A stretch of 25,591 bases of DNA from Planctomycetota bacterium (lineage in GTDB: Bacteria; Planctomycetota; UBA1135; GCA-002686595). The stretch spans positions 1 to 25,591 of the forward strand of contig VGZE01000038.1 in assembly GCA_016872755.1 (NCBI GenBank). The letters run 5' to 3'. Numbering within the stretch: the stretch's first letter is position 1; the number at the start of each line of letters is the position of its first letter. The position numbers and the translations under genes are program-made. The notes beneath the pieces are model-generated. The model saw nothing but the letters and a program-made list of their open reading frames with translations. It did not search any database and was not told where the DNA came from. Below, piece after piece: positions 1 through 25,591 of the stretch.

Positions 1-492
1 CTGCGTCCCGAACAGCGCCACGCGCGCGAGCTGCAGGCGTTGCTGGCGGGCCCGCTCGCGCCGGCGCTGGCCTCGGTGCAGTGGACCCAGGCCCAGTCGC
101 TGCTGCGCCGCGGCGAACTCGGCCCGGGGCTGCACGCGGCGCGCGGCGCACTCGCGCTCTGCCCGCGCAGCGCACCGCTGTGGGCCGAGTACGCACGCGT
201 GCTCGCGCTGCAGCTAGGATCGCCCGAGCGCGAACCCGATCCGCGGCGCCGCGCCGACTGGCTGAGCGCGGGCCTGGCCGCGCTCGACGAGGGTGCGCGC
301 GCGAGCGGCGAGCCGGCCGGATTCGCGTTCGCGCGCGCGTTCGTGCTGCTGGCCAAGGCGGGCACGGATCCGGCAATCGACTGGCCCGGCGGATCGGCCG
401 AGCTCGATCGCTCGGCACGCGAGGCCCTCGCCGCGGCCGCCGAGTTGGGCCATGGACCGGCTCGCGCGCTGCTGGAGGGCGCAGGACCCTGA
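1..492 (+). CDS. 3' end of a gene running in from upstream of the window; TPR-like helical repeat protein C-terminus (function unknown)
   Basis: Frame 1 is open from base 1 to the stop at 490-492. Ala/Leu/Arg-rich helical composition (LALCPRSAPLWAEYARVLALQLG) resembles TPR-type repeats. No catalytic motif recognised. Confidence 0.4.
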   Translation: MRPEQRHARELQALLAGPLAPALASVQWTQAQSLLRRGELGPGLHAARGALALCPRSAPLWAEYARVLALQLGSPEREPDPRRRADWLSAGLAALDEGARASGEPAGFAFARAFVLLAKAGTDPAIDWPGGSAELDRSAREALAAAAELGHGPARALLEGAGP

Positions 493-595
493 AAGCGCGG
501 CCTTTTTCCGAGGGCGGGATCCGACGATGGACTTGGCACCTTTGCCGAGGTCGGGAATACTGGAAGGGCCTGCCAGCCCCCCACCCCCGGCGCCG

Positions 596-1804
596 ATGAT
601 TCCAGTCCCGATCCACGCCCGGCCCGCCTTGCGGCGGCTGCTCGGCGCCTTGCTGGTCGCTTCGTGCGCGGCCCCCGTGGCCGGCCAGGTCGCTCCGTCC
701 CAGGCAGGACCTTCGGAGTCCGGCTCGGCGATCGTTCCCAAGCTGCGCGTGATGGTCGTCGGCGACTCGTGGGCCACCTACGAGGGTCCGGCGATTCGCC
801 AGGTCTTCTTGGACGCCGGCGATGGCGACAAGGACCTGCTCAACATCGGTGTCCCCGGCGCGAAGGTCGCGGTGTTCGACTCGCCCTTCTGGCTCGCGTA
901 CGGGAAGATGTTCCTCAAGCAGAACCCGACCATCGACACGATCCACTTCTCGATGGGCGGCGTCGATTTCCTGACAAGCTGGCACGCGGATGATCCGCCG
1001 GCCGTGCAGGCCGCGTTCTTCGACGACATTGCATTCCACATCCGGCACATCGCGCTTGAGCTGATGTCCGTGCGTCCGAACCTGCGCGTGCTGCTGACGG
1101 GCTACGACTTCTGGAATTTCGTCGAGCCGGTCGCGGCGCAGCCGGGGCAGTTGTGCTGGGACGCGTGGATCAACGTGTTCCACCAGCCGACTCCGGAGCA
1201 GGTCAATCTCGCGATGATGGAGATGGAGCTGCGCCTCGAGGATCTCGCTGAACAGTCGGACCGCATCGACTACGTGCGCACGATCGGCTTCCTGCAGACG
1301 CTGTACGGCTATCCGAGCAAGGGCATCCCGCCGTTCTCGTTTCGCATGCCCGACCTGAAGCTGCCCACGCCGCCCGAGGCGATGGCGGATGCGGGTCTCG
1401 ACTGCGTGCACCCGAGCGAGGCCGGCTATTACGTGCTCGCGCAGCACTTCTACGGCGCCTATTACCGCACGCGGTTCCACCCGGCCAGTGAGCTCGCGCT
1501 GCTGGGGCCGGCGCCGGGATTCGCCGGCGCGCAGAACACGGTCAAGGTGCAGGGGCTCACGCCGCTGCAACCGGCGCTGCTGTATTTCGGCTTCCGCCCC
1601 GCGCTCGAATCGGTCGGCGGTTGCACGTTGCCGCTGCTCGGCGTCGGCGAAGTCGCCGCGACGCTGGTCTTGCTGCCGGACGGATTCGGCAACGCCGGAA
1701 CGAAGTTCCAGATCCCGCTGGCACTCGAAGGCCGCATCCTGTTCACGCAGGCCGTGCAGCCCGGCTCATGTCGGGCCAGCAACGTCAAGACGACGTACTT
1801 GTAG
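596..1804 (+). CDS. Secreted SGNH/GDSL-family hydrolase (lipase/esterase-like), 402 aa
   Basis: ATG at 596 gives an N-terminal signal-peptide-like segment (MIPVPIHARPALRRLLGALLVASCAAPVAGQ). GDS block VMVVGDSWA and C-terminal DxxH block DCVHPSEAGYYVLA are typical of SGNH hydrolases. An in-frame ATG at 527 with a GAGGG 12 nt upstream is an alternative start. Confidence 0.7.
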   Translation: MIPVPIHARPALRRLLGALLVASCAAPVAGQVAPSQAGPSESGSAIVPKLRVMVVGDSWATYEGPAIRQVFLDAGDGDKDLLNIGVPGAKVAVFDSPFWLAYGKMFLKQNPTIDTIHFSMGGVDFLTSWHADDPPAVQAAFFDDIAFHIRHIALELMSVRPNLRVLLTGYDFWNFVEPVAAQPGQLCWDAWINVFHQPTPEQVNLAMMEMELRLEDLAEQSDRIDYVRTIGFLQTLYGYPSKGIPPFSFRMPDLKLPTPPEAMADAGLDCVHPSEAGYYVLAQHFYGAYYRTRFHPASELALLGPAPGFAGAQNTVKVQGLTPLQPALLYFGFRPALESVGGCTLPLLGVGEVAATLVLLPDGFGNAGTKFQIPLALEGRILFTQAVQPGSCRASNVKTTYL

Positions 1805-1897
1805 GGTTGCCGCACCGGCCGGTTGGAGGCCGGCTCAGGGCCGGCCGCACGGATCGCCCGCCGCCGGCCGACAGCGGAGACCGTAGCGCCGCCCGGA

Positions 1898-3646
1898 TCA
1901 GGTGCCGCGCGCCGCACCCGGCCGCGTCGGACCGTCCTTGCGCGAAGGCCCAGCCTCGCCAGCACCACCCTGCTCGGCGCTCTCTTGCGCGCTCTGCTGG
2001 TTGCCGCCGGCGAGCTTGCCCAGGTAGGCCGGCATCTCGACGCCGCCGATGTCCTTCATGATCTCGAGCGTCGGCGGCAGCGCGCCGGCCAGCGACTGCA
2101 GGAAATTCGCGGTGCTGCCGCCCTTGCCGTCCTTGCCGCCGCCGTCCCACACGACGACCTTGTCGAACTTGATGTTCTGGATCGCCTTGGACGCGTTCTC
2201 GCTGAGCTTCTCGATGTGCTCGAGCATCAGCATCTGGAACGCGGCCTGCGAGCCTCCGCAGCTCTCGACGATCTTCTTCAGACCCTCGCCCTTCTTGGCC
2301 AGGATCTCGTACTGACCGCGCGCCTCGGCTTCCAGGCGCGCGAAGATCGCGCCGGCGGCCGCCTCGGCCTCGATCTTGGTCCTGGCCGCATCGGCCTCCG
2401 CGTCGACGATGACCTTCTCCTTGATCGCGCGCGCGACGGCTTCGAGCTCGGCGCGCTTCTCCATCTCGATCTTCTTGGCCTGCGCCTCGGCCGCGCGGGC
2501 CTCGGCCAGGTATTGCGCCTCGCGCACGCGCGCCTCGGCCTCGCGGTGGCGCGTCTCGCCGATCTGGTAGGCCTCGGCCTCGCGCACGCGCAACTCGGCG
2601 TTCGCGCCGGCCACCTCCGCCTTGGCCTTGTTCTCGCCGCCGACCGCGCGCGCCAGCGCCTCGGCCTCGCGGATGCGCAGCTCGGCCGCAGTGCCGGCGA
2701 TCGTCGCCTTGGCCTCGTTCTCGCCGATGACGGCCTTGGCATTCGCGTCGGCGACCTTGATGCGCTTCTGGCGCTCCGCCTCGCGCACCTGGGCTTCCTG
2801 CTCGAAGGCCGCGGTCTGCTGACCGATCTGCTTTTCCTTCTCCAGCTCGGCCAGCTTGACGAGCTTCTCGCGCTCGGCGTCCTTCGTGCCGATCTCGCGC
2901 AGCTTCTCGGCGTTGGCGACGTTGATCGCGCGCTCGCGCTCGGCCTCGGCGACGCCGATCGAGCCCTTCTTCTCCTGCTCGGCCACGTCGATCATCGCCT
3001 GCTGCACGGCCGTGCTGGCCGCCTTGCGGCCGATCGCCTCGATGTAGCCGGACTCGTCGGTGATGTCCTTGATGTTCACGTTGATCAGCACGAGGCCGAT
3101 CTTCTTGAGCTCGGGCTCCAGCGAGGTCTGGATGCGCTCGAGGAACATGTCGCGGTCGCGGTTGATGTCCTCGATGCGCATCGACGCGATCACCTGGCGC
3201 AGCTGGCCGAAGATGATGTCCTCGGCCTGGCGCACGATCAGCGGCTTGTCGAGCCCGAGCAGGCGGATGGCCGCGTTGGTCATCACGTCCTCGTCGGTGC
3301 CGATCGCGACCGTGAACACGCTCGGCACGTTGACGCGGATGTTCTCGATCGAGAGCGCGCCCTGCAGCGGGATCTCGATCTGCATCGGGTCGAGGTCCAG
3401 CCAGTCGAAGGACTGGATCAGCGGCCAGACGAAGGAGCCGCCGCCGTGCAGCGTGCGCGCGGCGCGCCCGCTGGCGACCTTGCCGTAGATCACGAGCACC
3501 TTGTTCGACGGACAGCGCTTGTAGCGCCGCACGATCATCATCACGAAGCCGAACGCGATCAGGACGCCGGCGACGACGGCGAACAGCATGATCGCGTCGC
3601 CTTCGAAGAACGGGAGGCCTTGGGCCAGCAGGACGGAAGTGTTCAT
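1898..3646 (-). CDS. Flotillin / SPFH (band 7) domain protein, FloT/YqiK-like, 582 aa
   Basis: Start ATG (complement 3644-3646) gives MNTSVLLAQ, an N-terminal TM segment, an SPFH core (IENIRVNVPSVFTVAIGTDEDVM...LRQVIASMRIEDINRDRD) and a long Ala/Glu/Lys coiled coil with EA-repeat character typical of flotillins. The upstream part of the 775-aa track ORF overlaps nfeD and is Arg-rich junk, so it was trimmed. Confidence 0.85.
   Translation of the reverse strand: MNTSVLLAQGLPFFEGDAIMLFAVVAGVLIAFGFVMMIVRRYKRCPSNKVLVIYGKVASGRAARTLHGGGSFVWPLIQSFDWLDLDPMQIEIPLQGALSIENIRVNVPSVFTVAIGTDEDVMTNAAIRLLGLDKPLIVRQAEDIIFGQLRQVIASMRIEDINRDRDMFLERIQTSLEPELKKIGLVLINVNIKDITDESGYIEAIGRKAASTAVQQAMIDVAEQEKKGSIGVAEAERERAINVANAEKLREIGTKDAEREKLVKLAELEKEKQIGQQTAAFEQEAQVREAERQKRIKVADANAKAVIGENEAKATIAGTAAELRIREAEALARAVGGENKAKAEVAGANAELRVREAEAYQIGETRHREAEARVREAQYLAEARAAEAQAKKIEMEKRAELEAVARAIKEKVIVDAEADAARTKIEAEAAAGAIFARLEAEARGQYEILAKKGEGLKKIVESCGGSQAAFQMLMLEHIEKLSENASKAIQNIKFDKVVVWDGGGKDGKGGSTANFLQSLAGALPPTLEIMKDIGGVEMPAYLGKLAGGNQQSAQESAEQGGAGEAGPSRKDGPTRPGAARGT
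2585..2770 (-). repeat. Internal tandem duplication (~90 bp x2) inside the flotillin coiled-coil region
   Basis: Two adjacent ~30-aa units are near-identical: VIGENEAKATIAGTAAELRIREAEALARAV / GGENKAKAEVAGANAELRVREAEAYQIGE. The DNA units correspond (ctcggc...cttggcctcgttctcgcc...). Coordinates are approximate. Confidence 0.4.
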
Positions 3647-3660
3647 GGCGTGGACGCGAG

Positions 3661-4293
3661 TCAGGAAAGGCCGCTCTCGCGGCCGACGCGGGCGACGAGG
3701 AAGGTGTCGTTGTTCAGTTGCGACAGCACGAGCACCTGCGTGCCGGTCGGCAGTTCGGCGCCGTCGGTCAGCGCCTGGTACTCGGCGCTGCGCCCCTGGA
3801 TCGACAGCGTGATCTTCCCGGCGCCGGAGCGATTGGCCGGGATGCGCAAGTACACCTGCGCGGACTTGCCGACCGCGTTCTCGGAGCGGATGTTGCCTTC
3901 GGTGTTGAGCTTGCGCTGCAGCGTGAGCACCCAGGCGACGATCAGCCCGACCGACATGCCGCAGGCCAGCGCGAACAGCGCGACCTGCCAGCTCTCCCAG
4001 CCGCGCTCGCAGGCCCACCAGCCGCCCAGGCCGAAGAAGGTCAGGAACGCGACCAGCGTGCGCACGGACAGCAGTTGGAACGAGCCGGCGGATTCGTGCG
4101 TGTCGGCATGGCCGGCACCGACGTCCTCGGGGTGCAGGTCGTGCGCAGCGTCGTGTCCGTCGCCGATCCCGAAGGCGAGCAGCGCCGTCTGGATCACGAG
4201 AATCGTCCCGCCGGCAGCCGCGCAAGCTATGTAGACGAGTTCTTGGGTCAGCATGTTCGACTGCGCGCCGAAGGCCGTCGCGGCCTCGAGCAA
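3661..4293 (-). CDS. NfeD-family membrane protein (flotillin-associated, YuaF/YqiJ-like), about 197-210 aa
   Basis: N-terminal TM helices and a His/Asp-rich loop are followed by a C-terminal OB-fold-like segment (GKSAQVYLRIPANRSGAGKITLSIQGRSAEYQALTDGAELPTGTQVLVL) typical of NfeD short forms. It lies immediately upstream of flotillin on the same strand, with a 14-nt gap. The start is either the ATG at 4293 or the ATG at 4254. Confidence 0.7.
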   Translation of the reverse strand: MLEAATAFGAQSNMLTQELVYIACAAAGGTILVIQTALLAFGIGDGHDAAHDLHPEDVGAGHADTHESAGSFQLLSVRTLVAFLTFFGLGGWWACERGWESWQVALFALACGMSVGLIVAWVLTLQRKLNTEGNIRSENAVGKSAQVYLRIPANRSGAGKITLSIQGRSAEYQALTDGAELPTGTQVLVLSQLNNDTFLVARVGRESGLS

Positions 4294-4326
4294 TCTCCTG
4301 CGCAGGCGCGGCAGCCTACTCCCGAC

Positions 4327-5169
4327 ATGCCTTCGGGTTCAATGCGCGGCGCCGCTCCGTATACTCCTCCACGCGTGCTGCTGCTCCTGTCCGACGCCGC
4401 TCCCGGCATCCTCGACCGGGTGATCCAGTTCTTCGGCGAATTCGGGTATTGGGGCCCGTTCCTGCTTCTGCTTGCCTGCGGGCTGGGGCTGCCGCTGCCC
4501 GAGGAGATCTCGCTGATCGGCTCGGGCGTGCTGTTGTACGAGGGCTACGTCGAGTTCTGGCCGGTCACGGCGGTCTGCATGGTCGCGATCCTGGGCGGCG
4601 ACTCGATCCCGTTCCTGCTCGGGCGCCGTTACGGCCTGTCGCTGCTGCGCATCGGGTGGATCTCGAAGATTTTGCATCCGGAGCGCTTCGCGAAGTTCGA
4701 GGCAAAGTACGCGAAGCACCGCAACATGGCGGTTTTCTCGTGCCGCTTCGTGGCCGGCCTGCGCATGCCCGGCTACTTCCTGGCGGGCGCGATGGGCACC
4801 TCGTACTGGCGCTTCCTGCTGCTCGACACGATCGGCGCGGTGCTGACCGTGCCGATCTCGATCTACCTCGGCAAGCTGCTGGGCGGCGAGCGCGAGCGGC
4901 TGCAGCAGGAGGTGCACAAGGTGCACATGCTCGTGCTGTACGGCGTGATCGCCGTGCTGCTCTACCTGCTCTTCCGCGCCTGGCGCAAGCGCCGCGCGCT
5001 GGCCGCGGCGGCGCGCGCCGAGCAGGCCCCCCCGCCGCAGGTGCCGGTGCTGCCGATACGCGATCCGCGCCTGGCCGAGGTGGCCGCGCAGGCGCTGGAA
5101 GCCGGCCAGGAGGGCACGCTGGAGGCACGCCGCGGCGCGCCGGGCAACGGATCCGACCAAGCGCGCTAG
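4327..5169 (+). CDS. DedA / SNARE-associated (TVP38/TMEM64) family inner-membrane protein, 280 aa
   Basis: Only the part of frame 1 downstream of nfeD is usable. ATG at 4327 (or 4342) gives MPSGSMRGAAPY...FFGEFGYWGPFLLLLACGLGLPLPEEISLIGSGVLLY, followed by GRRYGLSLL...FEAKYAKHRNMAVFSCRFVAGLRMPGYFLAGAMG, which are DedA hallmark blocks. Stop TAG at 5167-5169. Confidence 0.75.
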   Translation: MPSGSMRGAAPYTPPRVLLLLSDAAPGILDRVIQFFGEFGYWGPFLLLLACGLGLPLPEEISLIGSGVLLYEGYVEFWPVTAVCMVAILGGDSIPFLLGRRYGLSLLRIGWISKILHPERFAKFEAKYAKHRNMAVFSCRFVAGLRMPGYFLAGAMGTSYWRFLLLDTIGAVLTVPISIYLGKLLGGERERLQQEVHKVHMLVLYGVIAVLLYLLFRAWRKRRALAAAARAEQAPPPQVPVLPIRDPRLAEVAAQALEAGQEGTLEARRGAPGNGSDQAR

Positions 5170-5204
5170 AATTCCATCCCTCACGAACACGTCCGCACGG
5201 AGCC

Positions 5205-5585
5205 ATCCTCATCGAACCCAAGACCCTTGCCTGCCTGGCCGCCCGCATCGCCGACGAGAAGAAGGGCCAGGACATCCAGGTGATCGACGTGAGAGAGCGC
5301 CTGCGCGTCGTCGATTACTTCGTGATCGCGACCGCGACCAGCCGGCCGCAAGTGCGCGCGATCCAGAACGAAGTTCACGTGCGCCTGAAAGCATTGGGCG
5401 AAACGCACCTGCCGATCGAAGGCGCCGATCTCGGCTGGTGGGTGCTGCTGGATTACGTCGACGTGGTCGTGCACGTGATGCAACCGGAGGCGCGCGCGTA
5501 CTACGAGCTCGAGCAGCTCTACGGCGACAGCGAGCGGGTCGACTGGCGCGCGGTCGATGTTCCGGCGCATGCCGCCGGCAACTGA
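5205..5585 (+). CDS. rsfS: Ribosomal silencing factor RsfS (Iojap/DUF143 family); start codon unresolved
   Basis: Conserved block IADEKKGQDIQVIDVRERLRVVDYFVIATATSRPQVRAIQNEVHVRLKALGE...WVLLDYVDVVVHVMQPEARAYYELEQLY matches RsfS. No ATG/GTG/TTG lies in frame between the dedA stop and the conserved core; the nearest upstream in-frame start is at 4449. Translation may start at a non-canonical codon (ATC 5205/5211 or CTG), or the gene overlaps the dedA 3' end. The 5' coordinate is approximate. Confidence 0.6.
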   Translation: MLIEPKTLACLAARIADEKKGQDIQVIDVRERLRVVDYFVIATATSRPQVRAIQNEVHVRLKALGETHLPIEGADLGWWVLLDYVDVVVHVMQPEARAYYELEQLYGDSERVDWRAVDVPAHAAGN

Positions 5586-5739
5586 ATCCGTGCGTTCGCG
5601 GAGCCTCGACTCCGAATTGCGTCCCGATTCCAGGCCCACGCGCCCGACTCCCGATAACTTCGGGTAGATTTGCTGGATGCAGCAGCTCGCGTGAGGATCG
5701 GCGTGTCCGCGTCCCCGCCAGCGTGCGCATCCCCGGCCC

Positions 5740-7299
5740 ATGAAAATCGTTCTCTATCAGCCCCAGCAGACCAACAAGCGCGTGCACGGGCAGTCGAACC
5801 TCGACATGCTGCCGCTCGAGCTGATCCACATCGCCGGATACCCGGTGCAGGCCGGCCACGAGTGCGTGGTGATCGACGGCTCGCTGTACGAGCAGGCCGA
5901 CGCGCACCGGCGCGTGCTGGAGGCTTGCGACGGCGCCGCGATCTTCGCGACGACCGGCATCCTCGGCTGGATGGTCTCCGATGGCTATGTGTGCGCCGAG
6001 AAGGTGCGCGCGAAGCATCCGGGGATCAAGCGCGTGATCGGCGGCTGGTTCACCAGCGTGATGCCGCACCTGCACCTGAAGGACGGCGTGTTCGACGCGG
6101 CGGTGCTGGGTCAGGGCGAGCTGACCTTCCGCGACCTCGTCGATGCAATCGGCGCGGGCACTCCGCTCGAACAGGTCGACGGCCTCGCGCTGTGGCGCGA
6201 TGGTCAGCTCGTCAAGACCGGCCATCGCGCCGTGGTCGGCTTCGAGAAGCTGCCCGAGCCGGCCTGGCACCTGATCGACTTCAAGCCCTACCGCGAGGGC
6301 CAACTGCGGGCCGCGGCGCTCAACGACCACGTGCACATGCCCGGACCGCCGTGGATCGGCAAGAAGAGCCACTACGTCGGCATCACGTACTTCTCGAGCT
6401 TCGGCTGCCCCGAGCCGTGCTCGTTCTGCTGCAGCCCGTTTGTGACCGAGCGGCGCTGGAAGGCGAAGAGCGCCGACAAGATCCTGGACGACATCCAGAT
6501 GCTGCAGGAGCGCTGGGGGCCGATCGACGTCGTGCGCTTCCACGATGCGAACTTCGGCGTGATGGAGAAGCGCACGCGCGCGTTCGCCGAGGGGATCCTG
6601 AAGCGGAACATGAAGCTCGGCTGGAACGCGTTCATCGAGACCTATTCGATCAACGACTACCAGCTCGACACGCTCGACCTGTGCGCGCAATCGGGCTACT
6701 ACGTCGCCGAGATCGGCGCGGAGTCGGGCGACGCCGAGACGATGAAGCGCGTCGGCAAGCCGATCCGCGGCGACATGAACTACAACGCGGCGGTGCGGCT
6801 GCACGACCGCAACATCTGGGCGTCGATCACCTACATCATCGGCTTCCCCTACGAGTCCGAGGAGTCGATGGTCGCGACGCTCGACGAGGCGCGGCGCATC
6901 CAACTGCGCTGCCCGAACTCGTCGACGCACGTGCTGCCGTTCCGGCCGATCCCCGGCACCTCGATGTACGACCTGGCGCAGGAGCTCGGCTTCCAGGCGC
7001 CGGAGGACATCCACTTCTGGGGCGGCCAGACCGAGTACCACCTGCAGCAGACCTGGAGCGTGATCCCGCCGCGCATCGCGCGGCTGCGCAAGCTGCACAA
7101 CCACTACACGACGCTCTACAAGGGCCTCGCTCACCGCGAGCCGGGCATGTTCGAACGGGTCGCGCGCTGGCACCTCGAGTCCGACAACATGCGCTTCCCG
7201 GTCGACGCGAAGCTGTTCGCGCTGGTCGACAAGATGGAGAAGCGGCTGTTCAAGAAGAAGGAAGTCAAGCAGGACCTGGTCGACCAGGCCCTGGGATGA
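5740..7299 (+). CDS. B12-binding (class B) radical SAM enzyme, 519 aa
   Basis: N-terminal cobalamin-binding Rossmann-like segment (MKIVLYQPQQ...LELIHIAGY...GHECVVIDGS). Radical SAM cluster motif CxxxCxxC in FGCPEPCSFCCSP. TIM-barrel-like core and a C-terminal extension. The fold is that of class B radical SAM methyltransferases/cyclases; the substrate is unknown. Confidence 0.85.
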   Translation: MKIVLYQPQQTNKRVHGQSNLDMLPLELIHIAGYPVQAGHECVVIDGSLYEQADAHRRVLEACDGAAIFATTGILGWMVSDGYVCAEKVRAKHPGIKRVIGGWFTSVMPHLHLKDGVFDAAVLGQGELTFRDLVDAIGAGTPLEQVDGLALWRDGQLVKTGHRAVVGFEKLPEPAWHLIDFKPYREGQLRAAALNDHVHMPGPPWIGKKSHYVGITYFSSFGCPEPCSFCCSPFVTERRWKAKSADKILDDIQMLQERWGPIDVVRFHDANFGVMEKRTRAFAEGILKRNMKLGWNAFIETYSINDYQLDTLDLCAQSGYYVAEIGAESGDAETMKRVGKPIRGDMNYNAAVRLHDRNIWASITYIIGFPYESEESMVATLDEARRIQLRCPNSSTHVLPFRPIPGTSMYDLAQELGFQAPEDIHFWGGQTEYHLQQTWSVIPPRIARLRKLHNHYTTLYKGLAHREPGMFERVARWHLESDNMRFPVDAKLFALVDKMEKRLFKKKEVKQDLVDQALG

Positions 7300-7508
7300 A
7301 CCGGCGCGTGGGGCCGAGTTGCGCCCGGCGACAATTCTGGCCCCGATCCAGGGGTCGCCCAGCTGGTTGAACGGGCCGGCTGAACGGGCCGCTCGCGCGG
7401 CTGGCAACCCGACGGCGGCGTGCCGGCGCAACGCACGACCGGAGCCGGGGTCGTGCCGGACGCCGGCGCCTGGGCGGCGCGGCCCTGCCGCCACATGGCT
7501 ACGGCCCC

Positions 7509-7751
7509 TTGCCTCGCTGCGGCCGAGCGGTGCTGGAGCGCCGCGGGTCCGGTCGGGCGCTGATCGAGTTCGAGGACGGTCGTGAACTGGTGGCTTCCGT
7601 AGCGCTGCGCCACCCCCGCGCCCGCCACGGGCACCCCTCGGTCGAGGTCGCCGAATCCGCCGACGGCGGCCATGCGACGGTGCTCGACGAGGACGACGGG
7701 CTCATCCCGGCCTCGTTCAGCCCGGTCGTACAGCCTGCCCCAGCCCTCTGA
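7509..7751 (+). CDS. Hypothetical small protein (about 75-80 aa)
   Basis: TTG start at 7509 (or GTG at 7529). GC3 is very high and codon usage is coding-like (gag/gac/ctg/atc/ttc). The C-terminus is acidic. It sits in a 650-bp gap between the radical SAM gene and the HU gene. No recognisable domain. Confidence 0.3.
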   Translation: MPRCGRAVLERRGSGRALIEFEDGRELVASVALRHPRARHGHPSVEVAESADGGHATVLDEDDGLIPASFSPVVQPAPAL

Positions 7752-7820
7752 GCAGCGCTCGCGACCACTCCGCGGCGCCAGGAATCCTCGGGAAAATCGC
7801 ATTTTCTCGCGACACAGCCC

Positions 7821-7850
7821 TTCGAAAACGCCTGAAAAAAGCGCTAGGCT
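7821..7850 (+). promoter_or_regulatory. Candidate sigma70-type promoter for the HU gene (-35 TTCGAA, 18-nt spacer, -10 TAGGCT)
   Basis: It lies in the only AT-enriched stretch of the window (7790-7850), about 110 nt upstream of the HU start. An imperfect inverted repeat GAAAATcgcATTTTC at 7792-7806 sits just upstream and could be an operator. Motif match only. Confidence 0.2.
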
Positions 7851-7957
7851 CCGCTTCCGTGTCGTGCGCCTGGGGCTTTCGCCACGGTGTTTTCGCACGC
7901 ACGTCCAAACCTATCGATCAATCCGATCAACGCACAGGAAGAGGAAAGAGAACCTAC

Positions 7958-8308
7958 ATGGCAACGAAGAAGAATGCGGGCGGCTCGTCGAAGCCGATCA
8001 AGAACGTGCTCAGCAAGTCGGCCCTCGCCAGCCACATCGCGGGCTCGACCGGCATCGCGTCGAAGGACGTGAAGGCCGTCATGGGCGCGCTCGAGGGCGC
8101 GATCTGCGGCTCGATCAACAAGAAGGGCGCGGGCATGTTCGTGCTGCCCGGTCTGCTCAAGATCACCGCGGTCAACGTTCCGGCCAAGCCGAAGCGCACC
8201 GGCATCAACCCGTTCACGGGCCTCGAGCAGACCTTCGCCGCCAAGCCGGCGAGCGTGAAGGTCAAGGTCCGCCCGATGAAGAAGCTGAAGGACGCGGCGA
8301 AGGGCTAG
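7958..8308 (+). CDS. HU/IHF-family nucleoid-associated DNA-binding protein with a Lys/Ala-rich N-terminal extension, 116 aa
   Basis: Strong RBS GAGGAAAGAG 8 nt upstream of ATG 7958. The HU fold signature includes the beta-arm and RTGINPFTG (R-x-G-R-N-P-x-T-G-like) motif: KSALASHIAGSTGIASKDVKAVMGALEGAI...GMFVLPGLLKITAVNVPAKPKRTGINPFTGLEQTFAAKPASVKVKVRP. The first ~20 residues (MATKKNAGGSSKPIKNVLSK) form a basic tail. Confidence 0.85.
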   Translation: MATKKNAGGSSKPIKNVLSKSALASHIAGSTGIASKDVKAVMGALEGAICGSINKKGAGMFVLPGLLKITAVNVPAKPKRTGINPFTGLEQTFAAKPASVKVKVRPMKKLKDAAKG

Positions 8309-8315
8309 TCCCCTC

Positions 8316-8380
8316 TGCTTCGCTCGCCAGCGAAGCACTGCGAGACGGGCCGGATCCCACGCGGGATCCGGCCCGTCTCG
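8316..8380. terminator. Two tandem GC-rich hairpins between convergent genes (HU + strand, aldo-keto reductase - strand); likely bidirectional terminator
   Basis: Hairpin 1: TGCTTCGCT-cgcc-AGCGAAGCA (8316-8337). Hairpin 2: a perfect 18-bp stem CGAGACGGGCCGGATCCC-acgc-GGGATCCGGCCCGTCTCG (8341-8380) followed by CTTTCC. The U-tract is weak, as is usual in high-GC genomes. Confidence 0.5.
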
Positions 8381-8407
8381 CTTTCCGTGCAACGGGCGCG
8401 GCGCGAC

Positions 8408-9400
8408 TCAGTAGCGCGCCGGCGGCTCGGGCTTGTTCGCGACGATCGCCTCGATGCGCGCGAGCACCTCGCCGGACAATTTCGGCAGCGCGTCGAGTGC
8501 CTTCAAATTCTCCGCGAGCTGCTCGCGCTTCGTCGCTCCGAGAATGACCGTGCTGACGCGCGGGTTGAGCGCGCACCATGCGATGGACAGTTGCGCGAGC
8601 GAGCAGCCGAGCTCGCGCGCCAGCACGCCGAGCTCGCGCGCCTTGGCGAGGTTCGCGCGGCCGGCGCTGCTGTCGAGCGCCTCCTCGCGCAGCCACTTGT
8701 ACTCCGGCAGCGCCATGCGCGAACCGGCCGGCACTCCGCCGTCGTACTTGCCGGTCAGCAGACCCGACGCGAGCGGCGACCAGATCGTCGTGCCCAGCCC
8801 GAGCGCGTCGTAGAGCCGCGCGAACTCGCGCTCGACCTTGCGGCGCGCGAACAGGTTGTACTCGGGCTGCTCCATCGTCGGCGGGGCCAGACCCAGGTCG
8901 CGCGCGATCCCGTGGGCCTGCGCGATCTCGTCGGCGCGCCACATGCTCGTGCCCCAGTAGAGGACCTTGCCCTGCGCGACCAGGTCCCCCATCGCGCGCA
9001 CGGTTTCCTCGAGCGGCGTGTCGAGATCGGGCCGGTGGCAGAAGTACAGATCGAGGTACTCGACCTGCAGGCGTTCCAGCGCGTTGTGGCAGCAATCGAC
9101 GACGTGCTTGCGCGACAGTCCCTTCTGGGTCGGCAGCTTGCCGCCCCAGAAGACCTTCGACGACACGCAGTAGCTGTCGCGGCGCCAGCCGAGCGTGCGC
9201 AGCGCGCTGCCCATGATGCGCTCGCTCTCGCCGGCCGCGTAGGCCTCGGCATTGTCGAAGAAATTGACGCCCGCATCGTAGGCCTGCTTCATCAGCTCGG
9301 CGGCGGCGCGCTCGTCGAGTTGCTGCGAGAAGGTGACCCAGGAGCCGAAGGAGAGCAGGGAGAGCTTGAGGCCGCTCTGGCCGAGGCGACGGTACTGCAT
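8408..9400 (-). CDS. Aldo-keto reductase family oxidoreductase (Kv-beta/Tas-like subgroup), 330 aa
   Basis: MQYRRLGQSGLKLSLLSFGSWVTF...GVNFFDNAEAYAAGESERIMG...LDLYFCHRPD...GKVLYWGTSMW...IWSPLASGLLTGKY carries the AKR catalytic tetrad context (D, Y, K, H blocks). It lies 44 nt downstream of the MBOAT-SGNH gene on the same strand. Confidence 0.85.
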   Translation of the reverse strand: MQYRRLGQSGLKLSLLSFGSWVTFSQQLDERAAAELMKQAYDAGVNFFDNAEAYAAGESERIMGSALRTLGWRRDSYCVSSKVFWGGKLPTQKGLSRKHVVDCCHNALERLQVEYLDLYFCHRPDLDTPLEETVRAMGDLVAQGKVLYWGTSMWRADEIAQAHGIARDLGLAPPTMEQPEYNLFARRKVEREFARLYDALGLGTTIWSPLASGLLTGKYDGGVPAGSRMALPEYKWLREEALDSSAGRANLAKARELGVLARELGCSLAQLSIAWCALNPRVSTVILGATKREQLAENLKALDALPKLSGEVLARIEAIVANKPEPPARY

Positions 9401-9444
9401 GAGGGGCGCGCGAAAGAGTGACGGGAGGGCGCAAGAGCGTAACG

Positions 9445-12012
9445 TCAGCGAATCCCGAGCAGCTCGGGCCGCGCCGACAACTCACCGTACAGGCGCGCCG
9501 CGAGCAGTCGATGACCGTTCGCGTTGGCGAGGTGGTACATGTCCGAGATCATGATCTCGGACAGCGCGGGCTCCTGCACACCCTTGCGGATGTCGATGGT
9601 GAGGAAGCCGAGCCGCTCGGCAAGGGAGCGGACCTGGTCGATGCGCATGGTCATGCCGAACTCGACCGTCGCGTCGGCCTCGAACACCGGGACTTCGAGA
9701 TACACGGGGATCGCGCCCATTTCGACGCACGCGCCGTGAAAGCGGCGCAGGGCCCACATCTCGATGTCCTCGAGCACGCCGGCCACCCGGCGACGCACCT
9801 CGCCATCGTCCAGTTCCGGCGTGATGCCGGCCCGCCTGTAGGCGTCCTCGAGCTCGGGCATGAATTCCGGGCGTGTGCGCGCCACGGCGATCAGGTACTT
9901 GATGGTCGACCCGATGTGGTTCGACAGCAGCACGACGTCGGGCTCGTACGCGGCGACCTTGCGTTCGAGCTGGAACATGTGGTGGAACACCGAGTACGCG
10001 GGGACCGAGAAATTCAGGATCTCGTAGCGCAGGCCGTTGACCGAGGACTGCTTCTGGTTCAACTGGAGCTCGACCTGGCGCTCCCAGACCTCCGCGTCGG
10101 AGACCCCCATGCCCATCTCGACGCAAGTGCCGAGCAGCGCGATGCGCCAGGTCCGCGGAGGCTTGCGGAGCTCGTATTCGCGATCGCGCATGCCCGCGCT
10201 ATTGATCGTGTGCTGTTGCCCACCGATCTCGAGCCGCTGCGACGGCGGGAGCTCGAACTCGAGCAGGCCGGGCACGGGGCGCACGATCGCATTGCGCAGG
10301 AACGTCGGCACGTCCTCGGGATCGAACTGCGCGCCCGACCAGGCCCACACCACGCGGCGGTCGCGCTGGATCAGCCGGTCGTAGTACGCGATGCCGTCCG
10401 CATCGGCGTCCTGTCGCGCGCTCGATTCCACGCGCAGCGGAGTCAAGGCCGCCGCGATCGGCGCACCGAGAGCCGCGCTCGCGCGCTCCCAGCCGAGCAG
10501 CAGGAGCAGCGCACAGGCCGCGGCACGCGCCCACGCACCGGCGGATCCGGAGCGCGCCGCGGCGACGGCGCGCGCGAGCTCGGGCCGCAACTGCACCAGC
10601 ACGCCCGCGCCAATGAGCAGCGCGAGCACGCCTGTCAGCACGAACCAGTCCCGCAGCGGGCTCGCGGCGGCCTGCTTCAGCACGCCCGACCACTCGCTCA
10701 GTGATCGGCTCGACCACAGCGACCACAAGAGCGACGTGGTCGCGAACACGCCGAGCACGCGCAGCGCATGGCGCAACGCGGCGCCCAGGCGCGGCGGCGC
10801 CGCCGGCGCGCCCGGCGCCAGCACCGCGGGCCCGGCGGCGCGACGCGCCTCGGCCAGCACGCTCCACAGCGCCAGCAGCGCCGCGACGCCCCAGAACATG
10901 CCGTCCCAGGCCAGCGGCAGCCCGCCCTGCAGGAAGAACCACTGCAGCGCATGCAGCCACCACGTCGCGACGAACACGAGCGCCGTGGACGCCACCAGCG
11001 CGAAGGTCGTCCCCCGCATGCGCAGGCGCATGTAGGCCGGGTAGTAGACGAGCTTCTTCATGAACTCGGTCCAGTAGACGTTCGTGCGCCGCCAGCTGTC
11101 GCTGAAGCTGTGCGCCAGCAGGTACGCGTGGTTCGTCTCGGGGAGCTGGAAGCCGAACAGGTGCAGCATCCCGATCACCAGGTGGAAGTGCCCGGAGATG
11201 CGCAGGTAGAGCAGGTAGCTCGAGCAGACGAACATCAGCACGCCGCCCAGGTCGTGCACGTCGCCGGCGGCCGGGGTCAGGTACGCGTGGACGGCGCGGT
11301 AGGCCAGCAGGTGCAGGATCCCGCGCAGCATCCAGCGCAGCCCGCGCGCGTGGATCTCGCGCGCCGGGGCCGCGTAGTACGTGCGCTGGAAGGTCCGGTA
11401 GTCGACGACCGGAAAGAGCAGGAAGCAGACGTTCGGCAGCAGGAAGAAGTACGCGACGCGCATCCAGATCGACGCGGGCCGCGGCTGCGTGTGCTCGTCG
11501 TACAGGTAGATCGCGCCCCGGAACAGGAACATCGACGCGACCAGCGGTACCACCAGCGACTGCTCCGGCGCGCTGCCTCCGGGAAGGCGCGGCGCCGGGA
11601 TCCAACCGGCGCGCAGCGCGACGAGCAACGCGCCGCATGCGAGCAGGCTCGCGACGCGCCAGCGGATGTGCGCGCGCAGGTTGCACAGCAGGAACAGCAC
11701 TCCACCGAGCACGCCGACCGCCAGTGCATCGACCGGGCCGAGCACGCAGGCGAAGGCCACCGCGCTCAGCGCAACGAAGAACGGCAGCTTCCAGGCACCG
11801 GGCAGCCACGCGTGCACGCAGTAGCCGAGCGCGAGCACCGGCAACACGAGCGGCAGTCCGAGACCGGCCTCCAGTTCCAGCGCCGCGATGGCGCCGCACA
11901 GCATTCCCAGTTGCAGCGCATGCGCGACAAACGCCTTCCAGGCACGGGGTTCTGGTTCCGCATGCACGGGTACCGGCGCTGCATGCGAGGCAAGTGCGAG
12001 CCAACGCCGCAT
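9445..12012 (-). CDS. Fused MBOAT (AlgI/DltB/PatA-like membrane O-acyltransferase) plus C-terminal SGNH (AlgJ/AlgX/PatB/DltD-like) domain protein, 855 aa
   Basis: Start ATG (complement 12010-12012) gives MRRWLALASH. The N-terminal ~470 aa are polytopic and include the MBOAT signature region LPETNHAYLLAHSFSDSWRRTNVYWTEFMKKLVYYPAY (compare AlgI NFNSPY...[21 protein letters not shown]) and a conserved His in ISGHFHLV. The C-terminal ~380 aa have a GDS-like block (IALLGTCVEMGMGVSD) and a DxxH block (SDMYHLANANGHRLLAARLY) of SGNH hydrolases. The upstream 267 codons of the track ORF overlap the methyltransferase gene on the other strand and were trimmed. Confidence 0.75.
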   Translation of the reverse strand: MRRWLALASHAAPVPVHAEPEPRAWKAFVAHALQLGMLCGAIAALELEAGLGLPLVLPVLALGYCVHAWLPGAWKLPFFVALSAVAFACVLGPVDALAVGVLGGVLFLLCNLRAHIRWRVASLLACGALLVALRAGWIPAPRLPGGSAPEQSLVVPLVASMFLFRGAIYLYDEHTQPRPASIWMRVAYFFLLPNVCFLLFPVVDYRTFQRTYYAAPAREIHARGLRWMLRGILHLLAYRAVHAYLTPAAGDVHDLGGVLMFVCSSYLLYLRISGHFHLVIGMLHLFGFQLPETNHAYLLAHSFSDSWRRTNVYWTEFMKKLVYYPAYMRLRMRGTTFALVASTALVFVATWWLHALQWFFLQGGLPLAWDGMFWGVAALLALWSVLAEARRAAGPAVLAPGAPAAPPRLGAALRHALRVLGVFATTSLLWSLWSSRSLSEWSGVLKQAAASPLRDWFVLTGVLALLIGAGVLVQLRPELARAVAAARSGSAGAWARAAACALLLLLGWERASAALGAPIAAALTPLRVESSARQDADADGIAYYDRLIQRDRRVVWAWSGAQFDPEDVPTFLRNAIVRPVPGLLEFELPPSQRLEIGGQQHTINSAGMRDREYELRKPPRTWRIALLGTCVEMGMGVSDAEVWERQVELQLNQKQSSVNGLRYEILNFSVPAYSVFHHMFQLERKVAAYEPDVVLLSNHIGSTIKYLIAVARTRPEFMPELEDAYRRAGITPELDDGEVRRRVAGVLEDIEMWALRRFHGACVEMGAIPVYLEVPVFEADATVEFGMTMRIDQVRSLAERLGFLTIDIRKGVQEPALSEIMISDMYHLANANGHRLLAARLYGELSARPELLGIR

Positions 12013-12045
12013 GCAGGCGAAGATACCATTCCGGATCCTCGCCCC

Positions 12046-12825
12046 ATGGAACACGGCCACTACTCGGCGCTGGCCGGCGCCTATGCGGCGCACCGCGCCG
12101 GCTATGCCGACGCGGTCGCCGGGCGCGTGCTCGCCGCGGCCTGCGCCGCGGCGAACAAACCCGCGCAGGAGCTCGAGGTCGCCGACGTGGGCGCAGGCAC
12201 CGGAATCTGGTCGCGCGTGCTGGCACGCGCAGGCTGCCGGGTCCGCGCGGTCGAGCCGAACGACGCGATGCGCGAGGCCGGCGCTTCGGATCCCGCCAAC
12301 GGCTCGATTCGCTGGCACGGCGGTCGGGCCGAGGCCACCGAGCTCGCGGCCCGTTCCTGCGATCTCGTCACGATGGCATCGGCGTTCCACTGGACCGAGT
12401 TCGAGGCGGCGCTGGCGGAATTCGCGCGCGTGCTGCGCCCGCACGGCGTCTTCGCGGCACTGTGGAACACGCGCATCGTCGACGAGTCGCCGCTGCTCGC
12501 CGAGATCGAGGCGGAACTGCGCCGGCGCGTACCGCACTACGTGCCGCGCTCGTCGGGGCGCTCCGCCTTCTGCGACAGCCTGTCGGAGCGGCTGCGCGCC
12601 TGCGGCCGCTTCGCGCTCGTCGAGACCTGCGAGGGACGCCACGTCGAGGCGCAGAGTCGCGAGCGCTACCTCGGCATCTGGCGCTCGGTCAACGACGTGC
12701 GCGTGCAGGCCGGCGAACAGACCTTCGCCGACTTCCTCGAGTGGCTCGCGTGGCGCCTGCGCGATGTACCGCGGATCGAGGCCCCGTACCTGACGCGCTG
12801 CTGGATCGCGCACCTGTCGACCTAG
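12046..12825 (+). CDS. Class I SAM-dependent methyltransferase (Methyltransf_11/25-like), 259 aa
   Basis: Motif I LEVADVGAGTGIWSRVLA. An acidic residue after beta2 (RVRAVEPNDAM). Post-I DLVTMASAFHW and RVLRPHGVFAA. Divergent from the MBOAT-SGNH gene, with a 33-bp gap. Confidence 0.8.
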   Translation: MEHGHYSALAGAYAAHRAGYADAVAGRVLAAACAAANKPAQELEVADVGAGTGIWSRVLARAGCRVRAVEPNDAMREAGASDPANGSIRWHGGRAEATELAARSCDLVTMASAFHWTEFEAALAEFARVLRPHGVFAALWNTRIVDESPLLAEIEAELRRRVPHYVPRSSGRSAFCDSLSERLRACGRFALVETCEGRHVEAQSRERYLGIWRSVNDVRVQAGEQTFADFLEWLAWRLRDVPRIEAPYLTRCWIAHLST

Positions 12826-12899
12826 TCGGCGCGTGCCGCACGGGGTCTGATAGACTCGCTCGTGCGTCCCCTCGCGCGCTGGTTCGCGCCGGACGAACC

Positions 12900-13469
12900 A
12901 TGGATCCTGCCCACCGGACCGGCGCGCCGACCCAGCAAGGCACCGTGTACTGGCTCACAGGCCTCGCCGGGGTCGGGAAGTCGACGCTGGCCCGGCTGCT
13001 CGCCGCGCGCCTGCGCGCCGCGGGTCGCGCCGTCGTGCTGCTGGACGGCGACGAGCTGCGCGCGCGGCTGTTTCCGGAGGCCGGCTACGCGCGCGAAGAA
13101 CGTCTGATGCTGGCGCGGCGTTACGCCGGCCTGTGCGGCTTGGTGGCAGCGCAGGGTCCGGACGTCGTGTGCGCGACGATCTCGCTGTTTCCGGAGATCT
13201 GGAACGAGAATCGCCGGCTCCTGCCCGCCTATCGCGAGGTGCTGGTGCGCGCGCCGGCCGAGGAGCGCCGCCGGCGCCGGCCCGAGTTGCACGCCGGCAC
13301 GGCCGACTCGCGCGGACCGGTGGTGGGCGCGGAGCTGGCGGCGCCCGAACCGCACGAACCGCACGCCATCCTCGACAATGACGGCCGCCGATCGCCCGAG
13401 CAACTGATCGACGAGCTGTTGGCCGCATTCGCCGCGCGCGGCCCAGCCTGCGGCATGGGGCGGCCGTGA
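12900..13469 (+). CDS. cysC: Adenylyl-sulfate (APS) kinase-like P-loop kinase, 189 aa
   Basis: GTVYWLTGLAGVGKSTLARLL (Walker A in the APS kinase context GxxxWxTGLSGSGKST), followed by LLDGDELR (compare LDGDNVR), ISLFPEIWNENRRL, then YREVLVRAPAEERRRRRP and C-terminal EPHEPHAILDNDGRRSPEQLIDELL. Co-operonic with a sulfotransferase. Confidence 0.8.
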   Translation: MDPAHRTGAPTQQGTVYWLTGLAGVGKSTLARLLAARLRAAGRAVVLLDGDELRARLFPEAGYAREERLMLARRYAGLCGLVAAQGPDVVCATISLFPEIWNENRRLLPAYREVLVRAPAEERRRRRPELHAGTADSRGPVVGAELAAPEPHEPHAILDNDGRRSPEQLIDELLAAFAARGPACGMGRP

Positions 13470-15811
13470 GCCTCGCGCTCGAATTCCCGACCTGGACCAA
13501 GGCCGAGGCGCTCGAGCAGCTGGCGCCGCGGCTCGCCTGCGCGCGCGTGCTGCCGCAGGTTCGCACGGACGTCCGCGGCTGGCGCGCCGATCCCGACGCC
13601 GTGCTGGCGCTCGTCCGCGCGCGCGGCTGGCTCGACCAGCCGCTGATCGTGCGCAGTAGCGCGCGCGGCGAGGATCAGGCCGGTGCCTCGCTCGCGGGCC
13701 GTTTCCCGTCGATTCGCGACTGCCGCGGCGAGGCGGCGCTGCGCTCGGCCATCGAGCAGGTCGCCGCCGCCTTGCCGGCCGACGACGACCAGCTCTTCGT
13801 CCAACCCTGCCTGTGCGATGTGCGCTCCAGCGGCGTCGTGTTCACGCGCGATCCCGGCAGCGGCGGCCACTATGCGATCGTCGCCTACGACCAGCGCTCC
13901 GGACGCACCGACCTGATCACGTCCGGGCGCGCGGTCGAGCCGCGCACGTACCTGCACCACGAGAGCGCTCCGCCCGCGGCCGATCCCGAGCTGGTGCGCG
14001 TGCTCGAGCTGTCGCGCGAGTTGCAGCGCTTGCTCGAGTGCGCGGCGCTGGACATCGAGTATGCGTGTGTCGACGACGGCCTGCCCTACCTGCTGCAGGT
14101 GCGCGCGCTGGCCGCCGCGGCGGGCGCGCCAGCCGAGGCCGACGAAGAGGCCCGCGCGCTGCGCCGCGTGCAGCGGCGCGTCGAAGAACTCGGGGGCCCG
14201 CATCCGTACCTGCTCGGCGGTGCGCCGATCTTCGGCGCGATGCCGGATTGGAATCCGGCCGAGGTGCTGGGCGCGCGCCCGCGCCCGCTCGCGTTGTCCT
14301 TGTACCGCGAGCTGGTCACCGACGGGATCTGGGCCTACCAGCGGCGCAACTACGGCTATCGCGACTTGCGCAGCTTCCCGCTCGTGCATTCCTTTGCCGG
14401 GCTGCCCTACGTCGACGTGCGCGTGAGTTTCCACTCCTTCGTGCCGGCGGACCTCGGTGACGAGCTCGGCGGCCGGCTGGTCGACGAGTACGCGCACCGT
14501 CTGCTGGCCCGGCCGCCCGACCACGACAAGGTCGAGTTCTCGATCGTGGACTCGTGCGCGACGTTGGACCTGGAGCAGCGCCTGGCGCGCCTGCCGGCCG
14601 CGCGCTTCTCCCCCGCCGATCGCGCGCGCATCGCGGATTCGCTGCGCACGCTGACCAATCGCATCACGTCCGGTCCGCAGTGCTTGTTCCGGCTCGACCT
14701 CGACAAGATCGCGGCGCTCGAGCGCCGTCAGCAGGAATTCGCCGGCCGCGCCGCTGGGCTCGATCCGCTGTCGCGCGCGTACTGGCGCCTGGAGGACTGC
14801 AAGCGCTACGGAACGCTGCCCTTCGCCGGCATCGCGCGCGCGGCGTTCATCGCGCTGCAGATCCTCGATTCGCTGGTCGGCACGGGCCTGCTCGAGCGCG
14901 CGGAGCGCGAGCTCGTGCTGCACTCGTCCGACAGCGTGCGCGCCCGGATGGACCGCGACCTCGCGATGCTGCCGCGCGCGCAGTTCCTGGCGCGCTACGG
15001 CCACCTGCGGCCCGGCACCTACGAGGTCACGACGCCGCGCTACGACGAAGCGCCCGATGCGTATTTCGGTGCGCCGGGCGGCGGCGCCGCGCGTGCCGAG
15101 CCGCCGCACCGGCGTTTCGAACTCGACGCGCCGCGCAAGCGCCGCCTCGATGCCGAACTCGCCGCGCAGGGCCTCGCGCACGACGCGCGCTCGCTGTTCG
15201 AGTTCTTCTACGATGCGATCGAGGGGCGTGAGCACGCCAAGTTCGTCTTCACGCGCAGCCTCAGCGACGCGCTGGTCGATCTGGTCGAGGTGGCGCGCAA
15301 CGCCGGCTTCTCGCGCGACGACCTCAGCTACGCTGAATTCGATGCGCTGCGCGGCCTGCATTCGAGCTGCGACGATCCGCGAGCGGTGCTGGAGCGCTCG
15401 ATAGAGGCCGGTCGCGCGCGTCACGCCGTCACGCGCCGCCTGACGCTGCCCGCGCTGATCACCGCTCCGTCCGACGTGCTGGCCTTCCACCTGTCGCCGA
15501 GCGAGCCCAACTACGTCGGGCAGGCGCGCGTGGAGGGCCCGGCGCTCGCCGCAGCCTGTGCCGGGGAGAGCCTGCGCGGCGCCATCGTGCTGCTGCCGAA
15601 CGCCGACCCCGGACACGATTGGATCTTCGCGCACGGCGTGGCCGGCTTCGTCACGCAGTACGGCGGTTACAACTCGCACATGGCGGTGCGCGCCCTCGAA
15701 CTCGGCGTCCCCGCGGTGATCGGCGCCGGCGAGGAGCTGTATCGACGCTGGTCGCTGGCGCGACGGCTGCGCCTGGACTGCTTGAACCGCAAGGTCGAGG
15801 TGCTGGCATGA
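13466..15811 (+). CDS. PEP-utilizing enzyme, PEP synthase / pyruvate-phosphate dikinase-like phosphotransferase, 781 aa
   Basis: GTG start overlaps the cysC stop (GTGA). N-terminal PPDK_N-like nucleotide-binding region (VRSSARGEDQAGASLAGRFPSI compares with SSATAEDLPDASFAGQ). C-terminal phosphohistidine mobile domain (GGYNSHMAVRALELGVPAVIGAGE compares with GGRTSHAAIIARELGIPAVVG). There is no PEP mutase signature. Confidence 0.8.
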   Translation: MSLALEFPTWTKAEALEQLAPRLACARVLPQVRTDVRGWRADPDAVLALVRARGWLDQPLIVRSSARGEDQAGASLAGRFPSIRDCRGEAALRSAIEQVAAALPADDDQLFVQPCLCDVRSSGVVFTRDPGSGGHYAIVAYDQRSGRTDLITSGRAVEPRTYLHHESAPPAADPELVRVLELSRELQRLLECAALDIEYACVDDGLPYLLQVRALAAAAGAPAEADEEARALRRVQRRVEELGGPHPYLLGGAPIFGAMPDWNPAEVLGARPRPLALSLYRELVTDGIWAYQRRNYGYRDLRSFPLVHSFAGLPYVDVRVSFHSFVPADLGDELGGRLVDEYAHRLLARPPDHDKVEFSIVDSCATLDLEQRLARLPAARFSPADRARIADSLRTLTNRITSGPQCLFRLDLDKIAALERRQQEFAGRAAGLDPLSRAYWRLEDCKRYGTLPFAGIARAAFIALQILDSLVGTGLLERAERELVLHSSDSVRARMDRDLAMLPRAQFLARYGHLRPGTYEVTTPRYDEAPDAYFGAPGGGAARAEPPHRRFELDAPRKRRLDAELAAQGLAHDARSLFEFFYDAIEGREHAKFVFTRSLSDALVDLVEVARNAGFSRDDLSYAEFDALRGLHSSCDDPRAVLERSIEAGRARHAVTRRLTLPALITAPSDVLAFHLSPSEPNYVGQARVEGPALAAACAGESLRGAIVLLPNADPGHDWIFAHGVAGFVTQYGGYNSHMAVRALELGVPAVIGAGEELYRRWSLARRLRLDCLNRKVEVLA

Positions 15812-16425
15812 AGACCGTGCTCGTCTCGCAGCGCGTCGAGATCGCTGCTCCGAGCGGCGAGCGCCGCGACGCGCTGGCCCAGGACTGGCACGCTTTCCTG
15901 GCGCGCTGCGGATTGGCGCCGATCCTGGTCCCCAACCACGCGGGCAACGCGCGGGCCCTGCTCGGAGCGCCGCACTGCGGCGTGCTGCTGACCGGCGGCA
16001 ACGACCTCGCCAGCCTGGGCGGCGACGCGCCCGAGCGCGACGAGGTCGAGCGCTTGCTGGTCGAGCACGCACTCGCGGCGCGCCTGCCGGTGCTGGGCGT
16101 GTGCCGAGGAATGCAGTTCCTGGTCGATCGCTGCGGCGGCGCGCTGCAGCCCGTGGACGGTCACGTCACGCAGCAGCAGTGGATCGAAGTGGACGGCCGG
16201 CGCGAGCTGGTCAACAGCTACCATCGCTACGGCTGTCGCGCGGTGCCGCCCGAGCTCGAGGTCTGGGCGCGCGCGGACGACGGAGTGGTCGAGGCGGTGC
16301 GCCACCGCGCGCTGCCGCTGGTCGGGATCATGTGGCACCCCGAGCGCTTCGCGTCGCCGCGCGCAGCGGACGTCGAGCTGTTCCGCCGCGTGTTCGGCGC
16401 GCGCGGTCCGGAGGCGGCCCCATGA
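15808..16425 (+). CDS. Class I glutamine amidotransferase-like protein (peptidase C26 / PuuD gamma-glutamyl hydrolase family), 205 aa
   Basis: ATG overlaps the upstream stop (ATGA). Nucleophile elbow LPVLGVCRGMQFL. His/Glu block GIMWHPE. Size and motifs fit a stand-alone GATase-1/C26 hydrolase. Confidence 0.75.
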   Translation: MKTVLVSQRVEIAAPSGERRDALAQDWHAFLARCGLAPILVPNHAGNARALLGAPHCGVLLTGGNDLASLGGDAPERDEVERLLVEHALAARLPVLGVCRGMQFLVDRCGGALQPVDGHVTQQQWIEVDGRRELVNSYHRYGCRAVPPELEVWARADDGVVEAVRHRALPLVGIMWHPERFASPRAADVELFRRVFGARGPEAAP

Positions 16426-17156
16426 GGGCGCTGATTCTCGCCGCCGGCCGTGGCAGCCGGATGGGCGCGGCCACCGAGCACGGCCCCAAGGGCATGCTCG
16501 AAGTGCTGGGCCGACCGCTGCTGGCCTGGCAAATCGACGCGCTGCGCGCGGCGGGCGCGAGCGAGATCGCGATCGTGCGCGGCTACCGCGGCGAAGCCCT
16601 GCGCTTCGACGTGCGCTACTACGACAACCCGCGCTGGGAGAGCACGAACATGGTCGCGTCGCTCGGCTGCGCCGCCGAGTGGCTGCGCGCAGGCCCCTGC
16701 CTGGTTTCGTACGCGGATCTGGTCTATCCGCCCGAGGCGCCGCGCCGACTGGCCGAGACCGCCGCGCCGATCGCGCTCTTGTACGACGCGCACTGGCGGG
16801 AATTGTGGTCGCAGCGCTTCGCCGATCCGCTCGACGACGCGGAAGCGCTGCGCCTGGACGCGCGCGGGCGTGTGCTCGAGATCGGAGGCCGCCCGCGCGA
16901 CTACGCGCGCATCGAGGGACAGTACATGGGCCTGTTCCAGCTCACGCCCGAGGGCGCCGAACGGCTGTTCGCGCGCAGCGCCGAACTCGAGCCGGCCGCG
17001 CGCGACCGGCTCGACATGACGACGCTCTTCGCGCGCTGCGTGCGCGCGGGCGACGAGCTGCACGCCGTGCGCTACGACGGCTGGTGGTGCGAGATCGACC
17101 AGCCCTCCGACCTCGCGCTGGCCGAGCGGATCGCGGCCCAGGGGACGGCCCGTTGA
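16422..17156 (+). CDS. MobA-like nucleotidyltransferase (NTP_transf_3; sugar/phospho-alcohol nucleotidylyltransferase, LicC/CofC-like), 244 aa
   Basis: ATG overlaps the upstream stop (ATGA). N-terminal MRALILAAGRGSRMG...KGMLEVLGRPLLAWQIDAL is the G-x-G-x-R NTP-binding loop of MobA/LicC/GlmU-type nucleotidyltransferases. Confidence 0.75.
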   Translation: MRALILAAGRGSRMGAATEHGPKGMLEVLGRPLLAWQIDALRAAGASEIAIVRGYRGEALRFDVRYYDNPRWESTNMVASLGCAAEWLRAGPCLVSYADLVYPPEAPRRLAETAAPIALLYDAHWRELWSQRFADPLDDAEALRLDARGRVLEIGGRPRDYARIEGQYMGLFQLTPEGAERLFARSAELEPAARDRLDMTTLFARCVRAGDELHAVRYDGWWCEIDQPSDLALAERIAAQGTAR

Positions 17157-18004
17157 GACCCGAGAATCGCTCGCGCCTCGGACCACACGACGTCGTGCTG
17201 GCCGCGCACCCGGGCTCGGGTTCGAGCTGGATCGGCACGCTGCTCGTCGAACTCGGCCTGTTCTACGCATCGGGCCACGAGGAGCGGCTGCTCGACTCGA
17301 GCAGCCAGCGCAGCGAGCCCTGGATCGAGGCGGGAACGGCTCCGGCAGCCGGGCTCGCGCGCCCGCGCCTGGCGCGCGCGGAACGCGCCCGGCACCTGCC
17401 GTCGCTGCACGAGCGCGACGCGCGCCACCCGAGCTTTCGCGAGCCGGTCCGCGTCGTGTTGAGCAACGACAGCGCGCTGGGCTGGAAGTGCGAGCGGCCG
17501 GTCGTGCTGCTGGTGCGCGACGGCCGCGATGCGCTCCTGTCGCTGTACCAGCACCTGGTGGGGTTCAGCGGTCTGCAGGCGTCCTTCGCCGAGTACCTGG
17601 CCGGCGGCGGCGGCGCCTGGCCGCCGCCCGCGCACAGTTGGGCGGTCGCCAACCTGAGCTGGCTCGACGCGACGCCGCGCGAGCGCCTGCTCGTGCTGAC
17701 CTTCGAAAGCTGTCGGGCCGATCCGCTCGCGCGCTTTCGCGAGCTGACCGGGTTCCTCGGCGCGCCGCGCAGCGACGCGGAACTCGAGCGCGCGATCGCG
17801 GCGAGCAGCTACGACGCGATGCGCCAGGCGGAGGAGCGCGCCCTCGGCCCCGAGGCCGCCGCCGCGAACGCTCCGCGCTTCATGCGCCGGGGCCGCATCG
17901 GCGAATGGCGCGAGGTCTACGACGCCGCGTTGCTGACGCGCTTTTCGGGCCTGCCGCGCCGCGCGCTCGAGCGCTTCGGCTACCCGACCGCCGAGATCCC
18001 CTGA
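17153..18004 (+). CDS. PAPS-dependent sulfotransferase, 283 aa
   Basis: TTG start overlaps the upstream stop (TTGA); a GTG about 45 nt downstream is an alternative. 5'-PSB loop HPGSGSSWIGTLL (compare PKSGTTW). 3'-PB motif LVRDGRDALLSLYQH (compare RNPRDVxVSxYHF). C-terminal FESCRADPLARFRELTGFLG (compare YEDLKxDPxxEIxKIxxFLG). Confidence 0.75.
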   Translation: MRPENRSRLGPHDVVLAAHPGSGSSWIGTLLVELGLFYASGHEERLLDSSSQRSEPWIEAGTAPAAGLARPRLARAERARHLPSLHERDARHPSFREPVRVVLSNDSALGWKCERPVVLLVRDGRDALLSLYQHLVGFSGLQASFAEYLAGGGGAWPPPAHSWAVANLSWLDATPRERLLVLTFESCRADPLARFRELTGFLGAPRSDAELERAIAASSYDAMRQAEERALGPEAAAANAPRFMRRGRIGEWREVYDAALLTRFSGLPRRALERFGYPTAEIP

Positions 18005-19941
18005 GTCGCGCCGGCGAACGCCTCGACGACGGTGCAGCGCGGCTCGATCAACGCGAGCTCCTGCACCGATTGCGTGCAGATCCAGGTGTGCAGGAAGGCG
18101 GTCTGCTTCGGCATCAGGAACACCTGTCCGGTGCGGTGATCGACCCGGATCAGGTGATCGCCGGGCGCGAGCAGGTCGGGCTCGAGCGGCGCCCCGATGC
18201 GCAGCGCGTGCACGAGTCGCGGGAAATCGTACGGCGAGCGCAGCTTGAGCTCGCGGTGGCGCAGTTCGACCAGCGTGAGCGCTTCGAGCGGCACGCCCAG
18301 CTCGGTCTTGGTCTGCATGAACAGATAGGGTCGGCAGGCGAGGTCGTACTCGACCGCGGCGCGCAGCAGCGCACCGTGCGGACCCGCAAACCACTCGGGG
18401 CGCGTTGCCACGTACGCGACCAGCAACCGATCGAACTCGGCGCGCTGCGCGTGCATCGCCGCGTCGGCCAGCTCGCCGCGCCACATGTACTTGACCATGT
18501 CCTCGAAGCACTCGAGCTGATTGCGCCAGCGCTCCGCGAAAGGCCCGCTCGCCTGCGTGTCCATCCAGCGCGAGAACTGGTCCACCTCGTCGCGGAAGCG
18601 CGCGATGCCGAGCCGGTCGAGCAGCTGCAGCGTCGCATACAGTCCGCGACAATCGTTCAGCAGGAACAGTGCGATCGCGAAGCGCAATCCGGCGATGTAG
18701 TCAGGGAACGGAACCTCGCGCGTGGAGACGACGATCTCCCCGCCCGTCGCCGGGTCGTCCTCGGGCAGCAGCGTGACGCCGTATTCCTCGGTGTGCTCGC
18801 GATAGCCGGTGTTGTTCAGCCACATCAGCGGGTAGACCAGGAATCCCTGAGCGCCCCTGCGCAGCAGGTCGTCGATGCCGTCCTTGAAGCTGTCGAGCGT
18901 CTCGCCGGGCATCGGCCACAGGAGCTCGACCATCGACGCCCGACGGTGCTCGTTCAGGTGGCGCTGGATGCGCGTGTAGGGTTCGCGCTCGAGTCCCGTG
19001 CGGCGCGCACGTTCCAGCACTTCCTTGCTCATCGACTGCAGCGAGAACATGTGCCGCGAGAGCATGCCGGCGTCGGCGACGAGATTCGAGATCTGCTCTA
19101 CGCGCTCGGGCTTCACCTTCGAGCTGTTGAACAGGATGCGCTTGAGATTGCCGTACTTGCGCGAGACCGCGACGATCTGCTCGGCGATCTCGAGGTCGCG
19201 CGGCAGGATGCCGAAGTTCGCGTCGGTCAGCGACATCACGCGGATGCCGCGCTTGCCGATCCACTCGAGCTCCTCGCGCAGCCGCCCCAGGTCCTGCTGG
19301 TAGATCTTCTGTCCGATGGCGCCGCCCCAGTAGCAGAACTCGCACGCGAATGGGCAGCCCCGATTGGTCTCGAACAGCGCGATCTCGATGTGGCCCACCT
19401 CGTCGAAGACGCCGCTCAGCCACGGCGACGGCAGCTCGGACAGGTCCTGCACGCGCGGCGGCCCCGGCGTCGTGACGAACTGGCCGTCGCGCGCGAAGGT
19501 CAGCCCGCCCACGCGCTGCCAATCGGGCCTCGACTCGCTGAGTTCGAGCAGCACGTCGCGGAACGGCCGCTCGCCCTCCGAGTTGCACACGGCCACGTTC
19601 TCCCAGCCGGTCTGCACGAAACGCGGAGCGACGTTCATCACTTCGACGCCGCCGAGCAGGAAGCGCGTGCGCGGCAGCAACCCGCGCAACGTCGGGAGCA
19701 GCCGCCGCACGATGCCGGCGTTCCACGTGTACACGCTGAACGCGACGAGATCGGGGTTGCGCGCCACCAGATCGCGGATCACGTACGAGGCCTTGACCGT
19801 GTTTTGCTGCCGGTACAGCTCGACGTTCCAGGTCGCGCGCACTTGTGGGTCCGCCATCGCGAACGCCTTCAAGTAGCCGCCGACGAGCGGCGACAGTCGG
19901 GCGAGCCCGTCGAGGTGCACGATGACCGCGTTGCGCTTCAT
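17980..19941 (-). CDS. B12-binding (class B) radical SAM enzyme, paralog 2, 653 aa
   Basis: Start ATG (complement 19939-19941) gives MKRNAVIVHLDG, preceded by GAAGG. B12-binding N-terminus. CxxxCxxC in RGCPFACEFCYWG. Long C-terminal extension. Same architecture as the 5740-7299 gene. The upstream 89 codons of the track ORF were trimmed. Confidence 0.85.
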   Translation of the reverse strand: MKRNAVIVHLDGLARLSPLVGGYLKAFAMADPQVRATWNVELYRQQNTVKASYVIRDLVARNPDLVAFSVYTWNAGIVRRLLPTLRGLLPRTRFLLGGVEVMNVAPRFVQTGWENVAVCNSEGERPFRDVLLELSESRPDWQRVGGLTFARDGQFVTTPGPPRVQDLSELPSPWLSGVFDEVGHIEIALFETNRGCPFACEFCYWGGAIGQKIYQQDLGRLREELEWIGKRGIRVMSLTDANFGILPRDLEIAEQIVAVSRKYGNLKRILFNSSKVKPERVEQISNLVADAGMLSRHMFSLQSMSKEVLERARRTGLEREPYTRIQRHLNEHRRASMVELLWPMPGETLDSFKDGIDDLLRRGAQGFLVYPLMWLNNTGYREHTEEYGVTLLPEDDPATGGEIVVSTREVPFPDYIAGLRFAIALFLLNDCRGLYATLQLLDRLGIARFRDEVDQFSRWMDTQASGPFAERWRNQLECFEDMVKYMWRGELADAAMHAQRAEFDRLLVAYVATRPEWFAGPHGALLRAAVEYDLACRPYLFMQTKTELGVPLEALTLVELRHRELKLRSPYDFPRLVHALRIGAPLEPDLLAPGDHLIRVDHRTGQVFLMPKQTAFLHTWICTQSVQELALIEPRCTVVEAFAGATQGISAVG

Positions 19942-20071
19942 GATCCGGCCTTCAGGTTCCGCGACGCCTCTCGCCGGCAGCGGCGAGCAGCCAGCCGAGC
20001 GGGGCAGCGCGACACTGTCTACTCTACCGCCGAATGCTAGGATCGGCGCGCGGGCTGCAGCCGGCCCGGTC

Positions 20072-20329
20072 ATGGAATCGCCCGAGATCGCCGCTCGCGT
20101 GCGCCAGATCCTGCTCGATGGGGTCTTGCGCGGCAGCAACCCCGCCCTGCTGCAGGACTCGACACCGCTGCTTTCCGGCGGCGTGCTCGACTCGGTGCGC
20201 ATGGTCACGCTGATCTCCGACCTCGAGCGCGCCTTCGGCGTCAGCTTCGAGGCCTTCGAAATGAGCGTCGACTACCTCGACTCGATCGCGATCATCGCGC
20301 GCACGATCCGCGACAAGAAGACGGGGTGA
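20072..20329 (+). CDS. Acyl carrier protein (phosphopantetheine-binding), 85 aa
   Basis: Phosphopantetheine attachment context GGVLDSVRMVTLISDLERAFGV (DSx Ser with a flanking helix II). Size fits an ACP. Directly upstream (4-nt gap) of the acyl-AMP ligase. Divergent from radical SAM paralog 2 across a 130-bp region. Confidence 0.75.
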   Translation: MESPEIAARVRQILLDGVLRGSNPALLQDSTPLLSGGVLDSVRMVTLISDLERAFGVSFEAFEMSVDYLDSIAIIARTIRDKKTG

Positions 20330-20333
20330 TCCG

Positions 20334-22055
20334 TTGGCCGAGACGCTGCAAGGCCGGCTGCGCGCGCGACTCGACGAGGCTCCCGCCGCACGCGCACTGG
20401 CCTGCATCGACGCGCGTGGGGCCGCGATCTGGTGGACGCGCGCAGAGCTGCATGCGGAGGCCGCGCGCTGCGCCGCGCGGATGGGCGAACTGGGACTGCG
20501 CGCGGGCGACGTCGTCGTGCTCGTGTGCGTCGATCCGCGCGAGGCCGCGCTCGGGGCCCTCGGGGCCTGGCGGGCCGGGGCGATCCCGCTGCTGGTCGCG
20601 CCCCCGACGATCCAGGGCCTGAACTCGAGCCTCGCTACGATCCTGCGCCACGCGTTGGCGCGCACCGAGGCGCGCCTGCTGGTGCTGACGCGCGCGGCCG
20701 CGCCGCGTGCCGACGAGCTCGCGGCCGCGCTGCCCGGACTGCGCATCGAGCGCGGCTTCGAAACCCTGCTCGCGCCCGCGCAGCCGGCCATCTCCGTCGA
20801 GCCGGGACTGATCGAACCACGCGACGCCGGCACCGCCGCGGCGCTGCAGCTCAGCTCCGGCACGACGCGCCTGCCGCGCATCGCGCGCTGGAGCCACGCG
20901 CGCCTGCTCTGCGCGCTCGACGGCATGGCGCAGGGAATGAACCTCGCGAGCGACGACGTGTACGCGAATTGGACGCCGCTCTACCACGACATGGGACTGG
21001 TCAACAACCTGCTCACGTGCCTGGTGCGCGGCATCCCGCTCGCGCTCCTGTCTCCGCTAGACGTCGTGCGCAGCCCGTCGCTGTGGTTGCGCGCGCTCGA
21101 ATCGACCGGCGCGACCCAGACCTGGTCGCCGAACTTCGGGTACGCGCTGGCGGCCGAGCGCTGCCGCGACGAGGAGCTCGCGGGCCTCGATCTCTCGCGC
21201 GTGCGCGGTTTCTGGAACGCCGCCGAGCGCGTGCACGTCTCGACCTTCGAGCGCTTCCTGGCGCGCTTCGCGCGCCACGGGGTGCGGCGGGACGCCTGCC
21301 GCACCAACTTCGGCTGCGTCGAGACGATCGGCGGCGCGACCTTCAGCGCGCGCTCGGCCGCGCTCGCCACCGAGCGACTGGACCTCGACGTGCTGCGCGA
21401 GCAGCGCGTCGCGCGCGCCGCTGACCCCACGACGCGGCGCGCGCAGACCTACGTCGGCTGCGGGCGCGTGCACCCGCTGCTCGAGTTGGCGGTCTTCGAT
21501 CCCGCGGGACGCGCGCTGCCCGACGGCCATGTCGGGACGCTCGGGTTCCGTGGCCGGGCGCGCTTCGACGGCTACCTCGGCGACGAGGAGGCCGCGCACA
21601 ACGTGCTGCGCGACGAGTGGGTGCTGCCCGGCGACGAAGGCTACCTGCGCGACGGCGAGCTGTACTGGACCGGGCGGCGCGACGAGCGCATCAACCTGCA
21701 GGGCAAGAAGCTCGATCCGAGCGAGCTCGAGCCGGTGCTGCTGGCCGTCGAGGGCCTGCGCAAGGGCTGTTTCTGCGCCTTCGGCGCCGAGGACGAGACG
21801 CGCGGCACGCAGGTGCTCGTCGTCGCCAGCGAGGTTGAGCCGGAGGCCGAGGCGGACCTGGCCGGGCTCGCGGCGCGCGCGCGCGCGGCGCTGTCGCGCG
21901 AGCTCGGGCTGGCGGTCGAGGAATTGCTGCTCGTGCGCAAGGGCACGCTGGCGAAGACGTCCAGCGGCAAGCGGCGGCATCTCCATTTCCGCGACCTCTT
22001 CGCGCGCGGCGAGCTGGAGGCGCTGCACGTGTCGCGCGCGGGGAGCCTTGGATAG
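20334..22055 (+). CDS. Fatty acyl-AMP ligase (FAAL) / AMP-dependent synthetase-ligase, 573 aa
   Basis: TTG start 4 nt after the ACP stop. AMP-binding motif A3 LQLSSGTTRLPRIA (compare SSGTTGxPKG). A5-like block NWTPLYHDMGL. A8-like PGDEGYLRDGELYWTGRRDERINLQGKKLDPSELE. The N-terminus and ACP pairing are typical of FAAL-type loaders rather than CoA ligases. Confidence 0.8.
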   Translation: MAETLQGRLRARLDEAPAARALACIDARGAAIWWTRAELHAEAARCAARMGELGLRAGDVVVLVCVDPREAALGALGAWRAGAIPLLVAPPTIQGLNSSLATILRHALARTEARLLVLTRAAAPRADELAAALPGLRIERGFETLLAPAQPAISVEPGLIEPRDAGTAAALQLSSGTTRLPRIARWSHARLLCALDGMAQGMNLASDDVYANWTPLYHDMGLVNNLLTCLVRGIPLALLSPLDVVRSPSLWLRALESTGATQTWSPNFGYALAAERCRDEELAGLDLSRVRGFWNAAERVHVSTFERFLARFARHGVRRDACRTNFGCVETIGGATFSARSAALATERLDLDVLREQRVARAADPTTRRAQTYVGCGRVHPLLELAVFDPAGRALPDGHVGTLGFRGRARFDGYLGDEEAAHNVLRDEWVLPGDEGYLRDGELYWTGRRDERINLQGKKLDPSELEPVLLAVEGLRKGCFCAFGAEDETRGTQVLVVASEVEPEAEADLAGLAARARAALSRELGLAVEELLLVRKGTLAKTSSGKRRHLHFRDLFARGELEALHVSRAGSLG

Positions 22056-22099
22056 GGCGGCGGCCCGCGCCAACTGGACGATTCCCGAGCGGAGCACTT

Positions 22100-22648
22100 A
22101 TGCTCCGAGCGAGGAGGATTCCACTGGCCGACTCGAGAGATGCGCATCCCTGGGCTTCACGTCTGGCTGCCGAACACAGCTGGCTGCGCCGCAGGGCTCA
22201 CCGACTGATCGGCCGCGGACTGCGTCGCAGCGCCGATTCGACGGACCTCGCGCACGCGACGCTCGCCAAGGCGCTCGAGAAACCGCCTTCGAGGACGCCG
22301 ACGAATCGCCCCGAGCTGCGCGCCTGGTTGGATCGCGTGCTGTCACGCTTGGCGGCGCGCCTGGGAGGCAAGCCGGGTCCGGAGGCGGTGGCGTCGAGCG
22401 CGCTCGAGCGCCTGCCACGCACGGCGGATGGCGTCAGCGAGCGACGGCGCGAGATCTCGGAGGAACTCCTGAGATCGCTGGACGCGCTGACGCCGCGCCA
22501 GCGGCTCGTGATCCAACTGCGCCTGTGGGAGAAGCTCTCGTTCGCGCAGGTTGCGGTCCGGCTCGGGACGAGCGAGGGCAATGCGCGCGTGCTGTTCCAC
22601 CGGGCGATCGAGGCGCTGCAGCGACTCGAGGGTCGCAATGGGCGCTGA
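22100..22648 (+). CDS. ECF-type RNA polymerase sigma factor (sigma-70 family group 4), 182 aa
   Basis: GGAG 5-6 nt upstream of the ATG. Region 2-like ADSTDLAHATLAKALEK and ELRAWLDRVLSRLAARLG. Region 4 HTH LTPRQRLVIQLRLWEKLSFAQVAVRLGTSEGNARVLFHRAIEALQRL. Confidence 0.65.
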   Translation: MLRARRIPLADSRDAHPWASRLAAEHSWLRRRAHRLIGRGLRRSADSTDLAHATLAKALEKPPSRTPTNRPELRAWLDRVLSRLAARLGGKPGPEAVASSALERLPRTADGVSERRREISEELLRSLDALTPRQRLVIQLRLWEKLSFAQVAVRLGTSEGNARVLFHRAIEALQRLEGRNGR

Positions 22649-24968
22649 ATTCGAGAGCCGGGAGCCGACCGGCGGAGCCGCCGCAGCCAGGCTCGATGAG
22701 TTGTGGGAGGAGTTCCTTGTCGCACGCTCCGCCGACCCGGAGCTGACTCCGAGCGCCTTCGCGGCGCGCCACGGCGAGCGCTCGACGGAAATCGAACGCG
22801 CGCTGGTGCTGATGCTCGACGTCGAGCAACACGCTCAACCGGGCTCGTTCGTCGAGATCGCGATCGGCGCTCGCGAATCAACGGTCTTTGCCGGTCGGCG
22901 GCTCGTGCGCGAGATCGGACGCGGAGGCTTCGGCGTCGTGTTCGAGGCGCGGCCGCTCGACGCCGACGAGCCGCGGACCGCGCTGAAGGTGCTCAATCCG
23001 CTCGTGACGGCGACACCGCGCGCCGTGGCCTCGCTGCTGCGCGAAGCCGAGATAGCGCGCGCATTGTCGCATCCGGCGATCGCGACCGTGCGCGCGGCTG
23101 GCGTCGAACGGGGCCATGCCTGGACCGAGTCCGAATTGGTCCATGGCGAGTCTCTCGAGACCATGCTCGCGCGCGATCCGGCGGCCTTGCGCGAGCGCGG
23201 GGTCGCTCTGTGCGCGCAGGTGGCCAGGGCCCTGGCGCACGCGCACTCGCTCGGAGTCGTGCACCGCGACCTGAAACCCTCGAACGTGCTCGTGACGCGC
23301 GAAGGTTCGGCGAAGCTGATCGACTTCGGACTGGCGCAGGCCGACGGCATCGCCCTCTCGATCAGCCGGACGGGTGATCTCGCCGGCACACCGGCCTACA
23401 TGGCCCCGGAGCAACTGGTTCCAGGCCGGAGCGTCGGTTTCGCCGTGGACGTGCACGCGCTCGGGCTCTTGCTGCTCGAGCTGCACTCGGAGGTCGGCCG
23501 GAGCTGGATCCGGGATCCCGCGCGCGTGCTGCGCCGGATGTTCGGCGGCGGCACCGCGGTGCCCGCGCGCGTGCTGCGCACGGCGCCGCTTCCGTTGCGC
23601 ACGATCATCGCGCGTTGCATCGAACGCCTGCCTCAGGATCGCTACGCGAGCGCCGGGGATCTGGCCGAGGATCTGGAGTGCCTGCTGCGCGGGCATCCGC
23701 TCCGGCATGGGAGGGCGGGGCTGCCCGCGCGAGCATGGCGCTTCGTCCGACGCGAGCCGCTGCCCGTGTTCCTCGCGCTCGCCCTCGTCGCCGTGCTGGC
23801 CGGCTGGGCCTGGTTCGGGTGGTGGTACGCCCCCGTGGCGGTACGAGTGGACACCCTCCCGTCCGGTCGCACGGTGACGATCGACGAGGCGATCGAGATC
23901 GTCGCTCCGAAGACGATCATGCTGCGTCCCGGGCGGCACAGCTACAGCGTGAGCTGGCGGAATCTCGCCCGCCGGCACCAGGGCTCGTTCGATGTCGCGC
24001 GCGGCCGAGAGGGCTTCGTCACGCTGCCGCTGAGCTGGCGCGAGTGGATTCCGAGCTGGGACGCGGCGCAGACGGCGGACGCCGGAGGCGAAGTGACGAA
24101 CGTCCTGATCGCGACGAACCTCGAACGCTTTCAACTGTCCGTCGACGACGAGCGCATCCATCTGGATCCGCGGAGGCAGCACCTCCCGGTCGACGCCGAG
24201 CCGACGGACTGGCCTGGAATCGCGTACCTGACCCTGCCCAGGGGCTCGCACCGCTTCGAACTGCAACAACCCGGCTTCGTGGGCTCGGCATGGACCACGA
24301 ACATCGACAGCTGCGAATTGCGCTTCTTCGCACTGCACTTGCCGCGGCAGGACGACCCGCATCGCTATCGCGTCTTGTATGGGCCGTTCGACGACGCCGT
24401 TCGCGCGGCGACCGTCGAACGCAAGAACCTGCGCGTGATCACCGAAGAGGGCAACGACGGCAATGGGAACGCGGTGACCCTCGCGTATCTGGCCCCGGAG
24501 CGCGCCTTCGAGATCGGGGCCCTGACCCTGTGCGTCGATCTGGGAACTCCGGTCGAGGAAGTCGAGTTGAGATTCGCATCGCGTGACGCCTGTCCGAAGG
24601 GCACGGCCCAGTGGATCCGCGTGAGCGCCGGACCGGATCCCGCGCGGCTCGCGGACGTCGTCGCGCTCGAGGGCCTGCCCGGCGATCCGAGCCTGCTGGC
24701 AGCGCACGGCTCCAAGGCGATCCCCCACAAGGACGAGGACTGGATCCGCCTGCCCGACTCGCTCCGAGGCAGCACCAAGCTCTGGTTGCGATTCGATGCC
24801 TGGACTGCCGCGACGGGAGACAACAACTCCTACGCGTGCCTGCTTCGAACGAACGGACTGCCGACCTACGCCGAACCTGCGCCGACCCGGGTGCCGGCCC
24901 CGGCTGGGGAGATCCAAGCCGGCGCCGTGCGGGTCTATTTCCCTTCGACGGAACTGCGCATGCGCTAG
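22638..24968 (+). CDS. Transmembrane Ser/Thr protein kinase with a large extracytoplasmic C-terminal domain of unknown function, 776 aa
   Basis: ATG 22638 overlaps the sigma stop by 11 nt (ATGGGCGCTGA). Hanks kinase motifs: GRGGFGVVFEA (G-loop), ALKVL (VAIK Lys), HRDLKPSNVL (catalytic loop), DFG, GTPAYMAPE. A TM helix (PVFLALALVAVLAGWAWFGWWYAP) is followed by ~370 aa with no recognised motif. Confidence 0.85.
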   Translation: MGAEFESREPTGGAAAARLDELWEEFLVARSADPELTPSAFAARHGERSTEIERALVLMLDVEQHAQPGSFVEIAIGARESTVFAGRRLVREIGRGGFGVVFEARPLDADEPRTALKVLNPLVTATPRAVASLLREAEIARALSHPAIATVRAAGVERGHAWTESELVHGESLETMLARDPAALRERGVALCAQVARALAHAHSLGVVHRDLKPSNVLVTREGSAKLIDFGLAQADGIALSISRTGDLAGTPAYMAPEQLVPGRSVGFAVDVHALGLLLLELHSEVGRSWIRDPARVLRRMFGGGTAVPARVLRTAPLPLRTIIARCIERLPQDRYASAGDLAEDLECLLRGHPLRHGRAGLPARAWRFVRREPLPVFLALALVAVLAGWAWFGWWYAPVAVRVDTLPSGRTVTIDEAIEIVAPKTIMLRPGRHSYSVSWRNLARRHQGSFDVARGREGFVTLPLSWREWIPSWDAAQTADAGGEVTNVLIATNLERFQLSVDDERIHLDPRRQHLPVDAEPTDWPGIAYLTLPRGSHRFELQQPGFVGSAWTTNIDSCELRFFALHLPRQDDPHRYRVLYGPFDDAVRAATVERKNLRVITEEGNDGNGNAVTLAYLAPERAFEIGALTLCVDLGTPVEEVELRFASRDACPKGTAQWIRVSAGPDPARLADVVALEGLPGDPSLLAAHGSKAIPHKDEDWIRLPDSLRGSTKLWLRFDAWTAATGDNNSYACLLRTNGLPTYAEPAPTRVPAPAGEIQAGAVRVYFPSTELRMR

Positions 24969-24972
24969 CTGC

Positions 24973-25004
24973 GCGGGTCGAAGCTCGAAATCCGCTTGTT
25001 TTCC
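24973..25004 (+). terminator. Candidate intrinsic terminator after the kinase gene
   Basis: Stem GCGGGT/ATCCGC (one G-U pair) with an 11-nt loop, followed by TTGTTTTCC. Weak by E. coli standards, but it has the only U-rich tail in this region. Confidence 0.35.
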
Positions 25005-25088
25005 TCGCCCCGCTGTAACGATCGCCGGAACTTGCGCCCTCAGGGTGTCAGGCGCGCCCCGGCCTATTCCCGGGCGAGCCTCTCCACC

Positions 25089-25591
25089 ATGCCCAACGCC
25101 CTCCAATCGTGTCTTCTTCTCCTCCTGTTCGTGCCGAGCGCGATTTCCGCCTTGCCGATCCAGGCGCCGGCCTGCTCGAACCTCGATGCCCACGCGCCGC
25201 CAGCTTCCGGCTCGACGCACCTGATGAGCATCGACTCCGACGGGGCCTGGGTCCTGGCCGGTGATCGCGAGGCGGCCAGCGTCGGCCGCGTCGAGGTATT
25301 CCGCGTGCTCGGCGACGAGCTCGAGCATGCCCAGACCCTCACGGCTCCCAATCCGGCCGGTGGAGACCTCTTCGGCCACGCGGTGGCGGTGCACGGCAAT
25401 GTGCTCGCGGTGGGTCGTCCAACGCACAGCTCGGGCGACGGCAGCGGCGCGGTCCACATCTTCTCGCTGGACGCCGGTGTCTGGCAGCACGCGCTCGTGC
25501 TGACCAACCCGCAGCCCTCGGGCGTGTGCAAGTTCGGTGCGGTGGTCCAACTCAGTGCTACGCGGCTGGTCGTCGGTGTGCACTCCTGCTC
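25089..25591 (+). CDS. 5' part of a secreted FG-GAP / integrin-alpha-like repeat protein; runs off the window end
   Basis: ATG 25089 gives a signal-peptide-like MPNALQSCLLLLLFVPSAISALP. FG-GAP-like repeats FGHAVAVHGNVLAVGRP...DGSGAVHIF and FGAVVQLSATRLVVG. Open to the last base. Absent from the ORF track because no stop codon lies inside the window. Confidence 0.6.
   Translation, partial: MPNALQSCLLLLLFVPSAISALPIQAPACSNLDAHAPPASGSTHLMSIDSDGAWVLAGDREAASVGRVEVFRVLGDELEHAQTLTAPNPAGGDLFGHAVAVHGNVLAVGRPTHSSGDGSGAVHIFSLDAGVWQHALVLTNPQPSGVCKFGAVVQLSATRLVVGVHSC

Follow-up and report, generated by a model that had tools for sequence, protein, structure and literature searches.

Two neighbouring class-B radical SAM genes of a planctomycete belong to different families, one of them within a conserved cluster of acyl-activation and putative phosphoramidate genes

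A 25,591-nucleotide stretch of DNA from a Planctomycetota bacterium (GCA_016872755.1, VGZE01000038.1:1-25591; hereafter the window) contains two genes, which we call rSAM1 and rSAM2, that are predicted to encode class-B radical SAM enzymes, the type with a B12-binding domain. Judged by sequence, the two proteins are only distant relatives that belong to different families and resemble each other at the level of the superfamily. We consider it probable that they have separate functions and that their proximity is incidental, with rSAM2 predicted to act in a cluster of acyl and phosphoramidate genes and rSAM1 outside this pathway. A preliminary description of this DNA had treated them as two paralogous copies flanking a sulfation and acylation operon and acting on one scaffold, which does not agree with their assignment to separate families or with the lack of linkage between rSAM1 and the cluster in relatives. 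The features are listed in Table 1.

Table 1. Features of the window, with positions counted from its first nucleotide
Feature	Position	Strand	Description
Variable segment	5586..7373		Contains the whole rSAM1 gene; about 584 unrelated bp are found instead in a contig about 91% identical (L088)
rSAM1	5740..7299	+	Class-B radical SAM, 519 aa; uncharacterised Planctomycetota family; outside the conserved cluster
Membrane acyltransferase (g9)	9445..12012	-	Predicted N-terminal DltB-like MBOAT-fold domain and C-terminal SGNH/GDSL-like domain
Methyltransferase	12046..12825	+	Class I, SAM-dependent; first gene of the + strand operon; Methyltransf_11 63.5 bits
Kinase (g11)	12900..13469	+	APS-kinase fold, PF01583 72.8 bits; proposed cytidine diphosphoramidate 3'-kinase (Cj1415 role)
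PEP-utilizer-family enzyme (g12)	13466..15811	+	Proposed L-glutamine kinase (Cj1418 role); Pfam PEP-utilizers and PPDK_N
Hydrolase (g13)	15808..16425	+	Class-I glutamine amidotransferase / peptidase C26; proposed gamma-glutamyl-CDP-amidate hydrolase (Cj1417 role)
Nucleotidyltransferase (g14)	16422..17156	+	MobA-like, NTP_transf_3 77.2 bits; proposed CTP:phosphoglutamine cytidylyltransferase (Cj1416 role)
Sulfotransferase-fold protein (g15)	17153..18004	+	Sulfotransfer_1 60.8 bits; proposed transferase using the PAPS-like donor 3'-phospho-CDP-amidate
rSAM2	17980..19941	-	Predicted cobalamin-dependent radical SAM C-methyltransferase, CysS/TokK/KedN5 clade, 653 aa (PDB and NCBIfam matches)
Divergent intergenic region	19942..20071		130 bp between the rSAM2 and ACP genes
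ACP	20072..20329	+	85 aa; probable phosphopantetheine serine in GGVLDS
FAAL-like adenylating enzyme	20334..22055	+	AMP-binding 139 bits; NCBIfam PRK09192 (fatty acyl-AMP ligase) 263 bits, under cut-off

Both open reading frames are real genes, as had been proposed; third-position GC singles them out in a window with 70% GC. They are 10.7 kb apart, and rSAM1 contains FGCPEPCSFCCSP and rSAM2 contains RGCPFACEFCYWG. Each scored above the Pfam cut-off of 29.5 bits for the radical SAM domain (PF04055; 47.6 bits for rSAM1 and 46.2 bits for rSAM2) and each has a CX3CX2C motif, at C223, C227 and C230 in rSAM1 and at C196, C200 and C203 in rSAM2, with the cysteines invariant in the respective family alignments. 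These matches bear out the predicted membership of both in class B, with the score for the B12-binding domain (PF02310, cut-off 32.1 bits) lying above the cut-off in rSAM2 (37.1 bits) and slightly under it in rSAM1 (29.3 bits). Cobalamin binding and use by the two proteins are predicted from the fold and the domain matches. AprD4 shares the class-B fold yet is not known to use cobalamin, which means that the fold is no proof of binding by itself. An Rfam scan returned no match to a cobalamin riboswitch.

A pairwise alignment had been expected to show clear paralogy. Instead, BLASTP of rSAM1 against rSAM2 gave 24% identity over 212 aa (E 2e-8), and a profile-profile alignment of the two families matched residues 84-422 of rSAM1 to residues 80-393 of rSAM2 at 21% identity over 305 profile columns, with no alignment of the N-terminal ~80 residues or of either C-terminal domain. 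Of the architecture said to be shared, the B12-binding domain and the radical SAM core are common to both proteins and the C-terminal extension is not, the C-terminal domains being unrelated. rSAM1 was about equally distant from rSAM2 and from every class-B enzyme with a solved structure (23 bits for CysS, 21 bits for TokK), and the best-matching families of the two proteins differed in both NCBIfam and PDB searches. By contrast, genuine paralogy is seen in a tandem pair of rSAM1-family genes at another locus (L090), the second copy of which is 51% identical to rSAM1 over its full length. The preliminary description had named placement in different, well-characterised groups as the outcome that would speak against it, and this is largely what we found, except that the family of rSAM1 is uncharacterised.

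Both proteins share their superfamily and domain order with HpnJ, HpnR/HpnP, and BchE. Unlike these enzymes, both lie far under the NCBIfam cut-offs, neither reaching that for HpnJ (577.6 bits), BchE (481), or HpnR (650); rSAM1 scored 96, 86, and 51 bits and rSAM2 27, 48, and 28 bits, respectively. The weak match to HpnJ was the top NCBIfam match of rSAM1, followed by BchE. Neither protein matched an HpnP model at E <= 0.01, and the neighbourhood contains no genes of hopanoid or bacteriochlorophyll biosynthesis. The NCBIfam scores rule out hopanoid methylase or BchE as the identity of either protein.

Homologues of rSAM1 at 51-78% identity were from Planctomycetota wherever a name was given. 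An AlphaFold2 model of rSAM1 (pLDDT 85.7) matched OxsB, TsrM, MgmA, CysS, AprD4, and TokK about equally, with superpositions on OxsB, TsrM, MgmA, CysS, and TokK at E values of about 1e-18 to 1e-16, and AprD4 was its best PDB sequence match. We found no significant full-length similarity to the CysS/TokK/KedN5 clade; the CysS and TokK matches given above and one of 36 bits to the KedN5 model covered partial regions. This suggests that rSAM1 represents an uncharacterised family of class-B radical SAM enzymes that is widespread in Planctomycetota. Gene context was tried as a source of a function for rSAM1 and gave nothing consistent among the family loci. PdxA is encoded near members of the family in three loci.

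Collinearity with L088, as judged by blastn, ends at window position 5585, at the stop codon of RsfS, and restarts at 7374, and tblastn found no rSAM1 in that contig. Gene listings, tblastn, and phmmer also found none within the 10 kb flanks of the other four instances of the cluster described below, and the neighbours of rSAM1 homologues elsewhere are unrelated and variable. Because rSAM1 has no copy at the L088 site or in the other instances and its neighbours vary elsewhere, we conclude that it is not part of the cluster. Of the claim that the two genes flank an operon, the part concerning rSAM1 stands, as it lies outside with genes for HU and an aldo-keto reductase in between, and the part concerning rSAM2, which lies inside, does not.

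These observations bear on the reading of rSAM1 and rSAM2 as paralogues with sequential or repeated action on one lipid-like scaffold provided by the genes between them. This reading draws on the shared class-B assignment, on the short distance between the genes, and on an Azospirillum plasmid where an HpnJ/BchE-like B12 radical SAM enzyme, 23% identical to rSAM1, is encoded ~7 kb from a related phosphoramidate cassette, a case that may point to a weak link between rSAM1-like enzymes and phosphoramidate clusters. We regard it as very unlikely given the superfamily-level similarity of the two proteins, the absence of rSAM1 from the L088 site and the other four instances, the unrelated neighbourhoods of its homologues, the two intervening genes, and the failure of either protein to reach the HpnR, HpnJ, and BchE cut-offs; the comparative data have already largely refuted it. 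Such genomes probably contain many genes for class-B radical SAM enzymes, and finding a pair of them within 14 kb is ordinary and needs no special explanation.

The relationships of rSAM2 are more specific. In a PDB sequence search, its residues 6-577 aligned with residues 10-574 of CysS (9n1b; 354 bits, E 9e-105), followed by TokK (184 bits, E 4e-53), versus 27 bits for OxsB. CysS (cystobactamid; PDB 9n1b-9n1d), TokK/ThnK (carbapenem), and KedN5 (kedarcidin) are cobalamin-dependent radical SAM iterative C-methyltransferases. The homology covers three domains, including the C-terminal one, and the KedN5 model (NF033712) was matched over positions 17-602 of 624 at 303.4 bits, under its cut-off of 700, placing rSAM2 as a relative outside the curated KedN5 subfamily. 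According to the CysS paper, the enzyme is built of three domains, methylates a pantetheinylated substrate iteratively, and has Trp75 below the cobalt, where TokK has Trp76; its reaction turns methoxy groups into ethoxy, isopropoxy, and butoxy ones. The three-domain layout, near full-length alignment, CX3CX2C motif, and Trp under the cobalamin are features that rSAM2 has in common with CysS and TokK. The Trp in question, W73, aligns with W75 of CysS and is invariant in 22 family members. W205 of rSAM2 aligns with W206 of CysS, and Y485 aligns with F485 of CysS, a position where TokK has Tyr.

Unlike in CysS, the gate Trp271 and most substrate-contact residues are replaced in rSAM2 (F17 by L13, W188 by E186, F238 by S237, W271 by L270, L272 by F271, and S273 by N272). 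The substrate of rSAM2 therefore likely differs from that of CysS, and the kind of carbon attacked may differ as well. These replacements would argue against orthology with CysS and not against a shared mechanism. The proposal that these enzymes methylate or form C-C bonds on unactivated carbons thus gains support for rSAM2, since both of its nearest solved relatives, CysS and TokK, methylate such carbons iteratively. That rSAM2 is instead a non-methylating class-B enzyme, catalyzing a ring contraction, cyclisation, or dehydration in the manner of OxsB, HpnJ, or AprD4, would be consistent with the KedN5 score under the cut-off and a substrate pocket unlike that of CysS. The far higher scores against CysS and TokK than against OxsB, together with retention of the Trp under the cobalamin and of all three domains, make this highly improbable.

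The rSAM2 gene lies in a cluster of ten genes (g9-g18, positions 9445-22055) that encode an MBOAT-SGNH protein, a methyltransferase, four proteins like Cj1415-Cj1418, a sulfotransferase-fold protein, rSAM2, an ACP, and a fatty-acyl-AMP ligase. The cluster is complete, with the genes in the same order and 54-65% identical, in three other planctomycete contigs (L001-L003). In a fourth instance (the P0124 contig) the order is kept from the methyltransferase to the FAAL gene, and no g9-like membrane acyltransferase gene was found within the 10 kb flank examined. The proposed membership of a tailoring cluster with an acyl-activation arm thus holds for rSAM2 only. The class I methyltransferase gene is kept in L001-L003, the P0124 contig, and L088.

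In the window, in L001-L003, and in the P0124 contig, rSAM2 and the ACP gene adjoin each other in divergent orientation, and the region between them probably holds both predicted promoters. In two Pseudomonadota loci, too, ACP-like reading frames lie next to genes of the rSAM2 family, and a Bradyrhizobium homologue lies beside genes for an AMP-ligase and a PKS. The pairing with a carrier protein is a further likeness to CysS and TokK, which act on pantetheinylated substrates, and from these neighbours we infer that rSAM2 probably C-methylates an ACP-bound acyl group. Unlike CysS, TokK, and KedN5, rSAM2 is set in a Dlt-like acylation and phosphoramidate cluster rather than an NRPS, PKS, or beta-lactam one. 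We also scanned GTDB genomes with the rSAM2 alignment. None of the matches listed, which were mostly actinomycete KedN5-like loci at <=42% identity, has the cluster, confining it, among these matches, to close planctomycete relatives.

The membrane acyltransferase gene was called by JGI as 819 aa with a start at 11904. The protein had no Pfam match, and its structure was predicted because a PDB sequence-profile search also found no MBOAT. The AlphaFold2 model (pLDDT 82.6) had as its top Foldseek matches two DltB structures (8jem_B, with E 7e-7 and a target TM-score of 0.61, and 6bug_C), then HHAT and PORCN, and its C-terminal part matched SGNH esterases. Homologues carry the JGI name DltB/AlgI (MBOAT) and many have PF13472. 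Downstream of the divergent region, the ACP scored below curated cut-offs (PP-binding 17.9 bits; NCBIfam ACP_for_OlsHI 70 bits versus 130); its homologues are 82-89 aa long and its GGVLDS motif aligns with that of a Pfam-positive ACP from another locus (L004). A longer ACP reading frame from 19922 is probably not used. The FAAL gene always follows the ACP gene in related loci, and the FAAL-like enzyme presumably loads the ACP. A link to ornithine lipids, raised by the best model of the ACP, was ruled out; the enzymes that the OlsH/OlsI paper deals with, a GH3-like ligase and an alpha/beta hydrolase, are missing here.

As in DltABCD-mediated D-alanylation, an adenylating enzyme, a small carrier, a DltB-like membrane protein, and an SGNH-like domain are encoded together, and the adenylating enzyme and dedicated carrier that a Dlt-type system requires are both encoded, with the ACP scoring under curated cut-offs. 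Unlike in that system, the ligase is FAAL-type and not DltA-like, the MBOAT and SGNH parts are fused in one protein, and a radical SAM enzyme is inserted. For the canonical catalytic His of MBOATs, the motif of AlgI and DltB is WRRWH. Inspection by eye found WRRTN in its place, with WRRIN in the relatives and N275 almost invariant in the alignment (A3). Conserved instead are H241 and H318, and the expected SGNH serine position is Cys in the planctomycete clade (GTC versus the family consensus GxS).

Interleaved with these genes is a + strand operon. The kinase reached 130.6 bits (cut-off 127) with PRK05541, an NCBIfam model named adenylyl-sulfate kinase that we take to be the Cj1415 family. 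The PEP-utilizer-family enzyme scored 820.9 bits (cut-off 501) over its full length with NF004508/PRK05849, a model named hypothetical protein and presumably the Cj1418 family. NF045546 (gamma-glutamyl-CDP-amidate hydrolase) was the best NCBIfam model for the hydrolase, at 109 bits (E 3e-31) over the full length and under its cut-off of 250, with the second-best at 58 bits. Plasmid homologues of the cytidylyltransferase are named phosphocholine cytidylyltransferase family in RefSeq. All four donor-pathway enzyme types are thus encoded together, and g11-g15 are translationally coupled by 4-bp overlaps in an order kept in five other loci: the kinase stop overlaps the PEP-utilizer start by 4 bp, the cytidylyltransferase gene overlaps the upstream stop by 4 bp at its 5' end and the following start at its 3' end (TTGA), and the sulfotransferase-fold gene has a TTG start overlapping the upstream stop. 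In L001/L002 a 977-aa fusion protein combines the kinase and the PEP-utilizer. The PEP-utilizer, hydrolase, and cytidylyltransferase genes recur together in five plasmid-borne loci, and this three-gene core occurs in many bacteria with varied CDP-dependent transferases. The sulfotransferase-fold gene always comes right after the cytidylyltransferase gene in L001-L003, the P0124 contig, and a further locus (L093), and in Azospirillum, too, the cassette is found together with Sulfotransfer_1 proteins. A metagenome scan with the sulfotransferase alignment returned a single 2.5-kb contig.

In the O-methyl phosphoramidate pathway of Campylobacter jejuni, Cj1415-Cj1418 make CDP-phosphoramidate 3'-phosphate (3'-phospho-CDP-amidate) and Cj1421/Cj1422 are the transferases. 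A PEP-utilizer-type kinase, a cytidylyltransferase, a C26 hydrolase, an APS-kinase-fold kinase, and a methyltransferase are likewise encoded here, the likeness being drawn through family models; no Campylobacter structures were returned when the PDB was searched with the glutamine-kinase-like protein or the hydrolase-like protein. Unlike in C. jejuni, a Sulfotransfer_1-fold protein is encoded next to the donor pathway, in the place corresponding to Cj1421/Cj1422, the cluster has no capsule or glycosyltransferase genes, and the hydrolase is under the equivalog cut-off. Literature searches found nothing relevant on planctomycetes and phosphoramidate, and nothing on KedN5 and radical SAM.

The operon had been labelled as one for sulfation, in which the APS-kinase homologue would make PAPS, the Sulfotransfer_1 protein would sulfate, and rSAM2 would tailor a sulfated acyl compound. 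The two Pfam matches, the PRK05541 score slightly over its cut-off, and the presence of cysD and cysN beside the cassette in a Vibrio plasmid are consistent with this. However, no ATP sulfurylase was found in the window or related loci, the kinase gene is coupled or fused to that of the glutamine-kinase-like enzyme, and the hydrolase and cytidylyltransferase that always accompany it have no sulfation role and fit the Cj1416-Cj1418 steps. The Vibrio cassette itself lacks the kinase and the sulfotransferase. The label is probably wrong and true sulfation is unlikely; it is more likely, from these gene associations, that the products make and transfer a phosphoramidate. The Pfam names APS kinase and sulfotransferase can mislead annotation, as they probably did here.

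Sequence, predicted structure, and gene context allow a pathway to be outlined in which every enzymatic step, as well as the substrate and acceptor, is an inference. The FAAL-like enzyme would adenylate a carboxylic acid and load it onto the small ACP. Using one SAM to form methylcobalamin and a second to form the 5'-deoxyadenosyl radical, rSAM2 would then methylate, once or repeatedly, an unactivated sp3 carbon of the substrate held on phosphopantetheine, in the way that CysS and TokK methylate their pantetheinylated substrates. By the logic of the Dlt system, the DltB-fold MBOAT-SGNH protein would take over the carrier-bound acyl group and attach it to an extracytoplasmic acceptor. In parallel, the interleaved + strand operon would convert glutamine, ATP, and CTP to 3'-phospho-CDP-amidate through the Cj1418, Cj1416, Cj1417, and Cj1415 roles, the sulfotransferase-fold protein would transfer the phosphoramidate, and the class I methyltransferase would O-methylate it. 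The phosphoramidate may be placed on the same molecule or the same acceptor as the acyl arm.

An alternative is that rSAM2 extends an O-methyl group, of methyl phosphoramidate or another methoxy made by the class I methyltransferase, to O-ethyl or O-isopropyl, and not the acyl chain. KedN5 is proposed to extend an O-methyl group, as CysS does. This alternative agrees with the activity of CysS, the nearest solved relative, on methoxy groups, with the constancy of the methyltransferase in the cluster, and with the interleaving of acyl and phosphoramidate genes, which suggests a single product. Yet the CysS residues that hold the aromatic substrate are not conserved in rSAM2, its constant neighbour across phyla is an ACP and not phosphoramidate genes, and the Azospirillum cassette lacks an rSAM2-type gene. 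We consider O-methyl extension improbable.

Methylation of an ACP-bound acyl group by rSAM2 would make it an iterative methylase of the CysS/TokK type that is encoded outside secondary-metabolite clusters, in association with an ACP, a FAAL, and a DltB-fold acyltransferase. It is possible, although doubtful, that the whole cluster produces an undescribed cell-envelope modification that combines a sulfotransferase-fold phosphoramidate transferase, a CysS-like builder of branched alkyl or alkoxy groups on a carrier-bound intermediate, and export and attachment by the MBOAT-SGNH protein. One molecule would then bring together phosphoramidate chemistry and radical C-methylation, and the sulfotransferase-fold enzyme would be a new type of phosphoramidate transferase that uses 3'-phospho-CDP-amidate as PAPS is used. 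Transfer of phosphoramidate from a PAPS-like donor by such proteins would explain the 3'-phosphate of the donor and would make the sulfotransferase-fold protein a testable candidate for the poorly understood transfer step. To our knowledge, the donor pathway has been characterised biochemically in Campylobacter only. It appears in Planctomycetota and Azospirillum beside sulfotransferase-fold proteins, and the class I methyltransferase of the window is 49% identical to its Azospirillum plasmid homologue.

The window has a GC content of about 70% and, for this reason, raw open reading frame (ORF) lists consisted mostly of spurious frames. The gene map was based on third-position GC, a frame plot, translations, and Pfam and NCBIfam scans. 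The window constitutes a complete 25,591-bp JGI metagenome contig (P0241), and those homologues that bear names are from Planctomycetota. An Rfam scan of positions 1-25591 at gathering thresholds gave no match, including no cobalamin riboswitch near either B12-type gene.

Predicted genes in the window
Feature	Position	Strand	Remark
425-aa ORF	527-1804	+	no match in Pfam or NCBIfam scans
Flotillin / Band 7	1898-3646	-	
Small membrane protein	3661-4293	-	no Pfam match
DedA / VTT	4327-5169	+	
RsfS	5166-5585	+	
rSAM1	5740-7299	+	
HU	7958-8308	+	
Aldo-keto reductase	8408-9400	-	
Large membrane protein (g9)	9445-12012	-	
Class I methyltransferase (g10)	12046-12825	+	
APS-kinase fold (g11)	12900-13469	+	
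PEP-utilizer family (g12)	13466-15811	+	
C26 / GATase hydrolase (g13)	15808-16425	+	
Nucleotidyltransferase (g14)	16422-17156	+	
Sulfotransfer_1 (g15)	17153-18004	+	
rSAM2	17980-19941	-	
ACP	20072-20329	+	
FAAL-like ligase	20334-22055	+	
ECF sigma factor	22100-22648	+	
Ser/Thr kinase	22638-24968	+	

The two class-B radical SAM proteins, rSAM1 and rSAM2, had been read in a preliminary description as paralogues. Both ORFs are real, their translations contain the cysteine motifs quoted for each, and both proteins matched Radical_SAM and B12-binding in Pfam. Although the anatomy of both genes was as described, close paralogy was not upheld. Pairwise BLASTP gave 24% identity over 212 aa (E 2e-8), and profile-profile alignment of the two families joined only residues 84-422 of rSAM1 and 80-393 of rSAM2 at 21% identity, leaving some 80 N-terminal residues and both C-terminal domains outside the alignment. 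Searches of PDB sequences with rSAM2 returned CysS (354 bits) and TokK (184 bits); with rSAM1, the best match was AprD4 at 42 bits, and CysS and TokK scored 21-23 bits. The top NCBIfam model for rSAM2 was KedN5 (303 bits, full length). The top models for rSAM1 were HpnJ, BchE, a P-methyltransferase, and a ladderane-lipid radical SAM enzyme at 84-96 bits, all far under the cut-offs. The two proteins cannot usefully be called paralogues.

CysS is comprised of three domains (cobalamin, radical SAM, and C-terminal), uses two SAM molecules by a ping-pong mechanism, and iteratively methylates a pantetheinylated methoxy-aminobenzoate; Trp75 of CysS is located under the cobalt, as is Trp76 in TokK (PMC12846815). 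Residue mapping from a HMMER alignment showed that W73 of rSAM2, which is invariant in a 22-sequence family alignment, aligns with W75 of CysS, and that W205 aligns with the identical residue W206. At the position of CysS F485 there is a Tyr both in rSAM2 (Y485) and in TokK. We place rSAM2 in the CysS/TokK/KedN5 group as a new member, in a shifted gene context. By contrast, the substrate contacts of CysS are changed in rSAM2 (F17 to L13, W188 to E186, F238 to S237, L272 to F271, and S273 to N272) and the gate residue W271 is L270. rSAM2 is not an orthologue of CysS or TokK. From this alignment we infer that rSAM2 would work like these enzymes, as a cobalamin-dependent C-methylase of a phosphopantetheine-tethered substrate, with methylation that is possibly iterative.

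Homologues of rSAM2 with 60-68% identity are few and planctomycete. Among the matches listed, remoter homologues are from Pseudomonadota, Acidobacteriota, Myxococcota, and many actinomycetes, the last annotated as KedN5-like. The same neighborhood as in the window is found in three independent planctomycete contigs (L001/L002, L003, and the P0124 contig). The shared order is methyltransferase, APS-kinase-like, PEP-utilizer, C26 hydrolase, nucleotidyltransferase, and Sulfotransfer_1 genes convergent with rSAM2, which in the window and all of these loci is divergent from ACP and AMP-ligase genes. A large membrane protein is encoded at the opposite end of the cluster in L001-L003. The tblastn identities of this ten-gene cluster (g9-g18, from the membrane protein to the FAAL-like ligase) were 54-65%. 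The 20-kb loci from the three contigs contain no second radical SAM gene, and no description of the cluster was found in the literature searched. All functions given here for the cluster and the radical SAM genes are predicted; the ten-gene cluster would unite carrier-dependent acylation and radical C-methylation with a phosphoramidate pathway that has a sulfotransferase-fold protein as candidate transferase.

The cluster is not kept beyond close relatives, but a carrier protein is still a frequent neighbor of rSAM2-family genes. In a Pseudomonadales MAG, a 92-aa ACP-like ORF lies directly downstream of such a gene, and a Bradyrhizobium homologue adjoins an AMP-ligase and a 4,079-aa PKS. A Pseudomonadota MAG (GCA_039193195.1; locus L004, 1260-15938) contains three tandem rSAM2-family genes and an ACP. 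This group adjoins what looks like a diversity-generating retroelement, with genes for a reverse transcriptase and bAvd and two that encode NACHT/FGE-sulfatase domains.

The decisive comparison on the link of rSAM1 to the cluster was with a JGI contig (L088) whose DNA is ~91% identical to the window. This contig is collinear with window positions 287-5585 and 7374-13289 and shares the flotillin, DedA, RsfS, HU, aldo-keto reductase, g9, methyltransferase, and kinase genes. In place of window positions 5586-7373, which include the whole rSAM1 gene, it has ~584 unrelated bp (6026-6610). The boundaries are clean, with collinearity stopping at the RsfS stop codon and restarting 75 bp past the rSAM1 stop codon. 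The proposal that the two enzymes act iteratively or sequentially on one scaffold was not supported.

The rSAM1 family has hundreds of full-length members with 51-78% identity, and all named members are from Planctomycetota. The family alignment has a mean column identity of 66% and an invariant GCPEPCxFCCSP motif. Neighborhoods vary by genome: DUF2959 and a PDF1_C-domain protein are encoded nearby in one, three have PdxA in the vicinity, and another has a tandem paralogue. A genuine paralogue pair occurs at L090 (4299-7560), where tandem genes encode proteins of 534 aa (51% identical to rSAM1, full length) and 519 aa (72%). Given this difference, the family has at least two subtypes, and widespread ~544-aa proteins may be the other subtype. 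An AlphaFold2 model of rSAM1 (pLDDT 85.7) matched every solved class-B enzyme to a similar degree and thus does not point to a specific chemistry. Our best guess is that rSAM1 is a class-B radical SAM enzyme with no relation to the cluster, acting on a cellular substrate that is probably conserved, with the caveat that an Azospirillum plasmid encodes an HpnJ/BchE-like B12 radical SAM protein, 23% identical to rSAM1, ~7 kb from its predicted phosphoramidate cassette.

The genes g11-g15 (12900-18004) are all linked by 4-bp overlaps. g12 scores above the NCBIfam PRK05849 cut-off (821 versus 501 bits), the best model for g13 is gamma-glutamyl-CDP-amidate hydrolase (109 bits, under cut-off), and g14 is a MobA-like nucleotidyltransferase. 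By these matches, the operon would correspond to the Campylobacter phosphoramidate-donor pathway (roles of Cj1415-Cj1418) followed by a Sulfotransfer_1-fold protein, as would those in L001-L003, L093, and L094. The operon encodes APS kinase and sulfotransferase folds, and g11 narrowly passes the "adenylyl-sulfate kinase" subfamily model of NCBIfam. However, there is no ATP sulfurylase gene in the window or related loci, and in L001 (14197-17130) and L002 a single 977-aa protein holds both the APS-kinase-like part and the PEP-utilizer (glutamine-kinase-like) part. This gene fusion argues that the g11-type kinase belongs to the PEP-utilizer pathway, not to sulfate activation. We consider genuine sulfation by g11 and g15 unlikely and favor a phosphoramidate pathway.

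The Sulfotransfer_1-fold gene immediately follows the cytidylyltransferase gene in all planctomycete instances and in a short metagenome contig. Comparison by eye gave a lead: g15 contains a RDGRDALLSLY segment, which resembles the 3'-phosphate-binding motif of sulfotransferases, and HPGSGSSW where sulfotransferases have PKSGTTW. We propose that g15 transfers phosphoramidate from the PAPS-like donor. The cassette is also paired with sulfotransferase-domain proteins on Azospirillum lipoferum plasmid AZO_p6, which points to a sulfotransferase-fold phosphoramidate transferase.

Using g12 in tblastn against plasmids, we found the core of PEP-utilizer, hydrolase, and cytidylyltransferase in five annotated loci from Azospirillum, Vibrio, Agrobacterium vitis, Pseudohalocynthiibacter, and a deltaproteobacterium. 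The Azospirillum locus lies among glycan genes and adds to the core a methyltransferase with 49% identity to g10, an APS-kinase-like domain, and a pair of Sulfotransfer_1 proteins, of which one is 32% identical to g15. In the deltaproteobacterium, the core occurs with genes for a methyltransferase and an APS-kinase-like protein, and that of Pseudohalocynthiibacter is set among exopolysaccharide genes. The core precedes a TagF-like transferase on the Vibrio alfacsensis plasmid (L095) and a CDP-alcohol phosphatidyltransferase on the A. vitis plasmid (L100), and the APS-kinase-like gene is absent from both loci. These differing CDP-dependent transferases suggest that phosphoramidate transfer may have several unrelated solutions.

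The membrane protein g9 had no Pfam match and no PDB sequence match. Its homologues are called DltB or AlgI by JGI and many contain an SGNH domain. An AlphaFold2 model (20 homologues; pLDDT 82.6) best matched DltB, then HHAT and PORCN, and its C-terminal third matched SGNH/GDSL esterases. With its ligase, carrier protein, MBOAT, and SGNH, the cluster follows the same logic as the Dlt system. Unlike Dlt, the ligase is FAAL-like, a single protein combines MBOAT and SGNH, and rSAM2 is an additional component. The fusion in g9 is atypical and contains WRRTN where AlgI and DltB carry WRRWH. In the planctomycete clade, the sequence of SGNH block I is LLGTC versus the GxS family consensus, suggesting a Cys nucleophile.

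The ECF sigma factor and Ser/Thr kinase genes (22100-24968, +), directly downstream of the FAAL gene, are not kept beside the cluster in L001-L003. The end of the sigma factor gene overlaps the start of the kinase gene, which encodes 776 aa, including a large C-terminal extension. Positions 7374-7957, which precede the HU gene, are ~77% conserved with L088. That contig has a called ORF of 198 aa in this region; in the window only short ORFs are open there, such as 7509-7751 (+; 80 aa), and this region could be a decayed gene or regulatory. The flotillin gene encodes a long Ala/Glu-rich coiled-coil region and, with the small membrane protein gene next to it (1898-4293, -), looks like a flotillin-NfeD-type pair. 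The 425-aa ORF has a signal-peptide-like N-terminus, a VVGDSW motif that recalls SGNH hydrolases, and an 87% identical counterpart in L088.

What the first reader, a model, noticed from the sequence alone, without database searches (positions are those of the whole stretch)
9445..22055. Candidate uncharacterised biosynthetic cluster coupling fatty-acyl loading, PAPS-dependent sulfation, radical SAM chemistry and O-acylation
Within ~12.6 kb (plus a second radical SAM at 5740-7299) the sequence encodes a FAAL plus stand-alone ACP, which is the usual entry point for lipid or lipopeptide assembly. It also encodes an APS kinase plus sulfotransferase (making and using PAPS), two class B radical SAM enzymes, a SAM methyltransferase, an MBOAT-SGNH O-acyltransferase, a PEP-utilizing phosphotransferase, a GATase-1/C26-like protein, a MobA-like nucleotidyltransferase and an aldo-keto reductase. 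No PKS, NRPS or glycosyltransferase is present. I do not recognise this gene combination as any well-known pathway (mycobacterial sulfolipid-1, hopanoid, alginate or teichoic acid loci). A sulfated and possibly C-methylated/acylated lipid-type product is a reasonable guess, but that is inference.
Basis: partly seen in the sequence, partly recalled or inferred. Interest (0 to 1): 0.85.

Follow-up and report, generated by a model that had tools for sequence, protein, structure and literature searches.

The report
Phosphoramidate, not sulfate, acyl-decoration gene cluster
This is a real, conserved ten-gene cluster in a Planctomycetota genome, but its supposed sulfation genes match the pathway that makes the rare O-methyl-phosphoramidate group known from Campylobacter capsules, here joined to a sulfotransferase-like enzyme and a carrier-protein system that probably exports a fatty acyl group.

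Summary
The same set recurs, mostly in the same order, in other Planctomycetota and in a Myxococcota MAG. The aldo-keto reductase and the radical SAM gene at 5740-7299 are not part of the conserved set.

The sulfation reading is probably wrong. The APS-kinase-like, PEP-utilizer, GATase and MobA-like genes form a translationally coupled block. They match the four Campylobacter jejuni enzymes (Cj1415-Cj1418) that make 3'-phospho-CDP-amidate, the PAPS-like donor of O-methyl phosphoramidate (MeOPN), and a methyltransferase sits beside them. In most relatives the kinase is fused to the glutamine kinase.

The "sulfotransferase" has the sulfotransferase fold and the 3'-phosphate-binding motifs. It lacks the catalytic lysine (invariant Gly) and, in this protein, the catalytic histidine (Asn). 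Proteins of this loop type lay next to the cassette in 15 of 15 loci, including two chosen blind to context. Eight canonical Lys/Arg-type relatives did not.

The FAAL, carrier protein and MBOAT-SGNH protein form a Dlt-like acyl-export module.

Best reading: an acyl or envelope decoration carrying a (methyl)phosphoramidate. The acceptor is unknown, and no direct comparison with C. jejuni sequences was possible.

The parts
9445..11904 (-). g10: 819-aa membrane protein with an N-terminal MBOAT (DltB-like) domain and a C-terminal SGNH/GDSL-like domain. The predicted SGNH nucleophile is Cys594.
   Evidence: No Pfam or NCBIfam hit. Homologues are named DltB/AlgI by IMG and many carry PF13472. The AF2 model has pLDDT 84. 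Foldseek top hits are DltB 6bug/8jem, HHAT and PORCN, then GDSL esterases. H241 and H318 are invariant and N275 nearly so.
12046..12825 (+). g11: class I SAM methyltransferase, the candidate O-methylase of the phosphoramidate.
   Evidence: Methyltransf_11 at 4e-17. A homologous methyltransferase sits inside every cassette examined.
12900..13469 (+). g12: APS-kinase-fold kinase, the candidate cytidine diphosphoramidate 3'-kinase (Cj1415-like).
   Evidence: PF01583 at 6e-20. NF004041 scores 129.5 bits (cut-off 127), while TIGR00455 apsK scores only 71.5 bits against 138.7. It overlaps g13 by 4 bp. It is fused to the glutamine-kinase homologue in L001 and in most family members.
13466..15811 (+). 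g13: glutamine-kinase homologue (Cj1418-like) with PPDK_N and PEP-utilizer mobile domains.
   Evidence: NF004508 scores 821 bits (cut-off 501). Relatives at 52-53% identity are named 'glutamine kinase' by IMG.
15808..16425 (+). g14: class I GATase/C26 hydrolase, the candidate gamma-glutamyl-CDP-amidate hydrolase (Cj1417-like).
   Evidence: The best NCBIfam match is NF045546 at 109 bits and E 3e-31; the next family scores 58 bits, and the cut-off of 250 is not reached. A member of its 90% cluster is named 'N5-(cytidine 5'-diphosphoramidyl)-L-glutamine hydrolase' by IMG.
16422..17156 (+). g15: MobA-like nucleotidyltransferase, the candidate CTP:phosphoglutamine cytidylyltransferase (Cj1416-like).
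   Evidence: NTP_transf_3 at 2e-21. It is always adjacent to the GATase gene in the cassettes.
17153..18004 (+). g16: sulfotransferase-fold protein of the 'P-G-S-G' clade, the candidate phosphoramidate transferase. The TTG start at 17153 is supported by the conserved N-terminus MRPENR.
   Evidence: Sulfotransfer_1 at 2e-16. The AF2 model has pLDDT 89.6, and its top hits are SULT2B1/SULT1E1 at TM about 0.6. The motif alignment shows Lys replaced by invariant Gly21 and His replaced by Asn105, with the 3'-phosphate motifs kept. It is adjacent to the cassette in all loci of this clade.
17980..19941 (-). g17: class B (B12-binding) radical SAM enzyme, probably a C-methyltransferase. It is an accessory member of the cluster.
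   Evidence: B12-binding plus Radical_SAM. The KedN5-family model scores 303 bits, below the cut-off of 700. CPFACEFC is present. It is present in L001, L005, L009, L010 and L030 and absent in L003, L011 and L028.
20072..20329 (+). g18: 85-aa acyl carrier protein.
   Evidence: PP-binding at 1.4e-3. The G-x-L-D-S motif with Ser41 is invariant across orthologues and across the carrier proteins of cassette-free MBOAT-SGNH modules.
20334..22055 (+). g19: fatty acyl-AMP ligase-type adenylating enzyme that loads g18.
   Evidence: AMP-binding at 2e-40. The best NCBIfam families are FAAL models (PRK09192, 263 bits, below cut-off); the amino-acid adenylation model scores far lower. It is always next to the carrier gene.

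Best explanation
The region is a conserved ten-gene cluster built from two modules.

Module A (g11-g16, one translationally coupled operon) is a phosphoramidate pathway. In the proposed route, g13 phosphorylates the amide nitrogen of glutamine with ATP. g15 joins the product to CMP from CTP. g14 hydrolyses off glutamate to leave CDP-amidate. g12 phosphorylates its 3'-OH to give 3'-phospho-cytidine-5'-diphosphoramidate, which is an analogue of PAPS. g16, a sulfotransferase-fold enzyme that keeps the 3'-phosphate pocket but has lost the sulfuryl-transfer Lys and His, then transfers the phosphoramidate to a hydroxyl and releases 3',5'-CDP. g11 O-methylates the group to give O-methyl phosphoramidate.

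Module B works like the Dlt system. g19 adenylates a fatty or hydroxy-fatty acid and loads it on the carrier protein g18. g17 C-methylates it. The MBOAT domain of g10 passes the acyl group across the membrane to its SGNH-like domain, and from there to an extracytoplasmic acceptor.

The most likely product is an acyl group or envelope component carrying a (methyl)phosphoramidate rather than a sulfate.

Shown here: the gene content, the folds, the motifs and the conserved linkage. Inferred: every substrate, g16 as the transferase, and whether the phosphoramidate goes on the carrier-bound acyl group or on the final acceptor.
For: Cluster conservation:
- The same genes are co-linear in Planctomycetaceae MAGs and an ENA contig, and are shuffled but present in L003 and L028.

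Identity of the donor pathway:
- g13 passes NF004508 (821 bits), and its 52-53% relatives are named glutamine kinase.
- The best family for g14 is the Cj1417 model, and an IMG cluster-mate carries that enzyme name.
- g12 fails apsK and is fused to the glutamine kinase in L001 and in most of the 120 listed homologues.
- g12 to g16 overlap one another by 4 bp.
- The literature assigns exactly these four enzyme types to 3'-phospho-CDP-amidate synthesis.

g16:
- It has the SULT fold.
- 'YPKSGTTW' aligns to 'HPGSGxSW' with invariant Gly, and the 3'-PB and RxGxxGxW motifs are kept.
- 51 of 64 alignable nearest representatives have Gly at the Lys position.
- Eight cassette-free relatives have FP[KR]SG.
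- Fisher's test on 15/15 against 0/8 gives p = 2e-6. The counts were compiled by hand from the loci, and the loci are not phylogenetically independent.

Module B:
- DltB and GDSL folds, invariant His318, the carrier Ser41, and the same three-gene module in cassette-free loci.
Against: - No C. jejuni sequence could be compared directly, so the orthology rests on family models and on names given by IMG.
- g14 is below its NCBIfam cut-off.
- I could not show that NF004041 is the Cj1415 family.
- The C. jejuni MeOPN transferases are about 600-aa proteins, not 283-aa sulfotransferase-like ones, so there is no precedent for g16's proposed activity.
- His is retained in many Gly-type relatives, so the loss of His is not general.
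- Some cassettes (L006) have no recognisable sulfotransferase-like neighbour.
- Nothing identifies the acceptor, and no gene in the window obviously makes the hydroxyl that would be modified.
- The two modules could be decorating different targets.
Confidence: 0.6

Rival explanations
1. g12 is a true APS kinase that makes PAPS, and g16 is a true sulfotransferase that sulfates a FAAL/ACP-derived lipid. The PEP-utilizer, GATase and nucleotidyltransferase genes do unrelated tailoring.
For: The Pfam and NCBI names are APS_kinase and Sulfotransfer_1. g16 keeps the 3'-phosphate-binding motifs of PAPS enzymes and has the SULT fold. The nearest solved relatives of g12 are APS kinases.
Against: g12 fails the apsK model and is coupled or fused to a glutamine-kinase homologue. 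The catalytic Lys of the 5'-phosphosulfate loop is an invariant Gly, and His108 is Asn in g16. The three 'extra' genes are exactly the remaining enzymes of the phosphoramidate route. There is no ATP sulfurylase in the window. Canonical Lys/Arg-type relatives never carry the cassette.
Confidence: 0.1
2. A mixed model. The cassette makes the phosphoramidate donor, but g16 is not the transferase. It could sulfate with housekeeping PAPS, or it could only bind or recycle the 3',5'-bisphosphate nucleotide. The phosphoramidate would then be transferred by another protein, encoded elsewhere or not recognised here.
For: The known MeOPN transferases of C. jejuni are much larger proteins. L006 has a cassette without a sulfotransferase-like gene. 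L013 carries an additional canonical PRSGST sulfotransferase domain in the same polypeptide.
Against: In the compact loci L007, L056 and L055 the sulfotransferase-like gene is the only candidate transferase beside the cassette. The strict link between the Gly-type loop and the cassette is hard to explain if the donor were PAPS.
Confidence: 0.15
3. The two modules are neighbours that decorate different targets, or the same polymer independently. On this view there is no phosphoramidate-bearing acyl group and the cluster is a 'decoration island'.
For: Each module occurs alone elsewhere. The cassette plus the sulfotransferase-like gene occur without FAAL, ACP or MBOAT in L007, L013, L014, L055 and L056. 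FAAL, ACP and MBOAT-SGNH occur without the cassette in L025 and L026, inside polysaccharide loci.
Against: The two modules stay together through gene-order shuffling in L003 and L028. The MBOAT-SGNH proteins of the co-linear clusters form their own clade with a Ser-to-Cys change at the nucleophile. No polysaccharide genes lie near any of these clusters.
Confidence: 0.15

Closest known systems
O-methyl phosphoramidate (MeOPN) locus of Campylobacter jejuni (cj1415-cj1422)
   Same: It has the same four enzyme types for the donor: a PEP-utilizer-type glutamine kinase, a MobA-like cytidylyltransferase, a GATase-type hydrolase and an APS-kinase-fold 3'-kinase. Small SAM methyltransferases of about 257 aa sit adjacent. 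The donor is a PAPS-like 3'-phosphonucleotide.
   Different: The host phylum differs (Planctomycetota and Myxococcota rather than Campylobacterota). There is no capsule or glycosyltransferase context. The transferase candidate is a 283-aa sulfotransferase-fold protein rather than the roughly 600-aa Cj1421/Cj1422. The cassette is joined to a FAAL/ACP/MBOAT-SGNH module and a B12 radical SAM enzyme.
PAPS-dependent cytosolic sulfotransferases (SULT1E1, SULT2B1 and relatives)
   Same: The fold is the same (TM about 0.6). The 3'-phosphate-binding R...S motif, the RxGxxGxW(K/R) loop and the P-loop-like 5' loop are all present.
   Different: The catalytic Lys of the 5'-phosphosulfate loop is an invariant Gly. 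The catalytic His is Asn in the window protein. The clade is linked to the phosphoramidate cassette and not to sulfate-activation genes.
Dlt D-alanylation system (DltA, DltC, DltB, DltD)
   Same: It combines an adenylating enzyme, a small carrier protein with a Ppant serine, an MBOAT with the conserved histidine, and an SGNH-like extracytoplasmic domain. DltB is the best structural match of g10.
   Different: The adenylating enzyme is of the FAAL type rather than a D-alanine ligase. MBOAT and SGNH are fused in one 819-aa protein. The SGNH nucleophile is Cys. The host is Gram-negative-type and has no teichoic acid.
CurM/olefin-synthase sulfotransferase acting on ACP-bound 3-hydroxyacyl groups
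   Same: A sulfotransferase-fold enzyme sits next to carrier-protein-bound acyl chemistry. This gives a precedent for modifying a hydroxyl on an ACP-tethered acyl chain (from my own knowledge of that system).
   Different: There is no PKS and no thioesterase. g16 is a free-standing protein, and the donor is probably not PAPS.

Membership tests
MeOPN donor pathway (Cj1415-Cj1418 type) | Glutamine kinase of the PEP-utilizer/PPDK_N type | tested here: met
   NF004508 scores 821 bits against a cut-off of 501. Relatives at 52-53% identity are named 'glutamine kinase' by IMG.
MeOPN donor pathway (Cj1415-Cj1418 type) | Gamma-glutamyl-CDP-amidate hydrolase (class I GATase) | tested here: inconclusive
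   NF045546 is the best family (109 bits, E 3e-31) but is below its cut-off of 250. A 90%-cluster member carries the enzyme's IMG name.
MeOPN donor pathway (Cj1415-Cj1418 type) | CTP:phosphoglutamine cytidylyltransferase (MobA-like) | tested here: inconclusive
   NTP_transf_3 at 2e-21. No specific model or solved structure under that name was found. Position in the cassette is conserved.
MeOPN donor pathway (Cj1415-Cj1418 type) | APS-kinase-fold kinase dedicated to the pathway | tested here: met
   It overlaps the glutamine-kinase gene by 4 bp. It is fused to it in L001 and in most homologues. It fails the canonical apsK model. Substrate was not tested.
MeOPN donor pathway (Cj1415-Cj1418 type) | Direct sequence orthology to the C. 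jejuni proteins | not testable with these tools
   No C. jejuni sequence could be obtained.
MeOPN donor pathway (Cj1415-Cj1418 type) | Cj1421/Cj1422-type transferase (about 600 aa) | not tested
   No sequence was available. No roughly 600-aa protein of unknown function lies in the cluster.
PAPS-dependent sulfotransferase | Sulfotransferase fold with 3'-phosphate-binding motifs | tested here: met
PAPS-dependent sulfotransferase | Catalytic Lys/Arg in the 5'-phosphosulfate-binding loop (PKSGTTW) | tested here: not met
   Invariant Gly21 in 27 of 27 orthologues, aligned to Lys of SULT1B1/1E1.
PAPS-dependent sulfotransferase | Catalytic base His (KTH motif) | tested here: not met
   Asn105 in the window protein; mostly Asn in orthologues and His in more distant Gly-type relatives. 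This rests on motif alignment, not on a superposition.
Adenylyl-sulfate kinase CysC | Score above the trusted cut-off of the apsK equivalog | tested here: not met
   TIGR00455 scores 71.5 bits against 138.7. The protein passes only the NF004041 subfamily, 129.5 against 127.
Dlt-type carrier-dependent MBOAT acylation | Adenylating enzyme, carrier protein with Ppant Ser, MBOAT with conserved His, and an SGNH-like partner | tested here: met
Dlt-type carrier-dependent MBOAT acylation | D-alanine as the transferred group | not testable with these tools
   The best models for g19 are fatty acyl-AMP ligases, not DltA, so the system works like Dlt but is not filed as Dlt.
Class B radical SAM methyltransferase (KedN5 family) | B12-binding domain plus CxxxCxxC radical SAM core, with the family score above cut-off | tested here: inconclusive
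   The domains and the motif are present. NF033712 scores 303 bits against a cut-off of 700.
Mycobacterial sulfolipid-1 type locus | PKS, Pap acyltransferases and an MmpL transporter with Stf0 | tested here: not met
   None of these domains is present in the window.

The most novel reading that the evidence does not exclude
A distinct clade of sulfotransferase-fold enzymes (5' loop P-G-S-G instead of P-K/R-S-G) has switched donor from PAPS to 3'-phospho-CDP-amidate and transfers phosphoramidate. If so, P-N-bonded (MeOPN-type) decorations are not a Campylobacter peculiarity. They would be made in several bacterial phyla, and in this Planctomycetota cluster they would go onto a carrier-protein-borne, C-methylated acyl group that a Dlt-like MBOAT-SGNH protein exports to the cell envelope.
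Probability: 0.45. Interest if true: 0.85.

Novelty: new variant of a known kind. Interest (0 to 1): 0.74.

Why it matters
[quoted passage not shown] Its transfer step had not been worked out biochemically as of 2025.

This cluster and its relatives show the donor cassette in Planctomycetota, Myxococcota, Rhodocyclaceae and Alphaproteobacteria MAGs. They also nominate a small, soluble and easily expressed candidate transferase, which makes the transfer chemistry directly testable.

If confirmed, this would add a new reaction to the sulfotransferase superfamily. It would also point to an unknown class of P-N-containing envelope lipids or acyl decorations in environmental bacteria.

There is a practical warning too. 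Automatic annotation as "adenylyl-sulfate kinase" plus "sulfotransferase" misleads sulfur-cycle and natural-product mining.

Tried and rejected
- Pfam and NCBIfam on g10 gave nothing, even at E up to 10. Homologues and a fold search were needed.
- At first I read the 'WRRTN' motif of g10 as loss of the MBOAT catalytic His. I rejected this because the His that is invariant across MBOATs corresponds to H318, which is invariant here, and the first site is Asn or Asp in other MBOATs.
- PDB sequence searches with g12-g15 found no Cj1415-Cj1418 structures.
- Four Raushel-lab papers were not held.
- The first look-up of g16 failed because the gene start differs from the deposited call.
- One context look-up landed on a 1.3-kb contig and told nothing.
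- The 239-aa neighbour of the L006 cassette is not a diverged sulfotransferase (hhalign probability 2%).
- The weak similarity of g18 to the 'ACP for OlsHI' model led to the planctomycete ornithine-lipid pathway. There is no OlsH or OlsI homologue here and the score is below cut-off, so I rejected that link.
- Sulfolipid-1, CurM-type olefin synthase, alginate and teichoic acid loci were rejected for lack of their defining genes.
- The aldo-keto reductase is a Kv-beta-type enzyme and is not conserved with the cluster.
- The radical SAM gene at 5740-7299 matches no specific family and is also not conserved with the cluster.
Full report
**Gene map.** The window has about 70% G+C, so open frames are abundant and misleading. 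A third-position GC frame plot and start-codon inspection give 21-22 real genes.
- g10, 9445-11904(-): an 819-aa membrane protein.
- g11, 12046-12825(+): a Methyltransf_11 protein.
- g12, 12900-13469(+): an APS_kinase-family protein.
- g13, 13466-15811(+): a PPDK_N/PEP-utilizer protein.
- g14, 15808-16425(+): a Peptidase_C26/GATase protein.
- g15, 16422-17156(+): an NTP_transf_3 protein.
- g16, 17153-18004(+): a Sulfotransfer_1 protein.
- g17, 17980-19941(-): a B12-binding radical SAM protein.
- g18, 20072-20329(+): an 85-aa carrier protein.
- g19, 20334-22055(+): a FAAL-type AMP-binding enzyme.

Genes g12 to g16 overlap each other by 4 bp. The window is a whole metagenomic contig. The same proteins are deposited for a Planctomycetota MAG under the names adenylyl-sulfate kinase, phosphoenolpyruvate synthase, gamma-glutamyl-GABA hydrolase, phosphocholine cytidylyltransferase family and sulfotransferase domain protein.

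**Is it a unit?** g16 has only about 28 close relatives (47-92% identity) among 5.8 billion protein clusters, followed by a drop to 30%. Their contexts, together with genome and metagenome scans using the family alignment, show the same ten genes in several arrangements:
- co-linear in two Planctomycetaceae MAGs (L001/L012, L010) and an ENA contig (L005);
- partly visible on cut contigs (L009, L027, L029, L030);
- present in shuffled order in L003/L004 and L028;
- partly present in a Myxococcota MAG (L011).

The aldo-keto reductase (a Kv-beta-type enzyme) and the radical SAM gene at 5740-7299 have no counterpart in any of these loci.

**What the "sulfation" half is.** The NCBIfam scan gave the lead.
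- g13 passes NF004508 with 821 bits.
- The best family for g14, by a wide margin, is gamma-glutamyl-CDP-amidate hydrolase, although the score is below the cut-off.
- g12 fails the canonical apsK model.

In C. jejuni, Cj1418 (glutamine kinase), Cj1416 (cytidylyltransferase), Cj1417 (hydrolase) and Cj1415 (kinase) make CDP-phosphoramidate 3'-phosphate from glutamine, ATP and CTP. This compound is the likely donor of the O-methyl phosphoramidate decoration. Methyltransferase genes lie beside them.

The g13 family is very large in metagenomes. IMG names many members glutamine kinase, and most are about 973-aa fusions of an APS_kinase domain to the glutamine-kinase body. The Planctomycetaceae orthologue in L001 is such a fusion. 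An IMG member of g14's 90% cluster is named N5-(cytidine 5'-diphosphoramidyl)-L-glutamine hydrolase. The window has no ATP sulfurylase.

Together with g11 they reproduce the gene content of cj1415-cj1420. I could not obtain C. jejuni sequences for a direct comparison, so this orthology rests on family models and source names.

**The sulfotransferase-like protein.** Its AF2 model (pLDDT 89.6) matches cytosolic sulfotransferases at TM about 0.6 and 15-19% identity. A profile alignment to SULT1B1 and SULT1E1, together with the family alignments, shows three things:
- The 3'-phosphate motif (RDGRDxxxS) and the RxGxxGEWR loop are conserved.
- The loop that holds the phosphosulfate reads HPGSGxSW where SULTs read YPKSGTTW. 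By established knowledge of this family, that Lys is the catalytic Lys48. Here it is an invariant Gly.
- The KTH histidine is Asn in the window protein. It is mostly Asn in the orthologues and is retained in more distant relatives.

An exhaustive profile search of 1.84 billion representatives found 63 proteins at E up to 1e-30. Among the best 148, the Lys position is Gly in 51 of the 64 that align there and Arg in 3.

The sulfotransferase-like genes beside the cassette in other settings also lack the Lys/Arg. These are L013 in Rhodocyclaceae (fused to a second, canonical sulfotransferase domain, TPR repeats and a methyltransferase), L014 in Planctomycetia and L007 in Alphaproteobacteria. By contrast, eight more distant homologues with no cassette nearby all read FP[KR]SGNT.

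As a prospective test I took two Gly-type representatives, chosen only because they lie on long contigs. Both sit beside a complete APS_kinase / methyltransferase / PEP-utilizer / GATase / NTP_transferase cassette. One of them also has an Inositol_P (CysQ-like) gene immediately upstream; by analogy with PAP removal, that gene could dispose of 3',5'-CDP. My hand count from these loci is 15 of 15 for the Gly/Ser-type against 0 of 8 for the Lys/Arg-type (Fisher p = 2e-6; the loci are not phylogenetically independent).

My inference is that this clade uses the cassette's PAPS-like product and transfers phosphoramidate. No paper in the held library joins 'glutamine kinase' with 'sulfotransferase'. 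The known C. jejuni transferases are proteins of about 600 aa.

**The lipid half.**
- g10 has no family hit, but its homologues are called DltB or AlgI, and many carry an SGNH domain.
- Its model (pLDDT 84) matches DltB, HHAT and PORCN in the N-terminal part and GDSL esterases in the C-terminal part.
- His241 and His318 are invariant, and the first MBOAT site is Asn275.
- The carrier protein keeps an invariant GxLDS serine.
- g19 scores best against FAAL models.
- More distant g10 homologues lie next to an AMP-binding gene, an 85-87-aa carrier gene and an acyl-CoA dehydrogenase inside polysaccharide loci.

The adenylating enzyme, carrier and MBOAT-SGNH therefore form a recurrent Dlt-like module in their own right. 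g17 is a class B radical SAM enzyme nearest the KedN5 C-methyltransferase family, below cut-off, and it is missing from three cluster variants. One variant carries a FadB-like hydratase/dehydrogenase instead, which hints at a 3-hydroxyacyl intermediate.

**Mechanism and limits.** The best-supported model has two modules. In the first, glutamine, ATP and CTP are converted to 3'-phospho-CDP-amidate; g16 moves the phosphoramidate to a hydroxyl and g11 methylates it. In the second, a fatty acid is loaded on the carrier, C-methylated, and handed through the MBOAT-SGNH protein to an acceptor outside the cytoplasm.

Whether the phosphoramidate sits on the carrier-bound acyl group or on the final acceptor is unknown. 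The two modules do occur separately elsewhere, so independent action cannot be excluded. Every substrate assignment is inference.

**Verdict.** The sulfation interpretation is probably wrong. The cluster is best described as a new variant of the MeOPN system, with a new candidate transferase type and a new lipid-like context.

Noticed in passing
window 9445-11904 (residue 594 of g10); L002, L005 against L003, L025, L026: The predicted SGNH nucleophile is Cys in the window protein and its eight closest homologues, which are the co-linear clusters that contain the radical SAM gene. It is Ser in all 20 more distant family members and in the shuffled L003 cluster.
   Followed up: partly
L056/L057 9159-10004: An Inositol_P (CysQ-like bisphosphate nucleotidase family) gene lies immediately upstream of, and overlaps, a Gly-type sulfotransferase-like gene beside a full phosphoramidate cassette. 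It may remove the 3',5'-CDP by-product.
   Followed up: no
homologues of window 13466-15811; L001 5678-8611: Most glutamine-kinase homologues in soil and sediment metagenomes are about 973-aa fusions with an N-terminal APS-kinase-like domain. One is from 'Candidatus Sulfotelmatobacter kueseliae'. Public annotation calls them adenylyl-sulfate kinase or PEP synthase.
   Followed up: partly
L013 9998-12913: In a Rhodocyclaceae MAG, a 971-aa protein joins a Gly-type sulfotransferase-like domain, a canonical PRSGST sulfotransferase domain, TPR repeats and a Methyltransf_11 domain. It lies next to the cassette and to a further sulfotransferase-like gene.
   Followed up: partly
L025 817-4625: A cassette-free MBOAT-SGNH/carrier/AMP-binding module lies a few kb from two APS-kinase-like genes, a PAPS reductase and two sulfatases.
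   Followed up: no
window 5740-7299: A second class B radical SAM gene (CPEPCSFC) has only weak, non-specific family matches (HpnJ, BchE, P-methylase models, all far below cut-off). It has no counterpart in related loci, and its role is unknown.
   Followed up: partly
window 5172-5585: An RsfS (ribosome silencing factor) homologue has a coding signal that begins near 5170, but the first in-frame ATG/GTG/TTG found in the interval searched (5050-5300) is at 5280. Earlier in-frame starts back to 4449 were not examined, so the start is unresolved.
   Followed up: no
window 7300-7950: This roughly 650-bp stretch has mixed frame signals. The 80-aa ORF at 7509-7751 and the 291-aa ORF at 7672-8547 match no family. 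An HU-like gene with a strong ribosome-binding site follows at 7958-8308.
   Followed up: partly
window 17153-18004: The deposited gene calls for the sulfotransferase-like gene disagree (269 aa in IMG, 399 aa in NCBI). The conserved N-terminus MRPENR in 27 orthologues supports the TTG start at 17153 (283 aa), which overlaps the stop of the preceding gene by 4 bp.
   Followed up: yes
window 22100-25591: An ECF sigma factor, an 805-aa Ser/Thr kinase and an FG-GAP repeat protein follow the cluster. They are not conserved next to it in other genomes.
   Followed up: partly

Follow-up and report, generated by a model that had tools for sequence, protein, structure and literature searches.

A compact five-gene operon of a Planctomycetota bacterium with a proposed role in phosphoramidate donor synthesis

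The window (the whole stretch of DNA that was analysed, 25,591 nucleotides) contains five overlapping genes that most likely make, and probably also use, a phosphoramidate donor and not a sulfate donor. These genes form a compact operon, for which the stop/start overlaps suggest translational coupling, and are embedded in a conserved cluster with genes for an MBOAT/SGNH protein, a B12 radical-SAM enzyme, a carrier protein, and a fatty-acyl-AMP ligase. The initial annotation had proposed that the five genes act in one pathway; in agreement with this, four of the enzymes co-cluster with a methyltransferase in 73–85 of the 85 related loci, which come from many phyla, and in 45 of these loci, as in the majority of the 120 homologues listed, the kinase domain forms the N-terminal part of a fusion with the glutamine kinase. 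The linkage of the five genes was thus supported; as a complete unit, however, the five-gene set was too narrow, because the methyltransferase also belongs to it and the operon is set within the wider conserved cluster. The features are as follows.

9445..11904, − strand: large membrane protein with an MBOAT (DltB/AlgI)-like N-terminal domain and an SGNH/GDSL-like C-terminal domain (from homologue names)
12046..12825, + strand: class I SAM-dependent methyltransferase (Methyltransf_11, 63.5 bits)
12900..13469, + strand: APS-kinase-fold kinase (initially "cysC"), proposed cytidine diphosphoramidate 3'-kinase, Cj1415-like
13466..15811, + strand: glutamine kinase-type PEP-utilizer/PPDK-like enzyme, 781 aa, Cj1418-like
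15808..16425, + strand: peptidase C26/class-I GATase-fold hydrolase, proposed gamma-glutamyl-CDP-amidate hydrolase, Cj1417-like
16422..17156, + strand: MobA-like nucleotidyltransferase, proposed CTP:phosphoglutamine cytidylyltransferase, Cj1416-like
17153..18004, + strand: sulfotransferase-fold protein of the "PGSG" type, proposed phosphoramidate transferase
17980..19941, − strand: B12-binding radical-SAM methyltransferase (KedN5-family, 303 bits, cut-off 700; weak PhpK-family match)
20072..20329, + strand: small acyl/peptidyl carrier protein, 85 aa, GGVLDS motif (PP-binding, 19.2 bits, cut-off 20.8)
20334..22055, + strand: fatty acyl-AMP ligase-type adenylating enzyme (AMP-binding, 139 bits; PRK09192, 263 bits, cut-off 600)

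Predicted route to the donor

The six-gene cassette (the five genes and the methyltransferase gene) would make and use an activated phosphoramidate donor by the MeOPN route of Campylobacter jejuni. The 781-aa enzyme would phosphorylate L-glutamine at its amide nitrogen, using ATP (step 1), the nucleotidyltransferase would couple the phosphorylated glutamine and CTP to give CDP-L-glutamine (step 2), the C26 hydrolase would strip glutamate to leave cytidine diphosphoramidate (step 3), and the APS-kinase-like protein would phosphorylate the 3'-OH to give 3'-phospho-CDP-amidate, a look-alike of PAPS (step 4). The sulfotransferase-fold protein would bind this compound through its retained 3'-phosphate motifs and pass the phosphoramidate on to a hydroxyl of the acceptor, with release of cytidine 3',5'-bisphosphate (step 5), and the methyltransferase would O-methylate the transferred group (step 6). 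We consider it probable that the operon serves steps 1–4 (from glutamine phosphorylation to 3'-phospho-CDP-amidate), which are predicted by homology to characterised enzymes; steps 5 and 6 and the identity of the acceptor are those that we infer. A lipid or glycan is the probable acceptor, one that the adjacent module of fatty-acyl-AMP ligase, carrier protein, and MBOAT/SGNH protein would process.

The kinase matched PRK05541 (130.6 bits, over the cut-off of 127). The 781-aa protein matched NF004508/PRK05849 over its full length (820.9 bits), carries PF00391 and PF01326, and has an invariant swivel-domain motif, NSHM (H738); homologues with 52–53% identity bear the JGI name "glutamine kinase". 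For the hydrolase (Peptidase_C26, 89.5 bits), the top NCBIfam match was NF045546 (109 bits, full length, below the equivalog cut-off of 250), and seven hydrolase homologues at other loci matched NF045546 alone (91–165 bits). The nucleotidyltransferase (NTP_transf_3, 77 bits) is conserved 3' of the hydrolase in 81 of the 85 loci; its function was read from context because no specific curated model exists for the proposed function. The methyltransferase gene, separated from the downstream kinase gene by a 74-nt gap, has a homologue beside the cassette in 73 of the 85 loci; it is a conserved cassette member and a candidate O-methylase of the phosphoramidate.

The sulfotransferase-fold protein

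The product of 17153..18004 matched Sulfotransfer_1 (60.8 bits), and the top Foldseek matches of its AlphaFold model (pLDDT 83) were without exception sulfotransferases with bound PAP(S) (E 1e-10, TM ~0.6). It keeps the 3'-phosphate-binding motifs RDGRDALLS and RRGxxGEW, whereas its loop reads HPGSGSSW in place of the canonical PKSGTTW, the catalytic lysine, which contacts the sulfate-bridging oxygen, being glycine across the whole family (PKSG to PGSG). The position of the canonical catalytic histidine is asparagine or glycine in the window's own clade, so that the catalytic mechanism of step 5 is uncertain. There were only 29 close homologues among 5.8 billion proteins; all of the eight contexts read hold cassette genes, five of the homologues lying directly 3' of the nucleotidyltransferase gene, and a 39%-identical PGSG relative is also found directly 3' of the cassette. 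In 18 further loci (L047, L071, and 16 with Sulfotransfer_3), the cassette is flanked by other genes of the sulfotransferase family, and in 6 loci by CysQ-like bisphosphate nucleotidases. In 40 of the 85 loci, the cassette had no sulfotransferase-like neighbour in sight within 7 kb, and other transferase types must therefore exist. The transfer of phosphoramidate by this protein (step 5 taken alone) is a reasonable but tentative assignment.

It is unlikely, but deserves weighing, that another protein transfers the phosphoramidate and that the sulfotransferase-like protein is a non-catalytic nucleotide-binding subunit or acts on a carrier-bound acyl chain with a different donor. The absence of both the canonical lysine and histidine in the window's clade would fit such a role, as would the 40 loci mentioned above and the arrangement in L084–L086, where the cassette is less tightly linked to the gene than the carrier protein and acyl-AMP ligase genes are. 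However, the nucleotide-binding motifs are strongly conserved family-wide, as are many further residues, those at the very N-terminus among them, and the gene consistently co-occurs with the APS-kinase-like gene, which has no known role other than adding the 3'-phosphate recognised by sulfotransferase folds.

Gene junctions and translational coupling

Four stop/start overlaps were read in the sequence (all + strand): GTGA at 13466-13469 (kinase stop over the GTG start of the glutamine kinase-type gene), ATGA at 15808-15811 (stop of the latter over the ATG of the hydrolase), ATGA at 16422-16425 (hydrolase stop over the ATG of the nucleotidyltransferase), and TTGA at 17153-17156 (nucleotidyltransferase stop over the TTG of the sulfotransferase-like gene). 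Positions and letters were exactly those of the initial annotation, and GC3 values of 0.84–0.96 back each of the five frames. As for the start codons, GTG 13466 is the earliest possible start of its ORF, and the next in-frame start would lose the invariant K12, E14, and L16; ATG 15808 and ATG 16422 have an offset of 0 to residue 1 of the homologue in most loci. The start of the sulfotransferase-like gene had been given as the overlapping TTG with a downstream GTG as the alternative, and homologue N-termini favour the TTG: it yields MRPENR, of which M1, N5, and R6 are invariant or nearly so among 20 homologues (32–92% identity), and the matching start is GTG in L081 and L082 and ATG in L083, whereas a start at GTG 17195 would cut MRPENR and the beta-strand ahead of the nucleotide-binding loop. 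Each of the four starts has a purine-rich SD-like motif (GGGG, GAGG, GGAGG, and AGGGGA) 7–13 nt 5' of it. No intrinsic terminators or sigma-70-like promoters were found within the operon with a scan that is weak for an organism of 70% GC.

Conservation of the junctions in orthologous loci, which had been posed as a check on the coupling, was borne out. On the contig of the closest relative (P0002, 70% amino acid identity), the five genes recur, and their coordinates give 4-nt overlaps at four of four junctions. Among the 85 loci, the kinase–hydrolase junction has a 4-nt overlap in 65 of 74 when the start nearest the projected N-terminus is taken (68 of 74 when any overlapping start within 12 codons counts), and the hydrolase–nucleotidyltransferase junction overlaps (−1, −4, or −13) in 57 of 66. 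The junction between the nucleotidyltransferase and sulfotransferase-like genes is −4 in four of four cases; it reads GTGA in L081 and L082 and ATGA in L083, and the P0002 contig has it too.

The overlaps could instead be a by-product of high-GC operon compaction and constrained protein termini, and play no particular part in coupling or in protein ratios; we regard this as rather improbable. The 4-nt ATGA and GTGA overlaps are the commonest type of bacterial operon junction, and related loci sometimes show −1, −13, or small positive gaps at these positions, with the first junction often a fusion or interrupted by another gene, so the exact junction form is not obligatory. Against compaction as the sole cause, the kinase–hydrolase overlap is kept across phyla at 43–55% protein identity, the nucleotidyltransferase–methyltransferase junction of the same loci, which served as the internal control, overlaps in just 4–5 of 35, and SD-like motifs precede all four starts, though these findings together do not prove coupling. 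The "stoichiometric co-expression" of the initial annotation does not follow from the overlaps by themselves.

Comparison with known systems and the surrounding cluster

The PAPS system (CysC, PAPS-dependent sulfotransferases, and CysQ) shares its three folds, and the logic of their order, with the proposed route: a nucleotide-activated group is phosphorylated at the 3' position and then transferred by a sulfotransferase fold recognising that phosphate, with the CysQ-like nucleotidase of six related loci as the third. In the window, the proposed group is phosphoramidate on CDP, not sulfate on AMP. A sulfation locus, in which a true APS kinase makes PAPS for a PAPS-dependent sulfotransferase and sulfate is transferred alone or beside phosphoramidate from the middle genes, appears improbable to us. 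The APS_kinase (72.8 bits) and Sulfotransfer_1 scores, the top PDB matches by sequence and by fold (bona fide APS kinases and sulfotransferases with bound PAP(S)), and the retained 3'-phosphate-binding motifs would be expected of such a locus, but the kinase fails the canonical apsK model TIGR00455 (72 against the cut-off of 138.7 bits), in most relatives it forms a single protein with the glutamine kinase, the lysine and histidine are replaced as described above, and the sulfotransferase-like family adjoins phosphoramidate or phosphonate genes. Moreover, neither an ATP sulfurylase (domain and family searches of the window) nor a sulfate transporter was found in the window, while a real sulfation cluster of C. 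jejuni has cysD, cysN, permease, cysC, and sulfotransferase genes; a housekeeping PAPS supply may be present elsewhere in the genome. The sulfur or PEP metabolism implied by the names "cysC", "PEP-utilizing enzyme", and "sulfotransferase" is not supported; the evidence points to a MeOPN-type donor pathway (Cj1415–Cj1418).

By family models and the literature, the C. jejuni MeOPN capsule genes Cj1415–Cj1418 have the same four clustered enzyme types with a class I methyltransferase, and the joint product of Cj1415–1418 is CDP-phosphoramidate 3'-phosphate, which probably serves as the donor for MeOPN (PMC11800397). The gene order 1418-1417-1416 is kept in the window, whereas the kinase gene comes first. 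That the GTGA at 13466-13469 is a frameshift (from assembly or sequencing, or recently pseudogenising) in one fused kinase–glutamine kinase gene is very unlikely: most relatives (~970 aa) are fused and both frames are open at 13382-13469, but the same split, with the 4-nt overlap and the N-terminus MSLxxEFxxWTKAE, is seen independently in L082 and in the P0002 contig (70% identical), unfused genes are common (hits of ~780 aa), and the linker is equal in length to that of the fused homologue P0003. In C. jejuni, Cj1419/1420 are the methyltransferases and Cj1421/Cj1422 the known MeOPN transferases, which may or may not be sulfotransferase-like; the window's candidate transferase is the sulfotransferase-fold protein. 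The window, from an uncultured bacterium of 70% GC whose nearest named relatives are Planctomycetota MAGs, also differs in not being a capsule (kps) locus and in its fatty-acyl-AMP ligase, carrier protein, MBOAT/SGNH, and B12 radical-SAM neighbours. Reviews call MeOPN and glutamine kinase Campylobacter-specific; the cassette was, however, found in at least 597 species genomes.

Among these neighbours, the membrane protein starts at 11904 (JGI gene call) or at ATG 12015, the choice being uncertain, and gave no Pfam match and an empty PDB profile search; several of its 281 homologues are JGI-named "DltB (MBOAT superfamily)" or "AlgI", many have PF13472, and the position of the MBOAT histidine motif is asparagine as judged by eye. 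Its gene is kept beside the cassette or the sulfotransferase-like gene in L082–L086. The radical-SAM gene is convergent, its 3' end overlapping the sulfotransferase-like gene by 25 nt, has its true start at ATG 19941 (from homologue N-termini), and occupies the same position in L081–L083. The carrier protein (top NCBIfam match ACP_for_OlsHI, 71.9 bits, cut-off 130) is conserved with the sulfotransferase-like gene in L081–L086, and the ligase gene is always 3' of it in related loci. An adenylating enzyme, a GGVLDS carrier, and a DltB/AlgI-like membrane protein with an SGNH-like C-terminal domain recall the Dlt (DltA/DltC/DltB/DltD) and AlgI/AlgJ MBOAT systems, but the window's adenylating enzyme resembles fatty-acyl-AMP ligases and is not a DltA, and the MBOAT relationship is undetected by Pfam or PDB profiles. 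Such a module linked to a phosphoramidate operon is not previously described.

The locus L086 and the window's B12 radical-SAM enzyme resemble fosfomycin-type CMP-phosphonate chemistry (Fom1, PEP mutase/cytidylyltransferase; Fom3, B12 radical-SAM), although the window has no PEP mutase. In L086, the module of sulfotransferase-like, carrier, ligase, and MBOAT genes adjoins a PEP mutase-cytidylyltransferase fusion, a TPP decarboxylase, an Fe-ADH, and a pair of nucleotidyltransferase and APS-kinase-like genes, which only suggests, by analogy, that the transferase family can pair with different phosphorus-containing donors.

Stop/start overlaps and their conservation

The following genes form the cassette (model matches in brackets).

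12046-12825 (+), class I SAM methyltransferase, 74 nt upstream of the kinase gene
12900-13469 (+), APS-kinase-like kinase (PRK05541, 130.6 bits; cut-off 127)
13466-15811 (+), glutamine kinase (NF004508/PRK05849, 820.9 bits; cut-off 501; residues 6-780 of 781)
15808-16425 (+), C26/GATase-fold hydrolase (best match NF045546, full length, 109 bits; curated cut-off 250)
16422-17156 (+), MobA-like nucleotidyltransferase (NTase; NTP_transf_3 fold, 77 bits)
17153-18004 (+), sulfotransferase-like protein of the PGSG type (Sulfotransfer_1, 60.8 bits)

The last five genes had been described in the initial annotation as joined by four stop/start overlaps, and these are found exactly as claimed: GTGA at 13466-13469, ATGA at 15808-15811, ATGA at 16422-16425, and TTGA at 17153-17156. 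The GC3 values (0.84-0.96) support five consecutive plus-strand genes in these frames, and SD-like purine runs lie 7-13 nt 5' of all four overlapping starts. No start codon precedes GTG 13466 in the glutamine kinase ORF, and the next in-frame start would lose the invariant K12, E14, and L16; in most loci, ATG 15808 and ATG 16422 align with zero offset to residue 1 of the homologues. TTG 17153 gives the N-terminus MRPENR, of which M1, N5, and R6 are invariant or nearly so among 20 homologues (32-92% identity), and the equivalent position in relatives is GTG or ATG. A start of the sulfotransferase-like protein at the downstream GTG 17195, which was to have counted against the fourth overlap, is ruled out by this conserved N-terminus. 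Judged from the sequences compared, each of these starts is the one that makes biological sense. Neither a consensus terminator nor a sigma-70 promoter was found in 11700-20400, by a scan that is weak for a 70% GC genome; the operon search for riboswitches and tRNAs found none.

Conservation of the junctions in orthologous loci, proposed earlier as a check, was evaluated with the best 80 loci (43-55% identity) of at least 597 species-representative genomes, spanning Acidobacteriota, Alpha-, Beta- and Gammaproteobacteria, Planctomycetota, Gemmatimonadota, Verrucomicrobiota, and others, together with metagenomic contexts; N-termini and gene starts in these loci are projections from BLAST alignments. 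Between the glutamine kinase and the C26 hydrolase the spacing is -4 in 65 of 74 loci when the start nearest to the projected N-terminus is taken, and an overlap is present in 68 of the 74 when any overlapping start up to 12 codons away is counted. The hydrolase and NTase genes overlap in 57 of 66 loci, by -1, -4 or -13, and the NTase and sulfotransferase-like genes by -4 in all four loci. The NTase-methyltransferase junction of the same loci, used as the control, overlaps in 4-5 of 35 cases. Since the overlaps are conserved across loci and the control junction rarely overlaps, we regard them as selected features and not accidents. On the 4.9-kb JGI contig that encodes the nearest relative of the glutamine kinase (70% amino acid identity), all five genes recur and, by their gene coordinates, each of the four junctions overlaps by 4 nt. 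Overlaps of 4 nt are a common operon device, and the five-gene architecture is an ordinary operon design; with junctions so unusually well conserved, the cassette lends itself to tests of translational coupling.

The first junction behaves differently from the others in that the kinase and glutamine kinase are fused in frame in 45 of 85 loci, with the -4 spacing in four of nine adjacent unfused cases. The best 120 glutamine kinase homologues are mostly fusions of about 970 aa with an APS-kinase-like domain in a single ORF (e.g. the proteins P0003, P0004, P0008, and P0010). The split form with the 4-nt overlap occurs in the window, on the contig of the nearest relative (P0002), and in the related locus L082; the fusion/fission polymorphism thus falls exactly on the first junction (window 12900-15811). 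A frameshift or assembly error at this junction was rejected because two independent relatives show the same split with the same overlap, and because the linker length of the split genes is the same as in a fused relative (P0003).

A candidate phosphoramidate donor pathway

In Campylobacter jejuni, according to two papers, Cj1418, Cj1417, Cj1415, and Cj1416 convert L-glutamine, ATP, and CTP to CDP-phosphoramidate 3'-phosphate, the likely donor of the capsule O-methyl phosphoramidate (MeOPN) (PMC11800397; PMC6429109). Cj1421 and Cj1422 are genetically defined MeOPN transferases; the MeOPN decoration pathway is still named as future work in a 2025 paper, the acceptor-transfer step being without reconstitution. 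The same four enzyme types, a likeness drawn from family models and gene context, are clustered with the SAM methyltransferase at 12046-17156, a set shared by 73-85 of the 85 loci. We consider it likely that the operon encodes a Cj1415-Cj1418-type phosphoramidate donor pathway, with two of the four enzyme assignments (hydrolase, NTase) resting on a sub-threshold model match or on context; the predicted pathway is a homologue of a known route in a new setting.

The glutamine kinase contains PF00391 and PF01326 (PEP-utilizer and PPDK_N), its swivel domain carries the phosphohistidine motif NSHM (His738, invariant in 19 homologues), and relatives at 52-53% identity bear the JGI label 'glutamine kinase'. 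For seven hydrolase homologues of other loci, NF045546 (gamma-glutamyl-CDP-amidate hydrolase) was the sole strong match (91-165 bits). The NTase follows the hydrolase in 81 of 85 loci, and this conserved position suggests a CTP:phosphoglutamine cytidylyltransferase, an enzyme for which the profile libraries searched held no specific model. The kinase scores 72.2 bits against the canonical apsK model TIGR00455, below its cut-off of 138.7, and its fusion to the glutamine kinase in relatives is the strongest internal evidence that the supposed cysC belongs to the phosphoramidate pathway; we infer a nucleotide 3'-kinase dedicated to this pathway, with putative specificity. In such loci, the annotations 'cysC' and 'sulfotransferase' are probably wrong. 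The methyltransferase, beside the cassette in 73 of the 85 loci, is a conserved member that would correspond to the 'O-methyl' part of MeOPN.

The window differs from C. jejuni in belonging to an uncultured, probably planctomycete-like bacterium, in gene order, in the frequent kinase fusion of its relatives, and in having no capsule locus; it has a candidate transferase of the sulfotransferase fold with an altered active site and a neighbourhood of lipid/acylation type. MeOPN and glutamine kinase have been reviewed as Campylobacter-specific (PMC6429109), and one preprint describes a similar cluster in archaeal Borgs. With relatives in at least 597 species genomes, from phyla that include Acidobacteriota, Planctomycetota, and Proteobacteria, the donor cassette is widespread, against the view in the literature of MeOPN as a Campylobacter peculiarity.

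The sulfotransferase-fold protein and its contexts

The AlphaFold model of the sulfotransferase-like protein (pLDDT 83.4, pTM 0.85) gave PAP(S)-bound sulfotransferases as all of its top Foldseek matches (E about 1e-10). The protein shares with PAPS sulfotransferases the fold and the 3'-phosphate motifs, R122-x7-S130 and the RRGxxGEW loop (R245-x-G247) being invariant, but is without both their catalytic Lys (PKSGTTW) and their His (KTH). In the 5'-phosphosulfate-binding loop it has HPGSGSSW, and the catalytic Lys aligns with Gly in comparison with SULT1C2, the oestrogen sulfotransferase EST, and Teg12; this G21 is found in at least 90% of 20 aligned family sequences. The canonical His is Asn, Gly or Thr in the clade of the window protein, where a clade-specific His19 (AHPGSG versus SYPGSG elsewhere) may compensate for its loss. 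Searching 1.84 billion representatives by profile gave 157 wider relatives at E<=1e-30, and the 24 of these inspected mostly have YPGSG and keep KTH without the Lys.

Sulfate assimilation or sulfation would account for the fold and for the resemblance of the kinase to APS kinase. As the primary reading it was rejected, since the kinase fails the canonical apsK model that a PAPS-sulfation set would match, the Lys is Gly, the His is replaced, and neither an ATP sulfurylase (CysDN or Sat) nor a sulfate permease is encoded within the 25.6 kb of the window, whereas the genuine sulfation cluster of C. jejuni has both. The retained 3'-phosphate motifs, the lost Lys, the cassette contexts described below, and this absence of ATP sulfurylase and sulfate permease from the window lead us to propose instead that the protein would transfer phosphoramidate from 3'-phospho-CDP-amidate, an analogue of PAPS; we hold this to be a serious possibility that falls somewhat short of probable. 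The whole system (kinase, transferase, nucleotidase) would then re-use the PAPS logic. In the literature library searched, no paper named both diphosphoramidate and sulfotransferase. The repeated partnership of the cassette with sulfotransferase-fold proteins devoid of the sulfate-specific Lys leads to a hypothesis on the missing transfer step that can be tested directly.

The close family has 29 matches among 5.8 billion proteins, and all eight readable contexts contain cassette genes. The sulfotransferase-like gene is directly 3' of the NTase gene in the window and in L081, L082, L083, and L087; in L084 and L085 the cassette is 2-10 kb away, and L086 has a partial cassette, namely only the NTase/APS-kinase-like pair on a 15-kb contig. 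A 39%-identical PGSG relative is also directly 3' of the cassette (L088/L089), and more distant Sulfotransfer_1-like genes adjoin it in two of the 80 genome loci (L047, L071). Two further flanking families were compared with the window's family by hhalign. A Sulfotransfer_3 family gene (c2; 40 bits), flanking the cassette in 16 of the 80 genome loci, gave a probability of 88.8%. The commonest flanking family (c1; about 304 aa, 25 of 80-85 loci, e.g. L045:11621-12559 (-)) has no Pfam match and gave 16%; its motifs GLFGTGRRY and VYRHPLDSLLT are akin to sulfotransferase nucleotide-binding loops. A CysQ-like (Inositol_P) bisphosphate nucleotidase flanks or enters the cassette in six of the 80 loci (L037:9890-10705, L057:9827-10678, L067:6267-7010, L012, L013, and L079), in three of them inside the operon, which would fit removal of the 3',5'-bisphosphate nucleotide by-product.

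On the L086 contig (L086:1-15072, Logan DRR538840), a module of sulfotransferase-like, carrier protein, acyl-AMP ligase, and MBOAT-like genes adjoins a PEP mutase-cytidylyltransferase fusion, a TPP decarboxylase, an Fe-ADH, and a methyltransferase; no glutamine kinase was seen on this contig. These phosphonate-pathway neighbours hint at a possible pairing of the transferase family with a phosphonate donor, and L086 may represent a version of the same system that uses such a donor. Two other arrangements were observed. In L091:2479-10102 (Logan SRR14492177), a distant PGSG sulfotransferase-like gene is near hydrolase-like, NTase-like, and methyltransferase-like genes, and the 13-kb contig has a GARS_A-type ATP-grasp enzyme, possibly an alternative first step; neither a glutamine kinase nor an APS-kinase-like gene was seen on it. 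The protein P0271 (964 aa) combines a PGSG-type and a canonical PRSGST sulfotransferase-like domain with a repeat region; its C-terminus is methyltransferase-like.

Neighbouring genes and a possible acceptor

The cluster that surrounds the operon is conserved in the nearest relatives, and its genes in the window are as follows.

9445-11904/12015 (-), membrane protein of 819-856 aa, divergent from the operon, start uncertain
17980-19941 (true extent; -), B12 radical-SAM methyltransferase, convergent with the sulfotransferase-like gene
20072-20329 (+), carrier protein of 85 aa with a GGVLDS motif (ornithine-lipid ACP model, 72 bits, below cut-off)
20334-22055 (+), fatty-acyl-AMP-ligase-type enzyme

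In the source annotations, homologues of the membrane protein are called DltB/AlgI (MBOAT), and many of them carry a GDSL domain or PF13472. The MBOAT assignment is taken from these annotations only, as Pfam (E<=10) and PDB profile searches gave no MBOAT match for the membrane protein. Its motif FQLPETNHAYLLAHSFSDSWRRTNVYW resembles the AlgI/DltB signature. MBOATs have a catalytic His at this motif position, where the membrane protein, by eye, has Asn (WRRTN; N312, invariant in six homologues). The divergent gap between the membrane protein and methyltransferase genes (11904-12046) measures 30-141 nt, according to which start is taken, and 39 nt in L082; the divergent control region must therefore be very compact. 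At the other end, the sulfotransferase-like (+) and B12 radical-SAM (-) genes overlap at their 3' ends by 25 nt (17980-18004; 4 nt in L082 and L083), so that no terminator would fit between the two.

The sulfotransferase-like gene of L084 and L086 overlaps the carrier protein and ligase genes; speculatively, the phosphoramidate acceptor may therefore be a carrier-bound acyl group, a lipid or an acylated glycan. More tentative than the transfer reaction itself, and in our view less likely than not, is the general proposal that PGSG sulfotransferase folds are phosphoramidate transferases of a widespread PAPS-like system, here tied to an envelope lipid/glycan module. If true, PGSG proteins would use 3'-phospho-CDP-amidate as sulfotransferases use PAPS, and the APS-kinase-like kinase and PGSG transferase, with CysQ-like nucleotidases in some loci, would make up, in environmental bacteria, a complete group-transfer system that serves phosphoramidate and, on the example of L086, perhaps phosphonate as well; the wiring to the fatty-acyl-AMP ligase, carrier, MBOAT-SGNH, and B12 radical-SAM genes would imply a previously unknown P-N envelope lipid or acylated glycan.

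Two observations concern the outer parts of the window. A second B12-binding radical-SAM protein (519 aa) is encoded at 5740-7299 (+), about 5 kb upstream of the cluster. Downstream, an ECF-type sigma factor-like gene lies at 22100-22648 (+), and after it comes a Ser/Thr protein kinase ORF at 22551-24968 (+); as the listed ORFs overlap by about 100 nt, the kinase probably starts further downstream.

Follow-up and report, generated by a model that had tools for sequence, protein, structure and literature searches.

Gene content of the locus

The window, the whole stretch of 25,591 nucleotides analyzed here, contained three co-directional plus-strand genes at 13466-17156, which were delimited by third-position GC and start-codon mapping. 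Each of them overlaps the next gene by 4 nt at a GTGA or ATGA junction, and the unit is larger than these three, with a methyltransferase gene and an APS-kinase-like gene at its start and a Sulfotransfer_1 gene at its end. The features of the locus are as follows:

9445-11904, minus strand: large polytopic membrane protein with a C-terminal SGNH-like domain (conservation in related loci)
about 12046-12825, plus strand: SAM-dependent methyltransferase, fifth core gene of the cassette; candidate O-methyltransferase
about 12900-13469, plus strand: APS-kinase-like P-loop kinase; probable cytidine diphosphoramidate 3'-kinase (Cj1415-type)
13466-15811, plus strand: 781 aa, GTG start; L-glutamine kinase homologue (Cj1418-type)
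15808-16425, plus strand: 205 aa, ATG start; gamma-glutamyl-CDP-amidate hydrolase homologue (Cj1417-type)
16422-17156, plus strand: 244 aa, ATG start; phosphoglutamine cytidylyltransferase homologue (Cj1416-type), LicC/PntC-like
17153-18004, plus strand: Sulfotransfer_1 protein, 283 aa, TTG start; candidate phosphoramidate transferase
17980-20073, minus strand: B12-binding radical SAM enzyme, KedN5-like C-methyltransferase family (Pfam and NCBIfam)
20072-20329, plus strand: small carrier-protein-like ORF, 85 aa, GVLDS motif (Pfam PP-binding, sub-cutoff)
20334-22055, plus strand: fatty-acyl-AMP-ligase-like adenylating enzyme (Pfam AMP-binding)

The same three central genes were found again in the same order in related loci, and this recurrence indicates that they are real genes rather than chance ORFs of DNA with 70% G+C. 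Start positions are uncertain for the membrane protein gene (11847-12012), the methyltransferase gene (11920-12046), the APS-kinase-like gene (ATG at 12900, or GTG at 12741 or 12750), and the radical SAM gene (19941-20208). An earlier, sequence-only reading had placed the central products in PPDK-like, C26/GATase-like, and MobA-like families, and all of the corresponding Pfam scores exceeded the curated cutoffs.

Enzymes encoded at 13466-17156

The 781-aa protein matched the Pfam PPDK_N (36 bits) and PEP-utilizers mobile (49 bits) domains above curated cutoffs and is a full-length member of NCBIfam NF004508/PRK05849 (821 bits, with the cutoff at 501). Proteins that JGI names 'glutamine kinase' align with 99-100% of its length at 52-71% identity. 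An N-terminal ATP-grasp domain is combined with a C-terminal phosphohistidine swivel domain, in which His738 of the motif GGYNSHMAV is the candidate phosphohistidine; this residue and G733, G734, N736, and S737 were invariant in the family (alignment A1). Judged from its sequence, the gene product is a homologue of L-glutamine kinase of the Cj1418 type.

The protein shares the ATP-grasp nucleotide-binding domain and the swivelling phosphohistidine domain with rifampin phosphotransferase (Rph) and PEP synthase/PPDK, and its domain order, with the histidine domain C-terminal, is that of Rph. However, sequence matches to these enzymes are confined to the histidine domain of ~55 residues, the only part matched by PEP synthases in the PDB, and to an ATP-grasp segment of ~47 residues, and the predicted acceptor is the amide nitrogen of an amino acid. 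In contrast to PEP synthase and PPDK, no PEP-utilizers_C domain or PEP/pyruvate-binding barrel was found in the 781-aa protein by Pfam. No PEP synthase model scored above 41 bits, where the cutoffs are 600-1060, and the models for PEP synthase, PPDK, and Rph together gave 19-41 bits against cutoffs of 456-1063. The large protein is thus not a ppsA orthologue with a pyruvate-binding site, the identity against which the sequence-only reading had set its proposal.

The 205-aa protein matched Pfam Peptidase_C26 (89.5 bits) and GATase (54.5 bits), both above curated cutoffs, and has a class I glutamine-amidotransferase fold, in which Cys99, His177, and Glu179 form the catalytic triad. Its best NCBIfam family was NF045546, gamma-glutamyl-CDP-amidate hydrolase (the Cj1417 equivalog), at 109 bits, below the cutoff of 250; the match spans profile positions 4-181 of 198, and the next family, PuuD, reached 58 bits. 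JGI has named one of its 90% cluster mates 'N5-(cytidine 5'-diphosphoramidyl)-L-glutamine hydrolase'. By these matches, the product is a gamma-glutamyl-CDP-amidate hydrolase homologue of the Cj1417 type.

The 244-aa protein contained the Pfam NTP_transf_3 domain (MobA-like NTP transferase; 77 bits, above the curated cutoff), and its homologues P0161 and P0234 (53-56% identity) are named 'L-glutamine-phosphate cytidylyltransferase' by JGI. The best PDB match to its AlphaFold model (pLDDT 96.6) was the phosphonate-specific cytidylyltransferase PntC (TM 0.82, 21% identity), and LicC was matched by sequence at 4e-8. LicC and PntC represent the closest solved fold and the same type of reaction, between CTP and a small phospho- or phosphono-compound, but identity is only ~21%, and, judged from the genomic partners of the 244-aa protein, its substrate is more probably phosphoglutamine than phosphocholine or aminoethylphosphonate. 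The product is a homologue of phosphoglutamine cytidylyltransferase of the Cj1416 type. Assignment to IspD, GlmU, or MobA/CofC was ruled out by profile, sequence, and fold comparisons; a housekeeping IspD or GlmU, which the sequence-only reading had named as the identity that would speak against it, was therefore not found, and the enzyme is LicC/PntC-like instead. Homologues of this protein generally carry generic names from NCBI, and mostly also from JGI ('phosphocholine cytidylyltransferase family', 'choline kinase').

An alternative explanation takes the large protein for a PEP synthase/PPDK or an Rph-type antibiotic phosphotransferase and the nucleotidyltransferase for a cytidylyltransferase of housekeeping or choline-phosphate type, with no pathway behind the adjacency of the genes. 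In Pfam, the large protein matches no domains beyond the generic PPDK_N and PEP-utilizers, a precomputed Rph_4th domain match exists for the 781-aa protein, and some homologues are named 'phosphoenolpyruvate synthase' or 'phosphocholine cytidylyltransferase family protein' by NCBI. However, this explanation is largely refuted by the profile scores and domain content given above and appears extremely improbable, since the three genes are translationally coupled and co-occur in more than ten phyla, and no choline kinase or LicD-type gene was seen in the window.

The five-gene cassette and its predicted product

The APS-kinase-like protein matched Pfam APS_kinase (72.8 bits) and passed the NCBIfam subfamily PRK05541 (129.5 bits, cutoff 127), but failed the canonical apsK model TIGR00455 (71.5 bits, cutoff 138.7). 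The stop of its gene overlaps the start of the glutamine kinase gene, and in most of the homologues listed the domain is fused N-terminally to the glutamine kinase. The protein is a probable cytidine diphosphoramidate 3'-kinase of the Cj1415 type. The methyltransferase (Pfam Methyltransf_11, 63.5 bits) is encoded beside the glutamine kinase in every annotated neighbourhood, and the C. jejuni MeOPN locus includes a 257-aa putative capsule methyltransferase (PMC13317227); it is a candidate O-methyltransferase for making an O-methyl phosphoramidate.

The window carries a complete five-gene cassette, consisting of the three genes at 13466-17156 and these two upstream genes. Beside the glutamine kinase, the APS-kinase-like gene was found in 83 of 86 loci, the nucleotidyltransferase in 83, the C26 hydrolase in 79, and the methyltransferase in 72, counts that are not phylogenetically independent. 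The family spans at least 566 species and more than ten phyla, and the cassette genes also co-occur across more than ten phyla. This distribution stands against reviews that describe the MeOPN-type pathway as Campylobacter-specific; C. jejuni itself is absent from the 80 loci that were retrieved.

Taken together, these results make it very likely that 13466-17156 encodes the first three enzymes of a phosphoramidate-donor pathway of the C. jejuni capsule type and that the two upstream genes complete its cassette; the transfer and methylation steps we infer only. The route from glutamine, ATP, and CTP to an activated donor follows published chemistry (PMC11800397, PMC6429109), shown in C. jejuni and extended here, as far as 3'-phospho-CDP-amidate, by homology and gene linkage; identity with the characterised Cj1415-Cj1418 enzymes is based on curated models and pipeline names. 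The glutamine kinase would phosphorylate L-glutamine with ATP, the LicC/PntC-like nucleotidyltransferase would use CTP to join CMP to the product, giving CDP-L-glutamine, and the C26/GATase-fold hydrolase (Cys99-His177-Glu179) would remove glutamate to leave cytidine diphosphoramidate. The APS-kinase-like enzyme would add a 3'-phosphate, yielding 3'-phospho-CDP-amidate, a structural analogue of PAPS. In the proposed later steps, the sulfotransferase-fold protein would move the phosphoramidate to an acceptor hydroxyl, releasing 3',5'-CDP, and the cassette methyltransferase would O-methylate the product to an O-methyl phosphoramidate.

In C. jejuni MeOPN biosynthesis, Cj1418 is the L-glutamine kinase (EC 2.7.3.13), Cj1416 the CTP:phosphoglutamine cytidylyltransferase, Cj1417 the gamma-glutamyl-CDP-amidate hydrolase, and Cj1415 the cytidine diphosphoramidate kinase; the same families are clustered here with a small methyltransferase, and the predicted product from glutamine, ATP, and CTP is likewise 3'-phospho-CDP-amidate (PMC11800397). 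In contrast, the host is likely a member of the Planctomycetota, the genes lie outside a capsule (kps) locus, and no homologue of the ~600-aa Cj1421/Cj1422 transferases is present, the 283-aa sulfotransferase-fold protein following the cassette instead. The sequence-only reading had proposed an NDP-activated head group that is later transferred. Its logic of a phosphohistidine kinase, a nucleotidyltransferase, and a coupled amidotransferase-like protein is retained, but the predicted group is a phosphoramidate (P-N) and not a phospho-ester, and its statement that no recognised pathway was involved has to be given up, as the genes match the Cj1415-Cj1418 route and pipelines already name close homologues accordingly.

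The sulfotransferase-fold protein and conserved neighbours

The 283-aa protein matched Pfam Sulfotransfer_1 (60.8 bits), and its TTG start overlaps the upstream stop. The best PDB matches to its model (pLDDT 90.4) were PAP/PAPS-bound sulfotransferases (TM about 0.6). The 3'-phosphate motif VRDGRDxxLS was invariant in the family (alignment A2), whereas the basic residue of the 5'-phosphosulfate loop was replaced (HPGSG) in the window protein and all 27 close homologues in A2. The family comprises only 29 clusters in a collection of 5.8 billion sequences, and its members with known context all adjoin cassette genes, except the distant outlier P0280. Two further sulfotransferase subfamilies flank the cassette in other loci, making three subfamilies in 25 distinct loci. 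With near and far flanks sampled equally, 25 of 27 sulfotransferase matches lay within 4 kb of a cassette gene (binomial 3.5e-6; loci not phylogenetically independent). In about 35 of the 86 loci, a sulfotransferase-family gene and the comp0 family were both missing.

From its fold, motif, and gene context, the 283-aa protein may transfer phosphoramidate rather than sulfate and may be the missing transferase of the pathway, donor specificity within this fold not being readable from sequence. We know of no sulfotransferase-fold enzyme that uses a cytidine donor. The known MeOPN transferases of C. jejuni are unrelated proteins of 590-600 aa (PMC13317227).

The predicted system resembles the PAPS pathway (CysC, SULT/Teg-type, CysQ) in its APS-kinase-fold 3'-kinase, its sulfotransferase fold with a 3'-phosphate motif, and a 3'-phosphorylated nucleotide carrying a transferable anionic group; a CysQ 3',5'-bisphosphate nucleotidase gene adjoins the cassette in 5 loci. 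It differs from that pathway in its predicted donor, which has cytidine in place of adenosine and a phosphoramidate in place of sulfate. The transfer of a phosphoramidate or phospho-group and sulfation could be separate decorations of one acceptor, with the APS kinase making PAPS for a genuine sulfotransferase fold with an intact 3'-phosphonucleotide motif, and a Sulfatase-family gene does lie nearby in one related cluster (L089). We regard this as improbable. The kinase falls short of the canonical APS kinase model, the basic loop residue is missing, and neither ATP sulfurylase nor any other sulfate-activating gene was found in the window or any annotated neighbourhood. Moreover, separate sulfation would leave the cluster without a candidate phosphoramidate transferase. 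The later sulfation proposed by the sequence-only reading is unsupported, because the APS-kinase-like gene belongs to the cassette with or without a sulfotransferase, most loci having no recognisable one, and in most homologues forms a fusion with the glutamine kinase; the proposal was most likely a misreading of flanking genes.

A somewhat stronger but still unlikely alternative is that the cassette makes 3'-phospho-CDP-amidate for another transferase (the membrane protein or a gene elsewhere), while the sulfotransferase-fold protein uses PAPS on a carrier/adenylating branch. In CurM/olefin synthases, sulfotransferase domains are known to act on beta-hydroxyacyl groups bound to a carrier, and in many loci no sulfotransferase-family gene adjoins the cassette. 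L086 and L089 have the sulfotransferase gene in one operon with the carrier and AMP-binding genes, which it overlaps or abuts, and the cassette genes lie several kb away. However, among family members with known context, none but P0280 lacks nearby cassette genes, and the other two subfamilies adjoin the cassette in loci without carrier or adenylating genes (L004/L042, L084, comp1).

The radical SAM protein has the Pfam B12-binding and Radical_SAM domains and scored 303 bits in the NCBIfam KedN5 family, where the cutoff is 700. It is conserved in the cluster of this clade: L001, L002, L007, and the P0013 locus each carry its gene in this position. The carrier-like ORF scored just under the PP-binding cutoff (19.2 against 20.8 bits) and is homologous to ORFs of 87-92 aa at the same position in L001, L002, L086, L087, and L089; PP-binding was also weakly flagged in the P0013 locus. 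The adenylating enzyme (AMP-binding, 139 bits; best NCBIfam matches to fatty acyl-AMP ligase models, 263 bits, below their cutoffs) comes after the carrier ORF in every related cluster. The membrane protein, encoded divergently from the operon, has at least 7 TM-like segments and matched no Pfam family, with only a weak NCBIfam SGNH match (E = 0.003). The L001 protein encoded at the equivalent site (851 aa) is 47% identical to it (686 bits), and counterparts of about 790-850 aa occur in L086, L087, and L089. These neighbours suggest that the acceptor is an acyl compound on a carrier or a polymer of the cell envelope.

Cassette genes and their predicted pathway

Because the window has a G+C content of ~70%, raw open reading frame lists were noisy, and the genes of the operon were delimited by third-position GC and start-codon mapping. 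The operon lies on the forward strand with genes overlapping by 4 nt.

Genes of the operon, each matching a Pfam family above the curated cutoff
about 12046-12825, forward strand, methyltransferase
about 12900-13469, forward strand, APS-kinase-like gene (189 aa)
13466-15811, forward strand, PEP-utilizer-like gene (781 aa)
15808-16425, forward strand, C26/GATase gene (205 aa)
16422-17156, forward strand, MobA-like nucleotidyltransferase gene (244 aa)
17153-18004, forward strand, Sulfotransfer_1 gene (283 aa)

The interval 13466-17156 encloses exactly the three middle genes of this operon, and the three gene families that the sequence-only reading had placed there were each recovered above curated Pfam cutoffs, which therefore confirms its observation.

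The 781-aa protein is a predicted L-glutamine kinase of the Cj1418 type. It scored 820.9 bits against the NF004508/PRK05849 model (cutoff 501), with residues 6-780 aligned to positions 8-788 of the 789-position profile; the model itself is titled 'hypothetical protein', and its equivalence to the Cj1418 family was taken from the JGI names of close homologues. Relatives were 52-71% identical from end to end, and many of them are named "glutamine kinase" by JGI. Pfam placed PPDK_N at residues 57-103 and PEP-utilizers at residues 705-759, giving the expected ATP-grasp domain and C-terminal phosphohistidine swivel domain. The candidate phosphohistidine, His738 (GGYNSHMAV), was invariant across 13 diverse homologues, and the motif recurred among 86 loci in 82 cases; these loci comprise the window, five from metagenomes, and the 80 best-matching of at least 566 GTDB species representatives. 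The known pathway opens with a glutamine kinase, EC 2.7.3.13, that phosphorylates the amide nitrogen of glutamine (PMC6429109).

The possibility that the large protein is a PEP synthase, which the sequence-only reading had raised against itself, was checked and did not hold. The PEP/pyruvate-binding domain PEP-utilizers_C was absent from the protein in the Pfam search, and scores fell far below the cutoffs (TIGR01418 for PpsA, 34.8 bits against 739.75). Models for PEP synthase, PPDK, and rifampin phosphotransferase matched through the small histidine domain and gave no more than 19-41 bits (PPDK models, 19-32 bits), and PEP synthases in the PDB aligned over ~55 residues only. A RedH/PigC assignment was likewise rejected on model scores. 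The PDB contained nothing closely related to the glutamine kinase, the hydrolase, or the nucleotidyltransferase.

For the 205-aa C26 protein, the top NCBIfam family was NF045546, gamma-glutamyl-CDP-amidate hydrolase, at 109 bits; this falls short of the equivalog cutoff (250) but is twice the score of the next family, and the match covered positions 4-181 of the 198-position profile. A mate in its 90% cluster is named "N5-(cytidine 5'-diphosphoramidyl)-L-glutamine hydrolase" by JGI. The class I amidotransferase triad was identified as Cys99 (GVCRG), His177, and Glu179 (WHPE), and the GVCRG and WHPE motifs were present in 64 and 73, respectively, of the 79 C26 homologues in cassettes.

No curated NCBIfam model matched the 244-aa nucleotidyltransferase past its N-terminal 60 residues. 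Two homologues with 53-56% identity are named 'L-glutamine-phosphate cytidylyltransferase' by JGI, and most others carry generic names. The structural model (pLDDT 96.6) was closest in fold to PntC, a LicC-like phosphonate cytidylyltransferase (TM 0.82). The HMM classification suggested in the sequence-only reading was run, and it excluded the housekeeping enzymes IspD and GlmU and also MobA/CofC on HMM scores.

The upstream APS-kinase-like protein is predicted to correspond to Cj1415, cytidine diphosphoramidate kinase. It scored 71.5 bits against the canonical TIGR00455 model, below the cutoff of 138.7, and passed the PRK05541 subfamily model only (129.5 bits, cutoff 127). Its gene overlaps the start of the glutamine kinase gene by 4 nt in the window, and most of the 120 best glutamine kinase homologues carry an APS_kinase domain joined to their N-terminus. 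Most of the glutamine kinase homologues listed are such fusions, of ~970 aa (e.g., L002:536-3505, L003:10001-12931, and L087:12818-15709 in related loci), whereas the window has two separate, overlapping genes. Some of these fusions are named simply 'adenylyl-sulfate kinase' by NCBI.

Within the 86 loci, whose GTDB members are the 80 top matches among at least 566 species representatives, the genes accompanying the glutamine kinase gene encode the APS-kinase-like kinase (83 loci), the nucleotidyltransferase (83 loci), the C26 hydrolase (79 loci), and a Methyltransf_11 protein (72 loci); several of the absences are on contigs that are short or truncated. Therefore, the unit is a five-gene cassette. 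Judged by curated models, pipeline names, and gene linkage, on which pathway membership of the window proteins rests, its genes appear to map one-to-one onto the C. jejuni phosphoramidate scheme. The chemical logic of the sequence-only reading was sound, but its statement that no recognised pathway was involved has to be revised. Because this pathway was already recognised, the three genes taken alone are not new biology. The presence of a methyltransferase in the cassette suggests O-methylation of the final group, as in O-methyl phosphoramidate (MeOPN).

Distribution of the cassette

Relatives of the glutamine kinase were encoded by at least 566 GTDB species representatives in more than ten phyla, including Planctomycetota, Acidobacteriota, Alpha- and Gammaproteobacteria, Nitrospinota, Gemmatimonadota, Verrucomicrobiota, Elusimicrobiota, non-photosynthetic cyanobacterial relatives, Bacillota, and others. 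Cultured carriers include Pseudomonas taiwanensis, Azospirillum sp. TSO22-1, Chitinibacter tainanensis, and Chitinilyticum litopenaei. The closest genome among the matches listed was a Planctomycetota MAG (71%), and C26 and nucleotidyltransferase proteins identical to those of the window have been deposited from a Planctomycetes MAG.

In the literature, the glutamine kinase is still termed "C. jejuni-specific" (PMC9561416), and MeOPN is described as known from Campylobacter only (PMC6429109). The cassette has been noted in archaeal elements by a preprint on Borgs (10.1101/2024.11.05.622173), and a phosphoramide group is known in the lipooligosaccharide of Xanthomonas campestris (PMC8042644); our literature search found no report of the broad distribution of the cassette. 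Although reviews treat the modification as Campylobacter-specific, the occurrence of cassette genes in at least 566 species and more than ten phyla suggests that decorations of surfaces or lipids with P-N bonds are probably common and have escaped chemical detection. The interest of the locus lies in this unreported breadth and in a sulfotransferase-fold candidate for the transfer step.

Sulfotransferase-fold neighbours as candidate transferases

The transfer step is biochemically undefined and has not been reconstituted even in C. jejuni (PMC12409886). The MeOPN transferases of that species, Cj1421 and Cj1422, are unrelated proteins of 592-603 aa (PMC13317227) that were first annotated as glycosyltransferases (PMC13317227, PMC9561416), and there are Campylobacter species noted to carry cj1416-cj1418 but to lack a recognisable transferase (PMC3907429). 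Judged by size and annotation history, Cj1421/Cj1422 have no counterpart in the conserved cluster.

The 283-aa protein encoded directly after the nucleotidyltransferase has a genuine sulfotransferase fold: it matched Sulfotransfer_1 (60.8 bits, cutoff 22), and its structural model (pLDDT 90.4) had PAP/PAPS-bound SULTs (SULT2B1 and SULT1E1) and Teg12 as top PDB matches. In the 3'-phosphate-binding motif RxxxDxxxS, residues R122, D126, and S130 were invariant. The 5'-phosphosulfate-binding loop of sulfotransferases has the consensus P-K/R-S-G-T/S-T, in which the basic residue is Lys or Arg. In an alignment with homologues, the loop instead read HPGSG(S/T/A)xW in the window protein and in each of its 27 close homologues, which lack that basic residue, and a PRSGSTW loop was kept only by P0280, an outlier with 30% identity. 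The whole family comprised 29 clusters in a collection of 5.8 billion sequences.

Family members with visible context all lie together with cassette genes (the window, L001, L002, L006, L007, the locus of the homologue P0013, and L086-L089), except P0280, which lies beside an unrelated membrane protein on a 2.7-kb contig that is uninformative about cassette linkage. Two more subfamilies flank the cassette, one of Sulfotransfer_1 type in alphaproteobacterial loci and one of Sulfotransfer_3 type in 17 loci. Altogether, a sulfotransferase-fold neighbour was present in 25 distinct loci. A total of 25 of 27 sulfotransferase matches were located within 4 kb of a cassette gene (binomial 3.5e-6, with near and far flanks sampled equally and no correction for phylogeny). 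These counts derive from domain coordinates, which missed the neighbours in L004 and L042 that were seen in the neighbourhood annotation.

Additionally, a family of CysQ-type 3'(2'),5'-bisphosphate nucleotidases was found beside the cassette in five loci (L021, L023, L053, L064, and L075; e.g., L075:12827-13675, forward strand), with a TIGR01331 score of 229.6 bits, above the equivalog cutoff of 228.8. By analogy with PAP removal, such an enzyme could clear a 3',5'-CDP by-product.

The predicted product of the cassette, like PAPS, would be a 3'-phosphorylated nucleotide bearing a transferable monoanionic group. Taken together, this PAPS-like product, the intact 3'-phosphate motif, the altered loop, the cassette linkage, and the CysQ-type enzyme lead us to propose the flanking sulfotransferase-fold proteins as candidate phosphoramidate transferases. 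Their repeated adjacency to a pathway that would yield a PAPS mimic offers a concrete candidate for this step. Alternatively, the same proteins may sulfate their substrates using cellular PAPS. A dedicated sulfation module made up of the flanking kinase and the sulfotransferase, with the head group being sulfated after its transfer, had been put forward from the sequence and is unlikely, as the APS-kinase-like kinase belongs to the cassette itself and ATP sulfurylase was absent from the window and from every annotated neighbourhood. Annotation pipelines will mislabel such loci as sulfur metabolism in the same way, through the names adenylyl-sulfate kinase, sulfotransferase, and PEP synthase.

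The commonest neighbour of the cassette is comp0, a family of unannotated proteins of ~240 aa. Its genes occur in 30 loci, most of them from Acidobacteriota (L003, L008, L010-L014, and 23 further loci; e.g., L003:15253-15972, reverse strand), at a median distance to the cassette of 74 bp. The family had no Pfam or NCBIfam match and shares the invariant motifs G-x-G-R and RHP-x-DS. Sulfotransferases came out on top of a PDB profile search at E values of only 0.6-0.9; together with the motifs, this hints at a very divergent sulfotransferase-like fold. The by-eye reading of comp0 as sulfotransferase-fold was not demonstrated, given the missing family match and an hhalign probability of 5-15%. Were comp0 to have such a fold, about 60% of cassette loci would possess a sulfotransferase-fold neighbour.

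In seven loci of Pseudomonas, Chitinibacter, and Chitinilyticum type (L052, L053, L058, L066, L068, L075, and L085), the cassette lies among sugar-modifying genes, including those encoding DegT aminotransferase, hexapeptide acetyltransferase, formyltransferase, and GT2/GT61 glycosyltransferase. No recognisable sulfotransferase-family neighbour was found in these seven loci, which suggests glycan acceptors and yet another type of transferase there.

Putative acceptor and surrounding genes

In the clade of the window, the cassette and the sulfotransferase-fold gene were always accompanied by four further genes.

Further genes conserved in the clade
9445-~11904, reverse strand, polytopic membrane protein of ~820 aa with an SGNH-like C-terminus, divergently transcribed
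17980-~20073, reverse strand, B12 radical SAM enzyme
20072-20329, forward strand, carrier-protein-like ORF (85 aa)
20334-22055, forward strand, fatty-acyl-AMP-ligase-like enzyme

The arrangement of membrane protein, carrier, and ligase recalls Dlt/Alg-type systems, in which an acyl carrier, an MBOAT protein, and an SGNH protein act in turn. By eye, the membrane protein has an MBOAT-like core (SGHFH...LFGFQLPETN...SWRR) without the canonical WRRWH histidine; an MBOAT identity was unsupported by Pfam. In L086 and L089, a single operon of overlapping or abutting genes encodes the sulfotransferase, the carrier, and the ligase, which suggests as the putative phosphoramidate acceptor an acyl compound on the carrier or a polymer of the envelope.

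We tentatively consider it possible, while leaning slightly against the full scheme, that outside Campylobacter sulfotransferase-fold enzymes have switched donor from PAPS to the look-alike 3'-phospho-CDP-amidate and transfer phosphoramidate, that the small family of the 283-aa protein is specialised for this reaction, and that the adenylating enzyme, carrier, B12 radical SAM enzyme, and membrane protein encoded next to it produce the acceptor, here an acyl compound bound to the carrier protein or to the envelope. If so, (O-methyl) phosphoramidate decoration, regarded as specific to Campylobacter, would be a widespread bacterial modification installed by an unrecognised class of transferases.

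Two related loci carry additional genes. The cassette of L086 is rearranged, with a FadB-like 3-hydroxyacyl-CoA dehydrogenase/enoyl-CoA hydratase gene (15295-17334, forward strand) between the APS-kinase-like and C26 genes, which may hint at a hydroxyacyl acceptor. In L089 (5547-7972 and 485-1786, both reverse strand), a phosphonate module (PEP mutase fused to a cytidylyltransferase-like domain, TPP-dependent decarboxylase, and Fe-ADH) and a Sulfatase-family gene were found directly beside the sulfotransferase-carrier-ligase operon; thus, P-C and P-N chemistry are encoded side by side.

Remaining genes of the window
1898-3676, reverse strand, SPFH/Band 7 protein, housekeeping-type
4339-5169, forward strand, VTT/DedA-family membrane protein, housekeeping-type
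5061-5585, forward strand, ribosomal silencing factor RsfS, housekeeping-type
5740-7299, forward strand, second B12-binding radical SAM enzyme, upstream of the cluster
7954-8265, reverse strand, short high-GC3 ORF, upstream of the cluster
8408-9400, reverse strand, aldo/keto reductase, upstream of the cluster
22100-22648, forward strand, ECF-type sigma-70 factor
22551-24968, forward strand, Ser/Thr protein kinase

The three genes upstream of the cluster were missing from the neighbourhoods of L001 and L002 and so are probably outside the unit. The sigma factor and Ser/Thr protein kinase genes were not conserved beside the cluster in relatives; since the longest ORF of the kinase overlaps the sigma factor gene by ~100 nt, the kinase probably starts further downstream. 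The housekeeping-type genes at the left of the window are consistent with a chromosomal rather than mobile context.
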